Shown here: positions 1 to 64,000 of the stretch, piece after piece
Numbering within the stretch: the stretch's first letter is position 1
How the letters are laid out: the number at the start of each line of letters is the position of its first letter
The notes under the pieces: generated by a model
Database searches by the model: none
What the model was told of the DNA's origin: nothing
The model's input: only the letters and a program-made list of their open reading frames with translations
Origin: Alkalispirochaeta sp.
Lineage (GTDB): Bacteria > Spirochaetota > Spirochaetia > DSM-27196 > Alkalispirochaetaceae
NCBI GenBank assembly: GCA_965601925.1
Contig: OZ271854.1
Location: 4,640,001 to 4,704,000 of the forward strand
Length of the DNA: 64,000 nucleotides
Reading direction: 5' to 3'
Program-made: the position numbers and the translations under genes

Positions 1-806
1 TGCTCTTCTTTAGAGGTGCCGAGAATTCCCACAGCGACGGCAGGGTGCGTCAGGGCGTAACGGATGAGAAATGAGCGTCGGTCCTCTCCGTCCTCCGTAC
101 ACTCAGACAGACCGACTCGGGAGAACAACTCGTCAAAATCGGGACGATAGTCGCGCACCATACCGCGGATGACGACGGCGAGCCCCTTCTCGGCGGCGCC
201 GCGTATCGCCTCTTCGCTCGTCCTCGCCATCCCTCCGTAGACGATCTGTACCATATCAAAGACGCCCCACGTCTCGTACTCCCGAATACAGCGAAAGCCG
301 TGAGCCGTCGGATAGCCCTCCTCGGTTTTGGGACCGTGCCGGAGACTGGCGCCGATGTAGCGGACCTTTCCCTCGCGTTTCATCTCAAACATCGTCTGTA
401 CGACCTCACCCGCGACGCCCCCCTCCAGCTGGTCGGGCAGCGCGCCGTGGAGCTGCCACACATCGAGGTAATCGGTCTTGAGGAGTGAGAGACTCGATTC
501 GATATTCCGCCGTAGGGTGGCGGCGTCCCACGTGTGGACGTGCCTGCTCCCGGGCCGATCGAGGTGGGGATTGCACCCGCACTTGCTGGCGAGATAGAAC
601 TCGCCCCGCCGGCGGCGGAGCGCCTTGCCGATCTTCTCCTCGCTCGTCTTGTAGTCCGGAGAGGTGTCGATATAGTTGATACCCTCGTCAAGGACGCGGT
701 GCAATAAGCGCTCCGACTCTCTTTCGTCGATGCGCTTGAGCTCCATGGCGCCGAACCCCAACGGAGATACCCGCATATCGGTGCGGCCGAACTGTCTCTG
801 GGTCAT
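1..806 (-). CDS. Aldo/keto reductase family oxidoreductase (3' end runs off the window)
   Basis: Not in the ORF track because there is no stop in the window. Manual translation gives MTQRQFGRTDMRVSPLGFGAMEL...GINYIDTSPDY..SEEKIG...LASKCG...SLSLLKTDYLDVWQLH...IRYALTHPAV, which contains the AKR D-Y-K-H tetrad. RBS AAAGGA lies upstream. Confidence 0.92.
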   Translation of the reverse strand, partial: MTQRQFGRTDMRVSPLGFGAMELKRIDERESERLLHRVLDEGINYIDTSPDYKTSEEKIGKALRRRRGEFYLASKCGCNPHLDRPGSRHVHTWDAATLRRNIESSLSLLKTDYLDVWQLHGALPDQLEGGVAGEVVQTMFEMKREGKVRYIGASLRHGPKTEEGYPTAHGFRCIREYETWGVFDMVQIVYGGMARTSEEAIRGAAEKGLAVVIRGMVRDYRPDFDELFSRVGLSECTEDGEDRRSFLIRYALTHPAVAVGILGTSKEE

Positions 807-845
807 GAGTATATCCTTTGCTCTGGGTCATGAGTATATCCTTTG
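796..845. repeat. Perfect 2 x 25-bp tandem duplication CTCTGGGTCATGAGTATATCCTTTG, covering the AKR RBS and start codon
   Basis: 796-820 and 821-845 are identical. Confidence 0.97.
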
Positions 846-1003
846 ATTCGATGATGGGACGGTCGGCGGGGAATGTAAACTTCGAATTTCGCGTGTATCA
901 CGCGAAAATGCGCTGCCGTTAAAGGGTAGAAATATCCAATGATTGAAGTTTACGCACGCCATCGAGGCGATGCAAAATAGGGTACCCTCACGGGGCCGCG
1001 ACC

Positions 1004-2800
1004 ATGCATCGACGCGACGGTACCTTTCGCACCATCGTCCACTTTCTGCGCCGCCTCGCACCGTACCGCCTGCGCATTGCGGGCACGTACGGGATGATGG
1101 TCGCGGTGGCGGTCATTTCCCTGGCGATACCGCAGTTCATCCGCTGGATCGTCGACCGCGGCATACGGGGCGCGGACACGCGCGTCCTGGCCTCTTCGGT
1201 GGTCGCGCTCCTGGCGCTGGCGGCGGCGCGCGCCGTGGGTGTCTACCTACAGGGGCGATGGTCGGAGATCGCCTCCCAAGGGGTGGCCTACGATCTCCGG
1301 GAGGCGCTCCACCGCAAACTCTCGTCACTCTCTTTTGCGTACCACGACGGCGCCGACACCGGCCAGCTTCTGTCGCGCTCGATTCAAGACGTCGAACGTA
1401 TCCGTTTTCTCACCGGACGAGCGTTTCTCCGCGTGGTCGAGGGTACCGTGCTCGTCGTCGCGACGGCGATCGTACTCATCGTCATGGACGCGCGCCTCGC
1501 GACGGTCTCCTTGGCGATCCTTCCGATTCTCGGATATCAGTCCTACCGCTACGGGAGTCGCATCCGTCCACTCTCGATTACGATTCAGGAGCAACTCGGA
1601 GCGCTAACGAGTCGCGTGCAGCAAAATCTCGCCGGGATGAGGATCGTCAAGGCGTACGCCCTCGAGGAGTCGGAGATCAAACGGTTCGAGGCGGAAAACG
1701 AATCGTGGCTCGCCGTCTCGTACAAGGCGGCCAGTCTCGAGGCGGTGCAACACCCCCTTTTGCAGCTCCTCGCCAACCTCGGCACCGTCGCAGTGGTCCT
1801 CTTCGGAGGCTGGGCGGTCATACGAGGACGCTTGAGTATGGGTGAGTTCGTCGCCTTCAACACATATCTCGCACAGCTCGTTATGCCGGTGCGGAGGATC
1901 GGAAACGTGATTCCCGCCCTCAGCATCGCCGGCGTCGCCGGTGAACGCATCCTTGAGATTCTGGAGGCCGAGTCGGAGGTGAGCGAGCGTCCCGATGCAA
2001 TCGAGCTGACGACCGTCGACGGAGTCGTGAGCTTCCAGGAGGTATCCTTCTCCTACTTTGCCCGCCACGCCGTACTGCGGGATGTCACATTCACCGCGCG
2101 TCCCGGACAAGTCGTCGCGCTGGTCGGCGGCCCCGGGTCGGGTAAGTCGACGATCATCAATTTGATACCGCGCTTCTACGACCCCGATGCCGGATCGATC
2201 CTCATAGACGATTGCGATATTCGCGCATTCACCCTCACCTCTCTGAGACGTCATATCGGTATCGTTCTCCAGGAGACCTTCCTCTTCGCCGGCACGGTAC
2301 GGGAAAACATCGCCTTCGGGAGGCCCGAGGCGACCGCTGCGGATATCGAGGCGGCCGCTGCGGCGGCTCAGGCGGCGGAGTTCATCGAGCTCCTCCCCCG
2401 ACGGTACGATACGCCGGTCGGGGAGCGCGGAATTACCCTCTCGGGCGGACAAAAACAGCGTATCGCCATCGCTCGGGCGCTTCTCCTCGATCCCAAAGTC
2501 CTCATCCTCGACGACGCCACCTCCAGCGTCGACGCCGGCACGGAGCGACTCATCCGTCGAGCGTTGGAGACCCTCATGCGGGGACGGACCAGCTTCGTCA
2601 TCGCCCACCGTCTGGCGACGGTGGTGGGAGCCGATACAATCCTCGTGATGGAACGCGGTCGCGTCGTCGCCACGGGGAGACACGAGGAGCTCCTTCGCAC
2701 CTCCGGCGCGTATGTGGAGATCTTCCGGACGCAGTATCGCGACGACGGACCGGAACGCTCCGATCCGGTACACTCGGGCGGGGAGCGAATCGGTGAGTAG
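1004..2800 (+). CDS. ABC exporter, fused TMD+NBD (heterodimer subunit 1)
   Basis: Hydrophobic N-terminal half, Walker A GGPGSGKS, signature LSGGQKQR, degenerate Walker B ILDDATS. Confidence 0.93.
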   Translation: MHRRDGTFRTIVHFLRRLAPYRLRIAGTYGMMVAVAVISLAIPQFIRWIVDRGIRGADTRVLASSVVALLALAAARAVGVYLQGRWSEIASQGVAYDLREALHRKLSSLSFAYHDGADTGQLLSRSIQDVERIRFLTGRAFLRVVEGTVLVVATAIVLIVMDARLATVSLAILPILGYQSYRYGSRIRPLSITIQEQLGALTSRVQQNLAGMRIVKAYALEESEIKRFEAENESWLAVSYKAASLEAVQHPLLQLLANLGTVAVVLFGGWAVIRGRLSMGEFVAFNTYLAQLVMPVRRIGNVIPALSIAGVAGERILEILEAESEVSERPDAIELTTVDGVVSFQEVSFSYFARHAVLRDVTFTARPGQVVALVGGPGSGKSTIINLIPRFYDPDAGSILIDDCDIRAFTLTSLRRHIGIVLQETFLFAGTVRENIAFGRPEATAADIEAAAAAAQAAEFIELLPRRYDTPVGERGITLSGGQKQRIAIARALLLDPKVLILDDATSSVDAGTERLIRRALETLMRGRTSFVIAHRLATVVGADTILVMERGRVVATGRHEELLRTSGAYVEIFRTQYRDDGPERSDPVHSGGERIGE

Positions 2801-4610
2801 TGCGTTCGGTTTCGGCGGTGTGGGCGGCGGCCCCAAAGCGCTCATTAGACAGTTCGGCAAGGGAGACGATGACGGCTCGGTCGGTGTGAAGACGTTTGTG
2901 CGACTCCTTGCGTTCCTCGCACCGTACCGGCGCACCATGGCTTTGTCCGTGCTCTCGATGGCGGTCTCCACCGTCCTCACCATCGCGGTGCCGTGGTATC
3001 TCAAAATCGCCATCGACCGGCACATCGCCGGCGGCGACTTCTACGGTCTTCTCACCATTTCACTAATCATCGTGCTCCTTTTCGTGCTCATATTCGCCTT
3101 CGGCGCGCTTCAAGGGTACCTGCTCTCCCGCGTCGGCCACCGCCTCCTCTCCGATCTGCGCCGTATGCTCTTTACCCACCTCCAGGAGTTATCCTTGGGC
3201 TACCACACCACGCACATCGCCGGAGTGACCATTTCGCGCATTATCGGCGACGTGGCGGTGATTAAGGACCTTCTCTCTCAAGGGGTAGTGACGCTAATCG
3301 GCGATGTCTTTATCCTCAGCGGCGTCGTTACCATCATGTTGACCATGGACGTACGCCTCGCCCTTGCAAGCTTCACCGTGGTGCCGATCATGGTCGTGGT
3401 TACCCTCCTCTTCTCCCGGAGGGCCAAGCGGGCATTTCGGGAGACGCGACGCGGCGTGGCTGCGGTAGTCGGCGGCCTCGCGGAGAACATATCGGGGATG
3501 CGTATCATCCAGGCCTTCGGGCAAGAGGAGTCGATCCTCGACCGTTTCGGCTCGGCAAATCAACGCAACCGAGACGCCCATGTGGCGGCGATGTCGCTCT
3601 CCTTCACCTTTATCCCTTCGGTCGAGTTTCTGGGCGTGTGCGCGACGGCGATCGTCCTCGCGTACGGCGGCGTGGGCGTCATCGCCGGAAACCTCACACT
3701 CGGCGTTCTGGTGGCCTTCCTCTCCTATATTTCGCGCCTCTTTCAACCGCTCCAGGAGCTGGGCCAGCTCTTTGCCACATTGCAGGCCGCATTGGCCGGA
3801 GGACAACGGATCCTCGATTTTCTCGACATCGAGCCCGCGGTCGTCGACGCTCCGAACGCCGCGGAAGTCGGCCGGATACGGGGGACTATCGCGTTTCGAG
3901 GCGTCACCTTCTCCTACAACCCGGGAGAGCCGGTGCTCCACGATCTCACCTTCCGCCTCAACGCCGGAGAGACCGTCGCAATCGTCGGCAAGACCGGTTC
4001 CGGTAAGACGACGATCATCAACTTGGTTGCCCGCTTTTACGACGTCGACAGCGGGGCCGTGACGGTGGACGGCACGGACGTACGCGCCGTGACGCAACGA
4101 TCACTCCGCCGCAATCTGGGCCTCGTGAGTCAGGACCCCTTTCTCTTCCCCGGGACTATCGAAGAGAACATTCGCCTCTCCGACGTACACGGAGAGCGCG
4201 GACACGTCGAGGAGGCGGCGCGCGCCGCCGCGGCCCACGACTTCATCTCGACGCTCCCCGAGGGTTACCGGACCGTCGTGTTGGAAAACGGGAGCAATCT
4301 CTCCACGGGACAGAAACAACTCATTTCCATCGCCCGCGCGATCTACGCCGATCCGCGCGTCATCGTGCTCGACGAGGCGACCGCCAACGTCGATACGGTC
4401 ACGGAGCAGAAGATCCAACGCGGACTCGACCGCCTCTTCGCCGGACGCACGGCGGTGGTAGTGGCGCATCGCTTGAGCACCGTGCTGAGCGCCGACCGCA
4501 TCATCGTCCTCGCCGCGGGGCGTATGCTCGACTACGGTCCGCACCGGGAACTCCTCGACCGCTGCGACACGTACCGCATTATGTACGAGTCGCAGTTCGT
4601 GGAGCGCTGA
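2793..4610 (+). CDS. ABC exporter, fused TMD+NBD (heterodimer subunit 2)
   Basis: GTG at 2793 follows GGGGAG and overlaps the previous gene. Walker A GKTGSGKT, degenerate signature LSTGQKQ, canonical Walker B VLDEATA. Confidence 0.92.
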   Translation: MSSAFGFGGVGGGPKALIRQFGKGDDDGSVGVKTFVRLLAFLAPYRRTMALSVLSMAVSTVLTIAVPWYLKIAIDRHIAGGDFYGLLTISLIIVLLFVLIFAFGALQGYLLSRVGHRLLSDLRRMLFTHLQELSLGYHTTHIAGVTISRIIGDVAVIKDLLSQGVVTLIGDVFILSGVVTIMLTMDVRLALASFTVVPIMVVVTLLFSRRAKRAFRETRRGVAAVVGGLAENISGMRIIQAFGQEESILDRFGSANQRNRDAHVAAMSLSFTFIPSVEFLGVCATAIVLAYGGVGVIAGNLTLGVLVAFLSYISRLFQPLQELGQLFATLQAALAGGQRILDFLDIEPAVVDAPNAAEVGRIRGTIAFRGVTFSYNPGEPVLHDLTFRLNAGETVAIVGKTGSGKTTIINLVARFYDVDSGAVTVDGTDVRAVTQRSLRRNLGLVSQDPFLFPGTIEENIRLSDVHGERGHVEEAARAAAAHDFISTLPEGYRTVVLENGSNLSTGQKQLISIARAIYADPRVIVLDEATANVDTVTEQKIQRGLDRLFAGRTAVVVAHRLSTVLSADRIIVLAAGRMLDYGPHRELLDRCDTYRIMYESQFVER

Positions 4611-4908
4611 TAGATACCGCCTACCGAGTGGATCGCCGCTCCGTCCCTTTCGTTACGTGATTCTCAAGAACTGCGGCGTCAACGTCGTTTGGCATAAACC
4701 CGTAAGAGCATCCGCTATTGCCGAGGTGGAGAGTAACTGCGTGCCCGGGCGCAAATGCCGCTACCGTGCCGGCGTATCGGTCGGTATGGGACGATGCGCC
4801 GATCTCGCGATTCCGTCCCCGGCCCGTCGACATCAGTTTTGTAGAAAATCACACATTGTCGAGTTTACGCGACGCTGCGACGCCGCCAAAATAGACGAGA
4901 ACATCGAA

Positions 4909-5300
4909 ATGAGAAAAGGGCTACGTGGAAAAGAGTCCAGAATCGGCGGACGGTTGCGAATCGTACAGGTAAGTCTTCTCATGGCGGACACCGAAACGTG
5001 TCGATCCGCCGCGTATTGTGCGCCGACTCAAACGGGGACGGTAGGCCAATGCCGTCGTCTTCAACGCCCGCGGTGCATACGCGCAGCGTCCCACAGCAAT
5101 CCCGTTGCAACCCGCCGATCCATGTCTCGAGGCGGGCCGGGACCTGCTGGGTGAGACGATCGATGCGGCACGCGGCGAGGGCTTGCACTCCATCGCGCGT
5201 GTGGACCTCAGCAGTGCCGACGGCTCGCAGTAGTCGGTGGGTCTATGCGAGTCGGCCCGACGAGGAAGGGCGGACGTGGCTCGCGCGCCAGGAGAGCGTC
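4909..5300 (+). pseudogene. Decayed N-terminal fragment of a GHL6-like (putative glycoside hydrolase) gene
   Basis: Reads LRIVQVSLLMADT / frameshift / VDPPRIVRRLKRGR* (TAG 5042) ANAVVFNARGAYAQRPTAIPLQPADPCLEAGRDLLGETIDAARGEGLHSIARVDLS..* (TAG 5231). From memory this resembles the GHL6 pattern 'ANAVVFNAGG..A.YPT..P......L..RDLLGE...AAH..G..VIARVD.S'. Confidence 0.6.
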
Positions 5301-5380
5301 GGGCGCTACGGCTCCCGGCCGACCGCGACGTCCGGACGTCGGCAATGCAAACCTCCCCGGTGAAAGGCGGAAGAAACTGC

Positions 5381-6412
5381 ATGGATGAGCTATTGCGCCT
5401 CATTGGTGATGTGAGTTTCGTTCTATTGTGCGCCGTCCTCGTCGTCTCCCTCGTCGCGGTTCTCAAGGGCGCCGATTTTCTCGTCGACGGGGGTGTCGCT
5501 CTCTCGATCAATTGGGGCGTGCCCACGATGCTCATCGGGGCCACGATCGTCAGCCTGGGGACGACCCTCCCGGAGACGGTGGTAAGCGTCCTGGCCGCGT
5601 TGCGCGGAGCGCCGGGCCTCGCCTTGGGTAACGCCGTGGGATCGATCATCGCCAACGGCGGTCTCATTTTAGGTATCGCCACGATGATCCGTCCGATCCA
5701 CGTCGAGGCGAGTATGGTCGGCCGTCAGAACGCCGTCTCCTTCGGGAGCGCAATCCTGCTCGTTTTGCTGAGCGTCCCGTATCTCTCCCTCGAACAGATG
5801 TTTTCCGCCGGCGGGAGGCTTCCCCAAGGGGTGGGAATCGCCTTCGTCGTTTTGTTGGGTCTGTACATATGGCAAACGCTACGCCGGTCACGCTCCGCTC
5901 CCGGCGGTGAACCCGATGGAGATGCCCCTACGGTGGCCGGCGAGACGCGAAGTACCGTTGTCTCAATCGCCTACATTGCGGTGGGGCTCACGTTCGTCGT
6001 GGCCGGCTCATGGATACTGATACCGACCGTCGGCCAGATCGCCACACGCCTGGGTATTCCCGACGCGATCATCGCCGCCACCTTAGTCGCCTTCGGGACC
6101 TCCTTGCCGGAGCTCGCTACGGCGGTTACCGCGGCGCGTAAGGGACACGGCGAGCTCGCCTTAGGCAATGTGATCGGCGCAAACATTTTGAATGTGCTGT
6201 TCGTCAGTGGGGCGAGCGCAGCGGTAACGTCGGGCGGTCTCCACGTTCCACCGCCCTTCTTCTATCTTTTTTTTCCATCGATGATTTTTATCGTCTCGCT
6301 CCTGGGCCTCGGAGTGGTTCGTCACAAAGGAGCGCTGGGCCACAAATTCGGCGCGGTGCTACTCGGCGCCTACGTCTTGACCGTGGTGGCGGGTTACGTC
6401 GTGCCGAACTAA
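5381..6412 (+). CDS. Calcium/sodium antiporter (CaCA, YrbG-like)
   Basis: Two alpha repeats (GTTLPE...GNAVGSIIAN and GTSLPE...GNVIGANILN) and about 10 TM segments. Start placed at MDELL after GAAAGG. Confidence 0.9.
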   Translation: MDELLRLIGDVSFVLLCAVLVVSLVAVLKGADFLVDGGVALSINWGVPTMLIGATIVSLGTTLPETVVSVLAALRGAPGLALGNAVGSIIANGGLILGIATMIRPIHVEASMVGRQNAVSFGSAILLVLLSVPYLSLEQMFSAGGRLPQGVGIAFVVLLGLYIWQTLRRSRSAPGGEPDGDAPTVAGETRSTVVSIAYIAVGLTFVVAGSWILIPTVGQIATRLGIPDAIIAATLVAFGTSLPELATAVTAARKGHGELALGNVIGANILNVLFVSGASAAVTSGGLHVPPPFFYLFFPSMIFIVSLLGLGVVRHKGALGHKFGAVLLGAYVLTVVAGYVVPN

Positions 6413-6457
6413 ATCGTATCGACGGCGGATGAGACGCCGCCGTAGGAGGTATTGAAT

Positions 6458-7726
6458 ATGGACTTGATTGCCGGTGCCGAGGCGTTGTTGGAGGAGTTCA
6501 AAGATGGTCGCTATGTGTACGGCGCGGGAGTCCTCTCAAAAGCGGGAAGGGTCGCGAGACGCGCCGGGAAGCGCGCGGCGATCGTGAGAGGGACCTTTCC
6601 CGGAAGCGACGGGTACGTGGCGACGGTTCGTGAATCGATGGCCGAGGCGGGTGTCGAGATCATCGCGGAGATCAAAGGTGCGCGTCCCAACGCCCCCGTG
6701 GAGGACTTGACGCGCATTACCGATGAGCTCACGCTCGCCGATCCCGACGTTCTGGTAAGTTTCGGAGGCGGCAGCACCATAGACGCCGTAAAGGCGGCGG
6801 AGGTACTGAGAACCGCAGGCGGCACTATCGAAGACTATTTCGGCACCGCCCTGGTGACCGGAGCGATCGAGAAAGGATGCCCATCACTTACCCCCCACGT
6901 CGCCATTCAGACGGCGGCGAGTTCCGGCGCCCACTTGAGCAAGTATTCCAATATCACCGACGTCGCCACGGGGCAGAAAAAACTCATCGTCGACGAGGCG
7001 ATCGTACCGGAACATCCTATGTTCGACTTTTCGGTGACCTACGACGCCCCCCGAAGCTTGACGATGGACGGCGCATTAGACGGGATCTCCCATTGCCTGG
7101 AGGTGCTCTACGGTGCCGTCGGCACGGCGTCGTACGGCAAAATTCGAGAGGTTGCCTCCATCGGCATCAACCTGGTAGTCGAATACTTACCTCGGGCGAT
7201 CGCCGGGACGACCGACACCGCCGCCCGAGACGCCCTCTGCCTCGCCACCGATCTCGGCGGATACGCCATTATGCTCGGCGGAACCAACGGGGGGCACCTG
7301 ACCAGCTTCTCCCTCGTAGACGTGCTGAGCCACGGCCGGGCGTGCGCTATGATGAACCCGTACTACACGGTGTTCTTTGCGCCGGCGATCGAGGAGCCGT
7401 TACGCATGGTGGGTGACATCTATCGTACTGCGGGCTTCACCGACGCCGACATATCTACGCTATCCGGTAGGGATCTTGGTGTGGCGGTGGCGGAAGGGAT
7501 GTTCGAGTTCGCCCGACGAATCGGTTTTCCGACCCGTTTGGGAGAGGTGCCGGGATTCTCCGACGCCCACATCGAGCGAGCACTGTCGGCGGCAAAAAAC
7601 CCGCAGCTGGAGATGAAGCTTAAGAATATGCCGGTATCGCTGAACGCGGGAATGATCGATGAGTACATGTCACCCATTTTGACCGGGGCGCGTGACGGTA
7701 CCATAGAGATCATCAAAAACGTGTAA
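6458..7726 (+). CDS. Iron-containing alcohol dehydrogenase family protein
   Basis: GGGSTIDAVKA motif; metal ligands in DGISH, GHLTS and SHGRA; AGGAGG RBS at 6444. Confidence 0.88.
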   Translation: MDLIAGAEALLEEFKDGRYVYGAGVLSKAGRVARRAGKRAAIVRGTFPGSDGYVATVRESMAEAGVEIIAEIKGARPNAPVEDLTRITDELTLADPDVLVSFGGGSTIDAVKAAEVLRTAGGTIEDYFGTALVTGAIEKGCPSLTPHVAIQTAASSGAHLSKYSNITDVATGQKKLIVDEAIVPEHPMFDFSVTYDAPRSLTMDGALDGISHCLEVLYGAVGTASYGKIREVASIGINLVVEYLPRAIAGTTDTAARDALCLATDLGGYAIMLGGTNGGHLTSFSLVDVLSHGRACAMMNPYYTVFFAPAIEEPLRMVGDIYRTAGFTDADISTLSGRDLGVAVAEGMFEFARRIGFPTRLGEVPGFSDAHIERALSAAKNPQLEMKLKNMPVSLNAGMIDEYMSPILTGARDGTIEIIKNV

Positions 7727-7772
7727 ATCGGCGCCGGCCGGCGACGCGTGCCGGACGAGAGGAGAGACGAGC

Positions 7773-9065
7773 ATGACTACCAGGATAGCGTATGGGAAGA
7801 CGGGACTGGAGATCGCGCTACCCGACGACGCGGCCACAACGGTGGTCGAGCCGCGTTACATCCCGGGAGCCGAGGACCAACTCGGCGTGGTCCGAGACGC
7901 ACTCCGTTCGCCGATCCGATCGCGTCCCCTCGCGGATCTCGTTCGCCCAACGGACCGCGTCGGAATCATCTTCAGCGATATCACGCGCCCCACGCCGTAC
8001 CGCGTCATTATTCCGGCGCTCCTCGCGGAGCTATCCCACGTCCCGGACGAGCGTATCGTCCTGTTCAACGCGACCGGCACCCACCGCCTCAACACCGAGG
8101 AAGAGCTGGTGACGATTCTGGGTCGTGACGTCGTCGACCGCCTTCGCATCGTGCAAAACGACTGTCGAGACGCGGCGGCGCACCGAACCGCCGGCACCAC
8201 CGAGAGCGGAAACGAGGTATCGATTCTGCGGGAGTTCCTTGACTGCGACGTGAAGATTCCAACCGGTTTCATTGAGCCCCACTTCTTCGCCGGTATGTCC
8301 GGAGGCGGTAAGGCGATCATGCCGGGATTGGCGTCCCTCGAAACGGTCATGCGCAACCACAGCGCCGCGCACATGGACCATCCTGAGGTACGGTGGGGCG
8401 TTACCGAGGGCAATCCGCTGTGGGAAGAGGTAACGGAGGCGGCGCTCTTCGCGGAGCCGTCCTTTCTCCTCAATGTAGCGCTCAATCGGGACAAGGAGAT
8501 CACTGCGGTTTTCGCCGGAGACTTTTTAGCCGCCCATAGAGCGGGATGCGACTATGTGCGTCGTCATGCGATGGCGCGCGTCGACGGGCTGTTCGATATC
8601 GTCATAACGAGCAACTCCGGACACCCCTTGGATCTCAACATGTACCAGGCCGTCAAGGGGATGAGCGCCGCCGGCCAGATCGTCCGCGACGGGGGTCACC
8701 TCATCGTTGCCGCCGACTGTTGGGACGGCATTCCCGAACACGGGAAATACGGCAAGCTGTTGACGAGCGCGACAACGCCGGAGGATTTATTGAGAACGGT
8801 CCGTCGACCCGGATTCGCCTGCCAGGACATGTGGCAAGCCCAGACTCACGCGTTGATCTGTCAAAGGGCGACGGTACACTTCCACAGCGCGCACCTCACG
8901 GACGAGCAGATTAGGGACGCCTTCATGGAGCCGACGTCGGATATCGGCGAGACGGTACGCCACCTCGTCGCCGGTGGGGTCGGAAAACGGGTGTGCGTGG
9001 TTCCTCAGGGTCCCATGACCATACCGTATGTAGCCGCAACGACGTCCGCCGCCCCGGAGAGATGA
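7773..9065 (+). CDS. larA: Nickel-pincer-dependent lactate racemase (LarA) family epimerase
   Basis: Motifs SDITRPTP, ATGTHR, EPHFFAGMSGGGKAIMPG, NHS and YQAVKG. Confidence 0.88.
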   Translation: MTTRIAYGKTGLEIALPDDAATTVVEPRYIPGAEDQLGVVRDALRSPIRSRPLADLVRPTDRVGIIFSDITRPTPYRVIIPALLAELSHVPDERIVLFNATGTHRLNTEEELVTILGRDVVDRLRIVQNDCRDAAAHRTAGTTESGNEVSILREFLDCDVKIPTGFIEPHFFAGMSGGGKAIMPGLASLETVMRNHSAAHMDHPEVRWGVTEGNPLWEEVTEAALFAEPSFLLNVALNRDKEITAVFAGDFLAAHRAGCDYVRRHAMARVDGLFDIVITSNSGHPLDLNMYQAVKGMSAAGQIVRDGGHLIVAADCWDGIPEHGKYGKLLTSATTPEDLLRTVRRPGFACQDMWQAQTHALICQRATVHFHSAHLTDEQIRDAFMEPTSDIGETVRHLVAGGVGKRVCVVPQGPMTIPYVAATTSAAPER

Positions 9066-9229
9066 GCGTCCGGTGAGACGGTCACCTCCACGAACAGGTG
9101 TCACAGCCTTCTCACGCCGGCGATACGGCGAGGAGCGTCGTTCGACGACTCGATGCCGAGAGATATGTGTCGATATCAGTTCGGACTTACCGAACTCGAA
9201 GTGAGAAAGGCCCTTTATACCACGGCCCT

Positions 9230-10291
9230 TCAGTCCTTGACGCGTCCCATACCCATCGCTTTGATCATCCACCGCGGCAGCGGCTTCTCTTGGCCGCGTT
9301 TGCGTAGATCCAGATACCAGTTGAGCTTTTTGGCAACCGGTAGCCGGTGGGTCTCGACGAACTCTATGAGGGCGCCGTCGGGGTCCTCGATATAGGCAAA
9401 GCGTCCGCCGGCCTCGCCCATGTCGAAACTCGAGCCGGAGTCGACGGTAAAGGGGTGCCCGGCCTCCTCGCACCGCGCCTTAAGTCGATCCATGCCGACG
9501 ACGTCGAAGCAGAGGTGAATGAAACCGAGGTCGCCCCAGTAGCGCCCTTCGAATACCTTCGTTCCCTGGTGGCCGCCCACTTCCACCAGCTCGATCCGCG
9601 TATCTCCCAATAACTGGCTGAACGCACCGCGCGGCGAGGCCGAGCGGCGCAGCAACACGCGCCGGAGCGATTTGTCGCCGCCGGGCAGTGGAGCAAGATC
9701 GTCGAATACGCCGGTTTCGTCGTAGAGTTTCGTATCGTATCCCAGGGCCGTTGCATAAAAATCGAGGGCGACCGCCATATCGGAGACGCCGATCAAGACC
9801 CCCTCGACTCCGCCGGTATAGGCCCGGGGTTTGGAAAACCACTGGCTGCTCTCGACGACGTGGTACAGATTGCCCCAGGGGTCGCGAAGGGCGAAGCGCG
9901 CAGCACCCGAGGGGTCTTCGACGACGCCGCCGAGCACCTCGACGCCCGCGGCCTGAAGGCGCTGGTACGCCTGATGAACGCCCTGCGCCTTGATGCGTCC
10001 CACAAGCAATCCGTAGTCGCCGATAGTGACGGGACGCGGTGGCGGCTGGGGCGTTCGACTCGTGTACTGCCAGATCTCGAACCCACCGCCGCCTGCGAGA
10101 TTCAGTGCAAGCATCGCGTCGCGGGAGTGTACGTCCCCACCCGTATAGGGCGTCATGAAGGGCGCCTCGGCCGCTTCTCGAAATACCGGCAAGTCGGTAC
10201 CGAAGGACCGCCTAAACCATGAAAACGCCTCGTCGGTATTCGGAATACCAACACCGAGCTGTTGAATCCCACTGAACAGAATATCGGTCAT
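9230..10291 (-). CDS. VOC (glyoxalase/dioxygenase) family protein, two domains
   Basis: QQLGVGI..., FEIWQY, LRDPWGN, HLCFDV, YIEDPDGALIEFVE; AAGGAG RBS. Confidence 0.85.
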   Translation of the reverse strand: MTDILFSGIQQLGVGIPNTDEAFSWFRRSFGTDLPVFREAAEAPFMTPYTGGDVHSRDAMLALNLAGGGGFEIWQYTSRTPQPPPRPVTIGDYGLLVGRIKAQGVHQAYQRLQAAGVEVLGGVVEDPSGAARFALRDPWGNLYHVVESSQWFSKPRAYTGGVEGVLIGVSDMAVALDFYATALGYDTKLYDETGVFDDLAPLPGGDKSLRRVLLRRSASPRGAFSQLLGDTRIELVEVGGHQGTKVFEGRYWGDLGFIHLCFDVVGMDRLKARCEEAGHPFTVDSGSSFDMGEAGGRFAYIEDPDGALIEFVETHRLPVAKKLNWYLDLRKRGQEKPLPRWMIKAMGMGRVKD

Positions 10292-10340
10292 GGTAGAAAC
10301 ACTCCTTTTGTGCCGCCGCAGTATAGCCGATCGCGGGGAG

Positions 10341-10967
10341 CTACGGAAGCAAGGCGATCCATTGCATCGCCGTGAGCAATACCACGATGCCCCATCCGGT
10401 AGCGGTAGAACGCGCGGCCGTGGCCTTTCTCATACGCGTGTCGGCCGCCCTCTCGTCCATCGTCGCAAGATCGGCGTAGAGCGCTAACAACAACCCGTCC
10501 GCTCCGACAAAGGGGCGCCGCACCTCGAGCGTATCTCGACGCTCCATGATCTGCTCGAAGGCCCAGAATATCTTTCCTACCAGTGAACCGACTCGTCCCG
10601 GTAGTCGCAGATCGGCTCGAACTGCAACGAGGGAGAGAAAGACCATGCCGATGATGCTCAGCGCCTTAAACGATCCCGTTCTGAGAGCGCCGAGGGTCAG
10701 ACGAAAGGTACCGATTTCGGCGATTACTTCGCCGGAGGGCACGATAACGTGAAAGAGTGTTATGGTCGCGGCGATCGAGAGAAAGTACAACCACTGCAGG
10801 CGTTTGCCCGCTACACGCGCCAGAAAACCGAACAGTACCACTTGGGCCAGACGAATACGTATATCGTCCTGGAGCAGATACGCCGGCAATGCGATCAATC
10901 CCGCCCAAAAGAGCAGCGACGCCGACACGTGTTTGAGCATCCACGGGTGTTGGCGACGCAGACTCAC
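10341..10967 (-). CDS. Membrane protein, possibly EcfT-like, coupled to the Gx transporter
   Basis: GTGA start/stop overlap with the upstream gene at 10964-10967; several TM segments. Confidence 0.65.
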   Translation of the reverse strand: MSLRRQHPWMLKHVSASLLFWAGLIALPAYLLQDDIRIRLAQVVLFGFLARVAGKRLQWLYFLSIAATITLFHVIVPSGEVIAEIGTFRLTLGALRTGSFKALSIIGMVFLSLVAVRADLRLPGRVGSLVGKIFWAFEQIMERRDTLEVRRPFVGADGLLLALYADLATMDERAADTRMRKATAARSTATGWGIVVLLTAMQWIALLP

Positions 10968-11524
10968 AGCACCCTCTCGTAGTCGATCCGCATCGCAACC
11001 AACCACCGCGAGACACGGGCAAAGCGCTCGGCCAACGCTCCGACGAGCGCTCCCGCGAGGGTTCCCAGAATCAGAAACGGCGGGGCGATGATCCACGACT
11101 CGGGACCGAAGATGAAAAGCACCGAAAGCGTCACTTGAATGACGTTACTGGCAACCGCTCCGGCGACGCTCACGCCGATTAAGCTGATGCGCCGCGCTCC
11201 CAAAACGGAGACCGCCAACATCACCGCGACGCTGGCAAACGATCCGAACAGGGAGAAAAGAAAGACGTAGCTTGCGAGCGTGCCGTTGATGAGCCCTTGT
11301 CCCACTACCTTCAGAAGGGTCAGCGCGAGGACGTGACGGGGTCGAAAGAAGCGCATGACCAGCAGAATGGGAAGATTCGCAAGGCCGATCCTGAAAAAGG
11401 GCACGGGCTTCGGAATTAGGTACTCCAACGTCGAGCAGAACATCGCCACCGCCGCGAGGGTGGCGAGAATATTGGCGAGAGAAGGCTCGCGCGTCGTCGC
11501 AGCGACGGGATCGACATCGCTCAT
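10964..11524 (-). CDS. Gx transporter family (heptaprenyl diphosphate synthase component I-like) membrane protein
   Basis: LEYLIPKPVPFFRIGLANL...FSLFGS...ISLIGVSVAGAVASN signature. Confidence 0.85.
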   Translation of the reverse strand: MSDVDPVAATTREPSLANILATLAAVAMFCSTLEYLIPKPVPFFRIGLANLPILLVMRFFRPRHVLALTLLKVVGQGLINGTLASYVFLFSLFGSFASVAVMLAVSVLGARRISLIGVSVAGAVASNVIQVTLSVLFIFGPESWIIAPPFLILGTLAGALVGALAERFARVSRWLVAMRIDYERVL

Positions 11525-11691
11525 GATCGCCGCAGCATACCACACAGAACCGGTCCTGAATATGAGCAACGATCGTGTCCACCGCGAGAGCGGGAAGCGC
11601 CCGTCGACGCTCGTCGCGAGCACGCGTTCAGACGCCATGTCCCCACCACCGCCCTTGCGTGCACCGACGCCGATTCGCTATTCTGAGAGCC

Positions 11692-11925
11692 ATGCCGCAC
11701 GTTAGTGTAAAGATGTATCCGGGTAGTACGGATGCCGAGAAACAAGAACTCACGGACCGCATTGTTCGCTCCGTTATCGAGGTAACGGGGGCCAAGGAGC
11801 GTTCGGTCTCGGTAACGATCGAGGATGTATCCCCGCAAGAGTGGCCCGAAACGGTCTACCGGCCGGACATTCTGGGAAAAGAGGCGTTTCTTACCAAGAG
11901 ACCGGGGTACGATCCATTTGCATAA
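11692..11925 (+). CDS. 4-oxalocrotonate tautomerase family protein (PptA-like)
   Basis: Catalytic Pro1 (MPHVSVKMYPG), SVSVTIEDV..EW..VY; 77 aa. Confidence 0.9.
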   Translation: MPHVSVKMYPGSTDAEKQELTDRIVRSVIEVTGAKERSVSVTIEDVSPQEWPETVYRPDILGKEAFLTKRPGYDPFA

Positions 11926-12030
11926 CGTGTGTCGGGTCCGCGACTCGATGCGATGCTCGTAGGGCCTCCCACAACCCGTGGAAACACATCGCACACGTAC
12001 CGTACCGTTTTTCGCGTGCGCCCCACCGGA

Positions 12031-12098
12031 TGACACGAGTCGCTCATGTCAAAAGGAAATAGCTTTTGATTGGCGGCGGGCCCGGCGAGTTCTATAAT
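12031..12098 (+). promoter_or_regulatory. TGACA-N11-TGTCA operator plus AT-rich tract, followed by a sigma70 promoter (TTGGCG-17-TATAAT)
   Basis: Motif 12031-12066, -35 at 12070, -10 at 12093. The same motif recurs on the minus strand at 23848-23883. Confidence 0.75.
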
Positions 12099-12154
12099 TG
12101 CGATGCAGTCCCTATGAGCGCTGCGCCCGGATTGTATCGGAGATTCGATATCAC

Positions 12155-14242
12155 GTGAGCGTACGAACGCGGGTCAACCAAATCATACACGCTCTTCTCG
12201 ACGCCACCGATTACGTCACCGCGTCGCATATAGCGCAGACGCTTAATGTCAGCACACGCACCGTCTTCCGCGAGATTCCGCACGTTGAGCGTCTACTCGC
12301 AAAACATCGACTGCATCTCGAGCGCCGGTCGGGGTACGGGCTCAAACTAACCGACGATGAGGAAGACCGCCGACGTCTCTTTGATGCGCTGCATGACCAG
12401 CGTATCGAAAAAAACTTCACTCCCCTCGACCGAGAGATCCTCACCGCGCTTCGCCTCATCGAGGCACGTTCCACCATTAAGCTCTTGGAGCTCGGTCAAT
12501 TTTTGAGGGTGACCGACTCGTGTGTCAGCCGGGACTTGGCGCGTTTGACGGATCGATTCACCCTCAACGGGTTGGAGCTGGTGAAGCGACCCGGGTACGG
12601 AGTCGAGCTGCGGGGGAGCGAGCGACGAAAACGAACCATGCTGATGCGTCTGTTTTTCGACAGCGTCGACCGCCGGTACTTCTCGGAGCGAGCATTCCAT
12701 CGTAGTGAGGACGTCTCGCTCACGACGGACTCGATATCGCGGAATGCCGGAGAACGGGAGCTCATTCGACAACTCTACGTACCCGGTCTTCACGCAGCTA
12801 TCGTCTCGACGCTACGCGGCGTCGAGCGGGTATTGGGATACCGCTTCACGTTCGCAGGGTTTATTACCCTCTATGTCTATCTATCCATCGCCTTGAGACG
12901 GATCGGCGACGGCCGGACGATGGAAGAAGAGATCGACATCGCGAACGCCGACGAACCGACGGTGCGCGCGGCAACGGACGCCTTTGTATCGCTCGGCGGC
13001 GTGTTGGCCGTACGGGAGGTACCGTCCGGTGAGATAGCGTTCCTTGCGCTCCTCTTCTACGCCGCGGATATCGATTCGTCGTCACGGTCCGAAACGACGC
13101 GTCCGCCGAGCGAGGAGCGTTACGACGGTCTCGTGAGACGATTGATACGAACCGTGGAAACCGAAAGCGGTTATTATCTACGCGACGACGACCGGATCGT
13201 ACCGCCGCTTTCGGCCTACGTGGAGCGGCTGATGCGCCGCATACGTCACGCCGTGCCGGTCTGGTACGCCCGGGAAGAGGTCCCGCGCTACACCGAGGTG
13301 GAGGCCCTACGAAGCGGCGTGGAGACGATCCTCGTTGAGGAGGCGCGCTCGCCGGTACCGGAGGCGGAAGTGCACGCCGTGCTTGCCTATTTCGCCGCCG
13401 CTCTGGTAGAGAAACACGAGCTGAACGTCGCAAGTATTCGTGCGATCGTCGTCTGTTCCGCCGGCATCGGAAGCTCCGTCTATCTCGCTCACAGGATACA
13501 GAGCGTCTTTCCTCAAGTCGACGTCGTGGAGAAGATATCGGCGTTCGGCGTCAATCCGGATCACATCGCGGAAGATGAGATCGACTTGGTAGTCTCGACC
13601 TATCCGATTCCCGATCTGCCCGTGGATTGCCTCGTCCTCGGCCCGAGCTTCGACCGAGGGGACGAGGAGGCGTTACGCGCGTGGATAGATACCGCTCAGT
13701 CGAGAGAGGGGCATCGAAGAACGAGCTCCGATGAACCCAAAACGGCCCACAGAGACCACGTGGACTCCATCATTCCGCCGATTCTCGCGGTGATGGAGAC
13801 CTTTTTTGTGCTCGACGCGGACGATATCGAACACGTCGGTGCGATAGGGGATACGATCGCGCAAGTAGTCGGAATCGTCGCCTCGGACCGTGGGAGGATC
13901 ACGTCGGCGTTGGAGGCGCGGGAAGCTCTCGGATCGATTATCGTACGCGAACGCTCGATTCGCCTGTTGCACTGTAAGACCGATTGCGTTACGGCGGTTC
14001 ACGCGGGCGTCTTGCGCTCCGTCGCGGTGAGTCGGGGATACGATACGTGTCTCGTGCTCATGCTGCCGGAGACTGCGACGAAACCGGAGCACGCGGTATT
14101 GGCCGAGCTAAGCAGCCAGCTGGTCCGGGATCATAACTTCGCGCAGGCACTGCGACACGGTACGCGGAGTGAGATCATCTCGGAGCTTATCCACATCTAT
14201 CACACATTTCTCTACAGCGAGCGATATCAAGGAACGAGGTAA
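12155..14242 (+). CDS. PRD-containing PTS-regulated transcriptional activator (MtlR/LicR type: HTH-PRD-PRD-EIIB-EIIA)
   Basis: HTH LNVSTRTVFREI, second HTH, EIIB motif VVCSAGIGSS, C-terminal EIIA RE..GS...LLHCKT; GTG after GGAG. Confidence 0.88.
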   Translation: MSVRTRVNQIIHALLDATDYVTASHIAQTLNVSTRTVFREIPHVERLLAKHRLHLERRSGYGLKLTDDEEDRRRLFDALHDQRIEKNFTPLDREILTALRLIEARSTIKLLELGQFLRVTDSCVSRDLARLTDRFTLNGLELVKRPGYGVELRGSERRKRTMLMRLFFDSVDRRYFSERAFHRSEDVSLTTDSISRNAGERELIRQLYVPGLHAAIVSTLRGVERVLGYRFTFAGFITLYVYLSIALRRIGDGRTMEEEIDIANADEPTVRAATDAFVSLGGVLAVREVPSGEIAFLALLFYAADIDSSSRSETTRPPSEERYDGLVRRLIRTVETESGYYLRDDDRIVPPLSAYVERLMRRIRHAVPVWYAREEVPRYTEVEALRSGVETILVEEARSPVPEAEVHAVLAYFAAALVEKHELNVASIRAIVVCSAGIGSSVYLAHRIQSVFPQVDVVEKISAFGVNPDHIAEDEIDLVVSTYPIPDLPVDCLVLGPSFDRGDEEALRAWIDTAQSREGHRRTSSDEPKTAHRDHVDSIIPPILAVMETFFVLDADDIEHVGAIGDTIAQVVGIVASDRGRITSALEAREALGSIIVRERSIRLLHCKTDCVTAVHAGVLRSVAVSRGYDTCLVLMLPETATKPEHAVLAELSSQLVRDHNFAQALRHGTRSEIISELIHIYHTFLYSERYQGTR

Positions 14243-14246
14243 CGGT

Positions 14247-14705
14247 ATGGGTCTAAAAAAGTACTTACGAGAATACAAGACGGTGCGACTGAAAGTGACG
14301 GTTGCGGATTGGGAGGAAGCGATACGGGTCGGCACGGATCTATTGGTAGAGACGGGCGCGATCGAGCCGCGTTACTACGACGCCATCGTCGAGAGTTGCC
14401 GCAACCTGGGTCCCTACTTTCTCGTGGCTCCCGGTCTCGCAATGCCCCACGCACGGCCGACCGAGGGCGTCCGTGCCAACGGGTTTTCCCTCGTCACTCT
14501 GGCACAGCCGGTTTCATTCGGAGACTCGGAGAACGACCCCGTCGATATCCTGATTACTATGGCGGCAAAGGACGCAAAGACACAAAACGAACGCGCAATC
14601 GTGGAGATCGTGGAGCTCTTCGACGATGCGGATACGGTTCGTCGACTGCGCGCCGCCGAGACGATGGAAGATATCAAGGCGCTCTTGGCCGAAGAGCGAG
14701 AGTAG
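14247..14705 (+). CDS. PTS IIA component (Fru/Mtl/ascorbate class, UlaC-like)
   Basis: DWEEAI, GPYFLVAPGLAMPHARP with the phospho-His. Confidence 0.92.
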   Translation: MGLKKYLREYKTVRLKVTVADWEEAIRVGTDLLVETGAIEPRYYDAIVESCRNLGPYFLVAPGLAMPHARPTEGVRANGFSLVTLAQPVSFGDSENDPVDILITMAAKDAKTQNERAIVEIVELFDDADTVRRLRAAETMEDIKALLAEERE

Positions 14706-14733
14706 TGAGCACCATAGACCGAAGGAGTACGAT

Positions 14734-15006
14734 ATGGTTCGTCGAACCGTCACGGTTACCAATGAGGAGGGCCTTCACACCCGACCGGGCAATCAGTTCG
14801 TGAAGGAGGCCAAAAAGTACGCATGCGAGATCACCGTCCACAAAGGTGACAAAACGGCCAACGCCAAGAGCATGCTCAAGCTTTTGAAAGTGGGCATTTC
14901 CAAGGGAGACGTGATCGAAATCGCCGCCGAAGGCGACGACGAGGAGCGGGCGGTCACCGAGCTCATCGCGCTCATAAATCGGCTGGGCTCGAAACGGGAC
15001 GCGTAA
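14734..15006 (+). CDS. ptsH: HPr family phosphocarrier
   Basis: GLHTRP (His15), AKSM (Ser46), GDDE..A; AAGGAG RBS. Confidence 0.93.
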   Translation: MVRRTVTVTNEEGLHTRPGNQFVKEAKKYACEITVHKGDKTANAKSMLKLLKVGISKGDVIEIAAEGDDEERAVTELIALINRLGSKRDA

Positions 15007-15155
15007 GACGACGTCGGCAGGCGGCAACGGAGTGATACGTGCGGCGTACATCCTTCGGTCCGACGACGTTGCATCGTCGGTAGTCGGCAGGCGCGTTAAT
15101 ACCGCGTTTACAAAAAGGGTTGCGATGCACCCGCCGAGTCCGACAAAGAACCGCC

Positions 15156-17351
15156 TCAGCGAACCATCAACGCCGCAACGCGGTCGCGACGAAGCACATA
15201 CTCGAAACGGACCACCTCGCCGTCGGTGGTGAAGGGAATCGTCTCGCCGGTGAGCACCTCGGTAATAGTCGTCGTTTCGGCCGTACGTCGGAGACTCACC
15301 CGAATCGGCTTCTTCCCGTTGACGAAAAACTCACTGCGGCGATCGCGCTGCACGAAGTGGGTGCATAACAACATCTCTCCATCGCCTCCCCTCACGCGAT
15401 GGACGTCCACCTCGCGTTCACAGCGGTTGGCGTACTCTACGGTGAGCGCCGCCGTAATGCGGCGCTCGGCAAGGAGGTCACGCATGAGATCGAACGCCAA
15501 ATCCCTCGCGCCCTCGACGTAGGCGGCATCGAAATGCGTCGCGACATAGAGCGCGGCACCCGTACCGACCAGGTTCCGCACCGCCGCAGGACCGTCGTCG
15601 AAAAAACGGGCGACGATCCGCGCACCACGGTCCTTGTCCCCCGACTGCCCGGACGCCACGGAGATATACTCCCTGTGCCAGTGGCCCGTATAGTTCCTGT
15701 CGCGATAGGTCACAGCCGGCGCAGCGCCCGATTCAACACCGGTGACGCGCACGCCGAAGGTTGCCGCCAACGCGCCGCACGGCAGTCCGTGGTTGTACCA
15801 CCCCCGCTCTCCCACAACTCCGCCCTGGGCGGTACCGACGAGCAATCCGCCGCTCTCGACGTACCGCGCCGCCGCGGCCGCGGTCGCACGATCGATGTGA
15901 AAGAGCGCCGGCATATGAATGACCGCGTAGTCGTCGGCATACCCCGACCGGAGGAGCTCCGGCGTAATGAAATCGACGGTGAACCCCATCTCGGTATAGA
16001 GACGATAGGCTCCCCGGATCGCCCGGAGTAGAAACTCCTCCTGGGAGACGCCGGACAAGATGATCTGATTCTCCTTGGAACACAACAAGGCCACCTCGCC
16101 CTTGCCGGTCGTAGCGTTACAGAGAAAACTGCCGTACTCCGAGAGGAATCGCCCCACTTCGGCGCACGAGTCGGTTCGTTCGGTGGGATTACCGTCCAGA
16201 TCGACGATACCGCCCCATCGCAGGGGCTGAAAGTCCCACTCCTTCCACCCCATGTAGTGAATCATCTTGGCGTCGTGACCGATCACTTCGAAGGCGTTCC
16301 TGAGGATGTCGGCGCCGCCGGTCGCACGATGAGGACCGAGCATCCAGCCGTTAATCGGACCGCTTTCGAGTTCGATAAGCCAGTACGGCTTGCCGAGGGG
16401 GCGGGAGACGCTCCGGGCGTGATCGAGAAAGAGGCTGGAGAACTCGCTCCGTCTTTCCAGTTTGTCGCCACTACCGGGATAGAGGTCGTAGCTGATGACG
16501 TCGACGACCTCGGCCATGGCAAACTGGTCAAGGCCCATCATCGATCCGAAGGGGTCTTGAGACTTCATGTAAAAGATGTTGGTCGTCGTCGGATGGTCGC
16601 GATCGAGATGCTTGATGATATCGTTTTGCCACGCTACGAAACGCACGAATCGGTCCATCCAAAAGAGTCGCCAGTCGAGCCAACGCGTAACCGAGCTCCA
16701 CCCCTCGGGTCTGATGCGCGGCGGTTCTACCTCATCGAAACTGCGGTAGACCGTGTTGGTGGCACTCCACGTCCACGCCTCGTTTAACTCCTCGATACTC
16801 CGATAGCGTCCCTCGATCCACCGCCGGAAGGCGCGAATCGAGTGGGCGTTGTAACAAAAGATCCGCATCGATCCCGACTCGGAGGACATGAAGGGAAAGC
16901 CGATTTCGTTGTGAATCTGATACGCATAAAGCGCTTTATGTCCCCGATAGCGCTCGACCACGGCCGTGATGTACCGTTCGGCCGCCCCGATATATGCCGG
17001 ATGGTCGATGCACGCCCACGAGTAAGCGGCGTTTAGGGGATAGGGGTGCCCGGTCGCATCCACGATATGTATGTCCGGATGGTCGGCATGCAACCAATAG
17101 GGGGGCGAGGCCGTTCCGCTGCCGAGAATGATACCCATCTCCGCCTCGGCGCACTCCTCGAAAAACTCGTCGAGAAACTCGAACCGATATACCCCGCTCT
17201 CCGGCTCGATCCGGTCCCACGTGTTGAAAAGCTCGGCGGTACGTACGACGTTCATGCCGCACGAACGCATGGCGGACAGATCGCGACGCCAATGTTCGCG
17301 GCGCTCCAACAGCGGATAATAGCCGGCACCGTAGGGGTACCCGTTAACCAT
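15156..17351 (-). CDS. Beta-galactosidase, GH42 family (cytoplasmic)
   Basis: YGAGYYP, WDRIEP, HNE (acid/base), WLDWRLF, WLIELESG (nucleophile), trimerisation domain; no signal peptide. Confidence 0.88.
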   Translation of the reverse strand: MVNGYPYGAGYYPLLERREHWRRDLSAMRSCGMNVVRTAELFNTWDRIEPESGVYRFEFLDEFFEECAEAEMGIILGSGTASPPYWLHADHPDIHIVDATGHPYPLNAAYSWACIDHPAYIGAAERYITAVVERYRGHKALYAYQIHNEIGFPFMSSESGSMRIFCYNAHSIRAFRRWIEGRYRSIEELNEAWTWSATNTVYRSFDEVEPPRIRPEGWSSVTRWLDWRLFWMDRFVRFVAWQNDIIKHLDRDHPTTTNIFYMKSQDPFGSMMGLDQFAMAEVVDVISYDLYPGSGDKLERRSEFSSLFLDHARSVSRPLGKPYWLIELESGPINGWMLGPHRATGGADILRNAFEVIGHDAKMIHYMGWKEWDFQPLRWGGIVDLDGNPTERTDSCAEVGRFLSEYGSFLCNATTGKGEVALLCSKENQIILSGVSQEEFLLRAIRGAYRLYTEMGFTVDFITPELLRSGYADDYAVIHMPALFHIDRATAAAAARYVESGGLLVGTAQGGVVGERGWYNHGLPCGALAATFGVRVTGVESGAAPAVTYRDRNYTGHWHREYISVASGQSGDKDRGARIVARFFDDGPAAVRNLVGTGAALYVATHFDAAYVEGARDLAFDLMRDLLAERRITAALTVEYANRCEREVDVHRVRGGDGEMLLCTHFVQRDRRSEFFVNGKKPIRVSLRRTAETTTITEVLTGETIPFTTDGEVVRFEYVLRRDRVAALMVR

Positions 17352-18747
17352 GTATCGCTCCTTGAAGGAGGGACAGGCTGCGCGAAGCGTCGTCGGGGCC
17401 GGCGAGCAGGATGGGCTCTATATCCGACCATTTACAGTACTCCAGGAGGGTCGCCGTGTCGTCACCGTAGGCGATGGAGTAATGGTGCTCGATACCGTGG
17501 GAAAAAATCGCCTCAAGGAGCTTCGGAGCGCCGCAGTCAAAGACGATATCGACGTGGTTTCCCGCCAGTTCACGATCGGGTCGTACCGCGGTACCGGGAG
17601 CGATAAGAAGCTTGTAGCGCCCTTCGTCCTCGCTGAGCTTCGCCATGGTTACGCGTCCGTCGGCCAGTGGGAAGTCCGCGGCCATGCCGATTCCCTCCTT
17701 GATCGTGGGATGCTCGATGTAGCGCGTCCTCGCCTCGGGATCGGCGAGACAGCGAGCCGCCGGGCCGCAATGCCACGCCTTCACGACCCCTTTCGGACTG
17801 ATGTCGACCAAATCGGCGAGGAAGGGCGGTCGATCGGAGACCGAGCGGTGGATTACCATCGTCGCGAGCGCCGGGATATCACCCTCGCAACTCACGACGA
17901 CGCCCTCGTTATTCAGCCGTGATACGACGCCGCAGACCGCCACGCGGTACAGCGTCTGAAACTCGGGCCAACACCGAATTGCAAAGGCCGCAACGTCGTT
18001 CCGGTCACCGAATGCCCGAACGGCGCGATATACGCGCGCCGACCGTTCCACCGCTTCGCGCGTCGCCTCGACGAGATCGACCTCTCCGTATATTCGCGTT
18101 ACCTCTTCGGCCACTTCGTCGTCGGTGTATCGGCGTGCAGCCTCGACGACCTCGCCGACGGAGTGATAGATAATCTCCGGCCCGATCGTCCTCGCAAAGC
18201 GCAACTCGTCTACCCCGGCGCGATAAAATCCCGGAGCACGCTCGCCGATACTGCAGAATCGAGCGCGTCGCAGCCCCTTGCGGAGTCGGATCGCCGTGAT
18301 CCATCGCCGTATCGTCGCCCGCGCCTCATCCTCGTCGACCGACGCGTAGAGCGTACTGAAACGCCGCCGGAGCTTGTAGAGAAAACTGGCACTCATATTC
18401 AGTCCGCATAGCGAGTTAAGCGGCAAGGCGGGTATCCCCGGTGTCTCCGGCTCCCGGAATCCCCAGAGAAAAAGCGGCGTCGTGGGGATCGCCTCCGCAA
18501 GGGCGACGATGGTACGCCCCATCGAGAAGGTGCCGCATTGGATGATAATCATATCCGGCGCGTCGCGACCAAACACGTCGACGGCCTGTGCCACCTCACG
18601 CTCGTCGGTAACGACCTTGGGTACCGCGCTCACTTCGACATCCTGCTGAGATCGCAGAAGGGCTTCTGCGGCATCGAGATACGATTGAGCAATATCGACG
18701 CGAAACTTCACAAAACCGAGCGAAACAAGCCCTACCTTGACATTCAT
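17344..18747 (-). CDS. L-fucose/L-arabinose isomerase family protein
   Basis: NSLCG, AIRCWPE, SCEGD, WHCG and GIEHHY motifs; GGAGG RBS. Confidence 0.85.
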   Translation of the reverse strand: MNVKVGLVSLGFVKFRVDIAQSYLDAAEALLRSQQDVEVSAVPKVVTDEREVAQAVDVFGRDAPDMIIIQCGTFSMGRTIVALAEAIPTTPLFLWGFREPETPGIPALPLNSLCGLNMSASFLYKLRRRFSTLYASVDEDEARATIRRWITAIRLRKGLRRARFCSIGERAPGFYRAGVDELRFARTIGPEIIYHSVGEVVEAARRYTDDEVAEEVTRIYGEVDLVEATREAVERSARVYRAVRAFGDRNDVAAFAIRCWPEFQTLYRVAVCGVVSRLNNEGVVVSCEGDIPALATMVIHRSVSDRPPFLADLVDISPKGVVKAWHCGPAARCLADPEARTRYIEHPTIKEGIGMAADFPLADGRVTMAKLSEDEGRYKLLIAPGTAVRPDRELAGNHVDIVFDCGAPKLLEAIFSHGIEHHYSIAYGDDTATLLEYCKWSDIEPILLAGPDDASRSLSLLQGAIHG

Positions 18748-18764
18748 CCGACAGCCTCCTCGCC

Positions 18765-19607
18765 TCATCGCCGTGCGGCACACGCCGCTATCCGCCCCGC
18801 TACCGCCTCTCGCAGTGCCAGCCGTCCCGCCTCTGCGACGCGCATCATGGGCGGCTCGTCAGCGCCGTCCAACGCATCGCGCATGCCGCGCACAAAAGCG
18901 CGATCGATATCGGTATAATAGTTGACTTTGGCAATCCCACGTTCGATGCAGCGTCGCAGTTGGCCGTCCTCGATTCCGGACGCTCCGTGGAGGACCAAAG
19001 GAACGTGAGTTTCCTCGGCAACTCGTTCAAGAACATCAATACGAAGCGCGACGGGGCCGTGATAGGTGCCGTGACGGTTACCGATCGCGACGGCCAGAGC
19101 GTCGATGCCGCTTGAAGTGACGAAATCGCGCGCCTGTGCGGGGTCGGTGTATACCGGCTCCACCGCGCGGTCGGCCTCATCGTGCCCACCCTCTTCTCCG
19201 CCGAGCGATCCCAGTTCAGCCTCCAGCGTCACGCCGCGACGATCACACACGACGCGGGAGCGCCGTGTAGCGTCTAGGTTCGCCGCGTAGGGAAGTGCGC
19301 TCCCATCGTACATCACCGAGTCGAATCCCGCCTCGACCGCACTCTCGACCTCCTCGACCGCGGTCGCGTGGTCCAGGTGGAGCGCGTACGGCGCCGTGTA
19401 AAACCGTCCGATGGCGCGCGCAACGGCGACAAACTCGGCAAATCGCATACTCTGTTCCCGGAGCTGAATCGGCGCGATCTGGAGGATCACCGGCCGGCGC
19501 GCATATGACGCGGCCTCCAAGACACCCTTGATACTCTCCATGTTGCTGACGTTTACCGCAACTACGGCCGAGCCCTCGCTACGGGCCCGTTGGAGCATCT
19601 CTTTCAC
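18765..19607 (-). CDS. Class II fructose/tagatose-bisphosphate aldolase family protein
   Basis: HLDH, SVMYDGS, EAELG, IGNRHG, LVLHGASG, KVN; GTGA overlap with the dhaK stop. Confidence 0.9.
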   Translation of the reverse strand: MKEMLQRARSEGSAVVAVNVSNMESIKGVLEAASYARRPVILQIAPIQLREQSMRFAEFVAVARAIGRFYTAPYALHLDHATAVEEVESAVEAGFDSVMYDGSALPYAANLDATRRSRVVCDRRGVTLEAELGSLGGEEGGHDEADRAVEPVYTDPAQARDFVTSSGIDALAVAIGNRHGTYHGPVALRIDVLERVAEETHVPLVLHGASGIEDGQLRRCIERGIAKVNYYTDIDRAFVRGMRDALDGADEPPMMRVAEAGRLALREAVAGRIAACAARR

Positions 19608-20617
19608 GACGCCGTTTCGTCGTACTGAGAAAAGGCGACCGCGTCGGTAGAGGCTCTCCACAACGACTTGAGCCGATCATCGAGCTTACAGAACGAGAGC
19701 GCGATACCGCCCATCTCCTGGGTCGTAACGAAGCTCCCGATCAGCGGTTTGTACGTCGCGATATGTAGTTCTTCCAAGGCCGCGGCGACGGCACCGAAGA
19801 AGATCAAGAGCTCCATCTGGGTAGTAGAGCCGCATCCGTTTACGATGACGCCGAGTTCGTCTCCGCCCTCGTAGCCGCCGTCGGCAACGAGACGCTCCAC
19901 CATCATTCGCGCGACGTCCCGGGCGCTCGCGTGGGAGATGGTGTCTCGCGCCGCCTCGCCGTGCACCCCCATACCGAGTTGCAGCTCATCGTCGCCGAGA
20001 CGAAACATCTCGGCTCCCGTGAGGGGTGAAACACCGGGAGTTGAGGCTACCGTGAGTGTACGCGTTCGATCGCGAATGTGTCGCGCCAGTTCGGCCACTT
20101 GAGAGAGGTCGCTTGACATCTCGGCGTACACGCCGGCCATCTTGTATACGAACAGCGTGCCGGTCGTCCCGCGCCGCTCCTCGATCCTATCGGCCGGTGC
20201 GCTTGCGATGTCGTCGTAGAGAATCACCTCCTCCACGGTAATCCCGTCGTCTCGCGCCATCTCAATTGCCATACGCGCATTAATGACGTCGCCCTCGTGA
20301 TTGCTGATCAAAAGGACGACTCCCGCACCGCGATCGCTGGCGGCGACGGCGGCGCAGATGGTGTCCGGTCCCGGTGCGGCGAAGATGTTCCCGTACGCGT
20401 TGGCGTCGAGCATATTCCTCCCGACAAAGCCGATGCACGCCGGCTCGTGTCCCGATCCGTTGCCGATCGTCAGGCCGACACGTCCGACCGTCTTGGGCCG
20501 GACGCGCACAATGACCGACGAGCCGGGAAGCTTTCGCACCCGCTCACCATAGGCGCGGGCAAACCCCTCGATCATGTCCTCTACAATCGTCTCCGGGTCG
20601 TTTATAAACTTCTTCAT
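19604..20617 (-). CDS. dhaK: Dihydroxyacetone kinase-family substrate-binding subunit DhaK (copy 1)
   Basis: MKKFIND, GSGHEP, GMGVHGE. Confidence 0.9.
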   Translation of the reverse strand: MKKFINDPETIVEDMIEGFARAYGERVRKLPGSSVIVRVRPKTVGRVGLTIGNGSGHEPACIGFVGRNMLDANAYGNIFAAPGPDTICAAVAASDRGAGVVLLISNHEGDVINARMAIEMARDDGITVEEVILYDDIASAPADRIEERRGTTGTLFVYKMAGVYAEMSSDLSQVAELARHIRDRTRTLTVASTPGVSPLTGAEMFRLGDDELQLGMGVHGEAARDTISHASARDVARMMVERLVADGGYEGGDELGVIVNGCGSTTQMELLIFFGAVAAALEELHIATYKPLIGSFVTTQEMGGIALSFCKLDDRLKSLWRASTDAVAFSQYDETAS

Positions 20618-21240
20618 CGCTCATCTCCCATCGCCCCGGCCGACTGCGCAAGGGCGCGGATAATCAACCAACACGACGTCGCCCCGGCATCCCGGTGGCC
20701 CACCGATTTGTCACCCACGTACTTGGCTCGCCCGCGTTTCGCGACCATCGCCTGCGTCGCCTCGGCCCCGTTACGGCTCGCCCGCTCGGCCTCACCGAGT
20801 GCGTCGGAGAGGGAAAGGCCCCCATCCACGGCGTGGGAAAGCGCCTCCACCGCCGGATGTAGCGCGTCGATCAACGTTTTGTCCCCGGGGCGCGCGCCAC
20901 CGAGTGCTTGGATCTTCCGCAGGGCCGCGGTGAGTCCGTCGCGCACCGTCTCGGCCGACAGCTCGCCTTCGGCGAGGCTCCGCCCCAGCTCGATGAACAG
21001 CGTTCCGAACATCGGCCCCGATGCACCACCCATCTCGGAGAGGAGCGTACGGCCGAACAGAGTGAACATCCGCCCCGGGGGAGTGTCTGTTTGCAAACGG
21101 TCCAGAGCGACGCGCACGCCCCTGGCCAGACTCTCGCCGTGGTCGCCGTCGCCGACGGCGGCGTCGAGCTCTCCCAGGAGAACGCGATGCTCTTCGATCG
21201 ACCGGGTCACCATCGCCAATGTCGTTCTATCCATCGTCAC
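20614..21240 (-). CDS. dhaL: Dihydroxyacetone kinase-family ADP-binding subunit DhaL (copy 1)
   Basis: LDAAVGDGDHG, GGASG, GDKTLID, KRGRAKY, DAGA. Confidence 0.92.
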   Translation of the reverse strand: MTMDRTTLAMVTRSIEEHRVLLGELDAAVGDGDHGESLARGVRVALDRLQTDTPPGRMFTLFGRTLLSEMGGASGPMFGTLFIELGRSLAEGELSAETVRDGLTAALRKIQALGGARPGDKTLIDALHPAVEALSHAVDGGLSLSDALGEAERASRNGAEATQAMVAKRGRAKYVGDKSVGHRDAGATSCWLIIRALAQSAGAMGDER

Positions 21241-22079
21241 GGTTCCTCTTTAAACAGGTCGCGCAAAAAGGCGATCCCCTCCTGCGCAGCGTGCCGCCGG
21301 GAGGGCTCGATATTCCTCCATATCGCAACCGCGTCGCCGATCTCGCAGTTCGATGTGACGAAGGACTCAAGGGTTATCCAGCTGTCGTAGTCGATCGTTT
21401 GGAGCGCGCGCTCAAGTGCGCGCCATCGCACGGATCCGCTTCCCGGCACACCGCGATCATTCTCGCATACGTGGAGATGAACCATTCGTTCACCCGCTTG
21501 CATGACGGCCCAACCGAGATCCTTCTCCTCGATCGACAGGTGAAACGTATCGAGATGCAGTCCGACATTGTGCGCACCGATACGGCGCACGAAACGCAAT
21601 CCGTCGTTAACGGTGTTCAGGAGCGATCCCTCGTATCGATTCAAGAGTTCCACGGCCAACGTCACGCCGCGGGAGGCTGCATACTCGGCGACGCGCACAA
21701 GAACGTCTATACTCCGCGTCGCGGCGTCGGCTTGCCGGCGTCCGGTAACGCCCCACGGCGCATACAAAACACCGCAGAGAATCTCGCTCTCCAGCTCATG
21801 ACAAATCTCGATGCACGTACGCAGGTGCGCCTCCCCCGCCGCTCGCAACGCGGCGTCCTCGCTCGTGATATCCGTCGCGGCGCTCAATCCCGTACCGCAC
21901 GTGCACGCCAACGCGGTCGCCCGCAAGGCGTCTCGCGCCGCAACGCGGTCAAAAGCGCGAGGATCGACGAGGGGAAACTCAACTCCGTCGTATCCCATCT
22001 CTGCCGCTACCGGCACATAGGGCACTACGTCCTCGGTCCACTCCTCGGTAAATGTTGAGAGATGTATTCCAAACTTCAT
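21237..22079 (-). CDS. Ketose 3-epimerase (D-psicose/D-tagatose 3-epimerase family)
   Basis: ELLNRYE, HLDTFHLSIEE, HVCENDRGVPGSG, LESF, AIWR: the metal and catalytic residues of the DTE family. Confidence 0.88.
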   Translation of the reverse strand: MKFGIHLSTFTEEWTEDVVPYVPVAAEMGYDGVEFPLVDPRAFDRVAARDALRATALACTCGTGLSAATDITSEDAALRAAGEAHLRTCIEICHELESEILCGVLYAPWGVTGRRQADAATRSIDVLVRVAEYAASRGVTLAVELLNRYEGSLLNTVNDGLRFVRRIGAHNVGLHLDTFHLSIEEKDLGWAVMQAGERMVHLHVCENDRGVPGSGSVRWRALERALQTIDYDSWITLESFVTSNCEIGDAVAIWRNIEPSRRHAAQEGIAFLRDLFKEEP

Positions 22080-22157
22080 ATGGACCCGCGTGATACCAAA
22101 CGGCCCGCCCGCGAGTACCCGCGGCCGGGCCGGTACGGAACTACCGTGCGCACCGAA

Positions 22158-23441
22158 TCAGAAAATGCGCGCGACGAAGCCCGACAAGACGGCGAAGATC
22201 GAAAAGTCGTTGCCGCCGAAGGCCTGTAAAAAGTCCGCGCCGGTACTCGCCAGGAACGGAAGCGATACGGCGGCAAACACCATCAACAAGACGCCGCCGA
22301 TCGCGCTCGCCAGAATCGCACCCCGTCGCCCACCGGTCGCGTTGCCGAAGATGGCCGCCGGCGCGACATCGAAAAAACAGGCCACCGTCAGGGGCACGAG
22401 CGAGTACACGAGCCGTCCGGTAAGGGAGATAACGACCAACGTCACGATACTGGTAGCGATGGAGACGATAAACCCGATCAACAGCGCGTTGGGCGCATAC
22501 GGGAAGACCATCGGGATGTCGAGGGCCGGCGTGCTGTCGGGGATCAATTTTCCGGAGATACCGTGGAACGCCGGGATGATCTCGTTAAGCATCATACGCA
22601 CACCGGTGAGCAGCACGGTGATACCGGCTCCGAAGGTCATACCCTGCAGAATCGCGTAGCTCACCAAATCGCCGCCGCCGAATGCGTTTGCGCGACCTTC
22701 GGCACCGATAATGAGACCGACGACGAAATAGAACAGCAGCATGACGATGCCGGTGGTTACGGTGGTGTCGCGGACGAACTCCATCCATTGCGGAATGGTG
22801 AGGTTTTCCGTCGATTTTTCCTTGGGGTCTTTGTTACCGAACGCCTTGCCGATGAGCCCGCCGATAATCCCGAGACCGACTGCGGTATGGCCGATGGTGA
22901 AGCTGTCGTCACCGGTAACCTTCTTTACGAACGGCTTGATGAGCGCGGGAGTTACAACGATGTAGAGCGAGAGCATAATCGTTGCAAACACGACCAAGGC
23001 GGTACCGCTCAGTCCACCCTCGACACCGGCGGCAACGAAAATGAAAGACATCCAAAAGAAGATGTGACCGGTGAGGAAGATGTTCTTCAGTTTCGTGAAC
23101 CGCGCGACCAACAAGTTCACAAGAAATGCCAGGACCATCACCAACCCGATCGTCGATCCGTGTGTTCCCAGAAATGCGCCGAACCCGAAATCGGGATCGA
23201 TCGCCCGCATCCCTTCGGCGGCGAAGATGTCCGCAAACGCCTGTCCGATCGGATTGATGGATGCGACGATAATGTCGACGCCTCGCATGAGGACGATGAC
23301 ACCGATCACCGTCTTGAGCGTCCCCTTGACGATCGTACTGAAGTCCTTCTTCTGCAACAACATACCGACCAGAGCAATAAGGCCCAGAAAAATCGGAGGC
23401 TGGCGAAAGATGTTCTGTACGAGGTAATTGATGAATCCCAT
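22158..23441 (-). CDS. PTS IIC component, ascorbate (UlaA/SgaT) family
   Basis: IFLTGH, FTIGH, GVRMML.EI.PAF.GIS.KLIP...PALD.P. Confidence 0.92.
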   Translation of the reverse strand: MGFINYLVQNIFRQPPIFLGLIALVGMLLQKKDFSTIVKGTLKTVIGVIVLMRGVDIIVASINPIGQAFADIFAAEGMRAIDPDFGFGAFLGTHGSTIGLVMVLAFLVNLLVARFTKLKNIFLTGHIFFWMSFIFVAAGVEGGLSGTALVVFATIMLSLYIVVTPALIKPFVKKVTGDDSFTIGHTAVGLGIIGGLIGKAFGNKDPKEKSTENLTIPQWMEFVRDTTVTTGIVMLLFYFVVGLIIGAEGRANAFGGGDLVSYAILQGMTFGAGITVLLTGVRMMLNEIIPAFHGISGKLIPDSTPALDIPMVFPYAPNALLIGFIVSIATSIVTLVVISLTGRLVYSLVPLTVACFFDVAPAAIFGNATGGRRGAILASAIGGVLLMVFAAVSLPFLASTGADFLQAFGGNDFSIFAVLSGFVARIF

Positions 23442-23502
23442 ATCCTTCTCCTCTCGTCTGACGCGCCTTGTACGCGCTTTCTCGATGACACTACAGTCTC
23501 GT

Positions 23503-23784
23503 TTATCGCGGCAGCACCTGTTGCAGCTTCTCCTTGATCTCCGCAGAGTCCAGAAAGTTCCCTACCTGAACGACGGGAACACTCACCTTTCCGTCGAGTT
23601 GTGCAAAAATCTCTTTCGACGTCACGATAAGATCGACTTGCTCTGACGCCGCGGTGGTCAAGTCCGCGGTAATGACCTCGGCTTTGATGTCGAGACTCTG
23701 CAGCACCTCCGCAAGCTTGATTTTGAGAATGACACTGCTCCCGACGCCGAAGCCGCACACCGCGGCGACTCGCATTTTTTGCAT
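23503..23784 (-). CDS. PTS IIB component (Lac/Cel/Asc type)
   Basis: AVCGFGVGSS with the phospho-Cys; AAGGAG RBS. Confidence 0.92.
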   Translation of the reverse strand: MQKMRVAAVCGFGVGSSVILKIKLAEVLQSLDIKAEVITADLTTAASEQVDLIVTSKEIFAQLDGKVSVPVVQVGNFLDSAEIKEKLQQVLPR

Positions 23785-23815
23785 ATCGGCTCTCTCCTTG
23801 GTGGGTCTATGTTCC

Positions 23816-23883
23816 TTTGTACGTCCGCTCCGGTATCCGCACAAGGGAAAGATATTTTTATTTGGCAAGAGTTCTCCGTGACA
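23816..23883 (-). promoter_or_regulatory. TGTCA-N11-TGCCA operator plus AT-rich tract, followed by a promoter (TTGTGC-17-TACAAA) for the PTS catabolic operon
   Basis: 24/36 identity with 12031-12066 and the same 3-nt gap to the -35. Confidence 0.7.
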
Positions 23884-23885
23884 CC

Positions 23886-25253
23886 CTACCGATCTCGAAA
23901 GCGCTCGGTCTCCCGTAGAATCGCCTCGGCGTTGTCTCGGTTAAGATTGGAGAACTTCGCTACCTCCCGCACGGCGATACTGATTTCCCGAGCATCCCGA
24001 TTGACCCGCGTCACGGTCTCCCGTATCTCCTGCGTAGCGCCGTTGAGATCGGCGATCGCGGTAACCATCTGCGAGTTTCCCTCCCGCATCTGTTGCGACC
24101 CGGTGTGGACGGTCGCGGTGATCTCTTGCATCTGCTTGAGGGCGTCAAGCACCTGTATGCCGCCGGTGCTCTGCTCCTTCAGCGATTGGCCGATCTCGCG
24201 GAAAACGCGGTTGACCGTCCCGATGTTGTCGACGATCCCCTCGAACTCGCCGTGCGTCTCCTTCACCATACCGACGGCCCCGTTGATCGCCGTGCGGATC
24301 TCATCGAGGTCGCGCTCTACCGATGCGGCCTGCGTTCCCGCCAACTCCGCAAGCTTGCGGATCTCGCCGGCAACGACTCCGAACCCCCTACCGGCGTCGC
24401 CGGCGTGCGCTGCCTCGATGGCGGCGTTCATCGCAAGGAGATTGGTACGTTGCGCGATATCGGAGATAAGCTGATTGGCCTGGGCGAGCTTCTCGGAGTT
24501 TTCGGCGATGGTCGTCGTCTTCTGAAGGACCGCTCCCAGCTTAGTGCGCCCGCCGTCGGAGGAGCGAACCAACGTCTCGACGCTCGCCGCTCCCCGCTCG
24601 GTAGACATATCTACCGCTCGGATGCTTGCAACGAGTTGCTCGACCGCGGAAGAAGATTCGCTAATGGTCGTCGATTGACGCTCGATCAGGTGATTCAACG
24701 ACTCGATCGCTTGGGACAGCTCAGATATCGTCGCGGAGGTTTCCTCAATTCCGGCCGCCTGCCCCTCGACGCTCCCATGTATCCCTTCGACCGCCGAGCT
24801 TATCAGATCGACCGCGTCGGCGGTCTCCTCCATGCTCGAAGAGAGCGTTCCGCTGGAGCTCTCCAGCATGCCCGCTTTGTCGTCGACCTGCCGCACGAGA
24901 TCTCGCAATACGGCAACCAGCTCCTTTGACGCCTCTCCGAGTCGTGCCACTTCCGCCCGACCGCGCCACGTGATCTGTTCGTCGAGATCTCCGGCCGCGA
25001 TGCCGCGTAGCGATTCCGCGATCCCGACGAGTTGGGACGCGATCGCACGACGCACCACCAGTCCGAGTATCACCGACATTACGGCCCCGCCGACAACCAG
25101 GGCGGCCAGAGAAAACGGTGATACATGCGCGGCGAAAAACGCTTGGGATAGTGCGCTCCACGCGGCGACGATAACGGTAAAGAGGAGAAACGCTACGGCA
25201 CTGACTGAGAGTGCGACCCCCATGGATTTCAATGAATGGTCCGCCTTCTGCAT
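23886..25253 (-). CDS. Methyl-accepting chemotaxis protein (TM hairpin-HAMP-signalling domain)
   Basis: IAQRTNLLAMNAAIEAAHAGDAGRGFGVVAGEIRKLAE. Confidence 0.92.
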   Translation of the reverse strand: MQKADHSLKSMGVALSVSAVAFLLFTVIVAAWSALSQAFFAAHVSPFSLAALVVGGAVMSVILGLVVRRAIASQLVGIAESLRGIAAGDLDEQITWRGRAEVARLGEASKELVAVLRDLVRQVDDKAGMLESSSGTLSSSMEETADAVDLISSAVEGIHGSVEGQAAGIEETSATISELSQAIESLNHLIERQSTTISESSSAVEQLVASIRAVDMSTERGAASVETLVRSSDGGRTKLGAVLQKTTTIAENSEKLAQANQLISDIAQRTNLLAMNAAIEAAHAGDAGRGFGVVAGEIRKLAELAGTQAASVERDLDEIRTAINGAVGMVKETHGEFEGIVDNIGTVNRVFREIGQSLKEQSTGGIQVLDALKQMQEITATVHTGSQQMREGNSQMVTAIADLNGATQEIRETVTRVNRDAREISIAVREVAKFSNLNRDNAEAILRETERFRDR

Positions 25254-25424
25254 AACACCCTGCAACTTCGAGTCGGTAGTACAACCGTAGTGAGTTATTG
25301 TATGCCGTTAAGCGAGGAGAACACCAATCAAAGATATTTCTCTTTGTCGCGGTCGCCCCGTGCCAGGTTGTCGTATACATCGGCCATTGAACCGACCGGA
25401 ATATCCTCTATAATGCTACCCATT

Positions 25425-26231
25425 GTGAAATCGATTACTACCATTCCTACAGAACTGTGCAAGCGACTCACCCATCTCTTTACCGACATCGACGACACGA
25501 TGACGAGCGACGGCTTACTTCTCCGGGAATCGTTCGGCGCGATGTGGCGTCTGTCCGACCACGGTATCCGCGTCGTGCCGGTTACCGGACGTCCTGCCGG
25601 CTGGTGCGATCATATCGCTCGCATGTGGCCGGTGGAAGCTGTAATCGGCGAGAACGGCGCCTTCTACTTCGCCTACGATCGGACCGCTCGGCGCATGAAT
25701 CGGCGGTACCTGTTGTCCGAGGAGGAGCGTGAGGCGGCCGAGGAGCGCATGGAGCGCGCCCGACGACGCGTTCTTGCGGAAGTGCCGCGATCGGCGATCT
25801 CCGCGGATCAACCGTTTCGTTTCGCCGATTTGGCGATCGATTTTTGCGAAGACGTAGAACCGCTGGAAAAAAGTGAAATTGACGCGATCTGTCGAATTTT
25901 AGATGAAGAGGGACTTACTTACAAGGTTTCCAGTATTCATATCAATACGTGGTACGGAGACCACAATAAGGTAGCATGCCTCAAGCACTATCTATCAGAC
26001 CTTGCCCCGCCGACGGAAGCACCGTCTCTGTCGGAGGTCGTGTTTCTCGGAGATTCGCCCAACGACGAGCCGATCTTTGCGGAGGTGGAACACAGCATCG
26101 GCGTCGCCAACATTCGTACCTTCGAGGACAGGCTCACCCATCCTCCGGCCTACGTAACCGAACACGAGTCGGGCCTCGGTTTTGCCGAGGCGGTGGACGC
26201 GATACTGGCAAAACGCACGGCCGCCGGCTAG
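25425..26231 (+). CDS. HAD-IIB family hydrolase
   Basis: FTDIDDT, VTGRPAGW, SSIHIN, FLGDSPND. Start uncertain (25413 or 25425); TTGAAC-16-TATAAT promoter at 25387-25414. Confidence 0.88.
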   Translation: MKSITTIPTELCKRLTHLFTDIDDTMTSDGLLLRESFGAMWRLSDHGIRVVPVTGRPAGWCDHIARMWPVEAVIGENGAFYFAYDRTARRMNRRYLLSEEEREAAEERMERARRRVLAEVPRSAISADQPFRFADLAIDFCEDVEPLEKSEIDAICRILDEEGLTYKVSSIHINTWYGDHNKVACLKHYLSDLAPPTEAPSLSEVVFLGDSPNDEPIFAEVEHSIGVANIRTFEDRLTHPPAYVTEHESGLGFAEAVDAILAKRTAAG

Positions 26232-26346
26232 CGGATCGCCGACGCAACGGTATCCGGCCGCGCCCACCCCACGAGCGGTGCCGTTTCCCGGCACGCCGTG
26301 CGACGGACCCTCTCGGCAGTGAATGCCGCACCCGGACCGGCGCCTC

Positions 26347-26700
26347 TTAGAAGAAGGAGTATCGCATACCCACGACGGCAAAGGCCCCGGGGTAGAGACG
26401 GCGGGGGACGCGCTGTCGAATGTTGCGTCCCGTATCTCCGCTTCATCGCCGGGGACCTGCCAATCAGAGGTCTCAACGCTGAAGCGATATCCGCCGCCGT
26501 AGATCGGTGTGTAGGGAGCGGCGACGAAGGTGAGCGAAGCCCCTACACTCGGCACGTCGTTTCCGTCCCCCGCGCGCACATCCTGCGCCGGAAGATCCAT
26601 CACCAGGTCGAGACGAAGGTCCGCCGTACCGTCTAGGTGTTCCCTCCCTCGACGATCCACCAAGCGTCCCCGAGCGCCGTGTTTGCGCACGCGACGGTGT
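26347..26700 (-). pseudogene. Possible frameshifted C-terminal remnant of an outer-membrane beta-barrel-like protein
   Basis: ...LRLDLVMDL...SVGASLTFVAAPYTPIYGGGYRFSVET... then, in a shifted frame, LYPGAFAVVGMRYSFF* (stop 26347), a beta-signal-like ending. Confidence 0.35.
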
Positions 26701-26807
26701 GGGTGAGCGAGGGACGAGTTCACGCGCTCCGGCGTGCTTAAGGTCCTCGATCGACCGCACCGCCGCAGTCCGGTTACCGCGCGCGCATTCGAGGTCGCGC
26801 CGAACGG

Positions 26808-27497
26808 TCAATCGCACCCCCGCTGAAGGGTCCGTATCGCCGCCTCGTCGAGGATTTCGATGGTGGACCCTTCGCAGCGGACAATTCCCTCCCGCGCCAT
26901 ATTCCCAAGCTCCCGCGAAAGCGAGGGACGGGCGACGCCGAACATATCGGCCAGCGTCTCGCGCGATAACGTGGGACGGATAACCGACGTGCCGCGCCGG
27001 TCCATCTCGTCGACTAAAAAGACGGCGATCTTCTGTCTGAGCGTGGCGAACTCACTCAGACGCAACCGGTTCGCCAAAAAGGCCGTACGACGCCCCATAT
27101 CGTGCAACAGACCGAGTAGGACGTCCCGGTCCTCCCGGCAGTGGAAGAGCAGGCGTTCTCGCGCCATGCCGGCGAGGGTACACCGCGATACGGAAGTCAC
27201 CGTCACCGGCAAGATGGGTTCGGGAGCAAACAAGATAGATGAGGCGATGATCTCGGGTGCGAAGAACCGCTCGACTCGGAGGTGGTGGCCGTCGGCGCTG
27301 AAGATCTCGGCCTGCGCCTGCCCGTCGACCAAGAGCATGAGATGATCGAGGGTGGCTCCGCGAATCGCGACCGTCCGACCGGGGGAATACCGTACGACGG
27401 CACCTTCCATGTCGTCGGCCATTCTGAGTAAACGGCGCTCCGCTACCCCCTTGAACGGGAGTGTTCCCGAAAGGGCGTGGGCGATGATCTCGCGCAT
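26808..27497 (-). CDS. Crp/Fnr family regulator, HcpR-like
   Basis: Sensor beta-roll plus HTH SRETLADMFGVARPSLSRELG; no Fnr Cys cluster. Confidence 0.88.
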   Translation of the reverse strand: MREIIAHALSGTLPFKGVAERRLLRMADDMEGAVVRYSPGRTVAIRGATLDHLMLLVDGQAQAEIFSADGHHLRVERFFAPEIIASSILFAPEPILPVTVTSVSRCTLAGMARERLLFHCREDRDVLLGLLHDMGRRTAFLANRLRLSEFATLRQKIAVFLVDEMDRRGTSVIRPTLSRETLADMFGVARPSLSRELGNMAREGIVRCEGSTIEILDEAAIRTLQRGCD

Positions 27498-27529
27498 ATC
27501 CCTCTCCCGATTCGCGTTCGACGATTCGT

Positions 27530-27543
27530 GTAACGTATGTTAC
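27530..27543. promoter_or_regulatory. GTAAC-N4-GTTAC palindrome, likely Crp/Fnr (HcpR-type) operator for narK
   Basis: GTAACGTATGTTAC lies between the divergent genes, centred about 30 bp upstream of a TATACC -10 at 27567 (class II activation geometry). Confidence 0.75.
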
Positions 27544-27592
27544 CGACCGTTTCCGCCCCGTATCGGTATACCTGAAAGAGGGGGTGGAATCA

Positions 27593-28939
27593 ATGGCTAA
27601 GGCGCACAACGGCAACACGACCGACGGTGTCGGGACGGCGACGATACAGGGGAGCCCCACCGCGGGACTCGTGGGGGCGACGATCGGATTCTTCATCGGG
27701 TTCGCCGCGGTATCGCTGTTCGGCCCGACCGTAGCATATCTCCACCAACAGGTCGGGCTTTCGGCCGCCCTCGCGGGGCTACTCATATCGATTCCGAATC
27801 TAACCGGCTCACTGTTACGGATACCCTTTTCCGCGATGGTAGATCGAGACGGAGGACGTCGACCTTTTATCGCATTGCTGTCGGTCTCCCTGGTCGGTGT
27901 CGTCGGCATTGCCGTTATCATTTCACAGCCACGGGAACGCATATCGGAGTTGTACGGCTGGCTCCTTCTGTTCGGTGCCTTGGGTGGTTTCGGGAGCGCG
28001 ACGTTTTCGGTGGGTATCAGCCAGACCTCGTACTGGTTCGACCAGAAGCGTCAAGGGGCCGCGTTGGGAACCTACGCGGGGCTCGGCAACCTTGCCCCCG
28101 GCGTCTTCGCATTCCTGCTCAGTACGATAACCATTCCGCGCATCGGCCTCGCCGGGTCGTACGCGTTGTGGGCCGTTATGCTCGCCGTCGGTACCGCAAT
28201 CTATCTGAGGATCGGTAAAAACGCACCGTACTTTCAGCTGCGAGCGGCCGGGCTTGACGACGTGCAATCGCGGAAGCTCGCGGCGCATCACGGTCAAGTG
28301 TTGTTTCCCGCGTTCGGCGTCATGGAGTCGCTCAAACGTTCGGCCCGCGTCTGGCGGACGTGGATGCTCGTGGCGATCTACTTCACCAGTTTCGGCGGAT
28401 TCATGGCCCTCACCGGGTGGTTTCCCAAGTACTGGCAAGGCTACCACGGGGCGTCGATAGGGGTCGCGGGAAGTCTCGCCGCCGCCTACTCGATACTGGC
28501 CTCCCTTTCCAGAGTGGCCGGCGGCGCCGTTGCGGACCGAGCCGGGGGCGTACGTACCGCCCTCATCGCCATCGTGGCGCTCGCAGCCGCAGCGATCATG
28601 ATGACCTTCGCCGTAACCGCCGTTGTGGCGCTCCTCGCCATGCTCTTCATGGCGATCGCTATGGGGGTCACCAACGCCGCAGTGTTCAAACTCGTGCCTC
28701 AAGTGGTACCGGATGCGGTCGGCGGAGCGGCCGGTTGGGTCGGCGGCCTTGGGGCGTTCGGCGGGTTCGTCATACCCAACGTTCTGGCGGCGTTTTTGAA
28801 CGGCGGACCGCACGGCTATGCCCGCGGATTCGTCAGTTTCGTCGTCCTCGCGGTCGTCTCCGGCTTTGCAATCCTGGCGGTGGGACGACGAGATGCGGAC
28901 GAAACGACGAGGGGGCCACATCGGGAGGATTCGGCATGA
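27593..28939 (+). CDS. narK: Nitrate/nitrite MFS transporter
   Basis: GSLLRIP, ATFSVGI, YAGLGN, YFTSFGGF, SLSRVAGG, GGLGAFGGF: nitrate signature residues. Confidence 0.9.
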   Translation: MAKAHNGNTTDGVGTATIQGSPTAGLVGATIGFFIGFAAVSLFGPTVAYLHQQVGLSAALAGLLISIPNLTGSLLRIPFSAMVDRDGGRRPFIALLSVSLVGVVGIAVIISQPRERISELYGWLLLFGALGGFGSATFSVGISQTSYWFDQKRQGAALGTYAGLGNLAPGVFAFLLSTITIPRIGLAGSYALWAVMLAVGTAIYLRIGKNAPYFQLRAAGLDDVQSRKLAAHHGQVLFPAFGVMESLKRSARVWRTWMLVAIYFTSFGGFMALTGWFPKYWQGYHGASIGVAGSLAAAYSILASLSRVAGGAVADRAGGVRTALIAIVALAAAAIMMTFAVTAVVALLAMLFMAIAMGVTNAAVFKLVPQVVPDAVGGAAGWVGGLGAFGGFVIPNVLAAFLNGGPHGYARGFVSFVVLAVVSGFAILAVGRRDADETTRGPHREDSA

Positions 28940-31038
28940 AAACGATTCGAACGACCTGCAGTTACTGTTCCGTGGGGTGCAACTTCGACGTTGAGCTGGA
29001 CGACGGCGGGACGGTCACGCAGTACCGACCGAGTCCGTCCTACCCGGTCAATCGGGGAAGATCGTGTCCCAAAGGATTCAACCTGTTGGTTCCCTTCGAG
29101 GCGGATGATCGCCTCACTCGCCCCTTGGGGCGCGATACCTCCGGCAACCTCATCCCGATATCGTGGGACGAGGCGGCGCGACGCTTCGTCGACCGCTTCC
29201 GCACGACGCTGGAACGCTACGGGCCGGAGTCGGCGGCCTTCATCAGCACCGGGCAGATGCCGACTGAGGAGATGGCACTCCTCGGCGCCTTCGCGAAGTT
29301 CGGTATGGGTTTGATACACGGTGACGGGAATACCCGTCAGTGCATGGCCACGGCCGCAGTGGCGTACAAGCAGGCGTTCGGGTTCGATGCACCACCGTTT
29401 ACCTACACCGACGTGGAGGAATCGGACCTCTTGATTTTTGTGGGCGCCAACCCGGCAATCGCCCACCCCGTGTTGTGGCACCGTGTCAAAAAAAACCGAG
29501 ACCGAAAAACGGTGATCGTTATCGACCCGAGGCGGACGAAAACGGCCCACGCCGCGGACATCCACCTTCCGATTCAACCCAAAGGGGACCTGCAACTGCT
29601 CTACGCCGTGGCCCATGTACTGATCGAGCGGGAGTGGATCGATGCGCCGTTCGTGCGGAATCACACTTCGGGCCTCAAGGAGTACGCCGTTCACGTGCGC
29701 CGCTTCGATCCCGAGACCGTGGCGCCCGCCGTCGGACTCTCGGTCGCCGCACTATACGATCTCGCAGAGCGCATCCATCGGGCAAAAGCGGTTTCGGTCT
29801 GGTGGACGATGGGGGTCAACCAGAGCCACCAAGGGGTCCGGACGGCGCAGGGGATCATCAACCTCTGCCTCCTGACCGGCAATATCGGAAGACCCGGCAC
29901 GGGTCCCAACTCAATCACCGGCCAGGCCAACGCGATGGGTTCGCGGCTGTTCAGCAACACCACCGGCCTCTTCGCCGGCTATGATTTTCAGAAGCCTGAG
30001 GATCGCGCTCACATCGCCGACCTTATGGGAATCGACGTCGCACGAGTGCCGAGCAAAAACGGCGCGCCGTACCACAAGATTCTTGAAAAGATCGAAGAGG
30101 GAACGGTTCGAGCCCTCTGGATCATCGCCACCAATCCGGCCCATTCGTGGATCGGCAAGACACATCAACTCCTGGAGCGTCTAAAACGTCTCGATTTTCT
30201 CGTCGTGCAGGATCTCTACCGTACCGCGGAGACGGTCGAGCTGGCGGACCTCGTCTTACCGGCCGCGGGGAGCGGCGAGAAGGAGGGCACGTTCATCAAC
30301 TCCGAGCGACGAATCGGCGTCGTCCAAAAAGTGCTTGATCCGCCGGGGGAGGCGCGGAGCGACTTCGAGATCTTCAAGCTCCTCGCCGAGGCGTGGGGAT
30401 GCGGCGATCTCTTTGCACGGTGGAGGAGGCCGGAGGATGTATTCCGGTTCCTCGTCACAACGACAAAGGGCCGCCCGTGCGACATTACCGGTATCGAGGG
30501 CTACGATGCGCTACGAGAATCCGAGGGAATCCAGTGGCCCTTCCCGGACCACGATCGCGACGAGGGCGTGCATCGCCGCCTCTTCACAGACGGTCGCTTC
30601 TTCAACCCCGACGGACGGGCGCGCATACTCTTCTCCGACATCGAGGAGGTACCGGAGCCGGTCGACGAGCGCTACCCCTTTGTACTGCTGACCGGCCGCG
30701 GTACCGCGGTGCAGTGGCACACCCAGACGCGCACCGGCAAGGTTCCGGAGCTGCGCAGACACTACCCCGAGGAGGTGTACGCGGAGGTACACGCGACCGA
30801 CGCGGCGAACCTCGCCCTACGTGACGGCGACCGCGTACGAATATCGTCCCGCCGCGGAACGGTGACGGCCCGGTGCCGCGTGACCGATACCGTCGGCCCC
30901 GGCCGGATATTTCTCCCGATGCACTACCGGGAGACGAACGTACTGACCTTTCCCGCCTTCGACCCGTACAGCGCCGAGCCGAGCTACAAATGGGCGGCGG
31001 TCGCGCTACGACGGGTCGACGGAGACGAATCGCCGTGA
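28936..31038 (+). CDS. Cytoplasmic Mo-bisPGD nitrate reductase catalytic subunit (NasA/NarB/clostridial NarA type)
   Basis: TCSYCSVGC...CPKG [4Fe-4S] motif, GNTRQCMATA Mo-Cys, WTMGVNQ, SITGQANAMGSR; no Tat signal; ATGA overlap with narK. Confidence 0.9.
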   Translation: MKTIRTTCSYCSVGCNFDVELDDGGTVTQYRPSPSYPVNRGRSCPKGFNLLVPFEADDRLTRPLGRDTSGNLIPISWDEAARRFVDRFRTTLERYGPESAAFISTGQMPTEEMALLGAFAKFGMGLIHGDGNTRQCMATAAVAYKQAFGFDAPPFTYTDVEESDLLIFVGANPAIAHPVLWHRVKKNRDRKTVIVIDPRRTKTAHAADIHLPIQPKGDLQLLYAVAHVLIEREWIDAPFVRNHTSGLKEYAVHVRRFDPETVAPAVGLSVAALYDLAERIHRAKAVSVWWTMGVNQSHQGVRTAQGIINLCLLTGNIGRPGTGPNSITGQANAMGSRLFSNTTGLFAGYDFQKPEDRAHIADLMGIDVARVPSKNGAPYHKILEKIEEGTVRALWIIATNPAHSWIGKTHQLLERLKRLDFLVVQDLYRTAETVELADLVLPAAGSGEKEGTFINSERRIGVVQKVLDPPGEARSDFEIFKLLAEAWGCGDLFARWRRPEDVFRFLVTTTKGRPCDITGIEGYDALRESEGIQWPFPDHDRDEGVHRRLFTDGRFFNPDGRARILFSDIEEVPEPVDERYPFVLLTGRGTAVQWHTQTRTGKVPELRRHYPEEVYAEVHATDAANLALRDGDRVRISSRRGTVTARCRVTDTVGPGRIFLPMHYRETNVLTFPAFDPYSAEPSYKWAAVALRRVDGDESP

Positions 31039-31700
31039 GGCGACGGAACGGTACGCCGGTCGCCGCCTCCCGGGCGATGGAGGTCGGTGGGCCGCCTCCG
31101 CTCTACGGTCTGGTGCTCGGTGGAGGAAAGAGCGTGCGTATGGGCACGGCAAAGGAGCACCTCCGGTATCCGGCGCACCCCGCCTACCGGCGCCTCCTGG
31201 ACCTCTTCGAGGCCGCGTCGGTTCCGGCGTATCTCTCCGTTGCGTCCGATTCCCGAGACGGATCGTACCCGGATCAGCAGTATCCCCTCGCCGAGGCCGA
31301 CTGCGTGCTCGTCGATGCACTCCCGAACGTCGGACCGGCCGGTGGTCTCCATACCGCCCATCTGCGATTTCCGTCGGCCGCATGGTTCGTCGTGGCGTGC
31401 GATCTACCGTTCGTCGACGAGCGCACGGTATCGCACCTCATCGCCCGTCGCAGCATGACTGCGCACGTGACCGCGTACATCGATCGAGAGGGATGGATAC
31501 AACCGGTATGTGCCATATGGGAACCGCGAGCTTTGGAGCGATTGCAGCGTCGAGTTCGCTCCGGTAGGTTCGGACTGTATCGATCGATTGTCGGGGGGCC
31601 GATCCACACCGTGCCGGCGAATCACCCCTTCGAGCTCTGCGATGTCGATACTCCGGAGGAGTTACGACGGGCCCGGTCTCTCACGAATCCCGCATTATGA
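31035..31700 (+). CDS. mobA: Molybdenum cofactor guanylyltransferase
   Basis: LVLGGGKSVRMGTAK, GPAGG, VVACDLP, DVDTPEE. Confidence 0.88.
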   Translation: MRRRNGTPVAASRAMEVGGPPPLYGLVLGGGKSVRMGTAKEHLRYPAHPAYRRLLDLFEAASVPAYLSVASDSRDGSYPDQQYPLAEADCVLVDALPNVGPAGGLHTAHLRFPSAAWFVVACDLPFVDERTVSHLIARRSMTAHVTAYIDREGWIQPVCAIWEPRALERLQRRVRSGRFGLYRSIVGGPIHTVPANHPFELCDVDTPEELRRARSLTNPAL

Positions 31701-31712
31701 GGAGGGCAAGGT

Positions 31713-32408
31713 ATGAGAAGAACCAACGACCGCCGCTATCTGTCCGCGGTGATACGTGCGGGGTCTCTGTGGGGTATCGCCGAGGCGACCCTCGGATTTG
31801 CCCTGCATACCGCGAGCAGGGTCGCTCCGGTGCCCAACATTTCCGGAGCGGTCATGTTTCCCGTAGCATTGGCATTCATGCTCTACGCCGTCGGCGCGAC
31901 CCGCCGGAGCCACGCCGCTCTCTCCGCCGCTGTGGTAGCGGCGGCAATCAAAGCGGGGAGCCTCGTCCTGCCGGGAGTGAGCTTCATCTTCGTCCGCAAT
32001 CCGATCGTCGCCATCGTGGCGGAGGGGGCGGTGGTTACCGTCGGCGCCTCGCTGTACTCGTTAAAGCGTAATGGATGGCTCCTCGCGAAAGTATTGACCG
32101 TCGCGGTTGGATGGCGAGTCCTCTTCCTCGGTGTCAACCTGGCGTTTGGAATCCGCAGCGGCATCCTTGCCAAACCGCTTCCGACGATCATGAGCTTCCT
32201 GTGGATCGACTCACTGCTCAACACGGCGCTCTTCGGCGCTGCGCTGTGGTTCTTCACCGGGCGTACCGCCACGGCGGAGCGCAATGCGAAAGGGAGCGTC
32301 GGTATCGCATCGCCGTTACGTCTACGCACCGCACCGCAAGGTCTGTTCGCGACACCCGTCGTGTTGATCGTCGCACTCGCCGTGGAGATGGTCGCATCGA
32401 GTCTGTGA
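31713..32408 (+). CDS. Hypothetical integral membrane protein (about 6-7 TM), ECF S-component-like
   Basis: GAGGAGG RBS; hydrophobic throughout; GSLWGIAEATLG N-terminal motif. Confidence 0.75.
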   Translation: MRRTNDRRYLSAVIRAGSLWGIAEATLGFALHTASRVAPVPNISGAVMFPVALAFMLYAVGATRRSHAALSAAVVAAAIKAGSLVLPGVSFIFVRNPIVAIVAEGAVVTVGASLYSLKRNGWLLAKVLTVAVGWRVLFLGVNLAFGIRSGILAKPLPTIMSFLWIDSLLNTALFGAALWFFTGRTATAERNAKGSVGIASPLRLRTAPQGLFATPVVLIVALAVEMVASSL

Positions 32409-32420
32409 GTCGCCCGGCAC

Positions 32421-33875
32421 CTATATCCACCGCGACTCGGTATTGATCTCCGGCTCCAGACACTCCACGGGAGCGGGGGGCAGATCGGGCAGCGGCTGCT
32501 CCTCGATGACGCGAATCGAGCGCCATCGACCCGTAGCGAAGCGGAGATAGATCGCGCCACCCAGGGCGACGGCGAATCCGACGAAGAACCCCCAGATCTG
32601 AAGCGGTTCCAACTGCAGAACGCGTACGAACAGTACCGCCGCCGCGGCCATGACGTAGTGAATGACGACCGAAATTACCGCCACCATCCGCGTATCGCCG
32701 GCTCCACGCAGCGCTCCACCGAAGACCAACTGCGTTATGTCGGCGATCGTGTACAACGAGGCAAGGCGCAGCATCACCACGGCGAGCTCGAACAGTTCCG
32801 TCTCCGACGGCGAAAGCCCACCGGCAAAGACGGACACGAGAAATCTGGGCGCAAAGAGAAAGAGGCTCATCATGCAGATCGCATAGACGTACCCTACACG
32901 GAGCGCTAAAAACGTCGCCTTTCGCGCCCCGTCGGGGCTACCGGCGCCCATTTGTCGCCCCACGAGAGAGGTAACCGCAACGCTCAGACCGACCATGGGG
33001 ATGAAGGCGAGCATGTCGTAGTTGAATACGATGGTGACCGCCGCCGCAACGCCCGGCCCCAGCGAATGCGCCAACTGCACAAAGACGTTAAACGCGAAGA
33101 CGTTGAGGAAGAGCTCGAGGCCCGCCGGGAGTCCGAAGCGAATCAAACGCGACAGTAGATCCCTGTCGATCGCGGTGCGCTCCTTCGTCGTCGCCTCACG
33201 GAAGTACCGGTGGCGCACAAACGCCACGCCGAGAACGACGGCGATGAGGGTGCTTCCGACGATCGTGGCGATCGCCGCCCCGACGATCTCCAAGCGCGGC
33301 ATGCCGAATGCGCCGAAAATTAAGACGTAGTTGAGCGGGATGTTGATCACCATTCCCGATACGTTGGCGATCATAACGATGCGCGTGCGCCCTATACCGA
33401 GAAAAAATCCGACGAACGCTTGGCGTATCAGAACGAAGATTCCACCGAACATGAGGATACGGTAGTAGGTAAATCCGAGATCGATTTGCTCGGCGCTGTG
33501 GCCGGCCAGTACAAAGACGAGGCGCCCGATCGGGATCATTGCAATGACGCCGGGAAGAAAAAAGAGCGCGAGCCACAATCCCTGAACGGTGGTCGCTACG
33601 CATCGCTCGCGGCGTTTCGCTCCGTAATACTGTGCCACCAGGGCGTTGGTGTAGCCCACTATACCGGCAAACAGAGAGACGAAGACGAAACTCGATAGCC
33701 CGCCGCTCATCGACGCGGCCAGATGGAGACTGCCGAGACGCGAGAGAAAGAGCCGGTCGACGAAGAGCATGATCGTCTCCGACGCTTGAGACGCCACCAT
33801 GGGTAGAGCGACGCCGAACAACTCACGGAGAGACGGTGGTTCGATCCGACCCTCGTCGTATATAGCGGATGACAT
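32421..33875 (-). CDS. MATE family efflux transporter
   Basis: ALPM, VDRLFLSRLG, NIPLNYVLIFG, GLP, GALRGAGDTR. Confidence 0.92.
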   Translation of the reverse strand: MSSAIYDEGRIEPPSLRELFGVALPMVASQASETIMLFVDRLFLSRLGSLHLAASMSGGLSSFVFVSLFAGIVGYTNALVAQYYGAKRRERCVATTVQGLWLALFFLPGVIAMIPIGRLVFVLAGHSAEQIDLGFTYYRILMFGGIFVLIRQAFVGFFLGIGRTRIVMIANVSGMVINIPLNYVLIFGAFGMPRLEIVGAAIATIVGSTLIAVVLGVAFVRHRYFREATTKERTAIDRDLLSRLIRFGLPAGLELFLNVFAFNVFVQLAHSLGPGVAAAVTIVFNYDMLAFIPMVGLSVAVTSLVGRQMGAGSPDGARKATFLALRVGYVYAICMMSLFLFAPRFLVSVFAGGLSPSETELFELAVVMLRLASLYTIADITQLVFGGALRGAGDTRMVAVISVVIHYVMAAAAVLFVRVLQLEPLQIWGFFVGFAVALGGAIYLRFATGRWRSIRVIEEQPLPDLPPAPVECLEPEINTESRWI

Positions 33876-33917
33876 GGCCGGCACTATAGCACGAAGAGAG
33901 GAGCGCGGAGTATATCG

Positions 33918-35276
33918 CTATTGCCGCGCCGGAAGAATTTCGATCTCGACGCGCCGATTCGCCGAGCGCCCCTCCTCTGTGTCGTTGTCGGCCACCGGCT
34001 CCGTACCGCCCCGGCCGTCGTAGAGGAGTTGACCCGGCGCTATCCCGCGGCGGACCAGCTCTTCCACGATCCGCTCCGCCCGGTCGAAGGAGAGTTCGAG
34101 CTGGCTCAGCTGGGTCCCGACGTCGGCGGTGTGTCCGACAATGAGGATGGTGCGCTCCGGTACGGTACGCAACACGTCGGCTATCCCGTCGAGGCGCCCC
34201 TCCTCCCCGGGGAGCAAGACGGCCTGATCGGCGACAAACTGGAGATTTTGAATCGAGAGTGCGACGCGATTGTCCTCGGTAGCGCGAACGGTCACATCCT
34301 CGACATCGGTTCTTCGAATCCGTTCCGCGATCCGCTCAGCCTCGCTCTCGCCGTCGAAATCACCGCTCGATCGATACCACGTAAGGATGAAACCGGAACG
34401 CTCCTCGACGGATCCGGAGGGGTGCCTCAGCTGCTCTCTGATTGCGGTACGGTGGAGGACGGGCGGACCGCCGGCTACCGGCAGGAGGATCGTCGCCTCA
34501 TGACTCCCGTGCAGTACATAGTCGAACGGCAGTTGCGGCAGCCCCGCCATCAGCTCCCGCGCGGGGTGGCTTCCGAGGCGGCCCCTCGAGAGCGGCGCGC
34601 GCACCGCGTAGCGAGCCGTGACACGATGCACCTGGATTCCCTGATACGGTTCCACGCCCCCGTAGGTGTACTCGGCAAGCACCGGCACGGCGACCGCAAC
34701 GTCCCCTTCCAGATAGAGCTGCGCCACCCCGGCCGCCTCCCAACGTGCACCGGGGGGGACGGGCTCGTCGGGAAAACGCGGCACGGCGCGAAAGAGCGGC
34801 GCCCGCTGTCCCTCCGGCGCACGCATCTGTCCGGACGGTTCGAAGAGCACCGAAGCGTCGCGACGCTCCGCAATACGTTGGGCGATAGTTCGGCTGTCCC
34901 GGAGCGTCTCTTCACTCACCATGAGTTCTCCCACATACGGGAAGTCTGCGGCGTCCGCGATGCCGTCGTCTCGGGATAAGAGCAGCAGAGACTCGCGATT
35001 GGTGTGTCCCCGATATCGCCCATCGACGCGGGTGGAGTAATTCCAGCGGCGGGTTATCTCCACGTCGCGTCCCAAGTCGAGTGTGAGCAGTACCTCCTGT
35101 TGTGCAAAAACCGGCGGCGTAAGCACGAAAAACGCAAGGACCCGCATCAACCGTCCGAAGAAACGGAGAAAAGAAATGCGCTTCGGACGCCCATGAATGA
35201 ACGGCCCGCCGCTCCCTATGCCGCTCGTCTCATCGTACATCGTACAAACCGTGCGCCTTATCGCCTCTGCTCCCAT
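33918..35276 (-). CDS. OmpA family protein (spirochaete type); start uncertain (35276/35240/35147)
   Basis: C-terminal IVGHTADVG...LSFDRA...GRGGTEPVADNDTEEGRSANRRVEI; signal-like segment ending VFA-QQ. Confidence 0.85.
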   Translation of the reverse strand: MGAEAIRRTVCTMYDETSGIGSGGPFIHGRPKRISFLRFFGRLMRVLAFFVLTPPVFAQQEVLLTLDLGRDVEITRRWNYSTRVDGRYRGHTNRESLLLLSRDDGIADAADFPYVGELMVSEETLRDSRTIAQRIAERRDASVLFEPSGQMRAPEGQRAPLFRAVPRFPDEPVPPGARWEAAGVAQLYLEGDVAVAVPVLAEYTYGGVEPYQGIQVHRVTARYAVRAPLSRGRLGSHPARELMAGLPQLPFDYVLHGSHEATILLPVAGGPPVLHRTAIREQLRHPSGSVEERSGFILTWYRSSGDFDGESEAERIAERIRRTDVEDVTVRATEDNRVALSIQNLQFVADQAVLLPGEEGRLDGIADVLRTVPERTILIVGHTADVGTQLSQLELSFDRAERIVEELVRRGIAPGQLLYDGRGGTEPVADNDTEEGRSANRRVEIEILPARQ

Positions 35277-35339
35277 CGATCACAGCATAACACATAGGTC
35301 GCCGGTTACCACGCAGGCGACGCCGTCCCCGCCTATCCA

Positions 35340-37118
35340 CTACGCGGTACCGTGGCGAAGCACCGCCGCGACGGCGTACTGTTCTCGACGCAACGTCCCC
35401 GACGCGGGGAACGCTCTCAGCACGCGGTCCAAGGCGGGTACGCCGATGAGACGAATCATCTCCCGCCCCTCGAAGCTGCTCGCCCGCGCGAGGAGACGTC
35501 GGGGGAAGCGCATGATCTCCCGAAGGGCCGCCGCGCTCTCGATGGAATCGGGACGGTACGGTGCCCGGCCGTGTATGAGCATCTCGTTGGCCCATCCCAC
35601 CGAGCGTCCCTCTCCCGTGAGATATCCGAGCACACCTGCCCACTGCAGCGCCGCGAACAAGGGGTGTCCCGGCGGCGCGTCGCAGTACGGAAGGAGCATC
35701 GCCCCCGACTCCAACAAGCGCGCCTGAACCGCGCGGTGAGGTACGGCGTCGGGTCCTACACCACGTTCGACGCAAAGGGCGGCAAGCAACCCCGCCGCCT
35801 GCCCCACGAGCAACGCCACCGGTTGCAGACGCGTGGCGCCGTTTGCGAGCCCCGATACCGAGATACTCTTTTCCGCCGCGATTAGTCCGTCGACACCGTC
35901 CGGAATGAGACACCCCAACGGCACGGAAAAAGCGGGAATCGCCGGAAACGCGATCGCCGGCGCATCTGGGTCTTCTCGTCGATGGTGGTCCACCGGATAA
36001 TCGCCGACGGCGATCGCCTCGTCGATTATATCCCGGTGCCGGTCGCGGCGCGGCTCGACGATATGCTCCAGCGTAAGAAGACGGCGACCGATCACTCGAC
36101 GCGCCTCCCGGATATAGGGAATCAGCGGCAGTCCGTCGTCGGTGGGATATACACCGGGGGCGACCTCGATCATTCGATGGGGAAACCGAGCTTGGAGCTC
36201 CCCAATCAGCGAGAGTGTCTTTTCTTTAGCGAAGCGGAACATGCGCCGTCGGTTCGCGCCGTCGGCGAGGTAATCGGACGAGTAATCGTTGCCGCGGATC
36301 GGCCAGTTGAGCATAAAAAGCCCTCCCGGCAACGACGCATAATCGAAGAACCGATTCCAACTAATTCGACCTCCATCCAGAATATCGGGAAACGAAGGTA
36401 AGGGCTCAGCGGAATCGTCCCGTTCCGTCGCGGCGCCTCGGATGGAGAGGGTTGCGACGTAGGTGAAGTCCTGCGGCGTCGCATGGGGTATCTCGTCCGC
36501 CCAACGCTCTCCGGTAACCCTCCGAGATTCTAAACCGTAGCGCGTCGCGACACCGGCGATCGACAGAAAATCGCCGTACTCATCGGCCGCGATCGTGACC
36601 GAGGAGCGCACCTCTACCGCTCCGTCGTGAGTGGTACCGGTCGAGGATACCGGAACCGCGACGGCCCCCAGAATGCGCGTTCCTCGGCGGAGCGCCCGGA
36701 CCACCCGCCACCGTGAGAGCAGTATCAGCCCGGCCGGTCCCTCCGGGAGCGAGTGAGCCCCATCGGTACGGCCGTCGATCTCGACGACGTCACCGGACGC
36801 GGCCTCCCACACCATCTCTCGCACGATCCGCTCGGCAACGCGCGGTTCGCACGCCGTGTGACTGATCCATCCGGTAGCGAGGGCCTCCATACCGCCGTAA
36901 TGGTTCCATAGCCGTCGGCGGAGCTCGCCCCACAGTCCCGAGGGGAGGTTGTGGTTACCGTCAAATGCGCTAACACCGGCCGCGGTAATCATACCGCCGA
37001 GCCACGGCGTAGCCTCGACCATGACGACTCGTCGTCGACCTCTACACGCCGCGACGGCCGCTGCGACACCCGAGGCGCCGCCCCCGATGATGAGGACATC
37101 CGTCTCCAGATACCGCAT
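35340..37118 (-). CDS. FAD-dependent oxidoreductase (FAD_oxidored-type)
   Basis: DVLIIGGGASG, WLGGMITAAGVSAFDG, PYIREARR, GDYPVDHH, AEKSISVS, TRLQP; TGATG overlap with lacI. Confidence 0.88.
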   Translation of the reverse strand: MRYLETDVLIIGGGASGVAAAVAACRGRRRVVMVEATPWLGGMITAAGVSAFDGNHNLPSGLWGELRRRLWNHYGGMEALATGWISHTACEPRVAERIVREMVWEAASGDVVEIDGRTDGAHSLPEGPAGLILLSRWRVVRALRRGTRILGAVAVPVSSTGTTHDGAVEVRSSVTIAADEYGDFLSIAGVATRYGLESRRVTGERWADEIPHATPQDFTYVATLSIRGAATERDDSAEPLPSFPDILDGGRISWNRFFDYASLPGGLFMLNWPIRGNDYSSDYLADGANRRRMFRFAKEKTLSLIGELQARFPHRMIEVAPGVYPTDDGLPLIPYIREARRVIGRRLLTLEHIVEPRRDRHRDIIDEAIAVGDYPVDHHRREDPDAPAIAFPAIPAFSVPLGCLIPDGVDGLIAAEKSISVSGLANGATRLQPVALLVGQAAGLLAALCVERGVGPDAVPHRAVQARLLESGAMLLPYCDAPPGHPLFAALQWAGVLGYLTGEGRSVGWANEMLIHGRAPYRPDSIESAAALREIMRFPRRLLARASSFEGREMIRLIGVPALDRVLRAFPASGTLRREQYAVAAVLRHGTA

Positions 37119-38146
37119 CACGCGTCGCGCGGCGGGCCGGTCGTGCGACGCAGCACCAACTCGGGCCTCAACAGAATCGACTCGACCGGTTTTCCTTCCA
37201 ACGCGCGCCGGAAAAGGTCGAAAGCGAGAACGCCGACGCGCTCCTTTGGTTGGGCGATCGTCGTGAGCGGGTAGCCGATTTGAAGCTCGGCGAGTTCGAG
37301 ATCGTCGTATCCGACTACCGAACAATCCTCCGGAACGCTCAATCCCGCCTCCAGACACGCTCGAATCGCCCCGATCGCCGCGTGGTCGGTCGGTGCGAAG
37401 ATTGCGGTCGTCTCCGGCGCACCCGAAAGGAGGTCGCCGGTGGCGCGCATCGCCCCTTCGAGCGTGAGATCACACGTTGCGCGGTAGCGTTCGAGATCCA
37501 TGCGAACTCCGGCCTCCAAGAGGGCCCGTACGTATCCTCCGTAGCGATCGTTGATCTCGGCGTACCAACTACGATTCGACGCGAGAAACGCGATACGGCG
37601 GTGGCCGAGTTCGATAAGATGACGCGTGGCCACGTAGCCGCCGTACTCATTATCCACCCCCACGAACGGCAAGCCGAGGTCGGGAACGCGCGTCATTACT
37701 TGGACAACCGGCAAACGCCCCTCTACAAACGGTCGAAAGAGCGCGTAAGCCCGCGGATCGGGTGCGCAGAGAATACCGTCGACGTTACGATTCATCAGAC
37801 GGCTCAAGGCGTGCGACTCGTCGGGGGTGTGGAGGAACGACGCGTTACCTAAGAGGAGATCGTATCCGTGGTCGGTACACGAGCGCTCTATGCCGCTGAT
37901 GATCTCGTTGAAGAAGCTGACTCGCACGTACGGGAAGAGCGCCCCCAGCAGGTACGTCTTCTTTTGTACCAGGCCGCGCGCCATGATGTTGGGTTGATAG
38001 TTCATTTCTCCGGCGACACGCCGAATGCGCCGGCGCAACTCGGCGGAGAGGCGCCCCGTATCGTTCAGCGCATATGACACGGCACGCGACGAAACACCGA
38101 CGGCTTCGGCAATGTCCTTGAGCGTTACCCGCTTCGAATGCACCAT
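37118..38146 (-). CDS. LacI family transcriptional regulator
   Basis: TLKDIAEAVGVS..AVSYALN, YQPN..ARGL, SVVGYDD, LTTIAQP. Confidence 0.94.
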   Translation of the reverse strand: MVHSKRVTLKDIAEAVGVSSRAVSYALNDTGRLSAELRRRIRRVAGEMNYQPNIMARGLVQKKTYLLGALFPYVRVSFFNEIISGIERSCTDHGYDLLLGNASFLHTPDESHALSRLMNRNVDGILCAPDPRAYALFRPFVEGRLPVVQVMTRVPDLGLPFVGVDNEYGGYVATRHLIELGHRRIAFLASNRSWYAEINDRYGGYVRALLEAGVRMDLERYRATCDLTLEGAMRATGDLLSGAPETTAIFAPTDHAAIGAIRACLEAGLSVPEDCSVVGYDDLELAELQIGYPLTTIAQPKERVGVLAFDLFRRALEGKPVESILLRPELVLRRTTGPPRDA

Positions 38147-38175
38147 TGACCTCGCTTCTCCGTTAGATCATCTGT

Positions 38176-38204
38176 ATGGTATGCCGCTCGTGTGCAGTTG
38201 TCAA
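38176..38204 (-). promoter_or_regulatory. sigma70 promoter TTGACA-17-TACCAT for lacI-oxidoreductase
   Basis: Consensus -35 with 17-bp spacing. Confidence 0.6.
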
Positions 38205-38284
38205 ACGTGGTGATCTGAAGGGCATCGCCGCAGTATCTCGTCGATAAACGGATAAAACGAGGCGTATACGTCCGTTCATTCCGT

Positions 38285-38333
38285 TTGACAACGGATTGGA
38301 CCTCCCGTACAATGATGATTCATCGTTGAATCA
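38285..38333 (+). promoter_or_regulatory. sigma70 promoter TTGACA-17-TACAAT with LacI-type operator TGATTCATCGTTGAATCA over the start site
   Basis: -35 at 38285, -10 at 38308, palindrome 38316-38333 with central CG. Confidence 0.85.
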
Positions 38334-38350
38334 AAAAAGGAGAAAAAACG

Positions 38351-39631
38351 ATGCGACGAATCATATCGACCGTTGCGATTCTGGTAGTGCTTACCGTCTC
38401 CCCGCTCTTTTCCTCGGGCTCCGGTGAGGATTCGGCGCCCGAGACCGGCGCCAACATCACATTTTGGACCATGAGTCTATCGCCCGCCTTCGACGACTAC
38501 ATTAACGGCGTCATAGCGGACTTCGAATCGACCAATCCCGGCGTCACCGTCGAGTGGGTAGATGTCCCGTGGGGCGACATGGAGACGAGGATTCTTACCG
38601 CCGCGGCGAGCGGCACCCTCCCCGACGTTGCCAATCTCAACTTACCCTTCAGTCAGCGACTTGCTGAGAACGGCGTCCTGATAAACATGGATGAAGCGGC
38701 TTCCGCCGTGCGGGACGATTACTTCGACGGGACGTGGCTCGCCAGTAGCTACAACGAGGAGGTCTTCGCCCTCCCGTGGTACATCACGACCAATATGATC
38801 TACTACAACGCCGAGCTTCTCGAGGCTGCCGGCCTTTCACCGGACGATCCGCCGTCCGACTTCGACCAGCTGCGCGAATACGCCCGCGCCATTCACGAGG
38901 CGACCGGCGCATACGGATATATGACCTTCTTCAACGATCAGTTCATCATGGAGGAGTTGGAGCGGATGGGTATTCGCCTCTTTAACGAGGATTTCACCCG
39001 CGCGCGGTTCAACGAGCCGGCGGTACACGAGGCGGTAGAATACTATCGATCGATGCTCGACGAGGGCCTCATTCCACGGGAAACCTTGATCTCCCGCAGC
39101 GGTACCGGCGAGGCGATTCAACTGTACAGCGCCGGCGAGCTCGCGATGTTCTTCGGCGGGACCTCTCACGCCAGGATGATCCGGGAGAACTCCGAGGAGG
39201 TCTACGGCGCCACGCGCGTTGCGCCGCAAATCATCGGACGCGGCGGCAAACGCAATATCGCGGTCATGAACGTCGCGGTACCGGAGTCGTCGCCGCACAC
39301 GGAGGCTGCGGTAGATTTCGCGGTGTTCATCACCAACAATGAGAATCAGGTCGAGTTTGCCCGCGCCGCCGGCGCGATCGTCCCGTCGACGAGAGGCGCG
39401 CTCGACGATCCTTTTTTCAGTGAGAGCGACGGAACGGCGGCTACCGACGCGCGCATCATGAGCGCTCGCGAGGTCGCGGAAGGTACCGTCATCTTCCCGC
39501 CTATTCAGAACTGGCCGGAGGTGCGCGATGCCTTTATCAACGCGTTCCAACGTGCGGTCGCCGGCGACGGTGAGAGCGAGGTCCTGCTCGCCGAGGCCGA
39601 AGTGCGGGCAAACGAGCTCTTGAGCCGTTGA
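38351..39631 (+). CDS. Carbohydrate ABC transporter substrate-binding protein (CUT1)
   Basis: Signal peptide ending FSSGSGED; ITFWTMSL, WVDVPW, ALPWY, YYN..LL. Confidence 0.92.
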   Translation: MRRIISTVAILVVLTVSPLFSSGSGEDSAPETGANITFWTMSLSPAFDDYINGVIADFESTNPGVTVEWVDVPWGDMETRILTAAASGTLPDVANLNLPFSQRLAENGVLINMDEAASAVRDDYFDGTWLASSYNEEVFALPWYITTNMIYYNAELLEAAGLSPDDPPSDFDQLREYARAIHEATGAYGYMTFFNDQFIMEELERMGIRLFNEDFTRARFNEPAVHEAVEYYRSMLDEGLIPRETLISRSGTGEAIQLYSAGELAMFFGGTSHARMIRENSEEVYGATRVAPQIIGRGGKRNIAVMNVAVPESSPHTEAAVDFAVFITNNENQVEFARAAGAIVPSTRGALDDPFFSESDGTAATDARIMSAREVAEGTVIFPPIQNWPEVRDAFINAFQRAVAGDGESEVLLAEAEVRANELLSR

Positions 39632-39645
39632 AGGTACCACGACGC

Positions 39646-39673
39646 GGAGTCGCCGAACGCGTTCGGCGGCTCC
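39646..39673 (+). other. Intercistronic stem-loop after the binding-protein gene
   Basis: GGAGTCGCCGAAC-GC-GTTCGGCGGCTCC inverted repeat with no U tract. Confidence 0.6.
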
Positions 39674-39716
39674 TCTCTCCGCCGACGCAGAGCGGCGCGA
39701 CGCAAAGGTAGACGGC

Positions 39717-40592
39717 GTGCGGTTGTATCGTCCTTGGACGCCCTACGTCTATCTTCTGCCGGCCGGCATCGTGCTGGGCGTTTTCTTTTTCTTCCCCCTC
39801 GCACGAGCATTCTTCTATAGCTTGCACGAGTACTCGCTGCTCTCCGATCCGGTGTGGGTGGGCCTCGCGAACTATCGACGTCTCGCGGGTGACGCAGCGT
39901 TCGGGAGCGCATTCTTCAACAGTTTTACCTACTTCTTGGTGGTAGTCCCGTGTCTCGTCGCGATTCCGCTCCTCATGGCGATCCTCGTTAACCAACCGCT
40001 ACGGGGTGTTACCGTCTTTCGCGCAATCTACTATCTACCGGTTGTTACCAGCTTCGTCGTCGCGGCGGTGATGTGGCGATGGATGTACACCGAAAACGGC
40101 GTACTCAACTACGTGCTCCTCACGGTATTTCCCTTCGTGAACCGGCCGATACAGTGGCTTACCGATGCACGCATCGCCCTCTACTCGATCATGATCGTCA
40201 CGATCTGGAAGGGTCTGGGCTACTACATGGTGATCTATCTCGCCGGCCTGCAGACGATTCCCGCGGAGTTGTATGAGGCGGCGACGATCGACGGTGCGAC
40301 GGCATTCCAAAAGCTTACGCGCATCACCGTGCCGCTGTTGGCACCGTCCATGGCGGTGGTAGCGGTGCTCTCCTCCACCGCGGCGATGAAGGTCTTCGAC
40401 GAAGTGTTCGTCATGACCGGCGGCGGTCCGTGGGGTTCGACGCGCACCGCGGTATTCGAAATCTACGACACCGCCTTTGACAAGCTGCAGTTCGGATACG
40501 CCAGTTCCATGGGCGTCGTACTGTTTGTCGTTCTCTTAGTTATGAGTTTGGCGAGCCTGCGCATATCGGAACGGCGCTACGAGGGGGCCTGA
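39717..40592 (+). CDS. Carbohydrate ABC transporter permease 1
   Basis: YLAGLQTIPAELYEAATIDGA (EAA motif). Confidence 0.93.
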   Translation: MRLYRPWTPYVYLLPAGIVLGVFFFFPLARAFFYSLHEYSLLSDPVWVGLANYRRLAGDAAFGSAFFNSFTYFLVVVPCLVAIPLLMAILVNQPLRGVTVFRAIYYLPVVTSFVVAAVMWRWMYTENGVLNYVLLTVFPFVNRPIQWLTDARIALYSIMIVTIWKGLGYYMVIYLAGLQTIPAELYEAATIDGATAFQKLTRITVPLLAPSMAVVAVLSSTAAMKVFDEVFVMTGGGPWGSTRTAVFEIYDTAFDKLQFGYASSMGVVLFVVLLVMSLASLRISERRYEGA

Positions 40593-40598
40593 GACACC

Positions 40599-41432
40599 AT
40601 GCAAACGAGGCGGACGCCCTTCCGAACGGTCACGCTCTACGTGCTGCTGGCGGCGGTGACGGCGGTTTCGATTACTCCCTTCCTGTGGCTCGTCTCTACT
40701 GCGTTCAAATCGCCGGGAGAGAACATCTTCGCCTTCCCTCCCCGCTTTATCCCTGCGGAGCCGACATTTACCAATTTTGCGGCGGTATTTAGGACGATTC
40801 CGCTCGTTCTTTACTTCCGCAACTCGATTGTCGTTGTGGCCGCGACGGTGACGCTCCAGGTGCTCCTATCGGTGACCGCCGCATTCCCGCTCTCGCGCAT
40901 GCGCTTCCCCGGGAAACGGGTGATATTTGTGGCTACCCTGTCGACGCTCATGATTCCCGTCCAACTTACGATGATTCCCAACTTCATCTTCGTCGTTGAT
41001 GTGGGGCTGAAAAACAACCTGTGGGGCGTAATTCTACCCAATGCGGTTACGGCGTTCGGCATATTCCTCGTTCGCCAGGCGATGGTGACCGTGCCGCGCT
41101 CGATGGAGGAGGCGGCACTCATCGACGGGGCGGGTTCCTTGAGGGTTCTCTTCCATATTCTTCTCCCGATGGTGAAACCGGCGATCGCGGCGTTGGCGAT
41201 CTTCACATTCGTAAACATGTGGGGCGACTTTCTCTGGCCGCTGTTGGTTCTCGACGATCCCGACCTGCTCACCGTGCCGTTGGGCGTGCAGAGACTCCAG
41301 GGAACGTTCACCAACGACTGGCGGCTGGTCGCCTCGGGAGCGGTCTTGGCGATGATTCCCGTCATCGCCTTCTTTCTCGCCAATCAACGCCATTTCATCG
41401 AGGGGGCGATATCCAGTGGCGTTAAGGGTTGA
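40599..41432 (+). CDS. Carbohydrate ABC transporter permease 2
   Basis: EEAALIDGA, WGDFLWPL, C-terminal GVKG. Confidence 0.93.
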   Translation: MQTRRTPFRTVTLYVLLAAVTAVSITPFLWLVSTAFKSPGENIFAFPPRFIPAEPTFTNFAAVFRTIPLVLYFRNSIVVVAATVTLQVLLSVTAAFPLSRMRFPGKRVIFVATLSTLMIPVQLTMIPNFIFVVDVGLKNNLWGVILPNAVTAFGIFLVRQAMVTVPRSMEEAALIDGAGSLRVLFHILLPMVKPAIAALAIFTFVNMWGDFLWPLLVLDDPDLLTVPLGVQRLQGTFTNDWRLVASGAVLAMIPVIAFFLANQRHFIEGAISSGVKG

Positions 41433-41483
41433 TCACGCCGTCGTCCGAGGAGCCGTACCGCCGCAACGCACGGAGATCGCGGA

Positions 41484-43043
41484 ATGAGAATCCTCTATCT
41501 CCCGCTGGACGAGCGTCCGTGTAACTACCGATTCCCGGAGCTACAACTTCCCCGCGACGCGGGCATCACATTGATTCGTCCACCGAAAGCGCTCTTGGGA
41601 GAAAAAAAGAGACCCGCTGCCGTAGACGAGATTCACACGTGGCTTGACGAAGAGCTCCCGCAAGCCGACCGTGCGATCCTCTCGATCGAGATGGTGCTGT
41701 ACGGAGGGCTGTTGCCGTCGCGGATCCACACTCTCACGGAGGCGGAGTTGGAGCGTCGACTCTCCCGTTTCGAGGGTATCCTCGCCGGGGCGCGGCAGTG
41801 CGGAACCGTCGTTGCGGCATTTGGAATGATCATGCGCACCCCCGCCTACTCCTCAAGCGAGGAAGAGCCGGACTACTACGCCGAACACGGCGCCGAGTTG
41901 TTTACGCGCGGCTATCTGAACGACAAACGAACGGCGGTGGAACTCTCCGACGACGAGACAACGCGTTTGGCGGCGGCGTTGAGCGCGCTACCGAAGTGGG
42001 TCGTCGACGACTACGATCGCCGCCGAGCTCGCAACCTCTTCGCGCTCGGCCGAGTCGTTGCCTATCTGGAGGAGGGGCTGATCGCGCGCCTCGTTCTACC
42101 GGAAGACGACACGGCGTCCTACGGATACGGTCCGCAGGAGAAACGAGCATTGCTCGACTCGGTTCGGCGGCGCAACCTTAAATCGCGCGTTCTGAGTTAT
42201 CCCGGCGCCGACGAGGTCGGGCTGACGATGGTCGCCGCGGCGGCGCTCCGTTCCGAGGGCGGCGCTCCGCGAATACATCCCCTCTTCGTCGATGAGCGAG
42301 CACGCCTTATCGTTCCCAAGTACGAGAGCCGGCCGATCGGTGAGAGCGTTCTGGCCCAGATTCGCGCCGTCGGCGGCGAGCCCGTCGAACGGGCCGACCA
42401 TGCCGATATCGTGACGGCGATCTATACGTCCGCGCCGCCGATGACCGACGCTTGGTTCCAAGAGGAGGTCGACCACGAAGAGCGCGAGGCGCTGTTCCTG
42501 GATCGCGTGCTTTCGTCGACCGGCACTGCGGCACCTTCTCTCGTCGTCGCGGACTGCGCGTACGCCAACGGCGGCAGCACGCGTCTCGTTCACGAGCTCG
42601 AAGGGCGGAATGCGTGGACGGCAGTCGCGGCCTACGCGGGATGGAACACGTGCGGCAACACGGTCGGCACGGCGCTTGCCGCAGGCGTTCTCCACTGGCG
42701 GTACCGCGACGAGGAACGACGCCTCGCCAACCTCGTATACCGAATTACCGACGACTGGATCTACCAGAGTGTCGTGCGCCGCGAGCTCTCGGAGAGCACC
42801 GTACAGCAGTCGACGTTCGCGCCGAACGCCCGGACGGCCGCCGACGCGCAGGCGCGCATCGCCGCGGTATGGACCGCTGCGTTCGGAGCCGGCACGCTTC
42901 CGACCGATCCGGGACTCTCGGGGCTACGGTTTCCGTGGAATCGGCTGTTCGAAGTCGACTTGGATATTCATCTCGGCGACTCGACGCCGCAACGGGCCGG
43001 AGTCGCCTCTTTGAATAGAGCGGACAATTTCCGTACACTGTAA
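41484..43043 (+). CDS. DUF4127 family protein
   Basis: LYLPLDERPCNY, LYGGLLPSR, YPGADE, YAGWNT..N..G, DDW.YQ..VR, FPWNRLFE. Confidence 0.82.
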   Translation: MRILYLPLDERPCNYRFPELQLPRDAGITLIRPPKALLGEKKRPAAVDEIHTWLDEELPQADRAILSIEMVLYGGLLPSRIHTLTEAELERRLSRFEGILAGARQCGTVVAAFGMIMRTPAYSSSEEEPDYYAEHGAELFTRGYLNDKRTAVELSDDETTRLAAALSALPKWVVDDYDRRRARNLFALGRVVAYLEEGLIARLVLPEDDTASYGYGPQEKRALLDSVRRRNLKSRVLSYPGADEVGLTMVAAAALRSEGGAPRIHPLFVDERARLIVPKYESRPIGESVLAQIRAVGGEPVERADHADIVTAIYTSAPPMTDAWFQEEVDHEEREALFLDRVLSSTGTAAPSLVVADCAYANGGSTRLVHELEGRNAWTAVAAYAGWNTCGNTVGTALAAGVLHWRYRDEERRLANLVYRITDDWIYQSVVRRELSESTVQQSTFAPNARTAADAQARIAAVWTAAFGAGTLPTDPGLSGLRFPWNRLFEVDLDIHLGDSTPQRAGVASLNRADNFRTL

Positions 43044-43047
43044 AGGT

Positions 43048-44187
43048 ATGCTACCCGTTTCCGGCGTTCACGCGGGGCGCGTGTTTCTTTTGATCGTTGC
43101 TACGGCGGCGCTGTTGTCCTGCGCCGATGAAGAGGCGTATCGCATCGGGTTCTCTTCCACGCTCTCGGGATCCGAATCGAGCTTCGGTATAGACATTCGC
43201 GACGGAGCTTTGCTTGCCGTAGAGGATCACAACGCGCGCGCCGACGGAGTGCCGCTCGAGTTGATCATTCGGGACGATCGCGGCGACCCCGAGACCGCAC
43301 TGCAAAACAACCGCGAGTTTGCCGACATGGGACTCGAGGTGGTGATAGGGCACGCCACCAGCTCTCTCGCGACCGCCGTCCTACCGTTTCTCGAGAGCCG
43401 CGACATGGTATTCGTCGGCGCGTCGATCTCTTCGCCGATCTTCACGGGGCTGGACGATGCTCTGTTTCGAGTGGTCACGACCTCGCAGGTAGAGACGGCG
43501 ATCCTCGCCCGCCATCTCATTAAGAATCGAGGTCCGCAGACAATCGCGGCCATCTATGACGGGTCTAACCTCGCGTACGCGCGACCCTTTTATGAAGACT
43601 TCAAACGGGAGTACGAGGGAATGGGAGGTCGCGTAGCCGACCCGGTCGTCCATACCTCCGACAGTGAGCATTACGCAGAGCTCGTCCGAAGAGCGGTTGA
43701 CAGCGCTTCGGACATACGGGGAATTTTGTTAATAACCGACCCGATTCACTCCGCAGCGCTGAGCCAAATCTATCGCCAAGCCGTCCCGGACGGGCAGATC
43801 GTCTCCAGCCGTTGGGCGAATAACCCCGATCTCATTTCGTATGGTGGACACGCCGTCGATGGGATACTGTTTGCGGATATGTACGACTTTCGCGACCAAT
43901 CGGAAAGTCACCATACGTTCATTGAGCGCTATCGTGCCCGTTTCGGAAGCACACCGTCGTTCGTCGCAATGCTTTCGTACGAGACGGTGCTCTATATAAA
44001 TGCCGCCCTGGACCACCGGGAGGCCGACGAGTCGCTTCGATCGGCCCTCGCTCGAGTCCGTTCGATAGAAGGAATACAGAGAATCGTCAGATTCGATCGA
44101 TACGGCGACGCGATTAGACCGAGCTACGTTACGACCGTCATCGACGGCTCGTTTACCACGTTGGGTTGGGGCGTCTCGTCGCAATGA
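43048..44187 (+). CDS. Branched-chain amino-acid-type (LivJ-like) substrate-binding lipoprotein
   Basis: Lipobox LLSC; IGFSSTLSG, RDGALLAVEDHN, IIRDD.G, VIGH..S, FD.YGD. Confidence 0.85.
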   Translation: MLPVSGVHAGRVFLLIVATAALLSCADEEAYRIGFSSTLSGSESSFGIDIRDGALLAVEDHNARADGVPLELIIRDDRGDPETALQNNREFADMGLEVVIGHATSSLATAVLPFLESRDMVFVGASISSPIFTGLDDALFRVVTTSQVETAILARHLIKNRGPQTIAAIYDGSNLAYARPFYEDFKREYEGMGGRVADPVVHTSDSEHYAELVRRAVDSASDIRGILLITDPIHSAALSQIYRQAVPDGQIVSSRWANNPDLISYGGHAVDGILFADMYDFRDQSESHHTFIERYRARFGSTPSFVAMLSYETVLYINAALDHREADESLRSALARVRSIEGIQRIVRFDRYGDAIRPSYVTTVIDGSFTTLGWGVSSQ

Positions 44188-46691
44188 GAAGACGAAAACC
44201 TATGCCGCTCCAGCGATACTTTGTCGGACGAACGGCGTTGGTCGCAGTGGCGCCGTTCGCCGTCGTCTTTCTGGGGGCCACTCTGATCGTCGCCGATATC
44301 ATCTCCCGTGAGGCGATCGATCGTCACGCTTTTCTCGCCGAGATGCTCGCCGCCGAGACCAGAGCTCACTTCGACGCCGCCGCGGGCGTCATTGAGACCA
44401 TGGCTGCACACGTCACCGCCGGACTGATCGACCGGTCCGACGGCGAGGATTTTTTTCGTCGCTACGGGGAGGGAGTCATCGCGAGTAATCCGGTCTTCTC
44501 CGGCTTATGGCTCATCGACGGTGAAAGCGGTACGGTGGTCTCGACCGTGCCGGCCTCGATCGACGCGATAGGTCACGACTTTTCGCGAGCTCCGGTGTTC
44601 ATGAACGCACGACGGGACGGCGTCACGTGGTCGAATATCGGCCTCAACCCCTTTTTCCACGGCGTGGTCATCTCGGTTTCCATAGTGGTCGACGATCTGG
44701 TCGTCGCCGGCTGGTTCGAGCCGAGTACGCTATTGGGCATCGTGCGCTCCTTGGAGTGGGGCGAGGGTGTGTTCGCCTTCGTCTGCGACTCCGAGGGGCG
44801 CCCGTTGATACACCCCGACCCGGAACGAGTCGCACAGCGCGACAGCTTCCTCGCTATCGAGGCGGTCGCGGTTGCCCGCAGCGGCATGCCCCACGTGTCC
44901 ACCGTCGAGGACGGTCCCGGCGAGACGGTCTACGCCGCCCATCCGGTGGGAACGGCGGGATGGATCGTCGGCGTTGCACAGTCCAGCCGCGACCTGTTCC
45001 ATTTCATGCCGTGGTTGCTGACCGCCGGATTCTCGTCGTTCTTCGTTGCGGCGCTCCTCATTCTCTTCGGAGCGACCCACGCATCGAACAAAGTGCGTAT
45101 TCAACTCGATGCGCTCACCGTGGGCACCGAGGCGATCGCGGCCGGCCGCTACGACACGGTCCTGGAGGCGCAACGGTTCTCGCAGTTGGAATCGCTCCGC
45201 GCTTCAATCGCCGCAATGCAGCGCGCCGTTCGCGAACGAGAGCGTCAACTTGAGGAGACGAACATCCTCATGCGCCTCGTCATCGATACCACCCCCCTAC
45301 GTATCTATTGGAAGGATCGAGCGCTACGCTACCTGGGCGGCAATCGAGTCTTTGCCGAGGATGCGGGCCTTCTGAACGTCGACGACATCGACGGATTAAC
45401 CGATTTCGACATGCCGTGGTGTGAGCACGCGGACCGCTATCAACACCACGATCGATCCGTCATGGAGTCCGGGAAACCGGAGATCGATTTCGAAGAGCGA
45501 AAAGACGGTGTAGACGGTACGACGGTCTGGTTCAACTCGAGCAAGGTTCCGTTGCGGAACGCCGACGGTGAGATCGTCGGCATCCTCGGGATCTATCAGG
45601 ATGTGACGCTTCGCCGGAGCATCGAGCAACAACTACGAGAGCTCAACCGAGATCTGGAACGAAGGGTCGAGGAGCGGACCGCGGAGCTGCAACGCACCCT
45701 GCACAATCTCTCGGAAGCGCAAGCGCAAATCGTGTACTCGGAGAAACTCTCGGTGCTCGGACGCCTCTCGGCCGGAATCGCTCATGAGTTGAACACACCC
45801 CTCGGCGCGATCGTCTCTTCGATAGGGACGCTCGTCGAATTCTTCGACTCGCAGTTCAAGAACATACAGGAGTGCCTGGAGCATCTCCTCCCCGACGAGC
45901 GCCGGCGATTCTTCGCGTTATACAACTTAGCGGCACGCAAAGCCGGATACATCGATTCCGGAGTCGGTCGCAAAGCGCGCAAAGCGCTCACTCGCCATCT
46001 GGAGAACATCGGGACCGCCAACGCGCCGGCCGTCGCCGACGGCCTCGCCGAACTGCATCTGGTCGATCTTCCCATGGAGCACCCGGATCTGTTGCAGGAC
46101 GAGGGTATCGAGGAGAGCCTGGCGCTGGTCAATGCGATAGTCGTCCCGTATCGTATGGTCAGTATCATCGCCGAGGCGGCAAAACGCTCGACCGAAGTCG
46201 TGGGAGCGCTCCGGAGTTATCTCAGACAGGAGCCTGCGGGAGAGACGAGACCCGTCAACATCGAGGAGGATATCGACTCGGTTCTAACGCTCCTCCACAA
46301 CAAGTTCAAGCGGGGAGTACGCGTCGTTCGACATTACGGAGGTGCGTGGGTCGAAGGTGTCTCATCGGAGCTCAGCCTCGTGTGGATCAACCTCATTACC
46401 AACGGCGCGCAGGCGATGAAGTACTACGGAACGCTTACCATACGCACCGACACCGAAAACGGCTGGGTCACAGTACGCGTGACCGATACCGGCTCCGGTA
46501 TCCCCGACGAGATTCGGGACAAAATCTTCGAACCGTTTTTCACGACACGGTCTCACGGGGTGGGGATGGGTATCGGACTTGACATCTGTCGTAGGACGGT
46601 GGAAAAATATAGAGGTTCGATAAAATTTGAGAGTGTTTCCGGCAAGACGACGTTCACAGTTCAACTGCCGAGTCTCGTTCCGCAAGAGTAA
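44184..46691 (+). CDS. Sensor histidine kinase (TM-Cache-TM-HAMP-PAS-HisKA-HATPase)
   Basis: PAS IYWKD...YLGGN; H-box GIAHELNTPLGAI; N-box VWINLITN; DTGSGIP, FEPFFTT, GMGIGL. Confidence 0.92.
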   Translation: MRRRKPMPLQRYFVGRTALVAVAPFAVVFLGATLIVADIISREAIDRHAFLAEMLAAETRAHFDAAAGVIETMAAHVTAGLIDRSDGEDFFRRYGEGVIASNPVFSGLWLIDGESGTVVSTVPASIDAIGHDFSRAPVFMNARRDGVTWSNIGLNPFFHGVVISVSIVVDDLVVAGWFEPSTLLGIVRSLEWGEGVFAFVCDSEGRPLIHPDPERVAQRDSFLAIEAVAVARSGMPHVSTVEDGPGETVYAAHPVGTAGWIVGVAQSSRDLFHFMPWLLTAGFSSFFVAALLILFGATHASNKVRIQLDALTVGTEAIAAGRYDTVLEAQRFSQLESLRASIAAMQRAVRERERQLEETNILMRLVIDTTPLRIYWKDRALRYLGGNRVFAEDAGLLNVDDIDGLTDFDMPWCEHADRYQHHDRSVMESGKPEIDFEERKDGVDGTTVWFNSSKVPLRNADGEIVGILGIYQDVTLRRSIEQQLRELNRDLERRVEERTAELQRTLHNLSEAQAQIVYSEKLSVLGRLSAGIAHELNTPLGAIVSSIGTLVEFFDSQFKNIQECLEHLLPDERRRFFALYNLAARKAGYIDSGVGRKARKALTRHLENIGTANAPAVADGLAELHLVDLPMEHPDLLQDEGIEESLALVNAIVVPYRMVSIIAEAAKRSTEVVGALRSYLRQEPAGETRPVNIEEDIDSVLTLLHNKFKRGVRVVRHYGGAWVEGVSSELSLVWINLITNGAQAMKYYGTLTIRTDTENGWVTVRVTDTGSGIPDEIRDKIFEPFFTTRSHGVGMGIGLDICRRTVEKYRGSIKFESVSGKTTFTVQLPSLVPQE

Positions 46692-46696
46692 CCGTA

Positions 46697-47089
46697 ATGT
46701 CAAAACGGGCAATCGTATGTGTCGACGACGAAGCGATTATCCTTCTCTCGCTGAAACAGGAACTGAAAACCACCTTCGGTGATTCTTTTCTGTACGAGAC
46801 GGCTACGAGCGGTTTCGAGGCGCTGGACATCGTAGAATCGTTGCAGGAAGACGGCATTGAAGCGGTCTTGATCATCTCCGACTGGCTCATGCCGGGACTC
46901 AACGGCGATGAGTTTTTGCAGCTGGTATCGTCTCGGTACGACAAAGTCGCCGCCATCATGATAACGGGCCACGCCGATGAGACGGCGATCCGCAAGTTGG
47001 AGGCGGACCCCTCGGTGCTTGCGGTGCTTAGAAAGCCGTGGAATCCGAAGACTCTACGGAGTATCGTCGCCAGCTATTCCGGCACCTGA
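46697..47089 (+). CDS. Single-domain response regulator
   Basis: CVDDE, ISDWLMP, ITG, KPW. Confidence 0.92.
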   Translation: MSKRAIVCVDDEAIILLSLKQELKTTFGDSFLYETATSGFEALDIVESLQEDGIEAVLIISDWLMPGLNGDEFLQLVSSRYDKVAAIMITGHADETAIRKLEADPSVLAVLRKPWNPKTLRSIVASYSGT

Positions 47090-47105
47090 GACCTCGATGC
47101 CGCCG

Positions 47106-48122
47106 TTACGACCCGCAGACCAGCTTTTCGAGCTCGCGTAGCTGCTCCTCGCTGCCCAGCCCAATAATACGATCTCCGGGTTGAATCGAGATCGAGGAGA
47201 GTCCGCTACGACTCGCATCGGTTCTGGCGTGTCCGCCGGCGTCGGCGATAGCCAGTACGATAGCGCCGGTGTGGAGCCCGATCTCGGCCTCCCGGAGCGT
47301 CTTTCCCGCCAAGAGACTGCGCGTATGGACCGGAAACTCCTCCATACGCAGCGACATCTCGGAGTTGTCGACGACCACGTCCAAAAAGTTGACCACCGAC
47401 GGCCTCAAGATGGACGATGCGATACGGCGACCGGCGATCTTGGCGGGAGTCACGACGCGGTCCGCGCCGGCGCGACGCAGTTTTGCCGTTGCGGTGTAGT
47501 CGGTCCCTTTGGCGATGATGGTAAGATTCGGGTTCATCTGACGCGCCGTAAGGGTCACGAACACGTTGTCCGCGTCGGACGGCAGTACGGCAACCAGTCC
47601 GGCGGCGTCCTCGATGTGCGCTTGGGTGAGCACCGTCTCCTCGGACGCATCTCCCGGAATGCATAACACCTCACCCTCGTAGGAAATTTCGGAGTGCTCG
47701 GGATCGCGCTCGATTACGACAAACGGTGTACCGGTGCGCGCGAACTCTTGAACGACCTCTCGCCCGATATCGCCGGCTCCACACACGATGTAGTGATTCT
47801 TGATTCGACGTAACTCTCTACGCATTCGTCGCTCCCGCATGGTTGATACGATCTGTCCCTCGAAGAGATACCTGATTACCGTCGAGATGGAGTATCCGAC
47901 CGTCGCGACGCTCAAGAGGAGAAACAGAATCGTGAAGTGACGTCCCGCCTGACTCAGAGGCTGTACCTCTCCGAATCCGACGGTAGTAAGGGTAATGATC
48001 GCCATGTAGAGGCTTTCGGCGAGCGGCCACCCCTCGATGAGGCGATACCCCAACGTACCGCCGCTCACGAGCCCGACGAGGAGTATCACAGCGCTGAATA
48101 CACGAATTCCATGGCGTTGCAT
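47106..48122 (-). CDS. Potassium channel with RCK/TrkA domains (MthK-like)
   Basis: Filter TTVGFGE, VCGAGDIG, TrkA-C domain. Confidence 0.92.
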   Translation of the reverse strand: MQRHGIRVFSAVILLVGLVSGGTLGYRLIEGWPLAESLYMAIITLTTVGFGEVQPLSQAGRHFTILFLLLSVATVGYSISTVIRYLFEGQIVSTMRERRMRRELRRIKNHYIVCGAGDIGREVVQEFARTGTPFVVIERDPEHSEISYEGEVLCIPGDASEETVLTQAHIEDAAGLVAVLPSDADNVFVTLTARQMNPNLTIIAKGTDYTATAKLRRAGADRVVTPAKIAGRRIASSILRPSVVNFLDVVVDNSEMSLRMEEFPVHTRSLLAGKTLREAEIGLHTGAIVLAIADAGGHARTDASRSGLSSISIQPGDRIIGLGSEEQLRELEKLVCGS

Positions 48123-48340
48123 CGTTTGAGGATGGTACTCTGTTTGCCGTGTTTTGTCCGCTCCGTCGAAGCGCAAAAGAGAGAGCCGAACGTCGCCTAC
48201 ACGACTCGATCCCACTGAGGATCAAGCTTCGACAGCGTGCGAAGCGTCACGTCCGACTTTCGTACTTTACGTACCACTACACCACCCGGCCACGCACTCG
48301 GGTCGCGCCCTTGACTGAAAAGGCATCCGTCACCATCATC

Positions 48341-48370
48341 AAAAAAGAAGACCGGGTCTCCCCGGTCTTC
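48341..48370 (-). terminator. Rho-independent terminator after dhaK copy 2
   Basis: GAAGACCGGG-4nt-CCCGGTCTTC stem followed by T6 on the minus strand. Confidence 0.85.
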
Positions 48371-48447
48371 GCGATACATCGTAGAGGGGCGTGCCCCTCG
48401 CCCTTGAACTGTTGCAGCAGTTCAAGGGTTATTCCATGTCTCTTCCG

Positions 48448-49476
48448 TCAGAAAACACGGATCGGTATCTCCGCCGGGGCGAGAAGGAGTTTCTTCAGCT
48501 CCGCATCGACTTTGCAGAGGGTAATCGACATACCCGCCATCTCCAGCGATGTGCAGTACTCTCCTACGTAGCTGCGCCACACCTTGATTCCCCTCTTCTC
48601 CAACTGTTGGTGAGCATATCCGTACAACAGATAGAGCTCGGATATCGGGGTCCCGCCGAGTCCGTTGATCATCAGCGCGACCTCGTCGCCTGAGCCGAAG
48701 ATCGGATCGACCGTCTCGCTCTCCGAGACGGGCTTTTTGTCGGTGAGAATCGCCTCCAGCATCTCATCGACGATCTCGTCGGCGCTCTTCAGTTTCCCGC
48801 GATATCTACCGGGCTCGCCGTGGATACCGACGCCCATCTCCACCTCGTCATCGGCGAGGGTGAAAATAGGCTCGCCCTTTGCCGGGGGTGTACATCCGCT
48901 CAGCGCCATACCCATGGAACGGATGACGTCGTTGACGCGCTTGCCTAACGCGACGATCTCATCGAGGGATGCACCCGCCTCCGCCGCGGCTCCCACAGCC
49001 TTGATCACGAAAAAGTTCCCGGCGACACCACGCCTGCCGACGGTGTAGAGGCTGTCTTTGACCGCCACGTCGTCGTCGACGAAGATCGTCTTAACGGTGA
49101 TACCCTCGTCCTCCAACTCCTCTGCGGCATCCTCGAAGGCGGCACGGTCGCCGGTGTAGTTATTGACGATGTGCAACACGCCCTTGGGTGAGTTGAGCAG
49201 TTTGGACGTCTCGATCACATAGTCCACCGGGGGCGCGGAAAAGACATCGCCTGGGCATGCGCCGTCCAACATACCCTTTCCGACGATCATAACGTGGGCC
49301 GGCTCGTGTCCCGACCCGGAGCCTTGAATGATGGAGACTTTGTTCTCCTTCGGCGCGTCGGACCGCATGATCAAGTTGTGCTCCGGTACGTACTTGATCT
49401 TGTCGGGGTTGGCCAACTGAATGCCCCTAAGCATCTCAGGAACAAACCGCTTGGGGTCGTTGACAAACTTCTTCAT
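48448..49476 (-). CDS. dhaK: Dihydroxyacetone kinase-family subunit DhaK (copy 2)
   Basis: GSGSGHEP, NYTGD, RRGVAG, GVGIHGEPG, TSLEMAG. Confidence 0.93.
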   Translation of the reverse strand: MKKFVNDPKRFVPEMLRGIQLANPDKIKYVPEHNLIMRSDAPKENKVSIIQGSGSGHEPAHVMIVGKGMLDGACPGDVFSAPPVDYVIETSKLLNSPKGVLHIVNNYTGDRAAFEDAAEELEDEGITVKTIFVDDDVAVKDSLYTVGRRGVAGNFFVIKAVGAAAEAGASLDEIVALGKRVNDVIRSMGMALSGCTPPAKGEPIFTLADDEVEMGVGIHGEPGRYRGKLKSADEIVDEMLEAILTDKKPVSESETVDPIFGSGDEVALMINGLGGTPISELYLLYGYAHQQLEKRGIKVWRSYVGEYCTSLEMAGMSITLCKVDAELKKLLLAPAEIPIRVF

Positions 49477-49528
49477 CGCTTGCACTCCTTTCCTCTGTTT
49501 TTTTTGAAGCCTGCTTCTTGTCGTTAGA

Positions 49529-50164
49529 TCATCCGACCGGCCACGCTTTGGCGAGGTCTTCGACTATGGTCGCTATGGCCACAGCCCCGGCGTCGTAGGT
49601 GTCCTTACTGCGCTCGCCGGTGTAGGCCGCACGGCCGCGCTTTGCTACCCACGCCTTGGTCGCCTCCGCTTGCTCGCGGGCGACACGCGCCGCCTCGTCG
49701 AGAGCGGTCTTTGTATCACGGCCGTCGATACTCTTCTCGAACGCGTCGGTCGCCGGAACCAGAGCATCGAGCAGCGTCTTGTCACCCAACGACGCGCCGC
49801 CGCGATCCATGATCCCCTCGGCCGCGCTCCGCAGCATCGTGACGACGTCCGGTGCCGAGAGCTCAGCCTTGCCGCTGATGCTCTTACCCGCTTTGCGAAA
49901 GGCGGCGCGCCATATGGAACCGGAGGTACCGCCGATATTGGCGGAGATGATCTTGGCGCACCCGACCAGAAAGGTCTCTCCGCTCGTGCGATCGATCGAA
50001 TCCCACCGTTCGAGGATGGCACCGAAGCCGGCTGCCAACGAGATCCCGAAGTCGCCGTCACCGACGACGCCGTCGAGCTCGGTAAAATACTTCCGGTTCG
50101 CCACTACCGTATCGGCCATTGTCCGTATAACAAACTCCATAGTGTCCATGCTTGTCCGTTGCAT
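49529..50164 (-). CDS. dhaL: Dihydroxyacetone kinase-family subunit DhaL (copy 2)
   Basis: LDGVVGDGDFG, GGTSG, GDKTLLD, KRGRAAY, DAGA. Confidence 0.92.
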   Translation of the reverse strand: MQRTSMDTMEFVIRTMADTVVANRKYFTELDGVVGDGDFGISLAAGFGAILERWDSIDRTSGETFLVGCAKIISANIGGTSGSIWRAAFRKAGKSISGKAELSAPDVVTMLRSAAEGIMDRGGASLGDKTLLDALVPATDAFEKSIDGRDTKTALDEAARVAREQAEATKAWVAKRGRAAYTGERSKDTYDAGAVAIATIVEDLAKAWPVG

Positions 50165-50204
50165 TCCACTCCTCCAAGGATGTCGACTCGTGTCGCACGC
50201 GCTG

Positions 50205-50981
50205 CTATGAGAGCATCCGCTCCAGATCCTCAATCGTTACATACGTACCGAATGTCACGCCGGTACGATTCCGGGCCACGACAATCGGTGCGCCACCGGG
50301 GTCACCGAGTTCGGAGACGACCGCCGCCGCCTCGTCGAAGTTCTCTTCCCTCGTCAGATCGTTGTACGTGACGAGGCATTGCATGTGTGCGCTCCGCGCC
50401 GCCAAAAGACCGTTTCGCGAGTCCTCGACGACCAGACACGTCGAAGGGTCCAAATCCAGCTTCTCTATTGCGGCGTTGTAGACGTCGGGGGCCGGCTTCT
50501 TTGCCTTGACCATGTCGCCGGCGAAGATCCCGGCAAATGAACCGGCGAGGGTATCGCCCATAACGTGGCGCAGCACCGCCTCGACCGAGGCCACCGCAGA
50601 GGTCGAGCACACCGCCAAGGTCCATCCGATGTCGTGCGCCGCTTGGGCCAGGCGCCTGACGCCGGGTCGAGGAGGAAGGGCGCCGGAGGCGATCAGCTCC
50701 TTGTAGATGGCCGTCTTTTTTGTGTGCCAGCGAAGGATGATCTCCCACCACGCGCCGTCTGACTCGGGCACGTCGAACACGGCGCGAAAGGATTCATCGT
50801 CTCGAAGGCTCGCCATTCGCTCCTTGCCGCCGCCGATCTTCACCTTCCCGGCGTACTCCGCAACGCTCCAACGCCAATCGACACCCTCCTCTTCCCACAT
50901 TCGGTTGAAGGCGACCAGATGGCCGTCGCGTTCGGTGTCGGCAAGCACACCGTCACAGTCGAACAGCAGCGCCCGCTTCAC
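50205..50981 (-). CDS. HAD-IA phosphatase, CbbY-like
   Basis: FDCDGVLADTERDGH..AFN, IGGGKERM, KKPAPDVY, EDSRNG. Confidence 0.9.
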   Translation of the reverse strand: MKRALLFDCDGVLADTERDGHLVAFNRMWEEEGVDWRWSVAEYAGKVKIGGGKERMASLRDDESFRAVFDVPESDGAWWEIILRWHTKKTAIYKELIASGALPPRPGVRRLAQAAHDIGWTLAVCSTSAVASVEAVLRHVMGDTLAGSFAGIFAGDMVKAKKPAPDVYNAAIEKLDLDPSTCLVVEDSRNGLLAARSAHMQCLVTYNDLTREENFDEAAAVVSELGDPGGAPIVVARNRTGVTFGTYVTIEDLERMLS

Positions 50982-51829
50982 GCCTTGCCCTCGCTACCGA
51001 AGAGCCGGAAATAGTGCCGCGCCATAGCGATCACATCGTCGCGTACAGCGCCGGCCAACTTGAGGGGATTGTATTCCGTCGGCTTCTTTTCGAGATAGGT
51101 CCGGAATCCGTCGGCGAAGACCTTTTTGAGCGCCGTCGAGATGTTTACCTTGGCGGCGCCCAGGGAGATCAAACGCCGGAATACGTCGTTCTCAAGGCCG
51201 CTCCCGCCGTGGAGTACCATCGGCACGCCGGTGGCGTCGACGATCTCCTTCATCCTATCGTAGCGGATCGTAGGGGCCGCCTTGTAAAATCCGTGAGCGG
51301 TGCCGATCGCCGGCGCGTAGCAGTAAATCCCCGTCTCCCGTACGAACTCAATCGCCCGCTCGATCGGGACTAACTGGCCCTCGGAGTCGCTCCCGACGCC
51401 GTCCTCCACACCGGCGACGGCCACGACCTCACCCTCGACGTGGGCACCGTGGCCGGTGGCATACTGAGTGATCTCCTTGGTGATACGAAAGTTTTCCTCG
51501 ACCGACATGCCCGAACCGTCGAAGAGCACGGAGTTCCACCCTACGTCGATACACTCCTTGGCAACCTGGACGTCGGGGCAGTGGTCGAGGTGGAGCGCCA
51601 CCGGTATCGATACGCGCTTGGCCATCTCGGTGAACATGGCGTGCACGACCGCCGCGCCCCAAAACTTCACCGTTTTGACCGAAATCTGAATGATCAGCGG
51701 CGAGCGCGACTGCTCGGCCCCTTGCATTAACCCATCTAAGGTGACGGCGTCCACGGCGTTGAAGGCCGGAACGCCGTAGCGCTCTTTGAAGGCGGGATCC
51801 ATGATCTGCGGAAGTGTCGCGATAGGCAT
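50978..51829 (-). CDS. Class II fructose-bisphosphate aldolase family protein (copy 2)
   Basis: HLDH, SVLFDGS, EGE, IGTAHG, VLHGGSG, KVNIST. Confidence 0.9.
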   Translation of the reverse strand: MPIATLPQIMDPAFKERYGVPAFNAVDAVTLDGLMQGAEQSRSPLIIQISVKTVKFWGAAVVHAMFTEMAKRVSIPVALHLDHCPDVQVAKECIDVGWNSVLFDGSGMSVEENFRITKEITQYATGHGAHVEGEVVAVAGVEDGVGSDSEGQLVPIERAIEFVRETGIYCYAPAIGTAHGFYKAAPTIRYDRMKEIVDATGVPMVLHGGSGLENDVFRRLISLGAAKVNISTALKKVFADGFRTYLEKKPTEYNPLKLAGAVRDDVIAMARHYFRLFGSEGKA

Positions 51830-51883
51830 ATACTCTTCTCTCTTTCTGCGTGCCGCACCGAAAGGCGACGCACCGTTGCTCCA

Positions 51884-52612
51884 TTATCTGGTCAGCGTCA
51901 TGTTGACCGAGTATCGATCTCCCCTGTTGTAGCAAAACGCAAACTCGACGGGCGTCCCGTCGGCGGCGAATACGGTTCTCCGCTTGTAGAGGACCGGCTC
52001 CCCCTCTTCCATCTCCAATAGCTGCGCGACCTCACCCTCAGCGGAGATCGCCTCGATCCGTTGGACGGCGCGCTTGATACGATGACCGTGGTGCTCAAGA
52101 GCCTGCCAGCTCATCTTCGACCGCACGTCCTCGTGGAGCAGCTGCGGGCAGAGGCGATGGGGCACGAACTCGTCGTGCAACGTGATGGGTGCACCGTCGG
52201 CCAAACGGAGCGTTCTGATATAGATGACCGGATCACCGACGGCGAGTCCGAGCTCACGGGCCACGGTAGGTCGCGATTCCACGACATCCTGCCTGAGCAC
52301 GCGAACTTCGGCGTCAAAGCCCTCACTGACTGCGGAATCGAAGAAGGTCGATAGTCGATTGTGGTCGCGCTCGATATGGGGACGGGATACAAAGGTACCC
52401 ACACCGCGGCGGCGGTAGATAAGCCCTTCGTCGATTAACTCGGAAATACTGTTGCGCAGCGTCATGCGGCTGACACCGAAGCGCGTTGCCAGCTCGTCCT
52501 CGGACGGCAGCTTGTCGCCCGGCTTCAGTGCGCCGGTTTCGATCTCTTCGCGCAACGTCTCCCGTATTCGAACGTAAAGCGCGACGCCGTCTGCGTCGGC
52601 AAGCATACTCAT
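51884..52612 (-). CDS. GntR/HutC family regulator (UTRA domain)
   Basis: LPSEDELATRFGVSRMT, RRRGVGTFV, UTRA C-terminus. Confidence 0.93.
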   Translation of the reverse strand: MSMLADADGVALYVRIRETLREEIETGALKPGDKLPSEDELATRFGVSRMTLRNSISELIDEGLIYRRRGVGTFVSRPHIERDHNRLSTFFDSAVSEGFDAEVRVLRQDVVESRPTVARELGLAVGDPVIYIRTLRLADGAPITLHDEFVPHRLCPQLLHEDVRSKMSWQALEHHGHRIKRAVQRIEAISAEGEVAQLLEMEEGEPVLYKRRTVFAADGTPVEFAFCYNRGDRYSVNMTLTR

Positions 52613-52688
52613 CGGTGGGTTGCCCTCCTCGTCCCGTTGCGTACTTCCCCATCAGTCTACCATCGGGGGTATCAGAACGCAAGAAGAA

Positions 52689-52733
52689 GTATAGACGTCT
52701 TTATATCAACAAAGTATACGAATAGACATCTAT
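52689..52733. promoter_or_regulatory. Two ATAGAC-RTCTWT dyads 31 bp apart, likely GntR/HutC operators
   Basis: ATAGACGTCTTT (52691) and ATAGACATCTAT (52722) in an AT-rich patch; includes GTATAGAC, matching GT-N-TA-N-AC. Confidence 0.65.
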
Positions 52734-53136
52734 AATAAAACAAAGAGATGGGTATACCTCGCAGGTCGTCACCTACGTATTCCCGAGAGTGAGATGAAGA
52801 ATGACTCGTGAACTGGGGAGACAGCTTAAAAAGGTGGTGCGTACTAACGGTCGGCGTCCGAACGCGCGCCGCGCCGATTTACCATCACCGTCATATTGGA
52901 GGTGAAAGTTCTTCCGGGGCACCACAGGTGCTGCGTCGAGTCCCACGCTCGCCTCGTCTTGCGTGGCGACATCGCTTTCCCAACGACTCCGTTTGGCGCC
53001 GGTGGCCATCGTTCATACCGCCGCAGCTCGGCGGCGTCGGACACGAGAGCGAGTCGACTTTTCCGTACCGGCGACGGCGGGCGCAATACGCTGCGTACCG
53101 TCCGAGAGCATAGTACGGCGCAAGCGGGGAGGAGCC

Positions 53137-54048
53137 TTAGGGAGTCTTGGAGCTCCGAAAAGCCGCAAGTTCGGCGGCCGACGGGAGGGAAGGCTGTGCC
53201 CCGAGTTTGGTGACCGCAAACGTACCCGCCGCCATGGCAAACGGAATGGCGTCGCCCAGCGAATCTCCCCTCGTCAGCCTTCCGGCGAGGGCGCCGTTAA
53301 AGGCGTCACCGGCCGCCGTTGCGTCCACCGCCTCGACCTGCGCCGGTGCAAACCGCTTCATGCCGTTCTCGTCGGCGAGAAGCGCACCGTGTTCTCCAAG
53401 GGTAATCACCACCGCCTTCACGCCTCGACCGAGAAGTCGTTTGGCGGCCGTTTCGGGATCCGCTTCGCCGGTGAGTACCTCGGCCTCCGTCTCGTTGGGC
53501 GTGAGCACATCGACCGACGCGAGGAGGTCGTCGCTCAACGCGTACGCCGGGGCGGGATTGAGTATTGTGACGGCTCCGGCGGCTCGTCCCCGGCGGAGAG
53601 CGGCGGAGGCGACCTCCATCGAGGTCTCCAGCTGCAGGAGGACGACCGCCGCCCGGTCGAACAACCGGTCGTGGGTGCGCAACGTATCAACGGATACATT
53701 CGTGTTGGCGCCGGGAACGACGACGATCGTGTTCTGGCCCCCCTCCTCTATCGTGATGAGGGCGATTCCGGACGGTCCGTCCGCCGCTACGACACTGTCG
53801 ACGGAAATCCCTTCGCGCGCGAGTCCTGCGGACAAGACGGGGCCGTACTCATCCCTCCCGACCGCGCCCACCATCGTTACGCGGAACCCCAGCCTGGCCG
53901 CGGCTACCGCTTGATTCGCCCCTTTACCGCCCGCGGCGGTGCTGAAACGGCGGGCGTGAATCGTCTGCCCCGCCGAGGGAAGCGCCGCGACTTGGGCGTT
54001 CAGATCCATATTGATACTACCGACTACCAGAACATCGATTTGCTTCAT
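53137..54048 (-). CDS. rbsK: Ribokinase
   Basis: GSINMD, GGKGANQA, NPAPA, PNETE, DATAAGDAF. Confidence 0.95.
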   Translation of the reverse strand: MKQIDVLVVGSINMDLNAQVAALPSAGQTIHARRFSTAAGGKGANQAVAAARLGFRVTMVGAVGRDEYGPVLSAGLAREGISVDSVVAADGPSGIALITIEEGGQNTIVVVPGANTNVSVDTLRTHDRLFDRAAVVLLQLETSMEVASAALRRGRAAGAVTILNPAPAYALSDDLLASVDVLTPNETEAEVLTGEADPETAAKRLLGRGVKAVVITLGEHGALLADENGMKRFAPAQVEAVDATAAGDAFNGALAGRLTRGDSLGDAIPFAMAAGTFAVTKLGAQPSLPSAAELAAFRSSKTP

Positions 54049-54115
54049 GCGTACTACCTTGCCGGCATCGACTCCCGACGGGACGCACAGTCCCGCCGGA
54101 TCGAATGAGAAACCG

Positions 54116-55012
54116 CTACCGGGTAATCAACTCCAACGCGACGGGAATGTACTCCTCGGTCGTCTCCCCCGCGATGATCCGTACTGCGGCTTGCACACCC
54201 GAGGCACCGATAAGTCTCGGCTGCTGGGCGACCGTAGCGGCCATGTCGCCGCCGGCGACCGCAGTTCTGGCATCGTCGGTGGCGTCGAATCCGACGATGA
54301 CGATGTCGCGCCCCGATGCTTGTACGGCGCGCAGCGCACCGAGCGCCATCTCGTCGTTGTGGGCGAATACTGCGTCGATCGCCGTCTGCGCCTGAAGAAT
54401 GTTTTCCATCACTTCGAGTCCGCGGGCGCGATCGAAGTCCGCGGCCTGACGGGCAACCACTTCAAGTCCCGAACTCGCAAGGGCCTCGTTGAATCCGGCT
54501 CCGCGGTCTCGCGCGGCGGAGGTGCCGGGGATTCCCTCCAACTCGACGACCGCGCCGCTTCCACCGAGAAGCTCTATGATGAACTCACCCGCCATGACGC
54601 CGCCGGCTACGTTGTCCGAGGCGATGTGCGTGACTACTTCACCCGAGGATGCGGCTCTGTCCAGAGTCACGACCGGGACGCCCGCCTCGTTGGCGAGACG
54701 AATCGCACTTCCGACCGCATCGGAATCGGCGGGGTTGATGAGGATAACATCCACCCCTTGAGTTACGAGATCCTCGACGTTACCGAGCTCGCGCGCCGCG
54801 TCGTTCTGAGAATCGAGAACGAGCAACTCGATTCCCGCACCGTCGGCCTCTTCCTGGGCGCCGTCGCGCAGATCGACGAAAAAGGGATTGTTGAGGGTCG
54901 ATACAACCAACCCTACTCGCGCCTCGTCCGAGGCCTCCTCCGATTGTCCGCCGGCAAACGCAGCGGCTGCGATCATCACGATCGCCATACCCATTAAACT
55001 GAATCGTTTCAT
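54116..55012 (-). CDS. rbsB: Ribose ABC transporter substrate-binding protein
   Basis: STLNNPFF, INPADSDA, HIASDN, DRGAGF, AHNDEMALGA. Confidence 0.93.
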   Translation of the reverse strand: MKRFSLMGMAIVMIAAAAFAGGQSEEASDEARVGLVVSTLNNPFFVDLRDGAQEEADGAGIELLVLDSQNDAARELGNVEDLVTQGVDVILINPADSDAVGSAIRLANEAGVPVVTLDRAASSGEVVTHIASDNVAGGVMAGEFIIELLGGSGAVVELEGIPGTSAARDRGAGFNEALASSGLEVVARQAADFDRARGLEVMENILQAQTAIDAVFAHNDEMALGALRAVQASGRDIVIVGFDATDDARTAVAGGDMAATVAQQPRLIGASGVQAAVRIIAGETTEEYIPVALELITR

Positions 55013-55052
55013 GACTACACTCCTTTGTCTTTTTCCGGCAACGCCGGTTTTG

Positions 55053-56003
55053 TTATCGATTACGACGGTCCAAGAGAACCGCGATCAGAATGACCGCCCC
55101 CTTCGCGATCATCTGGTAGTACGAGGAGACGTTGAGCAGATTGAGGGAGTTGTTGAGCACGCCGATGACCAACGCCCCCAGAATCGTGCCGCCGATACTC
55201 CCCACACCTCCCGCCAGGCTCGTCCCGCCCAACACGACCGCGGCAATGGCGTCCAGCTCATACCCCGACCCGGCCGTGGGCTGCGCCGAGGTCAATCGGC
55301 TGGTAATAATCACTCCGGCGAGGGCGGCGAGTGCTCCGCTTACCGCGTATACTCCGGTCTTGACCCGCTCGACGCGCAGGCCCGAGAGACGCGCCGCCTC
55401 CTCGTTCCCACCGATCGCGTAGACGTATCGACCGAAGCGCGTGTGGCGAAGCACGTAGTATCCGAGACCGAACACCACGGCCATGATGTATACCGGTACG
55501 GGAATACCGAGAAGACGCCCGTTTCCGAGCCAGAGGAAGCTCGGTGCGGCCTCGGCAAAGTTGATGGTGATGGGTCGCCCGTCGGTGAACACCAATGTGG
55601 CCCCCCGTAACAGCGTCATGCCGGCCAGCGTCGCGATGAACGGTTGAACCTTACCCTTGGTTATGACGAATCCCGATGCGGCGCCCGACAGGACACCGAC
55701 TACCAGGGAAATGAGAAGCACCGACAGCGCCCCGCGCCCGTTCACGGCCGCCGCAGCGCCCATAGCGCCGGCAAACGCCATGACCGACCCAACCGAAAGA
55801 TCGATACCGCCGGTTAAGATGACGAAGGTCATACCCGCGGCGATAACGGCATTGATGGAGGTCTGTCGAAGCACATTGAGGATGTTGGGCCCGGTAAGAA
55901 ACCGCGGGCTCAATAGAGCGGCGACGACGCTCAAGAACACGAGCCCGAGAAAGGGCTGGAGCCGTTGCACAATACGCTTTGTTCTATCTTCAGTTATCAT
56001 CAT
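55053..56003 (-). CDS. rbsC: Ribose ABC transporter permease
   Basis: GGIDLSVGS, YAIGGNEEAARLSG, YELDAIAAVVLGGTSL. Confidence 0.93.
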   Translation of the reverse strand: MMITEDRTKRIVQRLQPFLGLVFLSVVAALLSPRFLTGPNILNVLRQTSINAVIAAGMTFVILTGGIDLSVGSVMAFAGAMGAAAAVNGRGALSVLLISLVVGVLSGAASGFVITKGKVQPFIATLAGMTLLRGATLVFTDGRPITINFAEAAPSFLWLGNGRLLGIPVPVYIMAVVFGLGYYVLRHTRFGRYVYAIGGNEEAARLSGLRVERVKTGVYAVSGALAALAGVIITSRLTSAQPTAGSGYELDAIAAVVLGGTSLAGGVGSIGGTILGALVIGVLNNSLNLLNVSSYYQMIAKGAVILIAVLLDRRNR

Positions 56004-57510
56004 CGTTCCTACTGTGGGCCACGGCGGCCGCCATAACCGCCTCGGCGTTCATCGCATCTCGTTCGAAGTGCTCCACAACGGTTCCTCCCGCCATAACGAG
56101 GAGTCGATCGCTCAAGCCGAGTACTTCCGGGAGATCGCTGGAGATAAGGATGATGGCGACGCCATCGCGCTTCAAACTAAGAATGTGGCGGTATATCTCG
56201 CGTTTGGCCCCGACATCGATACCCCGCGTCGGTTCGTCGAGTATGAGCACCGCGGGCTCGCTCATGAGCCCTTTCGCGATGGAGACTTTCTGCTGGTTAC
56301 CGCCGCTTAACAGACGCACGATCTGTTCTCGATGCGGTGTGCGAATCGCCAACTTTTCGATGAGCGCCTGCGTCTCCTCACCCTCCAGCCGATGGAGCAG
56401 GCGAAACACGGAGCCGACGAAGGCACCGAGACTCGATAGCGTGATGTTGTGGGTTACGCTCATCCCGAGAACGAGCCCCTCCCCTTTGCGATCCTCGGAG
56501 ACATAAAAGATACCGTGCTCGATGGCGTCTTTCGGGTGGCGAATCGTCTGCGGTCGCCCCGCAATCGATACCGTGCCGGTCGTAAACGGCGTGCGACCGA
56601 AGATCGACTTCGCGAGTTCCGTCCGTCCGGCGCCCATGAGTCCGGCGACGCCCAATACCTCGCCTTTGCGAAGACCGAAGGTCACGTCGTGCACGAACGC
56701 GTTCGACGCACCCTCGACGCGCAGCACCTCATCGCCGGGGGAGGCCGGGTGATACGGATACTGTTCGTCGATCGACCTACCGACCATATCCTTGATGATT
56801 TCGTTTTCCGTCAGCCCTGCGACCGGCCTCGTAGAGATAAACTCGCCGTCGCGCAGTACCGTAACGCGATCGCACAGCCGAAAAATTTCCGGCAAACGAT
56901 GCGATATGTATACGATACCGGCACCCGCTGAGCGAAGCGCGTCGATTACCGAAAACAGATGGTCGGATTCGGTGTCGTTCAACGCGTCGGTCGGCTCGTC
57001 CATCACAATGACTCGGGCATCGAGCGTCAACGCTTTGGCAATTTCGACCATTTGCTGCTGCGCGATGCTGAGGTCCCCCAGACGCGTAGTCGGCGAAATG
57101 GAGACTCCCAGACGATCGAGGACGCGACGGGTATCGCGGAACAACACATTGCGATCGATCCGCACACGATGTCGCACAGGCTCGCGACCGAGAAACATGT
57201 TCTCCGCTACGGTCATATCGGAAACGAGATTCAGCTCCTGGTGAATAATTGCGATACCGTCCCCTTGCGCCTCTCTGGGGGAGGTGTAGTGAACCTCGCG
57301 TCCGCACAGTGTGACCGTACCTTCGTCCGGTCGATACACTCCGCAGAGGATCTTCATGAGCGTCGATTTGCCGGCGCCGTTCTCTCCGACGAGGGCGTGC
57401 ACTTCGCCGCGGTCGAGTTCGAAATGCACGTCCTCGAGGGCGCGTACACCGGGAAAGGACTTGCCGATTCCCCGCATACGCAAAAGCGGTTCCGTGCCGG
57501 AAACGTTCAA
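55990..57510 (-). CDS. rbsA: Ribose ABC transporter ATP-binding protein (two NBDs)
   Basis: GENGAGKS, MDEPT, SEDRK.EG, LSGGNQQK, DEPTRGID; TTG start overlapping the rbsD stop. Confidence 0.93.
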   Translation of the reverse strand: MNVSGTEPLLRMRGIGKSFPGVRALEDVHFELDRGEVHALVGENGAGKSTLMKILCGVYRPDEGTVTLCGREVHYTSPREAQGDGIAIIHQELNLVSDMTVAENMFLGREPVRHRVRIDRNVLFRDTRRVLDRLGVSISPTTRLGDLSIAQQQMVEIAKALTLDARVIVMDEPTDALNDTESDHLFSVIDALRSAGAGIVYISHRLPEIFRLCDRVTVLRDGEFISTRPVAGLTENEIIKDMVGRSIDEQYPYHPASPGDEVLRVEGASNAFVHDVTFGLRKGEVLGVAGLMGAGRTELAKSIFGRTPFTTGTVSIAGRPQTIRHPKDAIEHGIFYVSEDRKGEGLVLGMSVTHNITLSSLGAFVGSVFRLLHRLEGEETQALIEKLAIRTPHREQIVRLLSGGNQQKVSIAKGLMSEPAVLILDEPTRGIDVGAKREIYRHILSLKRDGVAIILISSDLPEVLGLSDRLLVMAGGTVVEHFERDAMNAEAVMAAAVAHSRNDDDN

Positions 57511-57902
57511 AAGACGACTCCCGAGTACAGGATGATGTTGGCGTATGGAGAGCACTCGCCGGTCCGTACGATTGCACGACACGAATGGGTCGATGCTTTG
57601 AACACTTCATGCGCTACGGTCTCGATGGGGCGATTATGCAGGAGCCGATGGATGCCGTCGAATACCGGGCCGCGCCGCTGTTCAAGCTCCGATGCTACGA
57701 CGGCCCGTTCGACCGCAAGCTCCTGGAGCACCGTCTCGAGTACCGAGAGAAACGGTGGCTCGCTGCACCTCAGGGCGAGGTCGATGCGCGGTACTTCAGC
57801 GGGTATCGGGAGTCCGGCATCGCAAATCACCAACCCGTCGGTGTGACCCATCTCGGCGATTACCCGTGAGAGCTCAGCGTTGAGCACGCTACCCTTCTTC
57901 AA
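57507..57902 (-). CDS. rbsD: D-ribose pyranase
   Basis: GHTD....DAGLPIP, RIDLAL, HE.FK, RTGECSPYAN. Confidence 0.94.
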   Translation of the reverse strand: MKKGSVLNAELSRVIAEMGHTDGLVICDAGLPIPAEVPRIDLALRCSEPPFLSVLETVLQELAVERAVVASELEQRRGPVFDGIHRLLHNRPIETVAHEVFKASTHSCRAIVRTGECSPYANIILYSGVVF

Positions 57903-57916
57903 TCGATCACCTCTTT

Positions 57917-57980
57917 AGTAAAATCTTTACTTATCTTTATCAAACACAATCAGCGTAAACCGAGATGTTCACGCTGTCAA
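57917..57980 (-). promoter_or_regulatory. rbs promoter (TTGACA-17-TACGCT) with downstream operator AGTAAA-N3-TTTACT
   Basis: -35 at 57975-57980, -10 at 57952-57957, palindrome at 57917-57931. Confidence 0.65.
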
Positions 57981-58062
57981 CGAGGAATTCCAGTCCGTTC
58001 AACGGTATTCAGTGAACAAGCGTAAAATTGACGAAATCGGCGACGAGCCGTAGGATAGCGAA

Positions 58063-59094
58063 GTGGCGACGAGAATTATCGATATTGCGCGGGCGGCCGA
58101 TGTCTCTTCGGCAACGGTGTCTCTCGTACTGAACAACAAGGGAAACGTGAGCCGAGACGTACGCCTCCGCGTTTTGGCCGAGGCCAAACGTCTCGATTAC
58201 GATATGAGCCGTATTCGAGGAGGAGCCGTCTCGGGCGTCATTCAGTTCATCAAGATCGCAAAACACGGCCATATCCTCAACCGGAGACACAATGAGTTCG
58301 TTTCGGACTACATTTTGGGGGTGGAAAGCCGCGCTCGCGAGGCCGGGTTTTCGGTAGAAGTGCTTTTTCACGAGGATCTCGACGGGGCGACGGCGGCCGT
58401 CGAGGACGGTGAGCCGACGGGTCTCGTTTTGCTGGCTACGGAACTGGATCGAACGGATCTTGAAGTTATAGCCGCCGCGCCCGTTCCGACCGTCGCGATC
58501 GACGCCGCATACTCCATGGTTTCGCTCGATTTCGTCGACATGGATAACCAGGACTCGGTCTTCCAGATCATCGAGCATCTCGTTGCCGCGGGTCACAGCG
58601 CGGTCGGAATGGTTCGGGGAACCTACTCGACGCCCAACTTTCGAGCACGTGAGCAGGCGTATTGGGAGGCGCGTGAGCTATTCAATCTGCCCGACGACGG
58701 AGACGAGGCGATATTCTCCGTCGATTCGACATTCGAGGGATCGTACCGCGACATGGCCGAGGCGCTGTCGCATGTCCGCAGTGTTCCCACGGCACTCTTC
58801 TGCCTCAACGACGTGATCGCATTCGGCGTTATGCACGCCCTGCGAGATGCGGGACTCAAGATCCCGACGGATGTATCGGTAGTCGGGTTCGATAATCTCC
58901 AGGCGAGTAACTACAGCGCGCCGCCGCTTACCTCGATTGAGGTACCGAAGACACAGATCGGCGCGCGGGCGGTCGATACCCTCGTCGCGCGCATTAACGC
59001 TCCGGCGGCGCCGTTCATCACGACATTGGTACGTGGGCAGTTGGTATCGAGATCGAGCGTGGCCGCCCCCCTACGCCACGTCACGGGGAGGTAG
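58063..59094 (+). CDS. LacI family regulator (probable rbs repressor)
   Basis: IIDIARAADVSSATVSLVLN, SVVGFDN, PPLTSI; divergent from rbsD; TTGACG-17-TAGGAT promoter at 58028-58056. Confidence 0.9.
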   Translation: MATRIIDIARAADVSSATVSLVLNNKGNVSRDVRLRVLAEAKRLDYDMSRIRGGAVSGVIQFIKIAKHGHILNRRHNEFVSDYILGVESRAREAGFSVEVLFHEDLDGATAAVEDGEPTGLVLLATELDRTDLEVIAAAPVPTVAIDAAYSMVSLDFVDMDNQDSVFQIIEHLVAAGHSAVGMVRGTYSTPNFRAREQAYWEARELFNLPDDGDEAIFSVDSTFEGSYRDMAEALSHVRSVPTALFCLNDVIAFGVMHALRDAGLKIPTDVSVVGFDNLQASNYSAPPLTSIEVPKTQIGARAVDTLVARINAPAAPFITTLVRGQLVSRSSVAAPLRHVTGR

Positions 59095-59179
59095 CCTTTG
59101 TGTGAGGCACTTCCAACGACTCGTCTTGCGCGCTAAAGGCGGGACACTGAACCTGTGTTGATTCCCGAGACGCGGCGCG

Positions 59180-60274
59180 TTATCGAACGACTTTCCGATT
59201 GCGCGTGCGCTGAAACTCTTCTATCGAAAGCGCTATCAACCGGTCGAGGAGTTCGGTATAGCCGATTCCCGACGCCTCCCACAACTTGGGGTACATGCTG
59301 TTCTTCGTGAAACCGGGGATGGTGTTGACCTCGTTGACGTAGATATCGAGCGTGGGGGTGAGAAACATATCGATGCGTGCCATACCGCGCACCTCCAAGG
59401 TGCCGAAGGCCGCGAGCGCAGTCTGTTCGAGACGTCGTTCTACCCCCTCCTCCACGGCGGCCGGGATAATGAGGGTCGCCCCGTTTTCGTCGATGTATTT
59501 TTTCTCGTAGGTGTAAAATCCGTCGTCGGTCACGACTTCGCCGGGAACGGAGACGCGCGGGTGCCGGTTACCCAGGACGGCGCATTCGATCTCCCGCCCG
59601 ACGATCGCTCGCTCGACGAGCACCTTATCGTCGAACGCAAAAGCAGCCGTAAGACTCGTCTTCAACTCGCCGTGCGATCCGGCGCGCGATACGCCGACCG
59701 AGGAGCCGAGATTTGCCGGTTTGACGAACACCGGATACCCGAGGTCGACCCCGATGCGCTCGATTACGGCCGTGTCGACCTCGTCGCGGCGCACGACTCG
59801 ATACGGGGCGACGTCGAGTCCGGCATCGCGCAGGAGACGCTTGGCGACATCCTTATCCATCGAGACGGCCGATCCGAGAGTACCGGCGCCGACGCACGGT
59901 ATTCCGGCCAGTCGTGCGAGTCCTTGTATCGAGCCGTCCTCTCCTTCGGGGCCGTGGAGAACCGGAAAGATGACGTCGATCCGACGCGCCTCGCCGCCGG
60001 AAAGCCGCATCAGCGATCCTGCGTCACCGCCGGAGACGAACGAGACCGGAGTACCGCTCTGATTGAGGCGCACGAGATCGGTATCCGTCTTCTCGAGTAG
60101 AGCCGCCGACCGGTCGTTGAGAAACCACGTCCCGTCTCTGTCGATCCCGATGAGAACCGGGTCGTACTTCGTCGTATCCAATGCCGACAGAACATTTCTT
60201 GCTGAAAGAATCGAGACTTCGTGCTCCGCCGATCGTCCCCCGAAAAGTACCGCTACCGTGCGCCTCATTCCCAT
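59180..60274 (-). CDS. ddl: D-alanine--D-alanine ligase
   Basis: FGGRSAEHEVS, FPVLHGPEGEDG, VKPANLGSSVG, FYTYEKKY, NEVNTIPGFT. Confidence 0.95.
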   Translation of the reverse strand: MGMRRTVAVLFGGRSAEHEVSILSARNVLSALDTTKYDPVLIGIDRDGTWFLNDRSAALLEKTDTDLVRLNQSGTPVSFVSGGDAGSLMRLSGGEARRIDVIFPVLHGPEGEDGSIQGLARLAGIPCVGAGTLGSAVSMDKDVAKRLLRDAGLDVAPYRVVRRDEVDTAVIERIGVDLGYPVFVKPANLGSSVGVSRAGSHGELKTSLTAAFAFDDKVLVERAIVGREIECAVLGNRHPRVSVPGEVVTDDGFYTYEKKYIDENGATLIIPAAVEEGVERRLEQTALAAFGTLEVRGMARIDMFLTPTLDIYVNEVNTIPGFTKNSMYPKLWEASGIGYTELLDRLIALSIEEFQRTRNRKVVR

Positions 60275-60507
60275 CGGACCTTCCTGCTCATGTTCAGTTT
60301 CCCACACATTCGAACAAAGAATAGTGTCAGCAACCTTGTTGAAGCAGTCAGTGTAATCGCTCCTCCGTGAATTGACTATCGACAACATACACCGCGGGGT
60401 CGCAACCGAACGATGCTCGAGTCGTGTGTCTCCCGTCCCGACGACATCGCGTCGCCGGTCGTCTACCGGCTTGTTGAAACCGCGCATGGACTCGGCCGCG
60501 AGGCAAC

Positions 60508-60562
60508 ACAGGTGCGACGGAATCATACTGTGTCCCATACAGCATCACAAAACCGTTGCTGT
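60508..60562. promoter_or_regulatory. ACAG/CTGT half-site array, likely MocR operator
   Basis: ACAG 60508, CTGT 60528, ACAG 60539, CTGT 60559; includes the dyad CTGTGTCCCATACAG. Confidence 0.5.
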
Positions 60563-60592
60563 TTCCCCGATCAAAATGAGATTATATCCTCC

Positions 60593-62053
60593 ATGGCAGA
60601 TACGTCGATCCCCGCCGTATTGTATCGTCGCGTTGCGGATCACATGCAGGCGGCAATCGAGGCCGGGACGTACGGGCCGGGAGATCGAGTCCCCTCGTTA
60701 CGCGCACTCTCACGTACATTTTCGGTAAGCCTCAACACGGCCCGCGAGGCGTACTCGCTTTTGGAGCGTCGCGGAGTGCTGCACGCGCGACCTCAAGCGG
60801 GATTCTACGTCTTGTCACAGGCGGAGCCTCCCCGCCATCCGATGAACGGCCGGCCGAGACCGGTTGCGGTGACCGTAAGCGATATGGTGCACGAGGTCAT
60901 GGCCGATTCCAGCGACTTCTCACTGACATCTCTGGCGGTCGTCGATACGGATCCGGTACTGCTGCCCCTCAAAGAGATAGAACGGGCAATGGTACACTCG
61001 ATCCGCTATCGTCCGGACGAGACGACCCGTTATCAAAGTGCAGCGGATACGCGCGAGCTGCGACAGCACATTGTAAAACGCCTCCTCGGCGCGGGAGTCC
61101 GGGCGCATTTAGACGACGTCGTGGTGACCGCCGGTTGCTTGGAGGCGGTGACTCTGGCACTTTTTGCCACGTGTAGACCCGGGGATACGGTGGCCGTCGA
61201 GTCTCCGACGTTTTTCATCTTCTATCGTCTCGTCGAACGTATGGGCCTGCGCGTCGTAGAAATTCCCACCGACCCCATCACGGGGATGCGGCTCGACACT
61301 CTTGAGTACGTCTTAGCCGACCACCCGGTGAAGGCAATTCTCTGTACTCCCAACTTCAGCAATCCTACGGGAAGCGTGATGCCCACCGATATGAAGAGGC
61401 GACTGGTGTGCATGGCGCGGCAGGCCCGCGTTGCGCTCATAGAAGACGATATCTATGGGGAGATGCATTTCGGAGGTTCACGCCCCGCGGCGCTCGCATC
61501 ATTCGATACCGACGGCACGGTAATTCACTGTAGCTCCGTCTCAAAGACACTTGCCGGCGGCTTGCGAATCGGATGGGTGCTGGGCGGACGCCGACACGCC
61601 GATATCGAGCGGCTCAAAGCGGTCTCGTCGATATCGGTGGCCGCCCCGTCGGTGCAAACGGTAACGGCGTTTCTCTCGACCGGCCGCTACGATCGCCATT
61701 TACGGCGACTCAGACGCGCGTTGCATGACAATATGACGCGCCTGGCGTGTCTGGTATCCAAAAGTTTCCCCGATGCGACGCGCATAACAAATCCGTGCGG
61801 CGGACTCGCACTGTGGATCGAGTTGCCGGAGTGGGCGGATACGGTCGAACTCTATCGTCGAGCCCGCGATGCGGGTATCTCCCTCGCGATCGGTCCGATG
61901 TTCACCCTTTCGCGCGATTTTCGCCGATTTTTACGTCTCAGCGCCGGTCGCCTCGGACAGCGAGAGGAGGAGGCGATACGCGTCGTTGCACGGATGACGC
62001 ACGAGATGAAACGCACGTCTCTTGCAACCGTCGATCGCGGAGTCGATGAATAA
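60593..62053 (+). CDS. MocR/GabR family regulator (wHTH + PLP aminotransferase domain)
   Basis: PSLRALS...VSLNT..EAY, ESPTF, NPTG, IEDDIY, SVSKTL (PLP Lys), RIGW. Confidence 0.92.
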   Translation: MADTSIPAVLYRRVADHMQAAIEAGTYGPGDRVPSLRALSRTFSVSLNTAREAYSLLERRGVLHARPQAGFYVLSQAEPPRHPMNGRPRPVAVTVSDMVHEVMADSSDFSLTSLAVVDTDPVLLPLKEIERAMVHSIRYRPDETTRYQSAADTRELRQHIVKRLLGAGVRAHLDDVVVTAGCLEAVTLALFATCRPGDTVAVESPTFFIFYRLVERMGLRVVEIPTDPITGMRLDTLEYVLADHPVKAILCTPNFSNPTGSVMPTDMKRRLVCMARQARVALIEDDIYGEMHFGGSRPAALASFDTDGTVIHCSSVSKTLAGGLRIGWVLGGRRHADIERLKAVSSISVAAPSVQTVTAFLSTGRYDRHLRRLRRALHDNMTRLACLVSKSFPDATRITNPCGGLALWIELPEWADTVELYRRARDAGISLAIGPMFTLSRDFRRFLRLSAGRLGQREEEAIRVVARMTHEMKRTSLATVDRGVDE

Positions 62054-62057
62054 AAGA

Positions 62058-63548
62058 CTACGGTGTTTCGACTGAATCGAGCAGCACGGCGCGTCCCGAG
62101 GATAGGAGCGCAACGGTACCGCGTGAACTCTCGCCGACGATCATCACCGGCGCTCCCACCGGCAACTCCGCGAAGGCGTCGCCGGTCACCGGGTCGCGAA
62201 CGACAAATGAACGCTCCGTGGATACCTCCGAAGCGGGCGAGGATAGCTCTTGACGATCGACAAACGCCTCGTTGCCGGAGAGCGTTCTGATCCGGACGAG
62301 GTCGGAAGCGGCACCGACGATTCGAACCGGCTCATCCGACAGCGAAAGCTCCGCTGCCGGGGCGCTCGGCGGGAGCTCGTCGTCGGAGCGAACCTCCGCG
62401 CCCGGAAACGTATCTCCCGCGCCGATCAACAACGGATTTCGATTTCTATATGCGATGGCCGCAGGCGGTACGGGAGGTACCTCGGCGGCGAGCACGCGCT
62501 CGCCGTCGACGCGTACCCATGAGCCGATCGCTTCGGCGAACGCGACGGCCGGGGGATCGGTAGCAGGCGGGTCGACGAAGTAGTTCCACGGATCGACGGG
62601 CCGTCGCCACCCGCCCTCGTATATACCGATGTGAAGGTGCGGGGGCGTCGTGACGGCGTTACCCGTATTTCCCATCGTGCCCACCACATCGCCTGAACGA
62701 ACCCGTTCGCCCTGACGGACCACGTGTTCGTCCAAATGCGCGTAATAGATCATCAAATCGCGCACATCGTCGCGCAGCACAACGATGTTTCCGCCGCGAT
62801 CGCGACGTCCTACGCGTATCACCGTGGAATCGCCGGTCGCCAATAACGGCGTACCGCGAGGAGCGAAGATATCTACGCCGTGGTGGAGTCGAGCTCCACC
62901 GTCGCGAGGATCGCCGAAGAAGCTCCATATGTCCTCCGGCCCCGCTCCTTCGACGGGAAACGCGAGGGATGCCTCCTCGGTGATACGCACGCGAAACCGA
63001 CCGCCGCGTAACAGTTCCGGCTGCACGCGCACAATGTAGTACTCGCTGGAACGCGGCTCGAAGACGATCTCATGCGCACCGTCGGGCCGACTCGCGACGA
63101 GCGTCGGAGCGTCTCCTTCGCGGCGCGGGGCGACAAAGACATCGGCAAAGTAACGGTCGTGTTCACTCTCGATCAGGATCGTCACTCGGCGCCCCCGCAA
63201 TACCGCAAATCGATACCCGACGGCGGCGGGCTCGCGGGGATCGAAGAAGACGATCTCCTCCGCCGGCGATGCAAAGGCGGTCGGGCTCGACAGAGCGCGT
63301 TCACCGGCCGCAATCCAGCGCGATCCCATCTCGGACTCTTCGAGTTCCAACTGCGTGAGAGCTTCCCGGTAGGCGGCGTGGAACTCGGACGGACGGAACT
63401 GCTCGGGAACACGCGCCGGCGCGCATCCGACGAGCACCGCCGCTACAACGAGAAGCGCTCCGCGGAAGGGAACGGCAAAAAGACGCCCCGCGGTCGCGAG
63501 ATCGCCACGGTACGCACTCGAACCGTCGGCCCGGTCTATCCGATCCAC
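62058..63548 (-). CDS. M23 family metallopeptidase lipoprotein (start uncertain)
   Basis: Lipobox LVGC; HHGVD, YAHLD, PHLH motifs. Confidence 0.85.
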   Translation of the reverse strand: MDRIDRADGSSAYRGDLATAGRLFAVPFRGALLVVAAVLVGCAPARVPEQFRPSEFHAAYREALTQLELEESEMGSRWIAAGERALSSPTAFASPAEEIVFFDPREPAAVGYRFAVLRGRRVTILIESEHDRYFADVFVAPRREGDAPTLVASRPDGAHEIVFEPRSSEYYIVRVQPELLRGGRFRVRITEEASLAFPVEGAGPEDIWSFFGDPRDGGARLHHGVDIFAPRGTPLLATGDSTVIRVGRRDRGGNIVVLRDDVRDLMIYYAHLDEHVVRQGERVRSGDVVGTMGNTGNAVTTPPHLHIGIYEGGWRRPVDPWNYFVDPPATDPPAVAFAEAIGSWVRVDGERVLAAEVPPVPPAAIAYRNRNPLLIGAGDTFPGAEVRSDDELPPSAPAAELSLSDEPVRIVGAASDLVRIRTLSGNEAFVDRQELSSPASEVSTERSFVVRDPVTGDAFAELPVGAPVMIVGESSRGTVALLSSGRAVLLDSVETP

Positions 63549-64000
63549 TCTTGAAATCGTTGCGGAGGCGTCTTGCCCAACGCCTGGAGGTAGACGCTCG
63601 CCTTGCCGTAGAAGATCAAGAGCGCCTCTTGATACACGCCGAGTTGAATATGAATCGGCAGAAAGAAGTCGTCGCCGCGCTTGATTTGTCGCTTCTCGAT
63701 ATCCTCGTCGGAGAGAGCCCCCAACACTTCTTTGAGAGTCCCGTCGAGCTCGCGGTACCACGTAGTAAGCTTCTCTACGCTCCGTTCGATATCGGGAACG
63801 TCTGCGCGATAGGTGAAATCGTGCTCAAATGTTCGAAACGATTCGATATAAGAGTGTTCGACTTCGCCGATTCTGCGACATAGGTCGCCCAACGTGGGCG
63901 AATGGTCGACGGGACGGAAGCGCAGATCGTCGTCCGTGAGCGCCGCCATGAGTTGATCTCGCAGTTCGCGATACATTTCAAACACGGGAAACTGTGTCTG
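63536..64000 (-). CDS. DinB family protein (5' end outside the window)
   Basis: LTDDDL.F.P...PTLG.LC..IGEVE.SY..SF; the frame stays open to the window edge. Confidence 0.75.
   Translation of the reverse strand, partial: QTQFPVFEMYRELRDQLMAALTDDDLRFRPVDHSPTLGDLCRRIGEVEHSYIESFRTFEHDFTYRADVPDIERSVEKLTTWYRELDGTLKEVLGALSDEDIEKRQIKRGDDFFLPIHIQLGVYQEALLIFYGKASVYLQALGKTPPQRFQEWIG

What the first reader, a model, noticed from the sequence alone, without database searches (positions are those of the whole stretch)
12031..23883. Candidate new pathway: ascorbate-class PTS, ketose 3-epimerase, atypical aldolase, DhaKL, isomerase and GH42 in one regulon
Seen: PRD activator-IIA-HPr on + converges on IIB-IIC-3-epimerase-dhaL-dhaK-aldolase-isomerase-GH42 on -, with several overlapping start/stops. 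No ulaG/D/E/F and no phosphofructokinase-type kinase is present. The aldolase has EPPMMR where class II FBP/TBP aldolases have DPR, and QIAP where many have Q.S. DhaK has SNHEGD for KNYTGD. Established: that Arg binds the 6-phosphate, and Dha kinases also accept glyceraldehyde or erythrulose. Inference: a rare ketose (psicose/tagatose/sorbose-like) or a glycoside of it enters as the 1-phosphate, is epimerised, and is cleaved to DHAP plus a free aldehyde that DhaKL phosphorylates. I know of no described pathway with this gene set.
Basis: partly seen in the sequence, partly recalled or inferred. Interest (0 to 1): 0.75.

Follow-up and report, generated by a model that had tools for sequence, protein, structure and literature searches.

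The report
Candidate arsenosugar-degrading PTS operon
This sugar-uptake operon recurs with the same core genes in 16 other bacterial loci and likely breaks down a glycerol-linked, end-blocked ribose-type sugar, possibly the seaweed arsenic sugar whose degrading enzymes are still unknown.

Summary
The gene set is real and conserved. IIB, IIC, ketose 3-epimerase, DhaL, DhaK, an AraA/FucI-fold isomerase and a GH42-like hydrolase occur together in 17 of 17 non-redundant loci. A HAD-IIA phosphatase is in 16, a FucO-like reductase in 7 and glycerol-3-phosphate dehydrogenase in 4. None has GlpK or DhaM.

These isomerase and epimerase families work on free sugars, and the aldolase lacks a distal phosphate site. 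More likely the PTS phosphorylates the aglycone (glycerol) and the hydrolase, which has lost its galactose-binding residues, frees an aldose. Isomerase and epimerase then give a (3S)-ketose, DhaKL acts as the ketose 1-kinase, and the aldolase yields DHAP plus a neutral aldehyde.

The stereochemistry and linked nucleoside hydrolases point to a C5-blocked ribose. The one natural glycerol beta-riboside I know of is the algal arsenosugar. This route would give dimethylarsinoylethanol, its known breakdown product, whose pathway is unknown. Against this: human-gut carriers exist and no core ars genes are adjacent. No activity was tested. Arsenosugar about 0.3; undescribed pathway about 0.85.

The parts
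12098..14242 (+). MtlR/LicR-type regulator (HTH-Mga...EIIB-like), PRD region degenerate; likely start GTG 12155
14247..14705 (+). PTS IIA, ascorbate/UlaC-like
   Evidence: PRK10372 182 bits, cutoff 187
14734..15006 (+). HPr
15156..17351 (-). GH42-like glycosidase; catalytic Glu pair kept, galactose O4/O6 ligands (Arg121, Glu366, His369 of BiBga42A) lost
17344..18747 (-). AraA/FucI-fold aldose-ketose isomerase of an uncharacterised subfamily (SftI model 236 bits, cutoff 700)
18765..19607 (-). Class II TIM-barrel aldolase; metal and DHAP site kept, distal-phosphate Arg/Ser lost
19604..20617 (-). DhaK-family substrate subunit with GNGSGHEPAC / SNHxGD signature; proposed ketose 1-kinase
20614..21240 (-). 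DhaL nucleotide-binding subunit
   Evidence: TIGR02365 over cutoff
21237..22079 (-). Ketose 3-epimerase (D-allulose/D-psicose/L-ribulose 3-epimerase family)
22158..23441 (-). PTS IIC, L-ascorbate (UlaA) family
   Evidence: (PRK09410.1-1 447 bits, cutoff 380)
23503..23784 (-). PTS IIB

Best explanation
[quoted passage not shown] All steps are inferred. (1) The UlaA-type PTS phosphorylates the free primary OH of the glycerol tail, which resembles ascorbate's diol tail. (2) The GH42-like enzyme frees the aldose and glycerol(-phosphate); the HAD-IIA phosphatase and G3P dehydrogenase of homologous operons handle the latter. (3) The isomerase gives the ribulose form (3R,4R). (4) The 3-epimerase gives the xylulose form (3S,4R), which DHAP aldolases of the FBA/TBA/LacD type and transketolase require. 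(5) DhaKL, with an opened pocket and often no DhaM, phosphorylates C1. (6) The aldolase releases DHAP and X-acetaldehyde. (7) The FucO-like enzyme reduces it to X-ethanol, which for X = Me2As(O) is dimethylarsinoylethanol (DMAE).
For: Shown: core 17 of 17, HAD 16, FucO-like ADH 7, G3PDH 4, GlpK 0, DhaM 0, PfkB 1 (a separate KDG-type cluster). In L148 a type-2 G3PDH trio and a nucleoside hydrolase lie inside the operon; it is that genome's only trio hit and glpK is on another contig. In G486 the operon trio is a second copy; the other sits beside glpK. The cleaving enzyme varies: this class II clade in 14 loci, another class II clade in L101, a class I LacD-like aldolase in L148, none found in L109. 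A sister cluster with the same epimerase subfamily and a related isomerase uses transketolase instead; all of these need a 3S ketose (established knowledge, recalled). Nucleoside hydrolase or ADP-ribosylglycohydrolase genes lie beside or a few genes from the sister isomerases. The hydrolase lost the galactose O4/O6 ligands. The aldolase lost the 6-phosphate Arg/Ser. DhaK lost Lys104, and DhaK-family LerK/DerK phosphorylate longer ketoses (PMC13753588 passages). Thiol-redox accessories recur: MerA-like reductase in 3 loci, rhodanese in 2, C-GCAxxG-C-C in 2, CGGC plus ArsP_1 permeases in 1. All 7 cultured species named for the closest isomerases are marine or saline isolates (names; habitat recalled). 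DMAE is a known arsenosugar product and the pathway is stated to be unknown (PMC10594586 passages).
Against: No enzyme activity, growth or expression data. The isomerase and hydrolase also occur, with consecutive accessions, in Anaerostipes caccae; the hydrolase is also in Eubacterium callanderi/limosum, Dorea, Clostridium amylolyticum, Clostridium sp. cel8 and one C. difficile record, so the system is not marine-only. No ArsR, ArsC, Acr3/ArsB or ArsM family was hit among the 106 flanking proteins scanned; the ArsP_1 pair in L104 is the only ars-type hit. The MerA-like reductase, rhodanese and YnjB-type ABC module sat beside no named ars gene in 8 of 8 plasmid regions viewed. G3PDH is absent from 13 of 17 loci, and in L131 glpABC is only convergently adjacent. 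If the natural arsenosugar is the (R)-glyceryl form (recalled), PTS phosphorylation gives sn-glycerol-1-phosphate, which needs the HAD and an unlinked GlpK before G3PDH. The window itself lacks the HAD, ADH and G3PDH in its operon. One study saw no DMA(V) form from AsSug328 with human enteric bacteria, only thio-sugars (PMC6656958 passages). Arsenosugars are a scarce carbon source (recalled).
Confidence: 0.4

Rival explanations
1. Same free-sugar architecture, but the sugar is an L- or 6-deoxy-hexose (L-galactose, L-fucose, 6-deoxy-L-talose). It goes via L-tagatose or L-fuculose to L-sorbose or 6-deoxy-L-sorbose 1-phosphate and is cleaved to DHAP plus L-glyceraldehyde or L-lactaldehyde, which is reduced to glycerol or propanediol.
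For: FucI-fold isomerase and FucO-like reductase; the 3R to 3S logic is the same; glycerol from L-glyceraldehyde could explain G3PDH; fits gut and marine carriers alike.
Against: G3PDH lies in or beside operons that have no Fe-ADH (L131, L148). It does not explain the nucleoside hydrolase or the thiol-redox accessories. It names no aglycone for the PTS to phosphorylate.
Confidence: 0.2
2. The PTS phosphate stays on the sugar: an aldose 5- or 6-phosphate is isomerised, epimerised, phosphorylated at C1 by DhaKL, and the bisphosphate is cleaved to DHAP plus (L-)glyceraldehyde 3-phosphate, which is reduced to sn-glycerol 3-phosphate.
For: Explains G3PDH without GlpK; the nearest named isomerase model (SftI) takes a sugar with an anionic C6.
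Against: The aldolase has no basic residue at the distal site in 17 of 17; the epimerase has no extra invariant Arg/Lys; DhaK lost a Lys; a phosphatase is in 16 of 17 loci.
Confidence: 0.12
3. One reading: a rare ketose enters as its 1-phosphate, is epimerised and cleaved, and DhaKL phosphorylates the free aldehyde.
For: The aldolase suits a ketose 1-phosphate; no PfkB in 16 of 17 loci; Dha kinases can accept glyceraldehyde (recalled).
Against: Leaves the isomerase and hydrolase (17 of 17) unused; DPE/LRE epimerases act on free ketoses (one search hits; recalled); the FucO-like reductase and HAD suggest the aldehyde is reduced; the window's genome has five other DhaK genes, one canonical with DhaM.
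Confidence: 0.1
4. beta-Galactosylglycerol from galactolipids is the substrate: galactose to tagatose to tagatose 1-phosphate, cleaved to DHAP plus D-glyceraldehyde.
For: GH42 annotation; the AraA fold is the top structural match; a glycerol aglycone fits G3PDH; abundant substrate.
Against: The axial-O4 ligands Arg121/Glu366 and the O6 ligand His369 are lost; tagatose is already 3S, so the epimerase (17 of 17) would be idle; the operon is rare (1 of 401 Lachnospiraceae, 6 of 380 Clostridiaceae, 1 of 401 Vibrionaceae genomes).
Confidence: 0.1

Closest known systems
DHAP shunt for 5-deoxyribose (DrdK/DrdI/DrdA; Beaudoin 2018, PMC6079011, abstract read)
   Same: A C5-blocked ribose is phosphorylated at C1, isomerised and cleaved to DHAP plus a two-carbon aldehyde.
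   Different: Different order and enzyme families here (isomerase, then 3-epimerase, then DhaKL kinase, then TIM-barrel aldolase), plus PTS import and a glycosidase.
Sulfo-EMP2 / sulfo-TK pathways (SqvD or SftI, SqiK, SqiA; PMC10665668 and PMC12890257, passages read)
   Same: FucI-fold isomerase, C1 kinase, class II aldolase lacking the reciprocal Arg; aldolase and transketolase variants; aldehyde reductase.
   Different: Isomerase far below the SftI cutoff (216-276 against 700 bits); no sulfoquinovosidase or SqiK; has a 3-epimerase, PTS and DhaKL.
L-ascorbate PTS regulon (UlaABC with UlaGDEF)
   Same: Transporter family; IIC passes the UlaA equivalog cutoff.
   Different: No ulaG/D/E/F; two Gln next to the conserved His residues of UlaA are replaced (Trp130 invariant; Thr).
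LerK/DerK erythrulose kinases (PMC13753588, passages read)
   Same: DhaK-family kinase acting on a ketose longer than DHA.
   Different: Distinct signature (GNGSGHEPAC/SNHxGD) and context; proposed pentulose substrate.
L-fucose / D-arabinose pathway (FucI-FucK-FucA-FucO) and XylA-II (PMC2873477, passages read)
   Same: Free aldose isomerised by a FucI-family enzyme, ketose 1-phosphate cleaved, aldehyde reduced by a FucO-type enzyme.
   Different: Kinase and aldolase are non-homologous to FucK/FucA, and a 3-epimerase is inserted.

Membership tests
ula (L-ascorbate) regulon | UlaA-family IIC | tested here: met
   PRK09410.1-1 447 bits, cutoff 380
ula (L-ascorbate) regulon | ulaG/D/E/F in the locus | tested here: not met
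   No such ORF in the cluster
Class II FBP/TBP aldolase | Metal ligands, catalytic Asp and DHAP-phosphate site | tested here: met
   HLDH, NRHG, LHGASG, KVNxxT aligned with 1gvf
Class II FBP/TBP aldolase | 6-phosphate site (DPR Arg, Ser49) | tested here: not met
   No Arg at the DPR position in 17 of 17 operon aldolases; site described in PMC10665668
Sulfo-EMP2 (SftI/SqvD-SqiK-SqiA) | SQ isomerase equivalog, sulfoquinovosidase, SF kinase | tested here: not met
   NF048012 236 bits (window), 216-276 (homologs), cutoff 700; no such hydrolase or kinase in the loci
D-psicose/D-tagatose/L-ribulose 3-epimerase family | Glu-Asp-His-Glu metal/catalytic set and Arg | tested here: met
   E144, D177, H203, E238, R209 invariant in 15 of 15; best PDB hits are ketose 3-epimerases; below the D-psicose equivalog cutoff, 215 against 300
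PEP-dependent DHA kinase DhaKLM | His-Asp-His catalytic residues | tested here: met
   H57, D110, H219 invariant
PEP-dependent DHA kinase DhaKLM | DHA-binding Lys104 and a DhaM subunit | tested here: not met
   Ser in place of Lys in 18 of 18 (role of Lys104 recalled); DhaM in 0 of 17 loci and not found in 3 of 5 carrier genomes; the window's genome has one elsewhere
GH42 beta-galactosidase | Catalytic acid/base and nucleophile Glu | tested here: met
   N148-E149 and E327 invariant
GH42 beta-galactosidase | Galactose O4/O6 ligands Arg121, Glu366, His369 | tested here: not met
   Replaced, by sequence alignment to 8ibr and 1kwg; roles from PMC10688820; subfamily WAC and QPxxW motifs in 111 of 120 homologs
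AraA/FucI isomerase superfamily | Fold and metal ligands | tested here: met
   AF2 model pLDDT 92.5; TM 0.74-0.81 to AraA and FucI; E288, D312, H326, H421 invariant
Arsenosugar catabolic pathway (no family defined) | Turnover of AsSug328 to DMAE | not testable with these tools
   Needs assay

The most novel reading that the evidence does not exclude
This is the first gene cluster for microbial arsenosugar breakdown: a PTS that phosphorylates the glycerol tail, a GH42-fold beta-ribosidase, a ribose isomerase/3-epimerase pair, a DhaM-independent DhaKL pentulose 1-kinase and an aldolase that together make dimethylarsinoylethanol, present in marine anaerobes and, at least in part, in human gut bacteria such as Anaerostipes caccae.
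Probability: 0.28. Interest if true: 0.92.

Novelty: new variant of a known kind. Interest (0 to 1): 0.74.

Why it matters
Arsenosugars are the main arsenic form in seaweeds. They are broken down to DMA, DMAE and DMAA in marine microcosms and in people, with large individual differences, yet the biochemical pathway is stated to be unknown (PMC10594586). A concrete gene set in culturable bacteria makes this directly testable. Even if the substituent is not arsenic, the operon offers five probable new activities: a non-galactose GH42, a new isomerase specificity, a physiological role for a ketose 3-epimerase, a DhaKL ketose 1-kinase that often lacks DhaM, and a new substrate for the ascorbate-class PTS.

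Tried and rejected
The viral scan was empty. Phylum sample: 40 of 401 genomes had a distant isomerase; of the 19 non-own loci checked only G285 showed the synteny. Link of the MerA-like reductase, rhodanese and YnjB module to ars genes: not shown, 0 of 8 regions. ArsS over cutoff in 0 of 5 carrier genomes (uninformative for a degrader). The promoter/terminator scan was at chance level. The Atlas search on the sister-cluster P-loop protein gave only unnamed clusters. The Chlorohelix plasmid isomerase (32%) has a different context. Literature searches found no description of this gene set or of arsenosugar-degrading enzymes; most subscription journals are not in that library, and no supplements were read. 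One search was mostly noise. In one search, 21 genomes were not scored, so 6 of 380 is a floor. Fragmentary loci L107, L111, L113, L127 and the frameshifted duplicate L108 were left out of the 17-locus census; L103 and L106 were merged with their duplicates. The isomerases of L123, L125 and L126 are related (82% for the pairs listed), so the 17 loci are not fully independent.
Full report
Observation. Four junctions of the minus-strand run overlap. The host is probably a spirochaete: the nearest named aldolase (82%) is labelled Spirochaetales. The genome has 4 class II aldolases, 6 DhaK genes, 8 enzyme I matches over cutoff, and a canonical DhaK-DhaL-DhaM(HPr-EI) locus elsewhere. Housekeeping needs therefore do not explain this copy.

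Conservation. The isomerase defines a tight subfamily: 49 of 82 hits score at least 351 bits and the next scores 257. Loci came from metagenome contigs (21 loci) and from genome samples: 1 of 301 in the order of G401, 6 of 380 Clostridiaceae, 1 of 401 Vibrionaceae, 1 of 401 Lachnospiraceae, and G285 in the own phylum. After merging duplicates and dropping four fragments and one frameshifted duplicate, 17 loci remain, the window included. IIB, IIC, epimerase, DhaL, DhaK, isomerase and hydrolase are in 17 of 17. A HAD-IIA phosphatase is in 16 (missing only in the window). A FucO-like Fe-ADH is in 7 (the window has only a distant, unlinked one). G3P dehydrogenase is in 4, a MerA-like reductase in 3, rhodanese in 2, a nucleoside hydrolase in 1, GlpK and DhaM in 0, and PfkB in 1, as part of a separate KDG-type cluster. 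Three to four loci bring their own enzyme I and HPr. The operon is thus a selected, rare, mobile unit.

What the residues say. Aldolase: the metal and DHAP sites are intact. The Arg and Ser that hold the 6-phosphate of FBP (PMC10665668 passages) are replaced by Q[IV][AS]P-type and YMM-type motifs in all 17 aligned operon aldolases. However, only 24 of the 120 nearest aldolases keep [DE]PR, so the loss alone is not diagnostic. DhaK keeps its catalytic His/Asp/His but has Ser for Lys104 and a GNG motif in 18 of 18 homologs. Three other paralogs in the genome have Gly there, and DhaK-family LerK/DerK phosphorylate erythrulose (PMC13753588 passages). DhaM was not found in 3 of 5 carrier genomes, so the phosphoryl donor is open. 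The epimerase is closest to allulose, psicose and ribulose 3-epimerases and has no extra invariant basic residue. The isomerase has the AraA/FucI fold (TM up to 0.81); known relatives act on free xylose (PMC2873477 passages) or sulfoquinovose, but it scores far below the SftI cutoff. The hydrolase keeps both catalytic Glu but has lost Arg121, Glu366 and His369, which bind galactose O4 and O6 in BiBga42A. This rests on sequence alignment only.

Mechanism (inferred). The sugar-processing enzymes look built for a sugar with no distal phosphate, so the PTS phosphate most simply lands on the aglycone. G3P dehydrogenase points to glycerol. It lies inside the operon in L148, where it is the genome's only trio hit and glpK is on another contig. 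It is a second, glpK-free copy in G486. It is a different family (GlpABC), merely adjacent, in L131. The cleaving step is filled by three different aldolase types. A sister cluster with the same epimerase subfamily uses transketolase, with AOR, LarA, a P-loop protein and a ComA-like gene. All such enzymes need a 3S ketose (established knowledge), so the isomerase product should be 3R. Nucleoside hydrolase and ADP-ribosylglycohydrolase genes near these isomerases point to D-ribose, whose ketose is 3R,4R. Plain ribose would go through ribokinase, so C5 is probably blocked, as in the 5-deoxyribose DHAP shunt (PMC6079011 abstract).

Why arsenosugar. [quoted passage not shown] Run through the steps above it gives DHAP and dimethylarsinoylacetaldehyde, then DMAE by reduction. 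DMAE and DMAA are its known metabolites, DMAE forms in marine microcosms, and the pathway is stated to be unknown (PMC10594586 passages). The 1982 report of this alcohol from anaerobic kelp decay was seen only as a reference title. Thiol-redox accessory genes and one ArsP_1 permease pair would suit an arsenic product.

Against it. Human-gut and other non-marine species carry the hydrolase, and A. caccae also carries the adjacent isomerase; I could not read those loci. No core ars family was hit among 106 flanking proteins. The reductase/rhodanese/YnjB module was beside no named ars gene in 8 of 8 regions. G3PDH is linked in only 4 of 17 loci. The glycerol stereochemistry may give sn-glycerol-1-phosphate (recalled). 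One gut-simulation study found only thio-sugars. I put the free-sugar order with DhaKL as 1-kinase at about 0.7, a C5-blocked riboside of glycerol at about 0.4, and arsenosugar specifically at about 0.28.

Novelty. Six literature searches and three look-ups of earlier scan findings found no description of this gene set or of arsenosugar-degrading enzymes. The library omits most subscription journals and no supplements were read. The logic (isomerase, C1 kinase, aldolase, aldehyde reductase) is of a known kind; the enzyme set, the inserted 3-epimerase and the likely substrate are not described. Verdict: a real, conserved, uncharacterised catabolic operon with a specific and testable high-value hypothesis.

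Noticed in passing
L114-L122 (e.g. L117:1-11344): Sister cluster: same epimerase subfamily and related isomerase with split transketolase, AOR, two LarA-type racemases, a hydroxyacid dehydrogenase, an unnamed P-loop protein and a ComA-like gene. It may convert a 5-substituted pentose to a 3-substituted lactate and eliminate the substituent to give PEP (untested).
   Followed up: partly
window 48448-52612: Second DhaK-DhaL-HAD-class II aldolase-GntR cluster, just downstream of a ribose-type ABC transporter and PfkB kinase (53137-57582).
   Followed up: no
G000:C1:4975238-4981194: Another Ula-type PTS (IIC 28% to the window's, IIB, IIA) near an enzyme I gene; possibly the true ascorbate system.
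   Followed up: no
G000:C1:863308-887221: ynj-like module (rhodanese, YnjB-type ABC, CDP-alcohol phosphatidyltransferase, MerA-like reductase) close to an ArsC-like gene and phosphate ABC genes; identified by eye from translations.
   Followed up: no
G000 whole genome: Eight enzyme I matches over cutoff and six DhaK paralogs in one genome.
   Followed up: no
window 6452-9065: Fe-ADH and nickel-dependent lactate racemase LarA genes 3 kb from the regulator; no evidence that they belong to the operon.
   Followed up: partly
window 23886-25265: Methyl-accepting chemotaxis gene on the same strand 101 nt upstream of IIB.
   Followed up: no
G486, G1173, G1885: Split DhaK/DhaL with no DhaM match in the genome, implying another phosphoryl donor.
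   Followed up: partly
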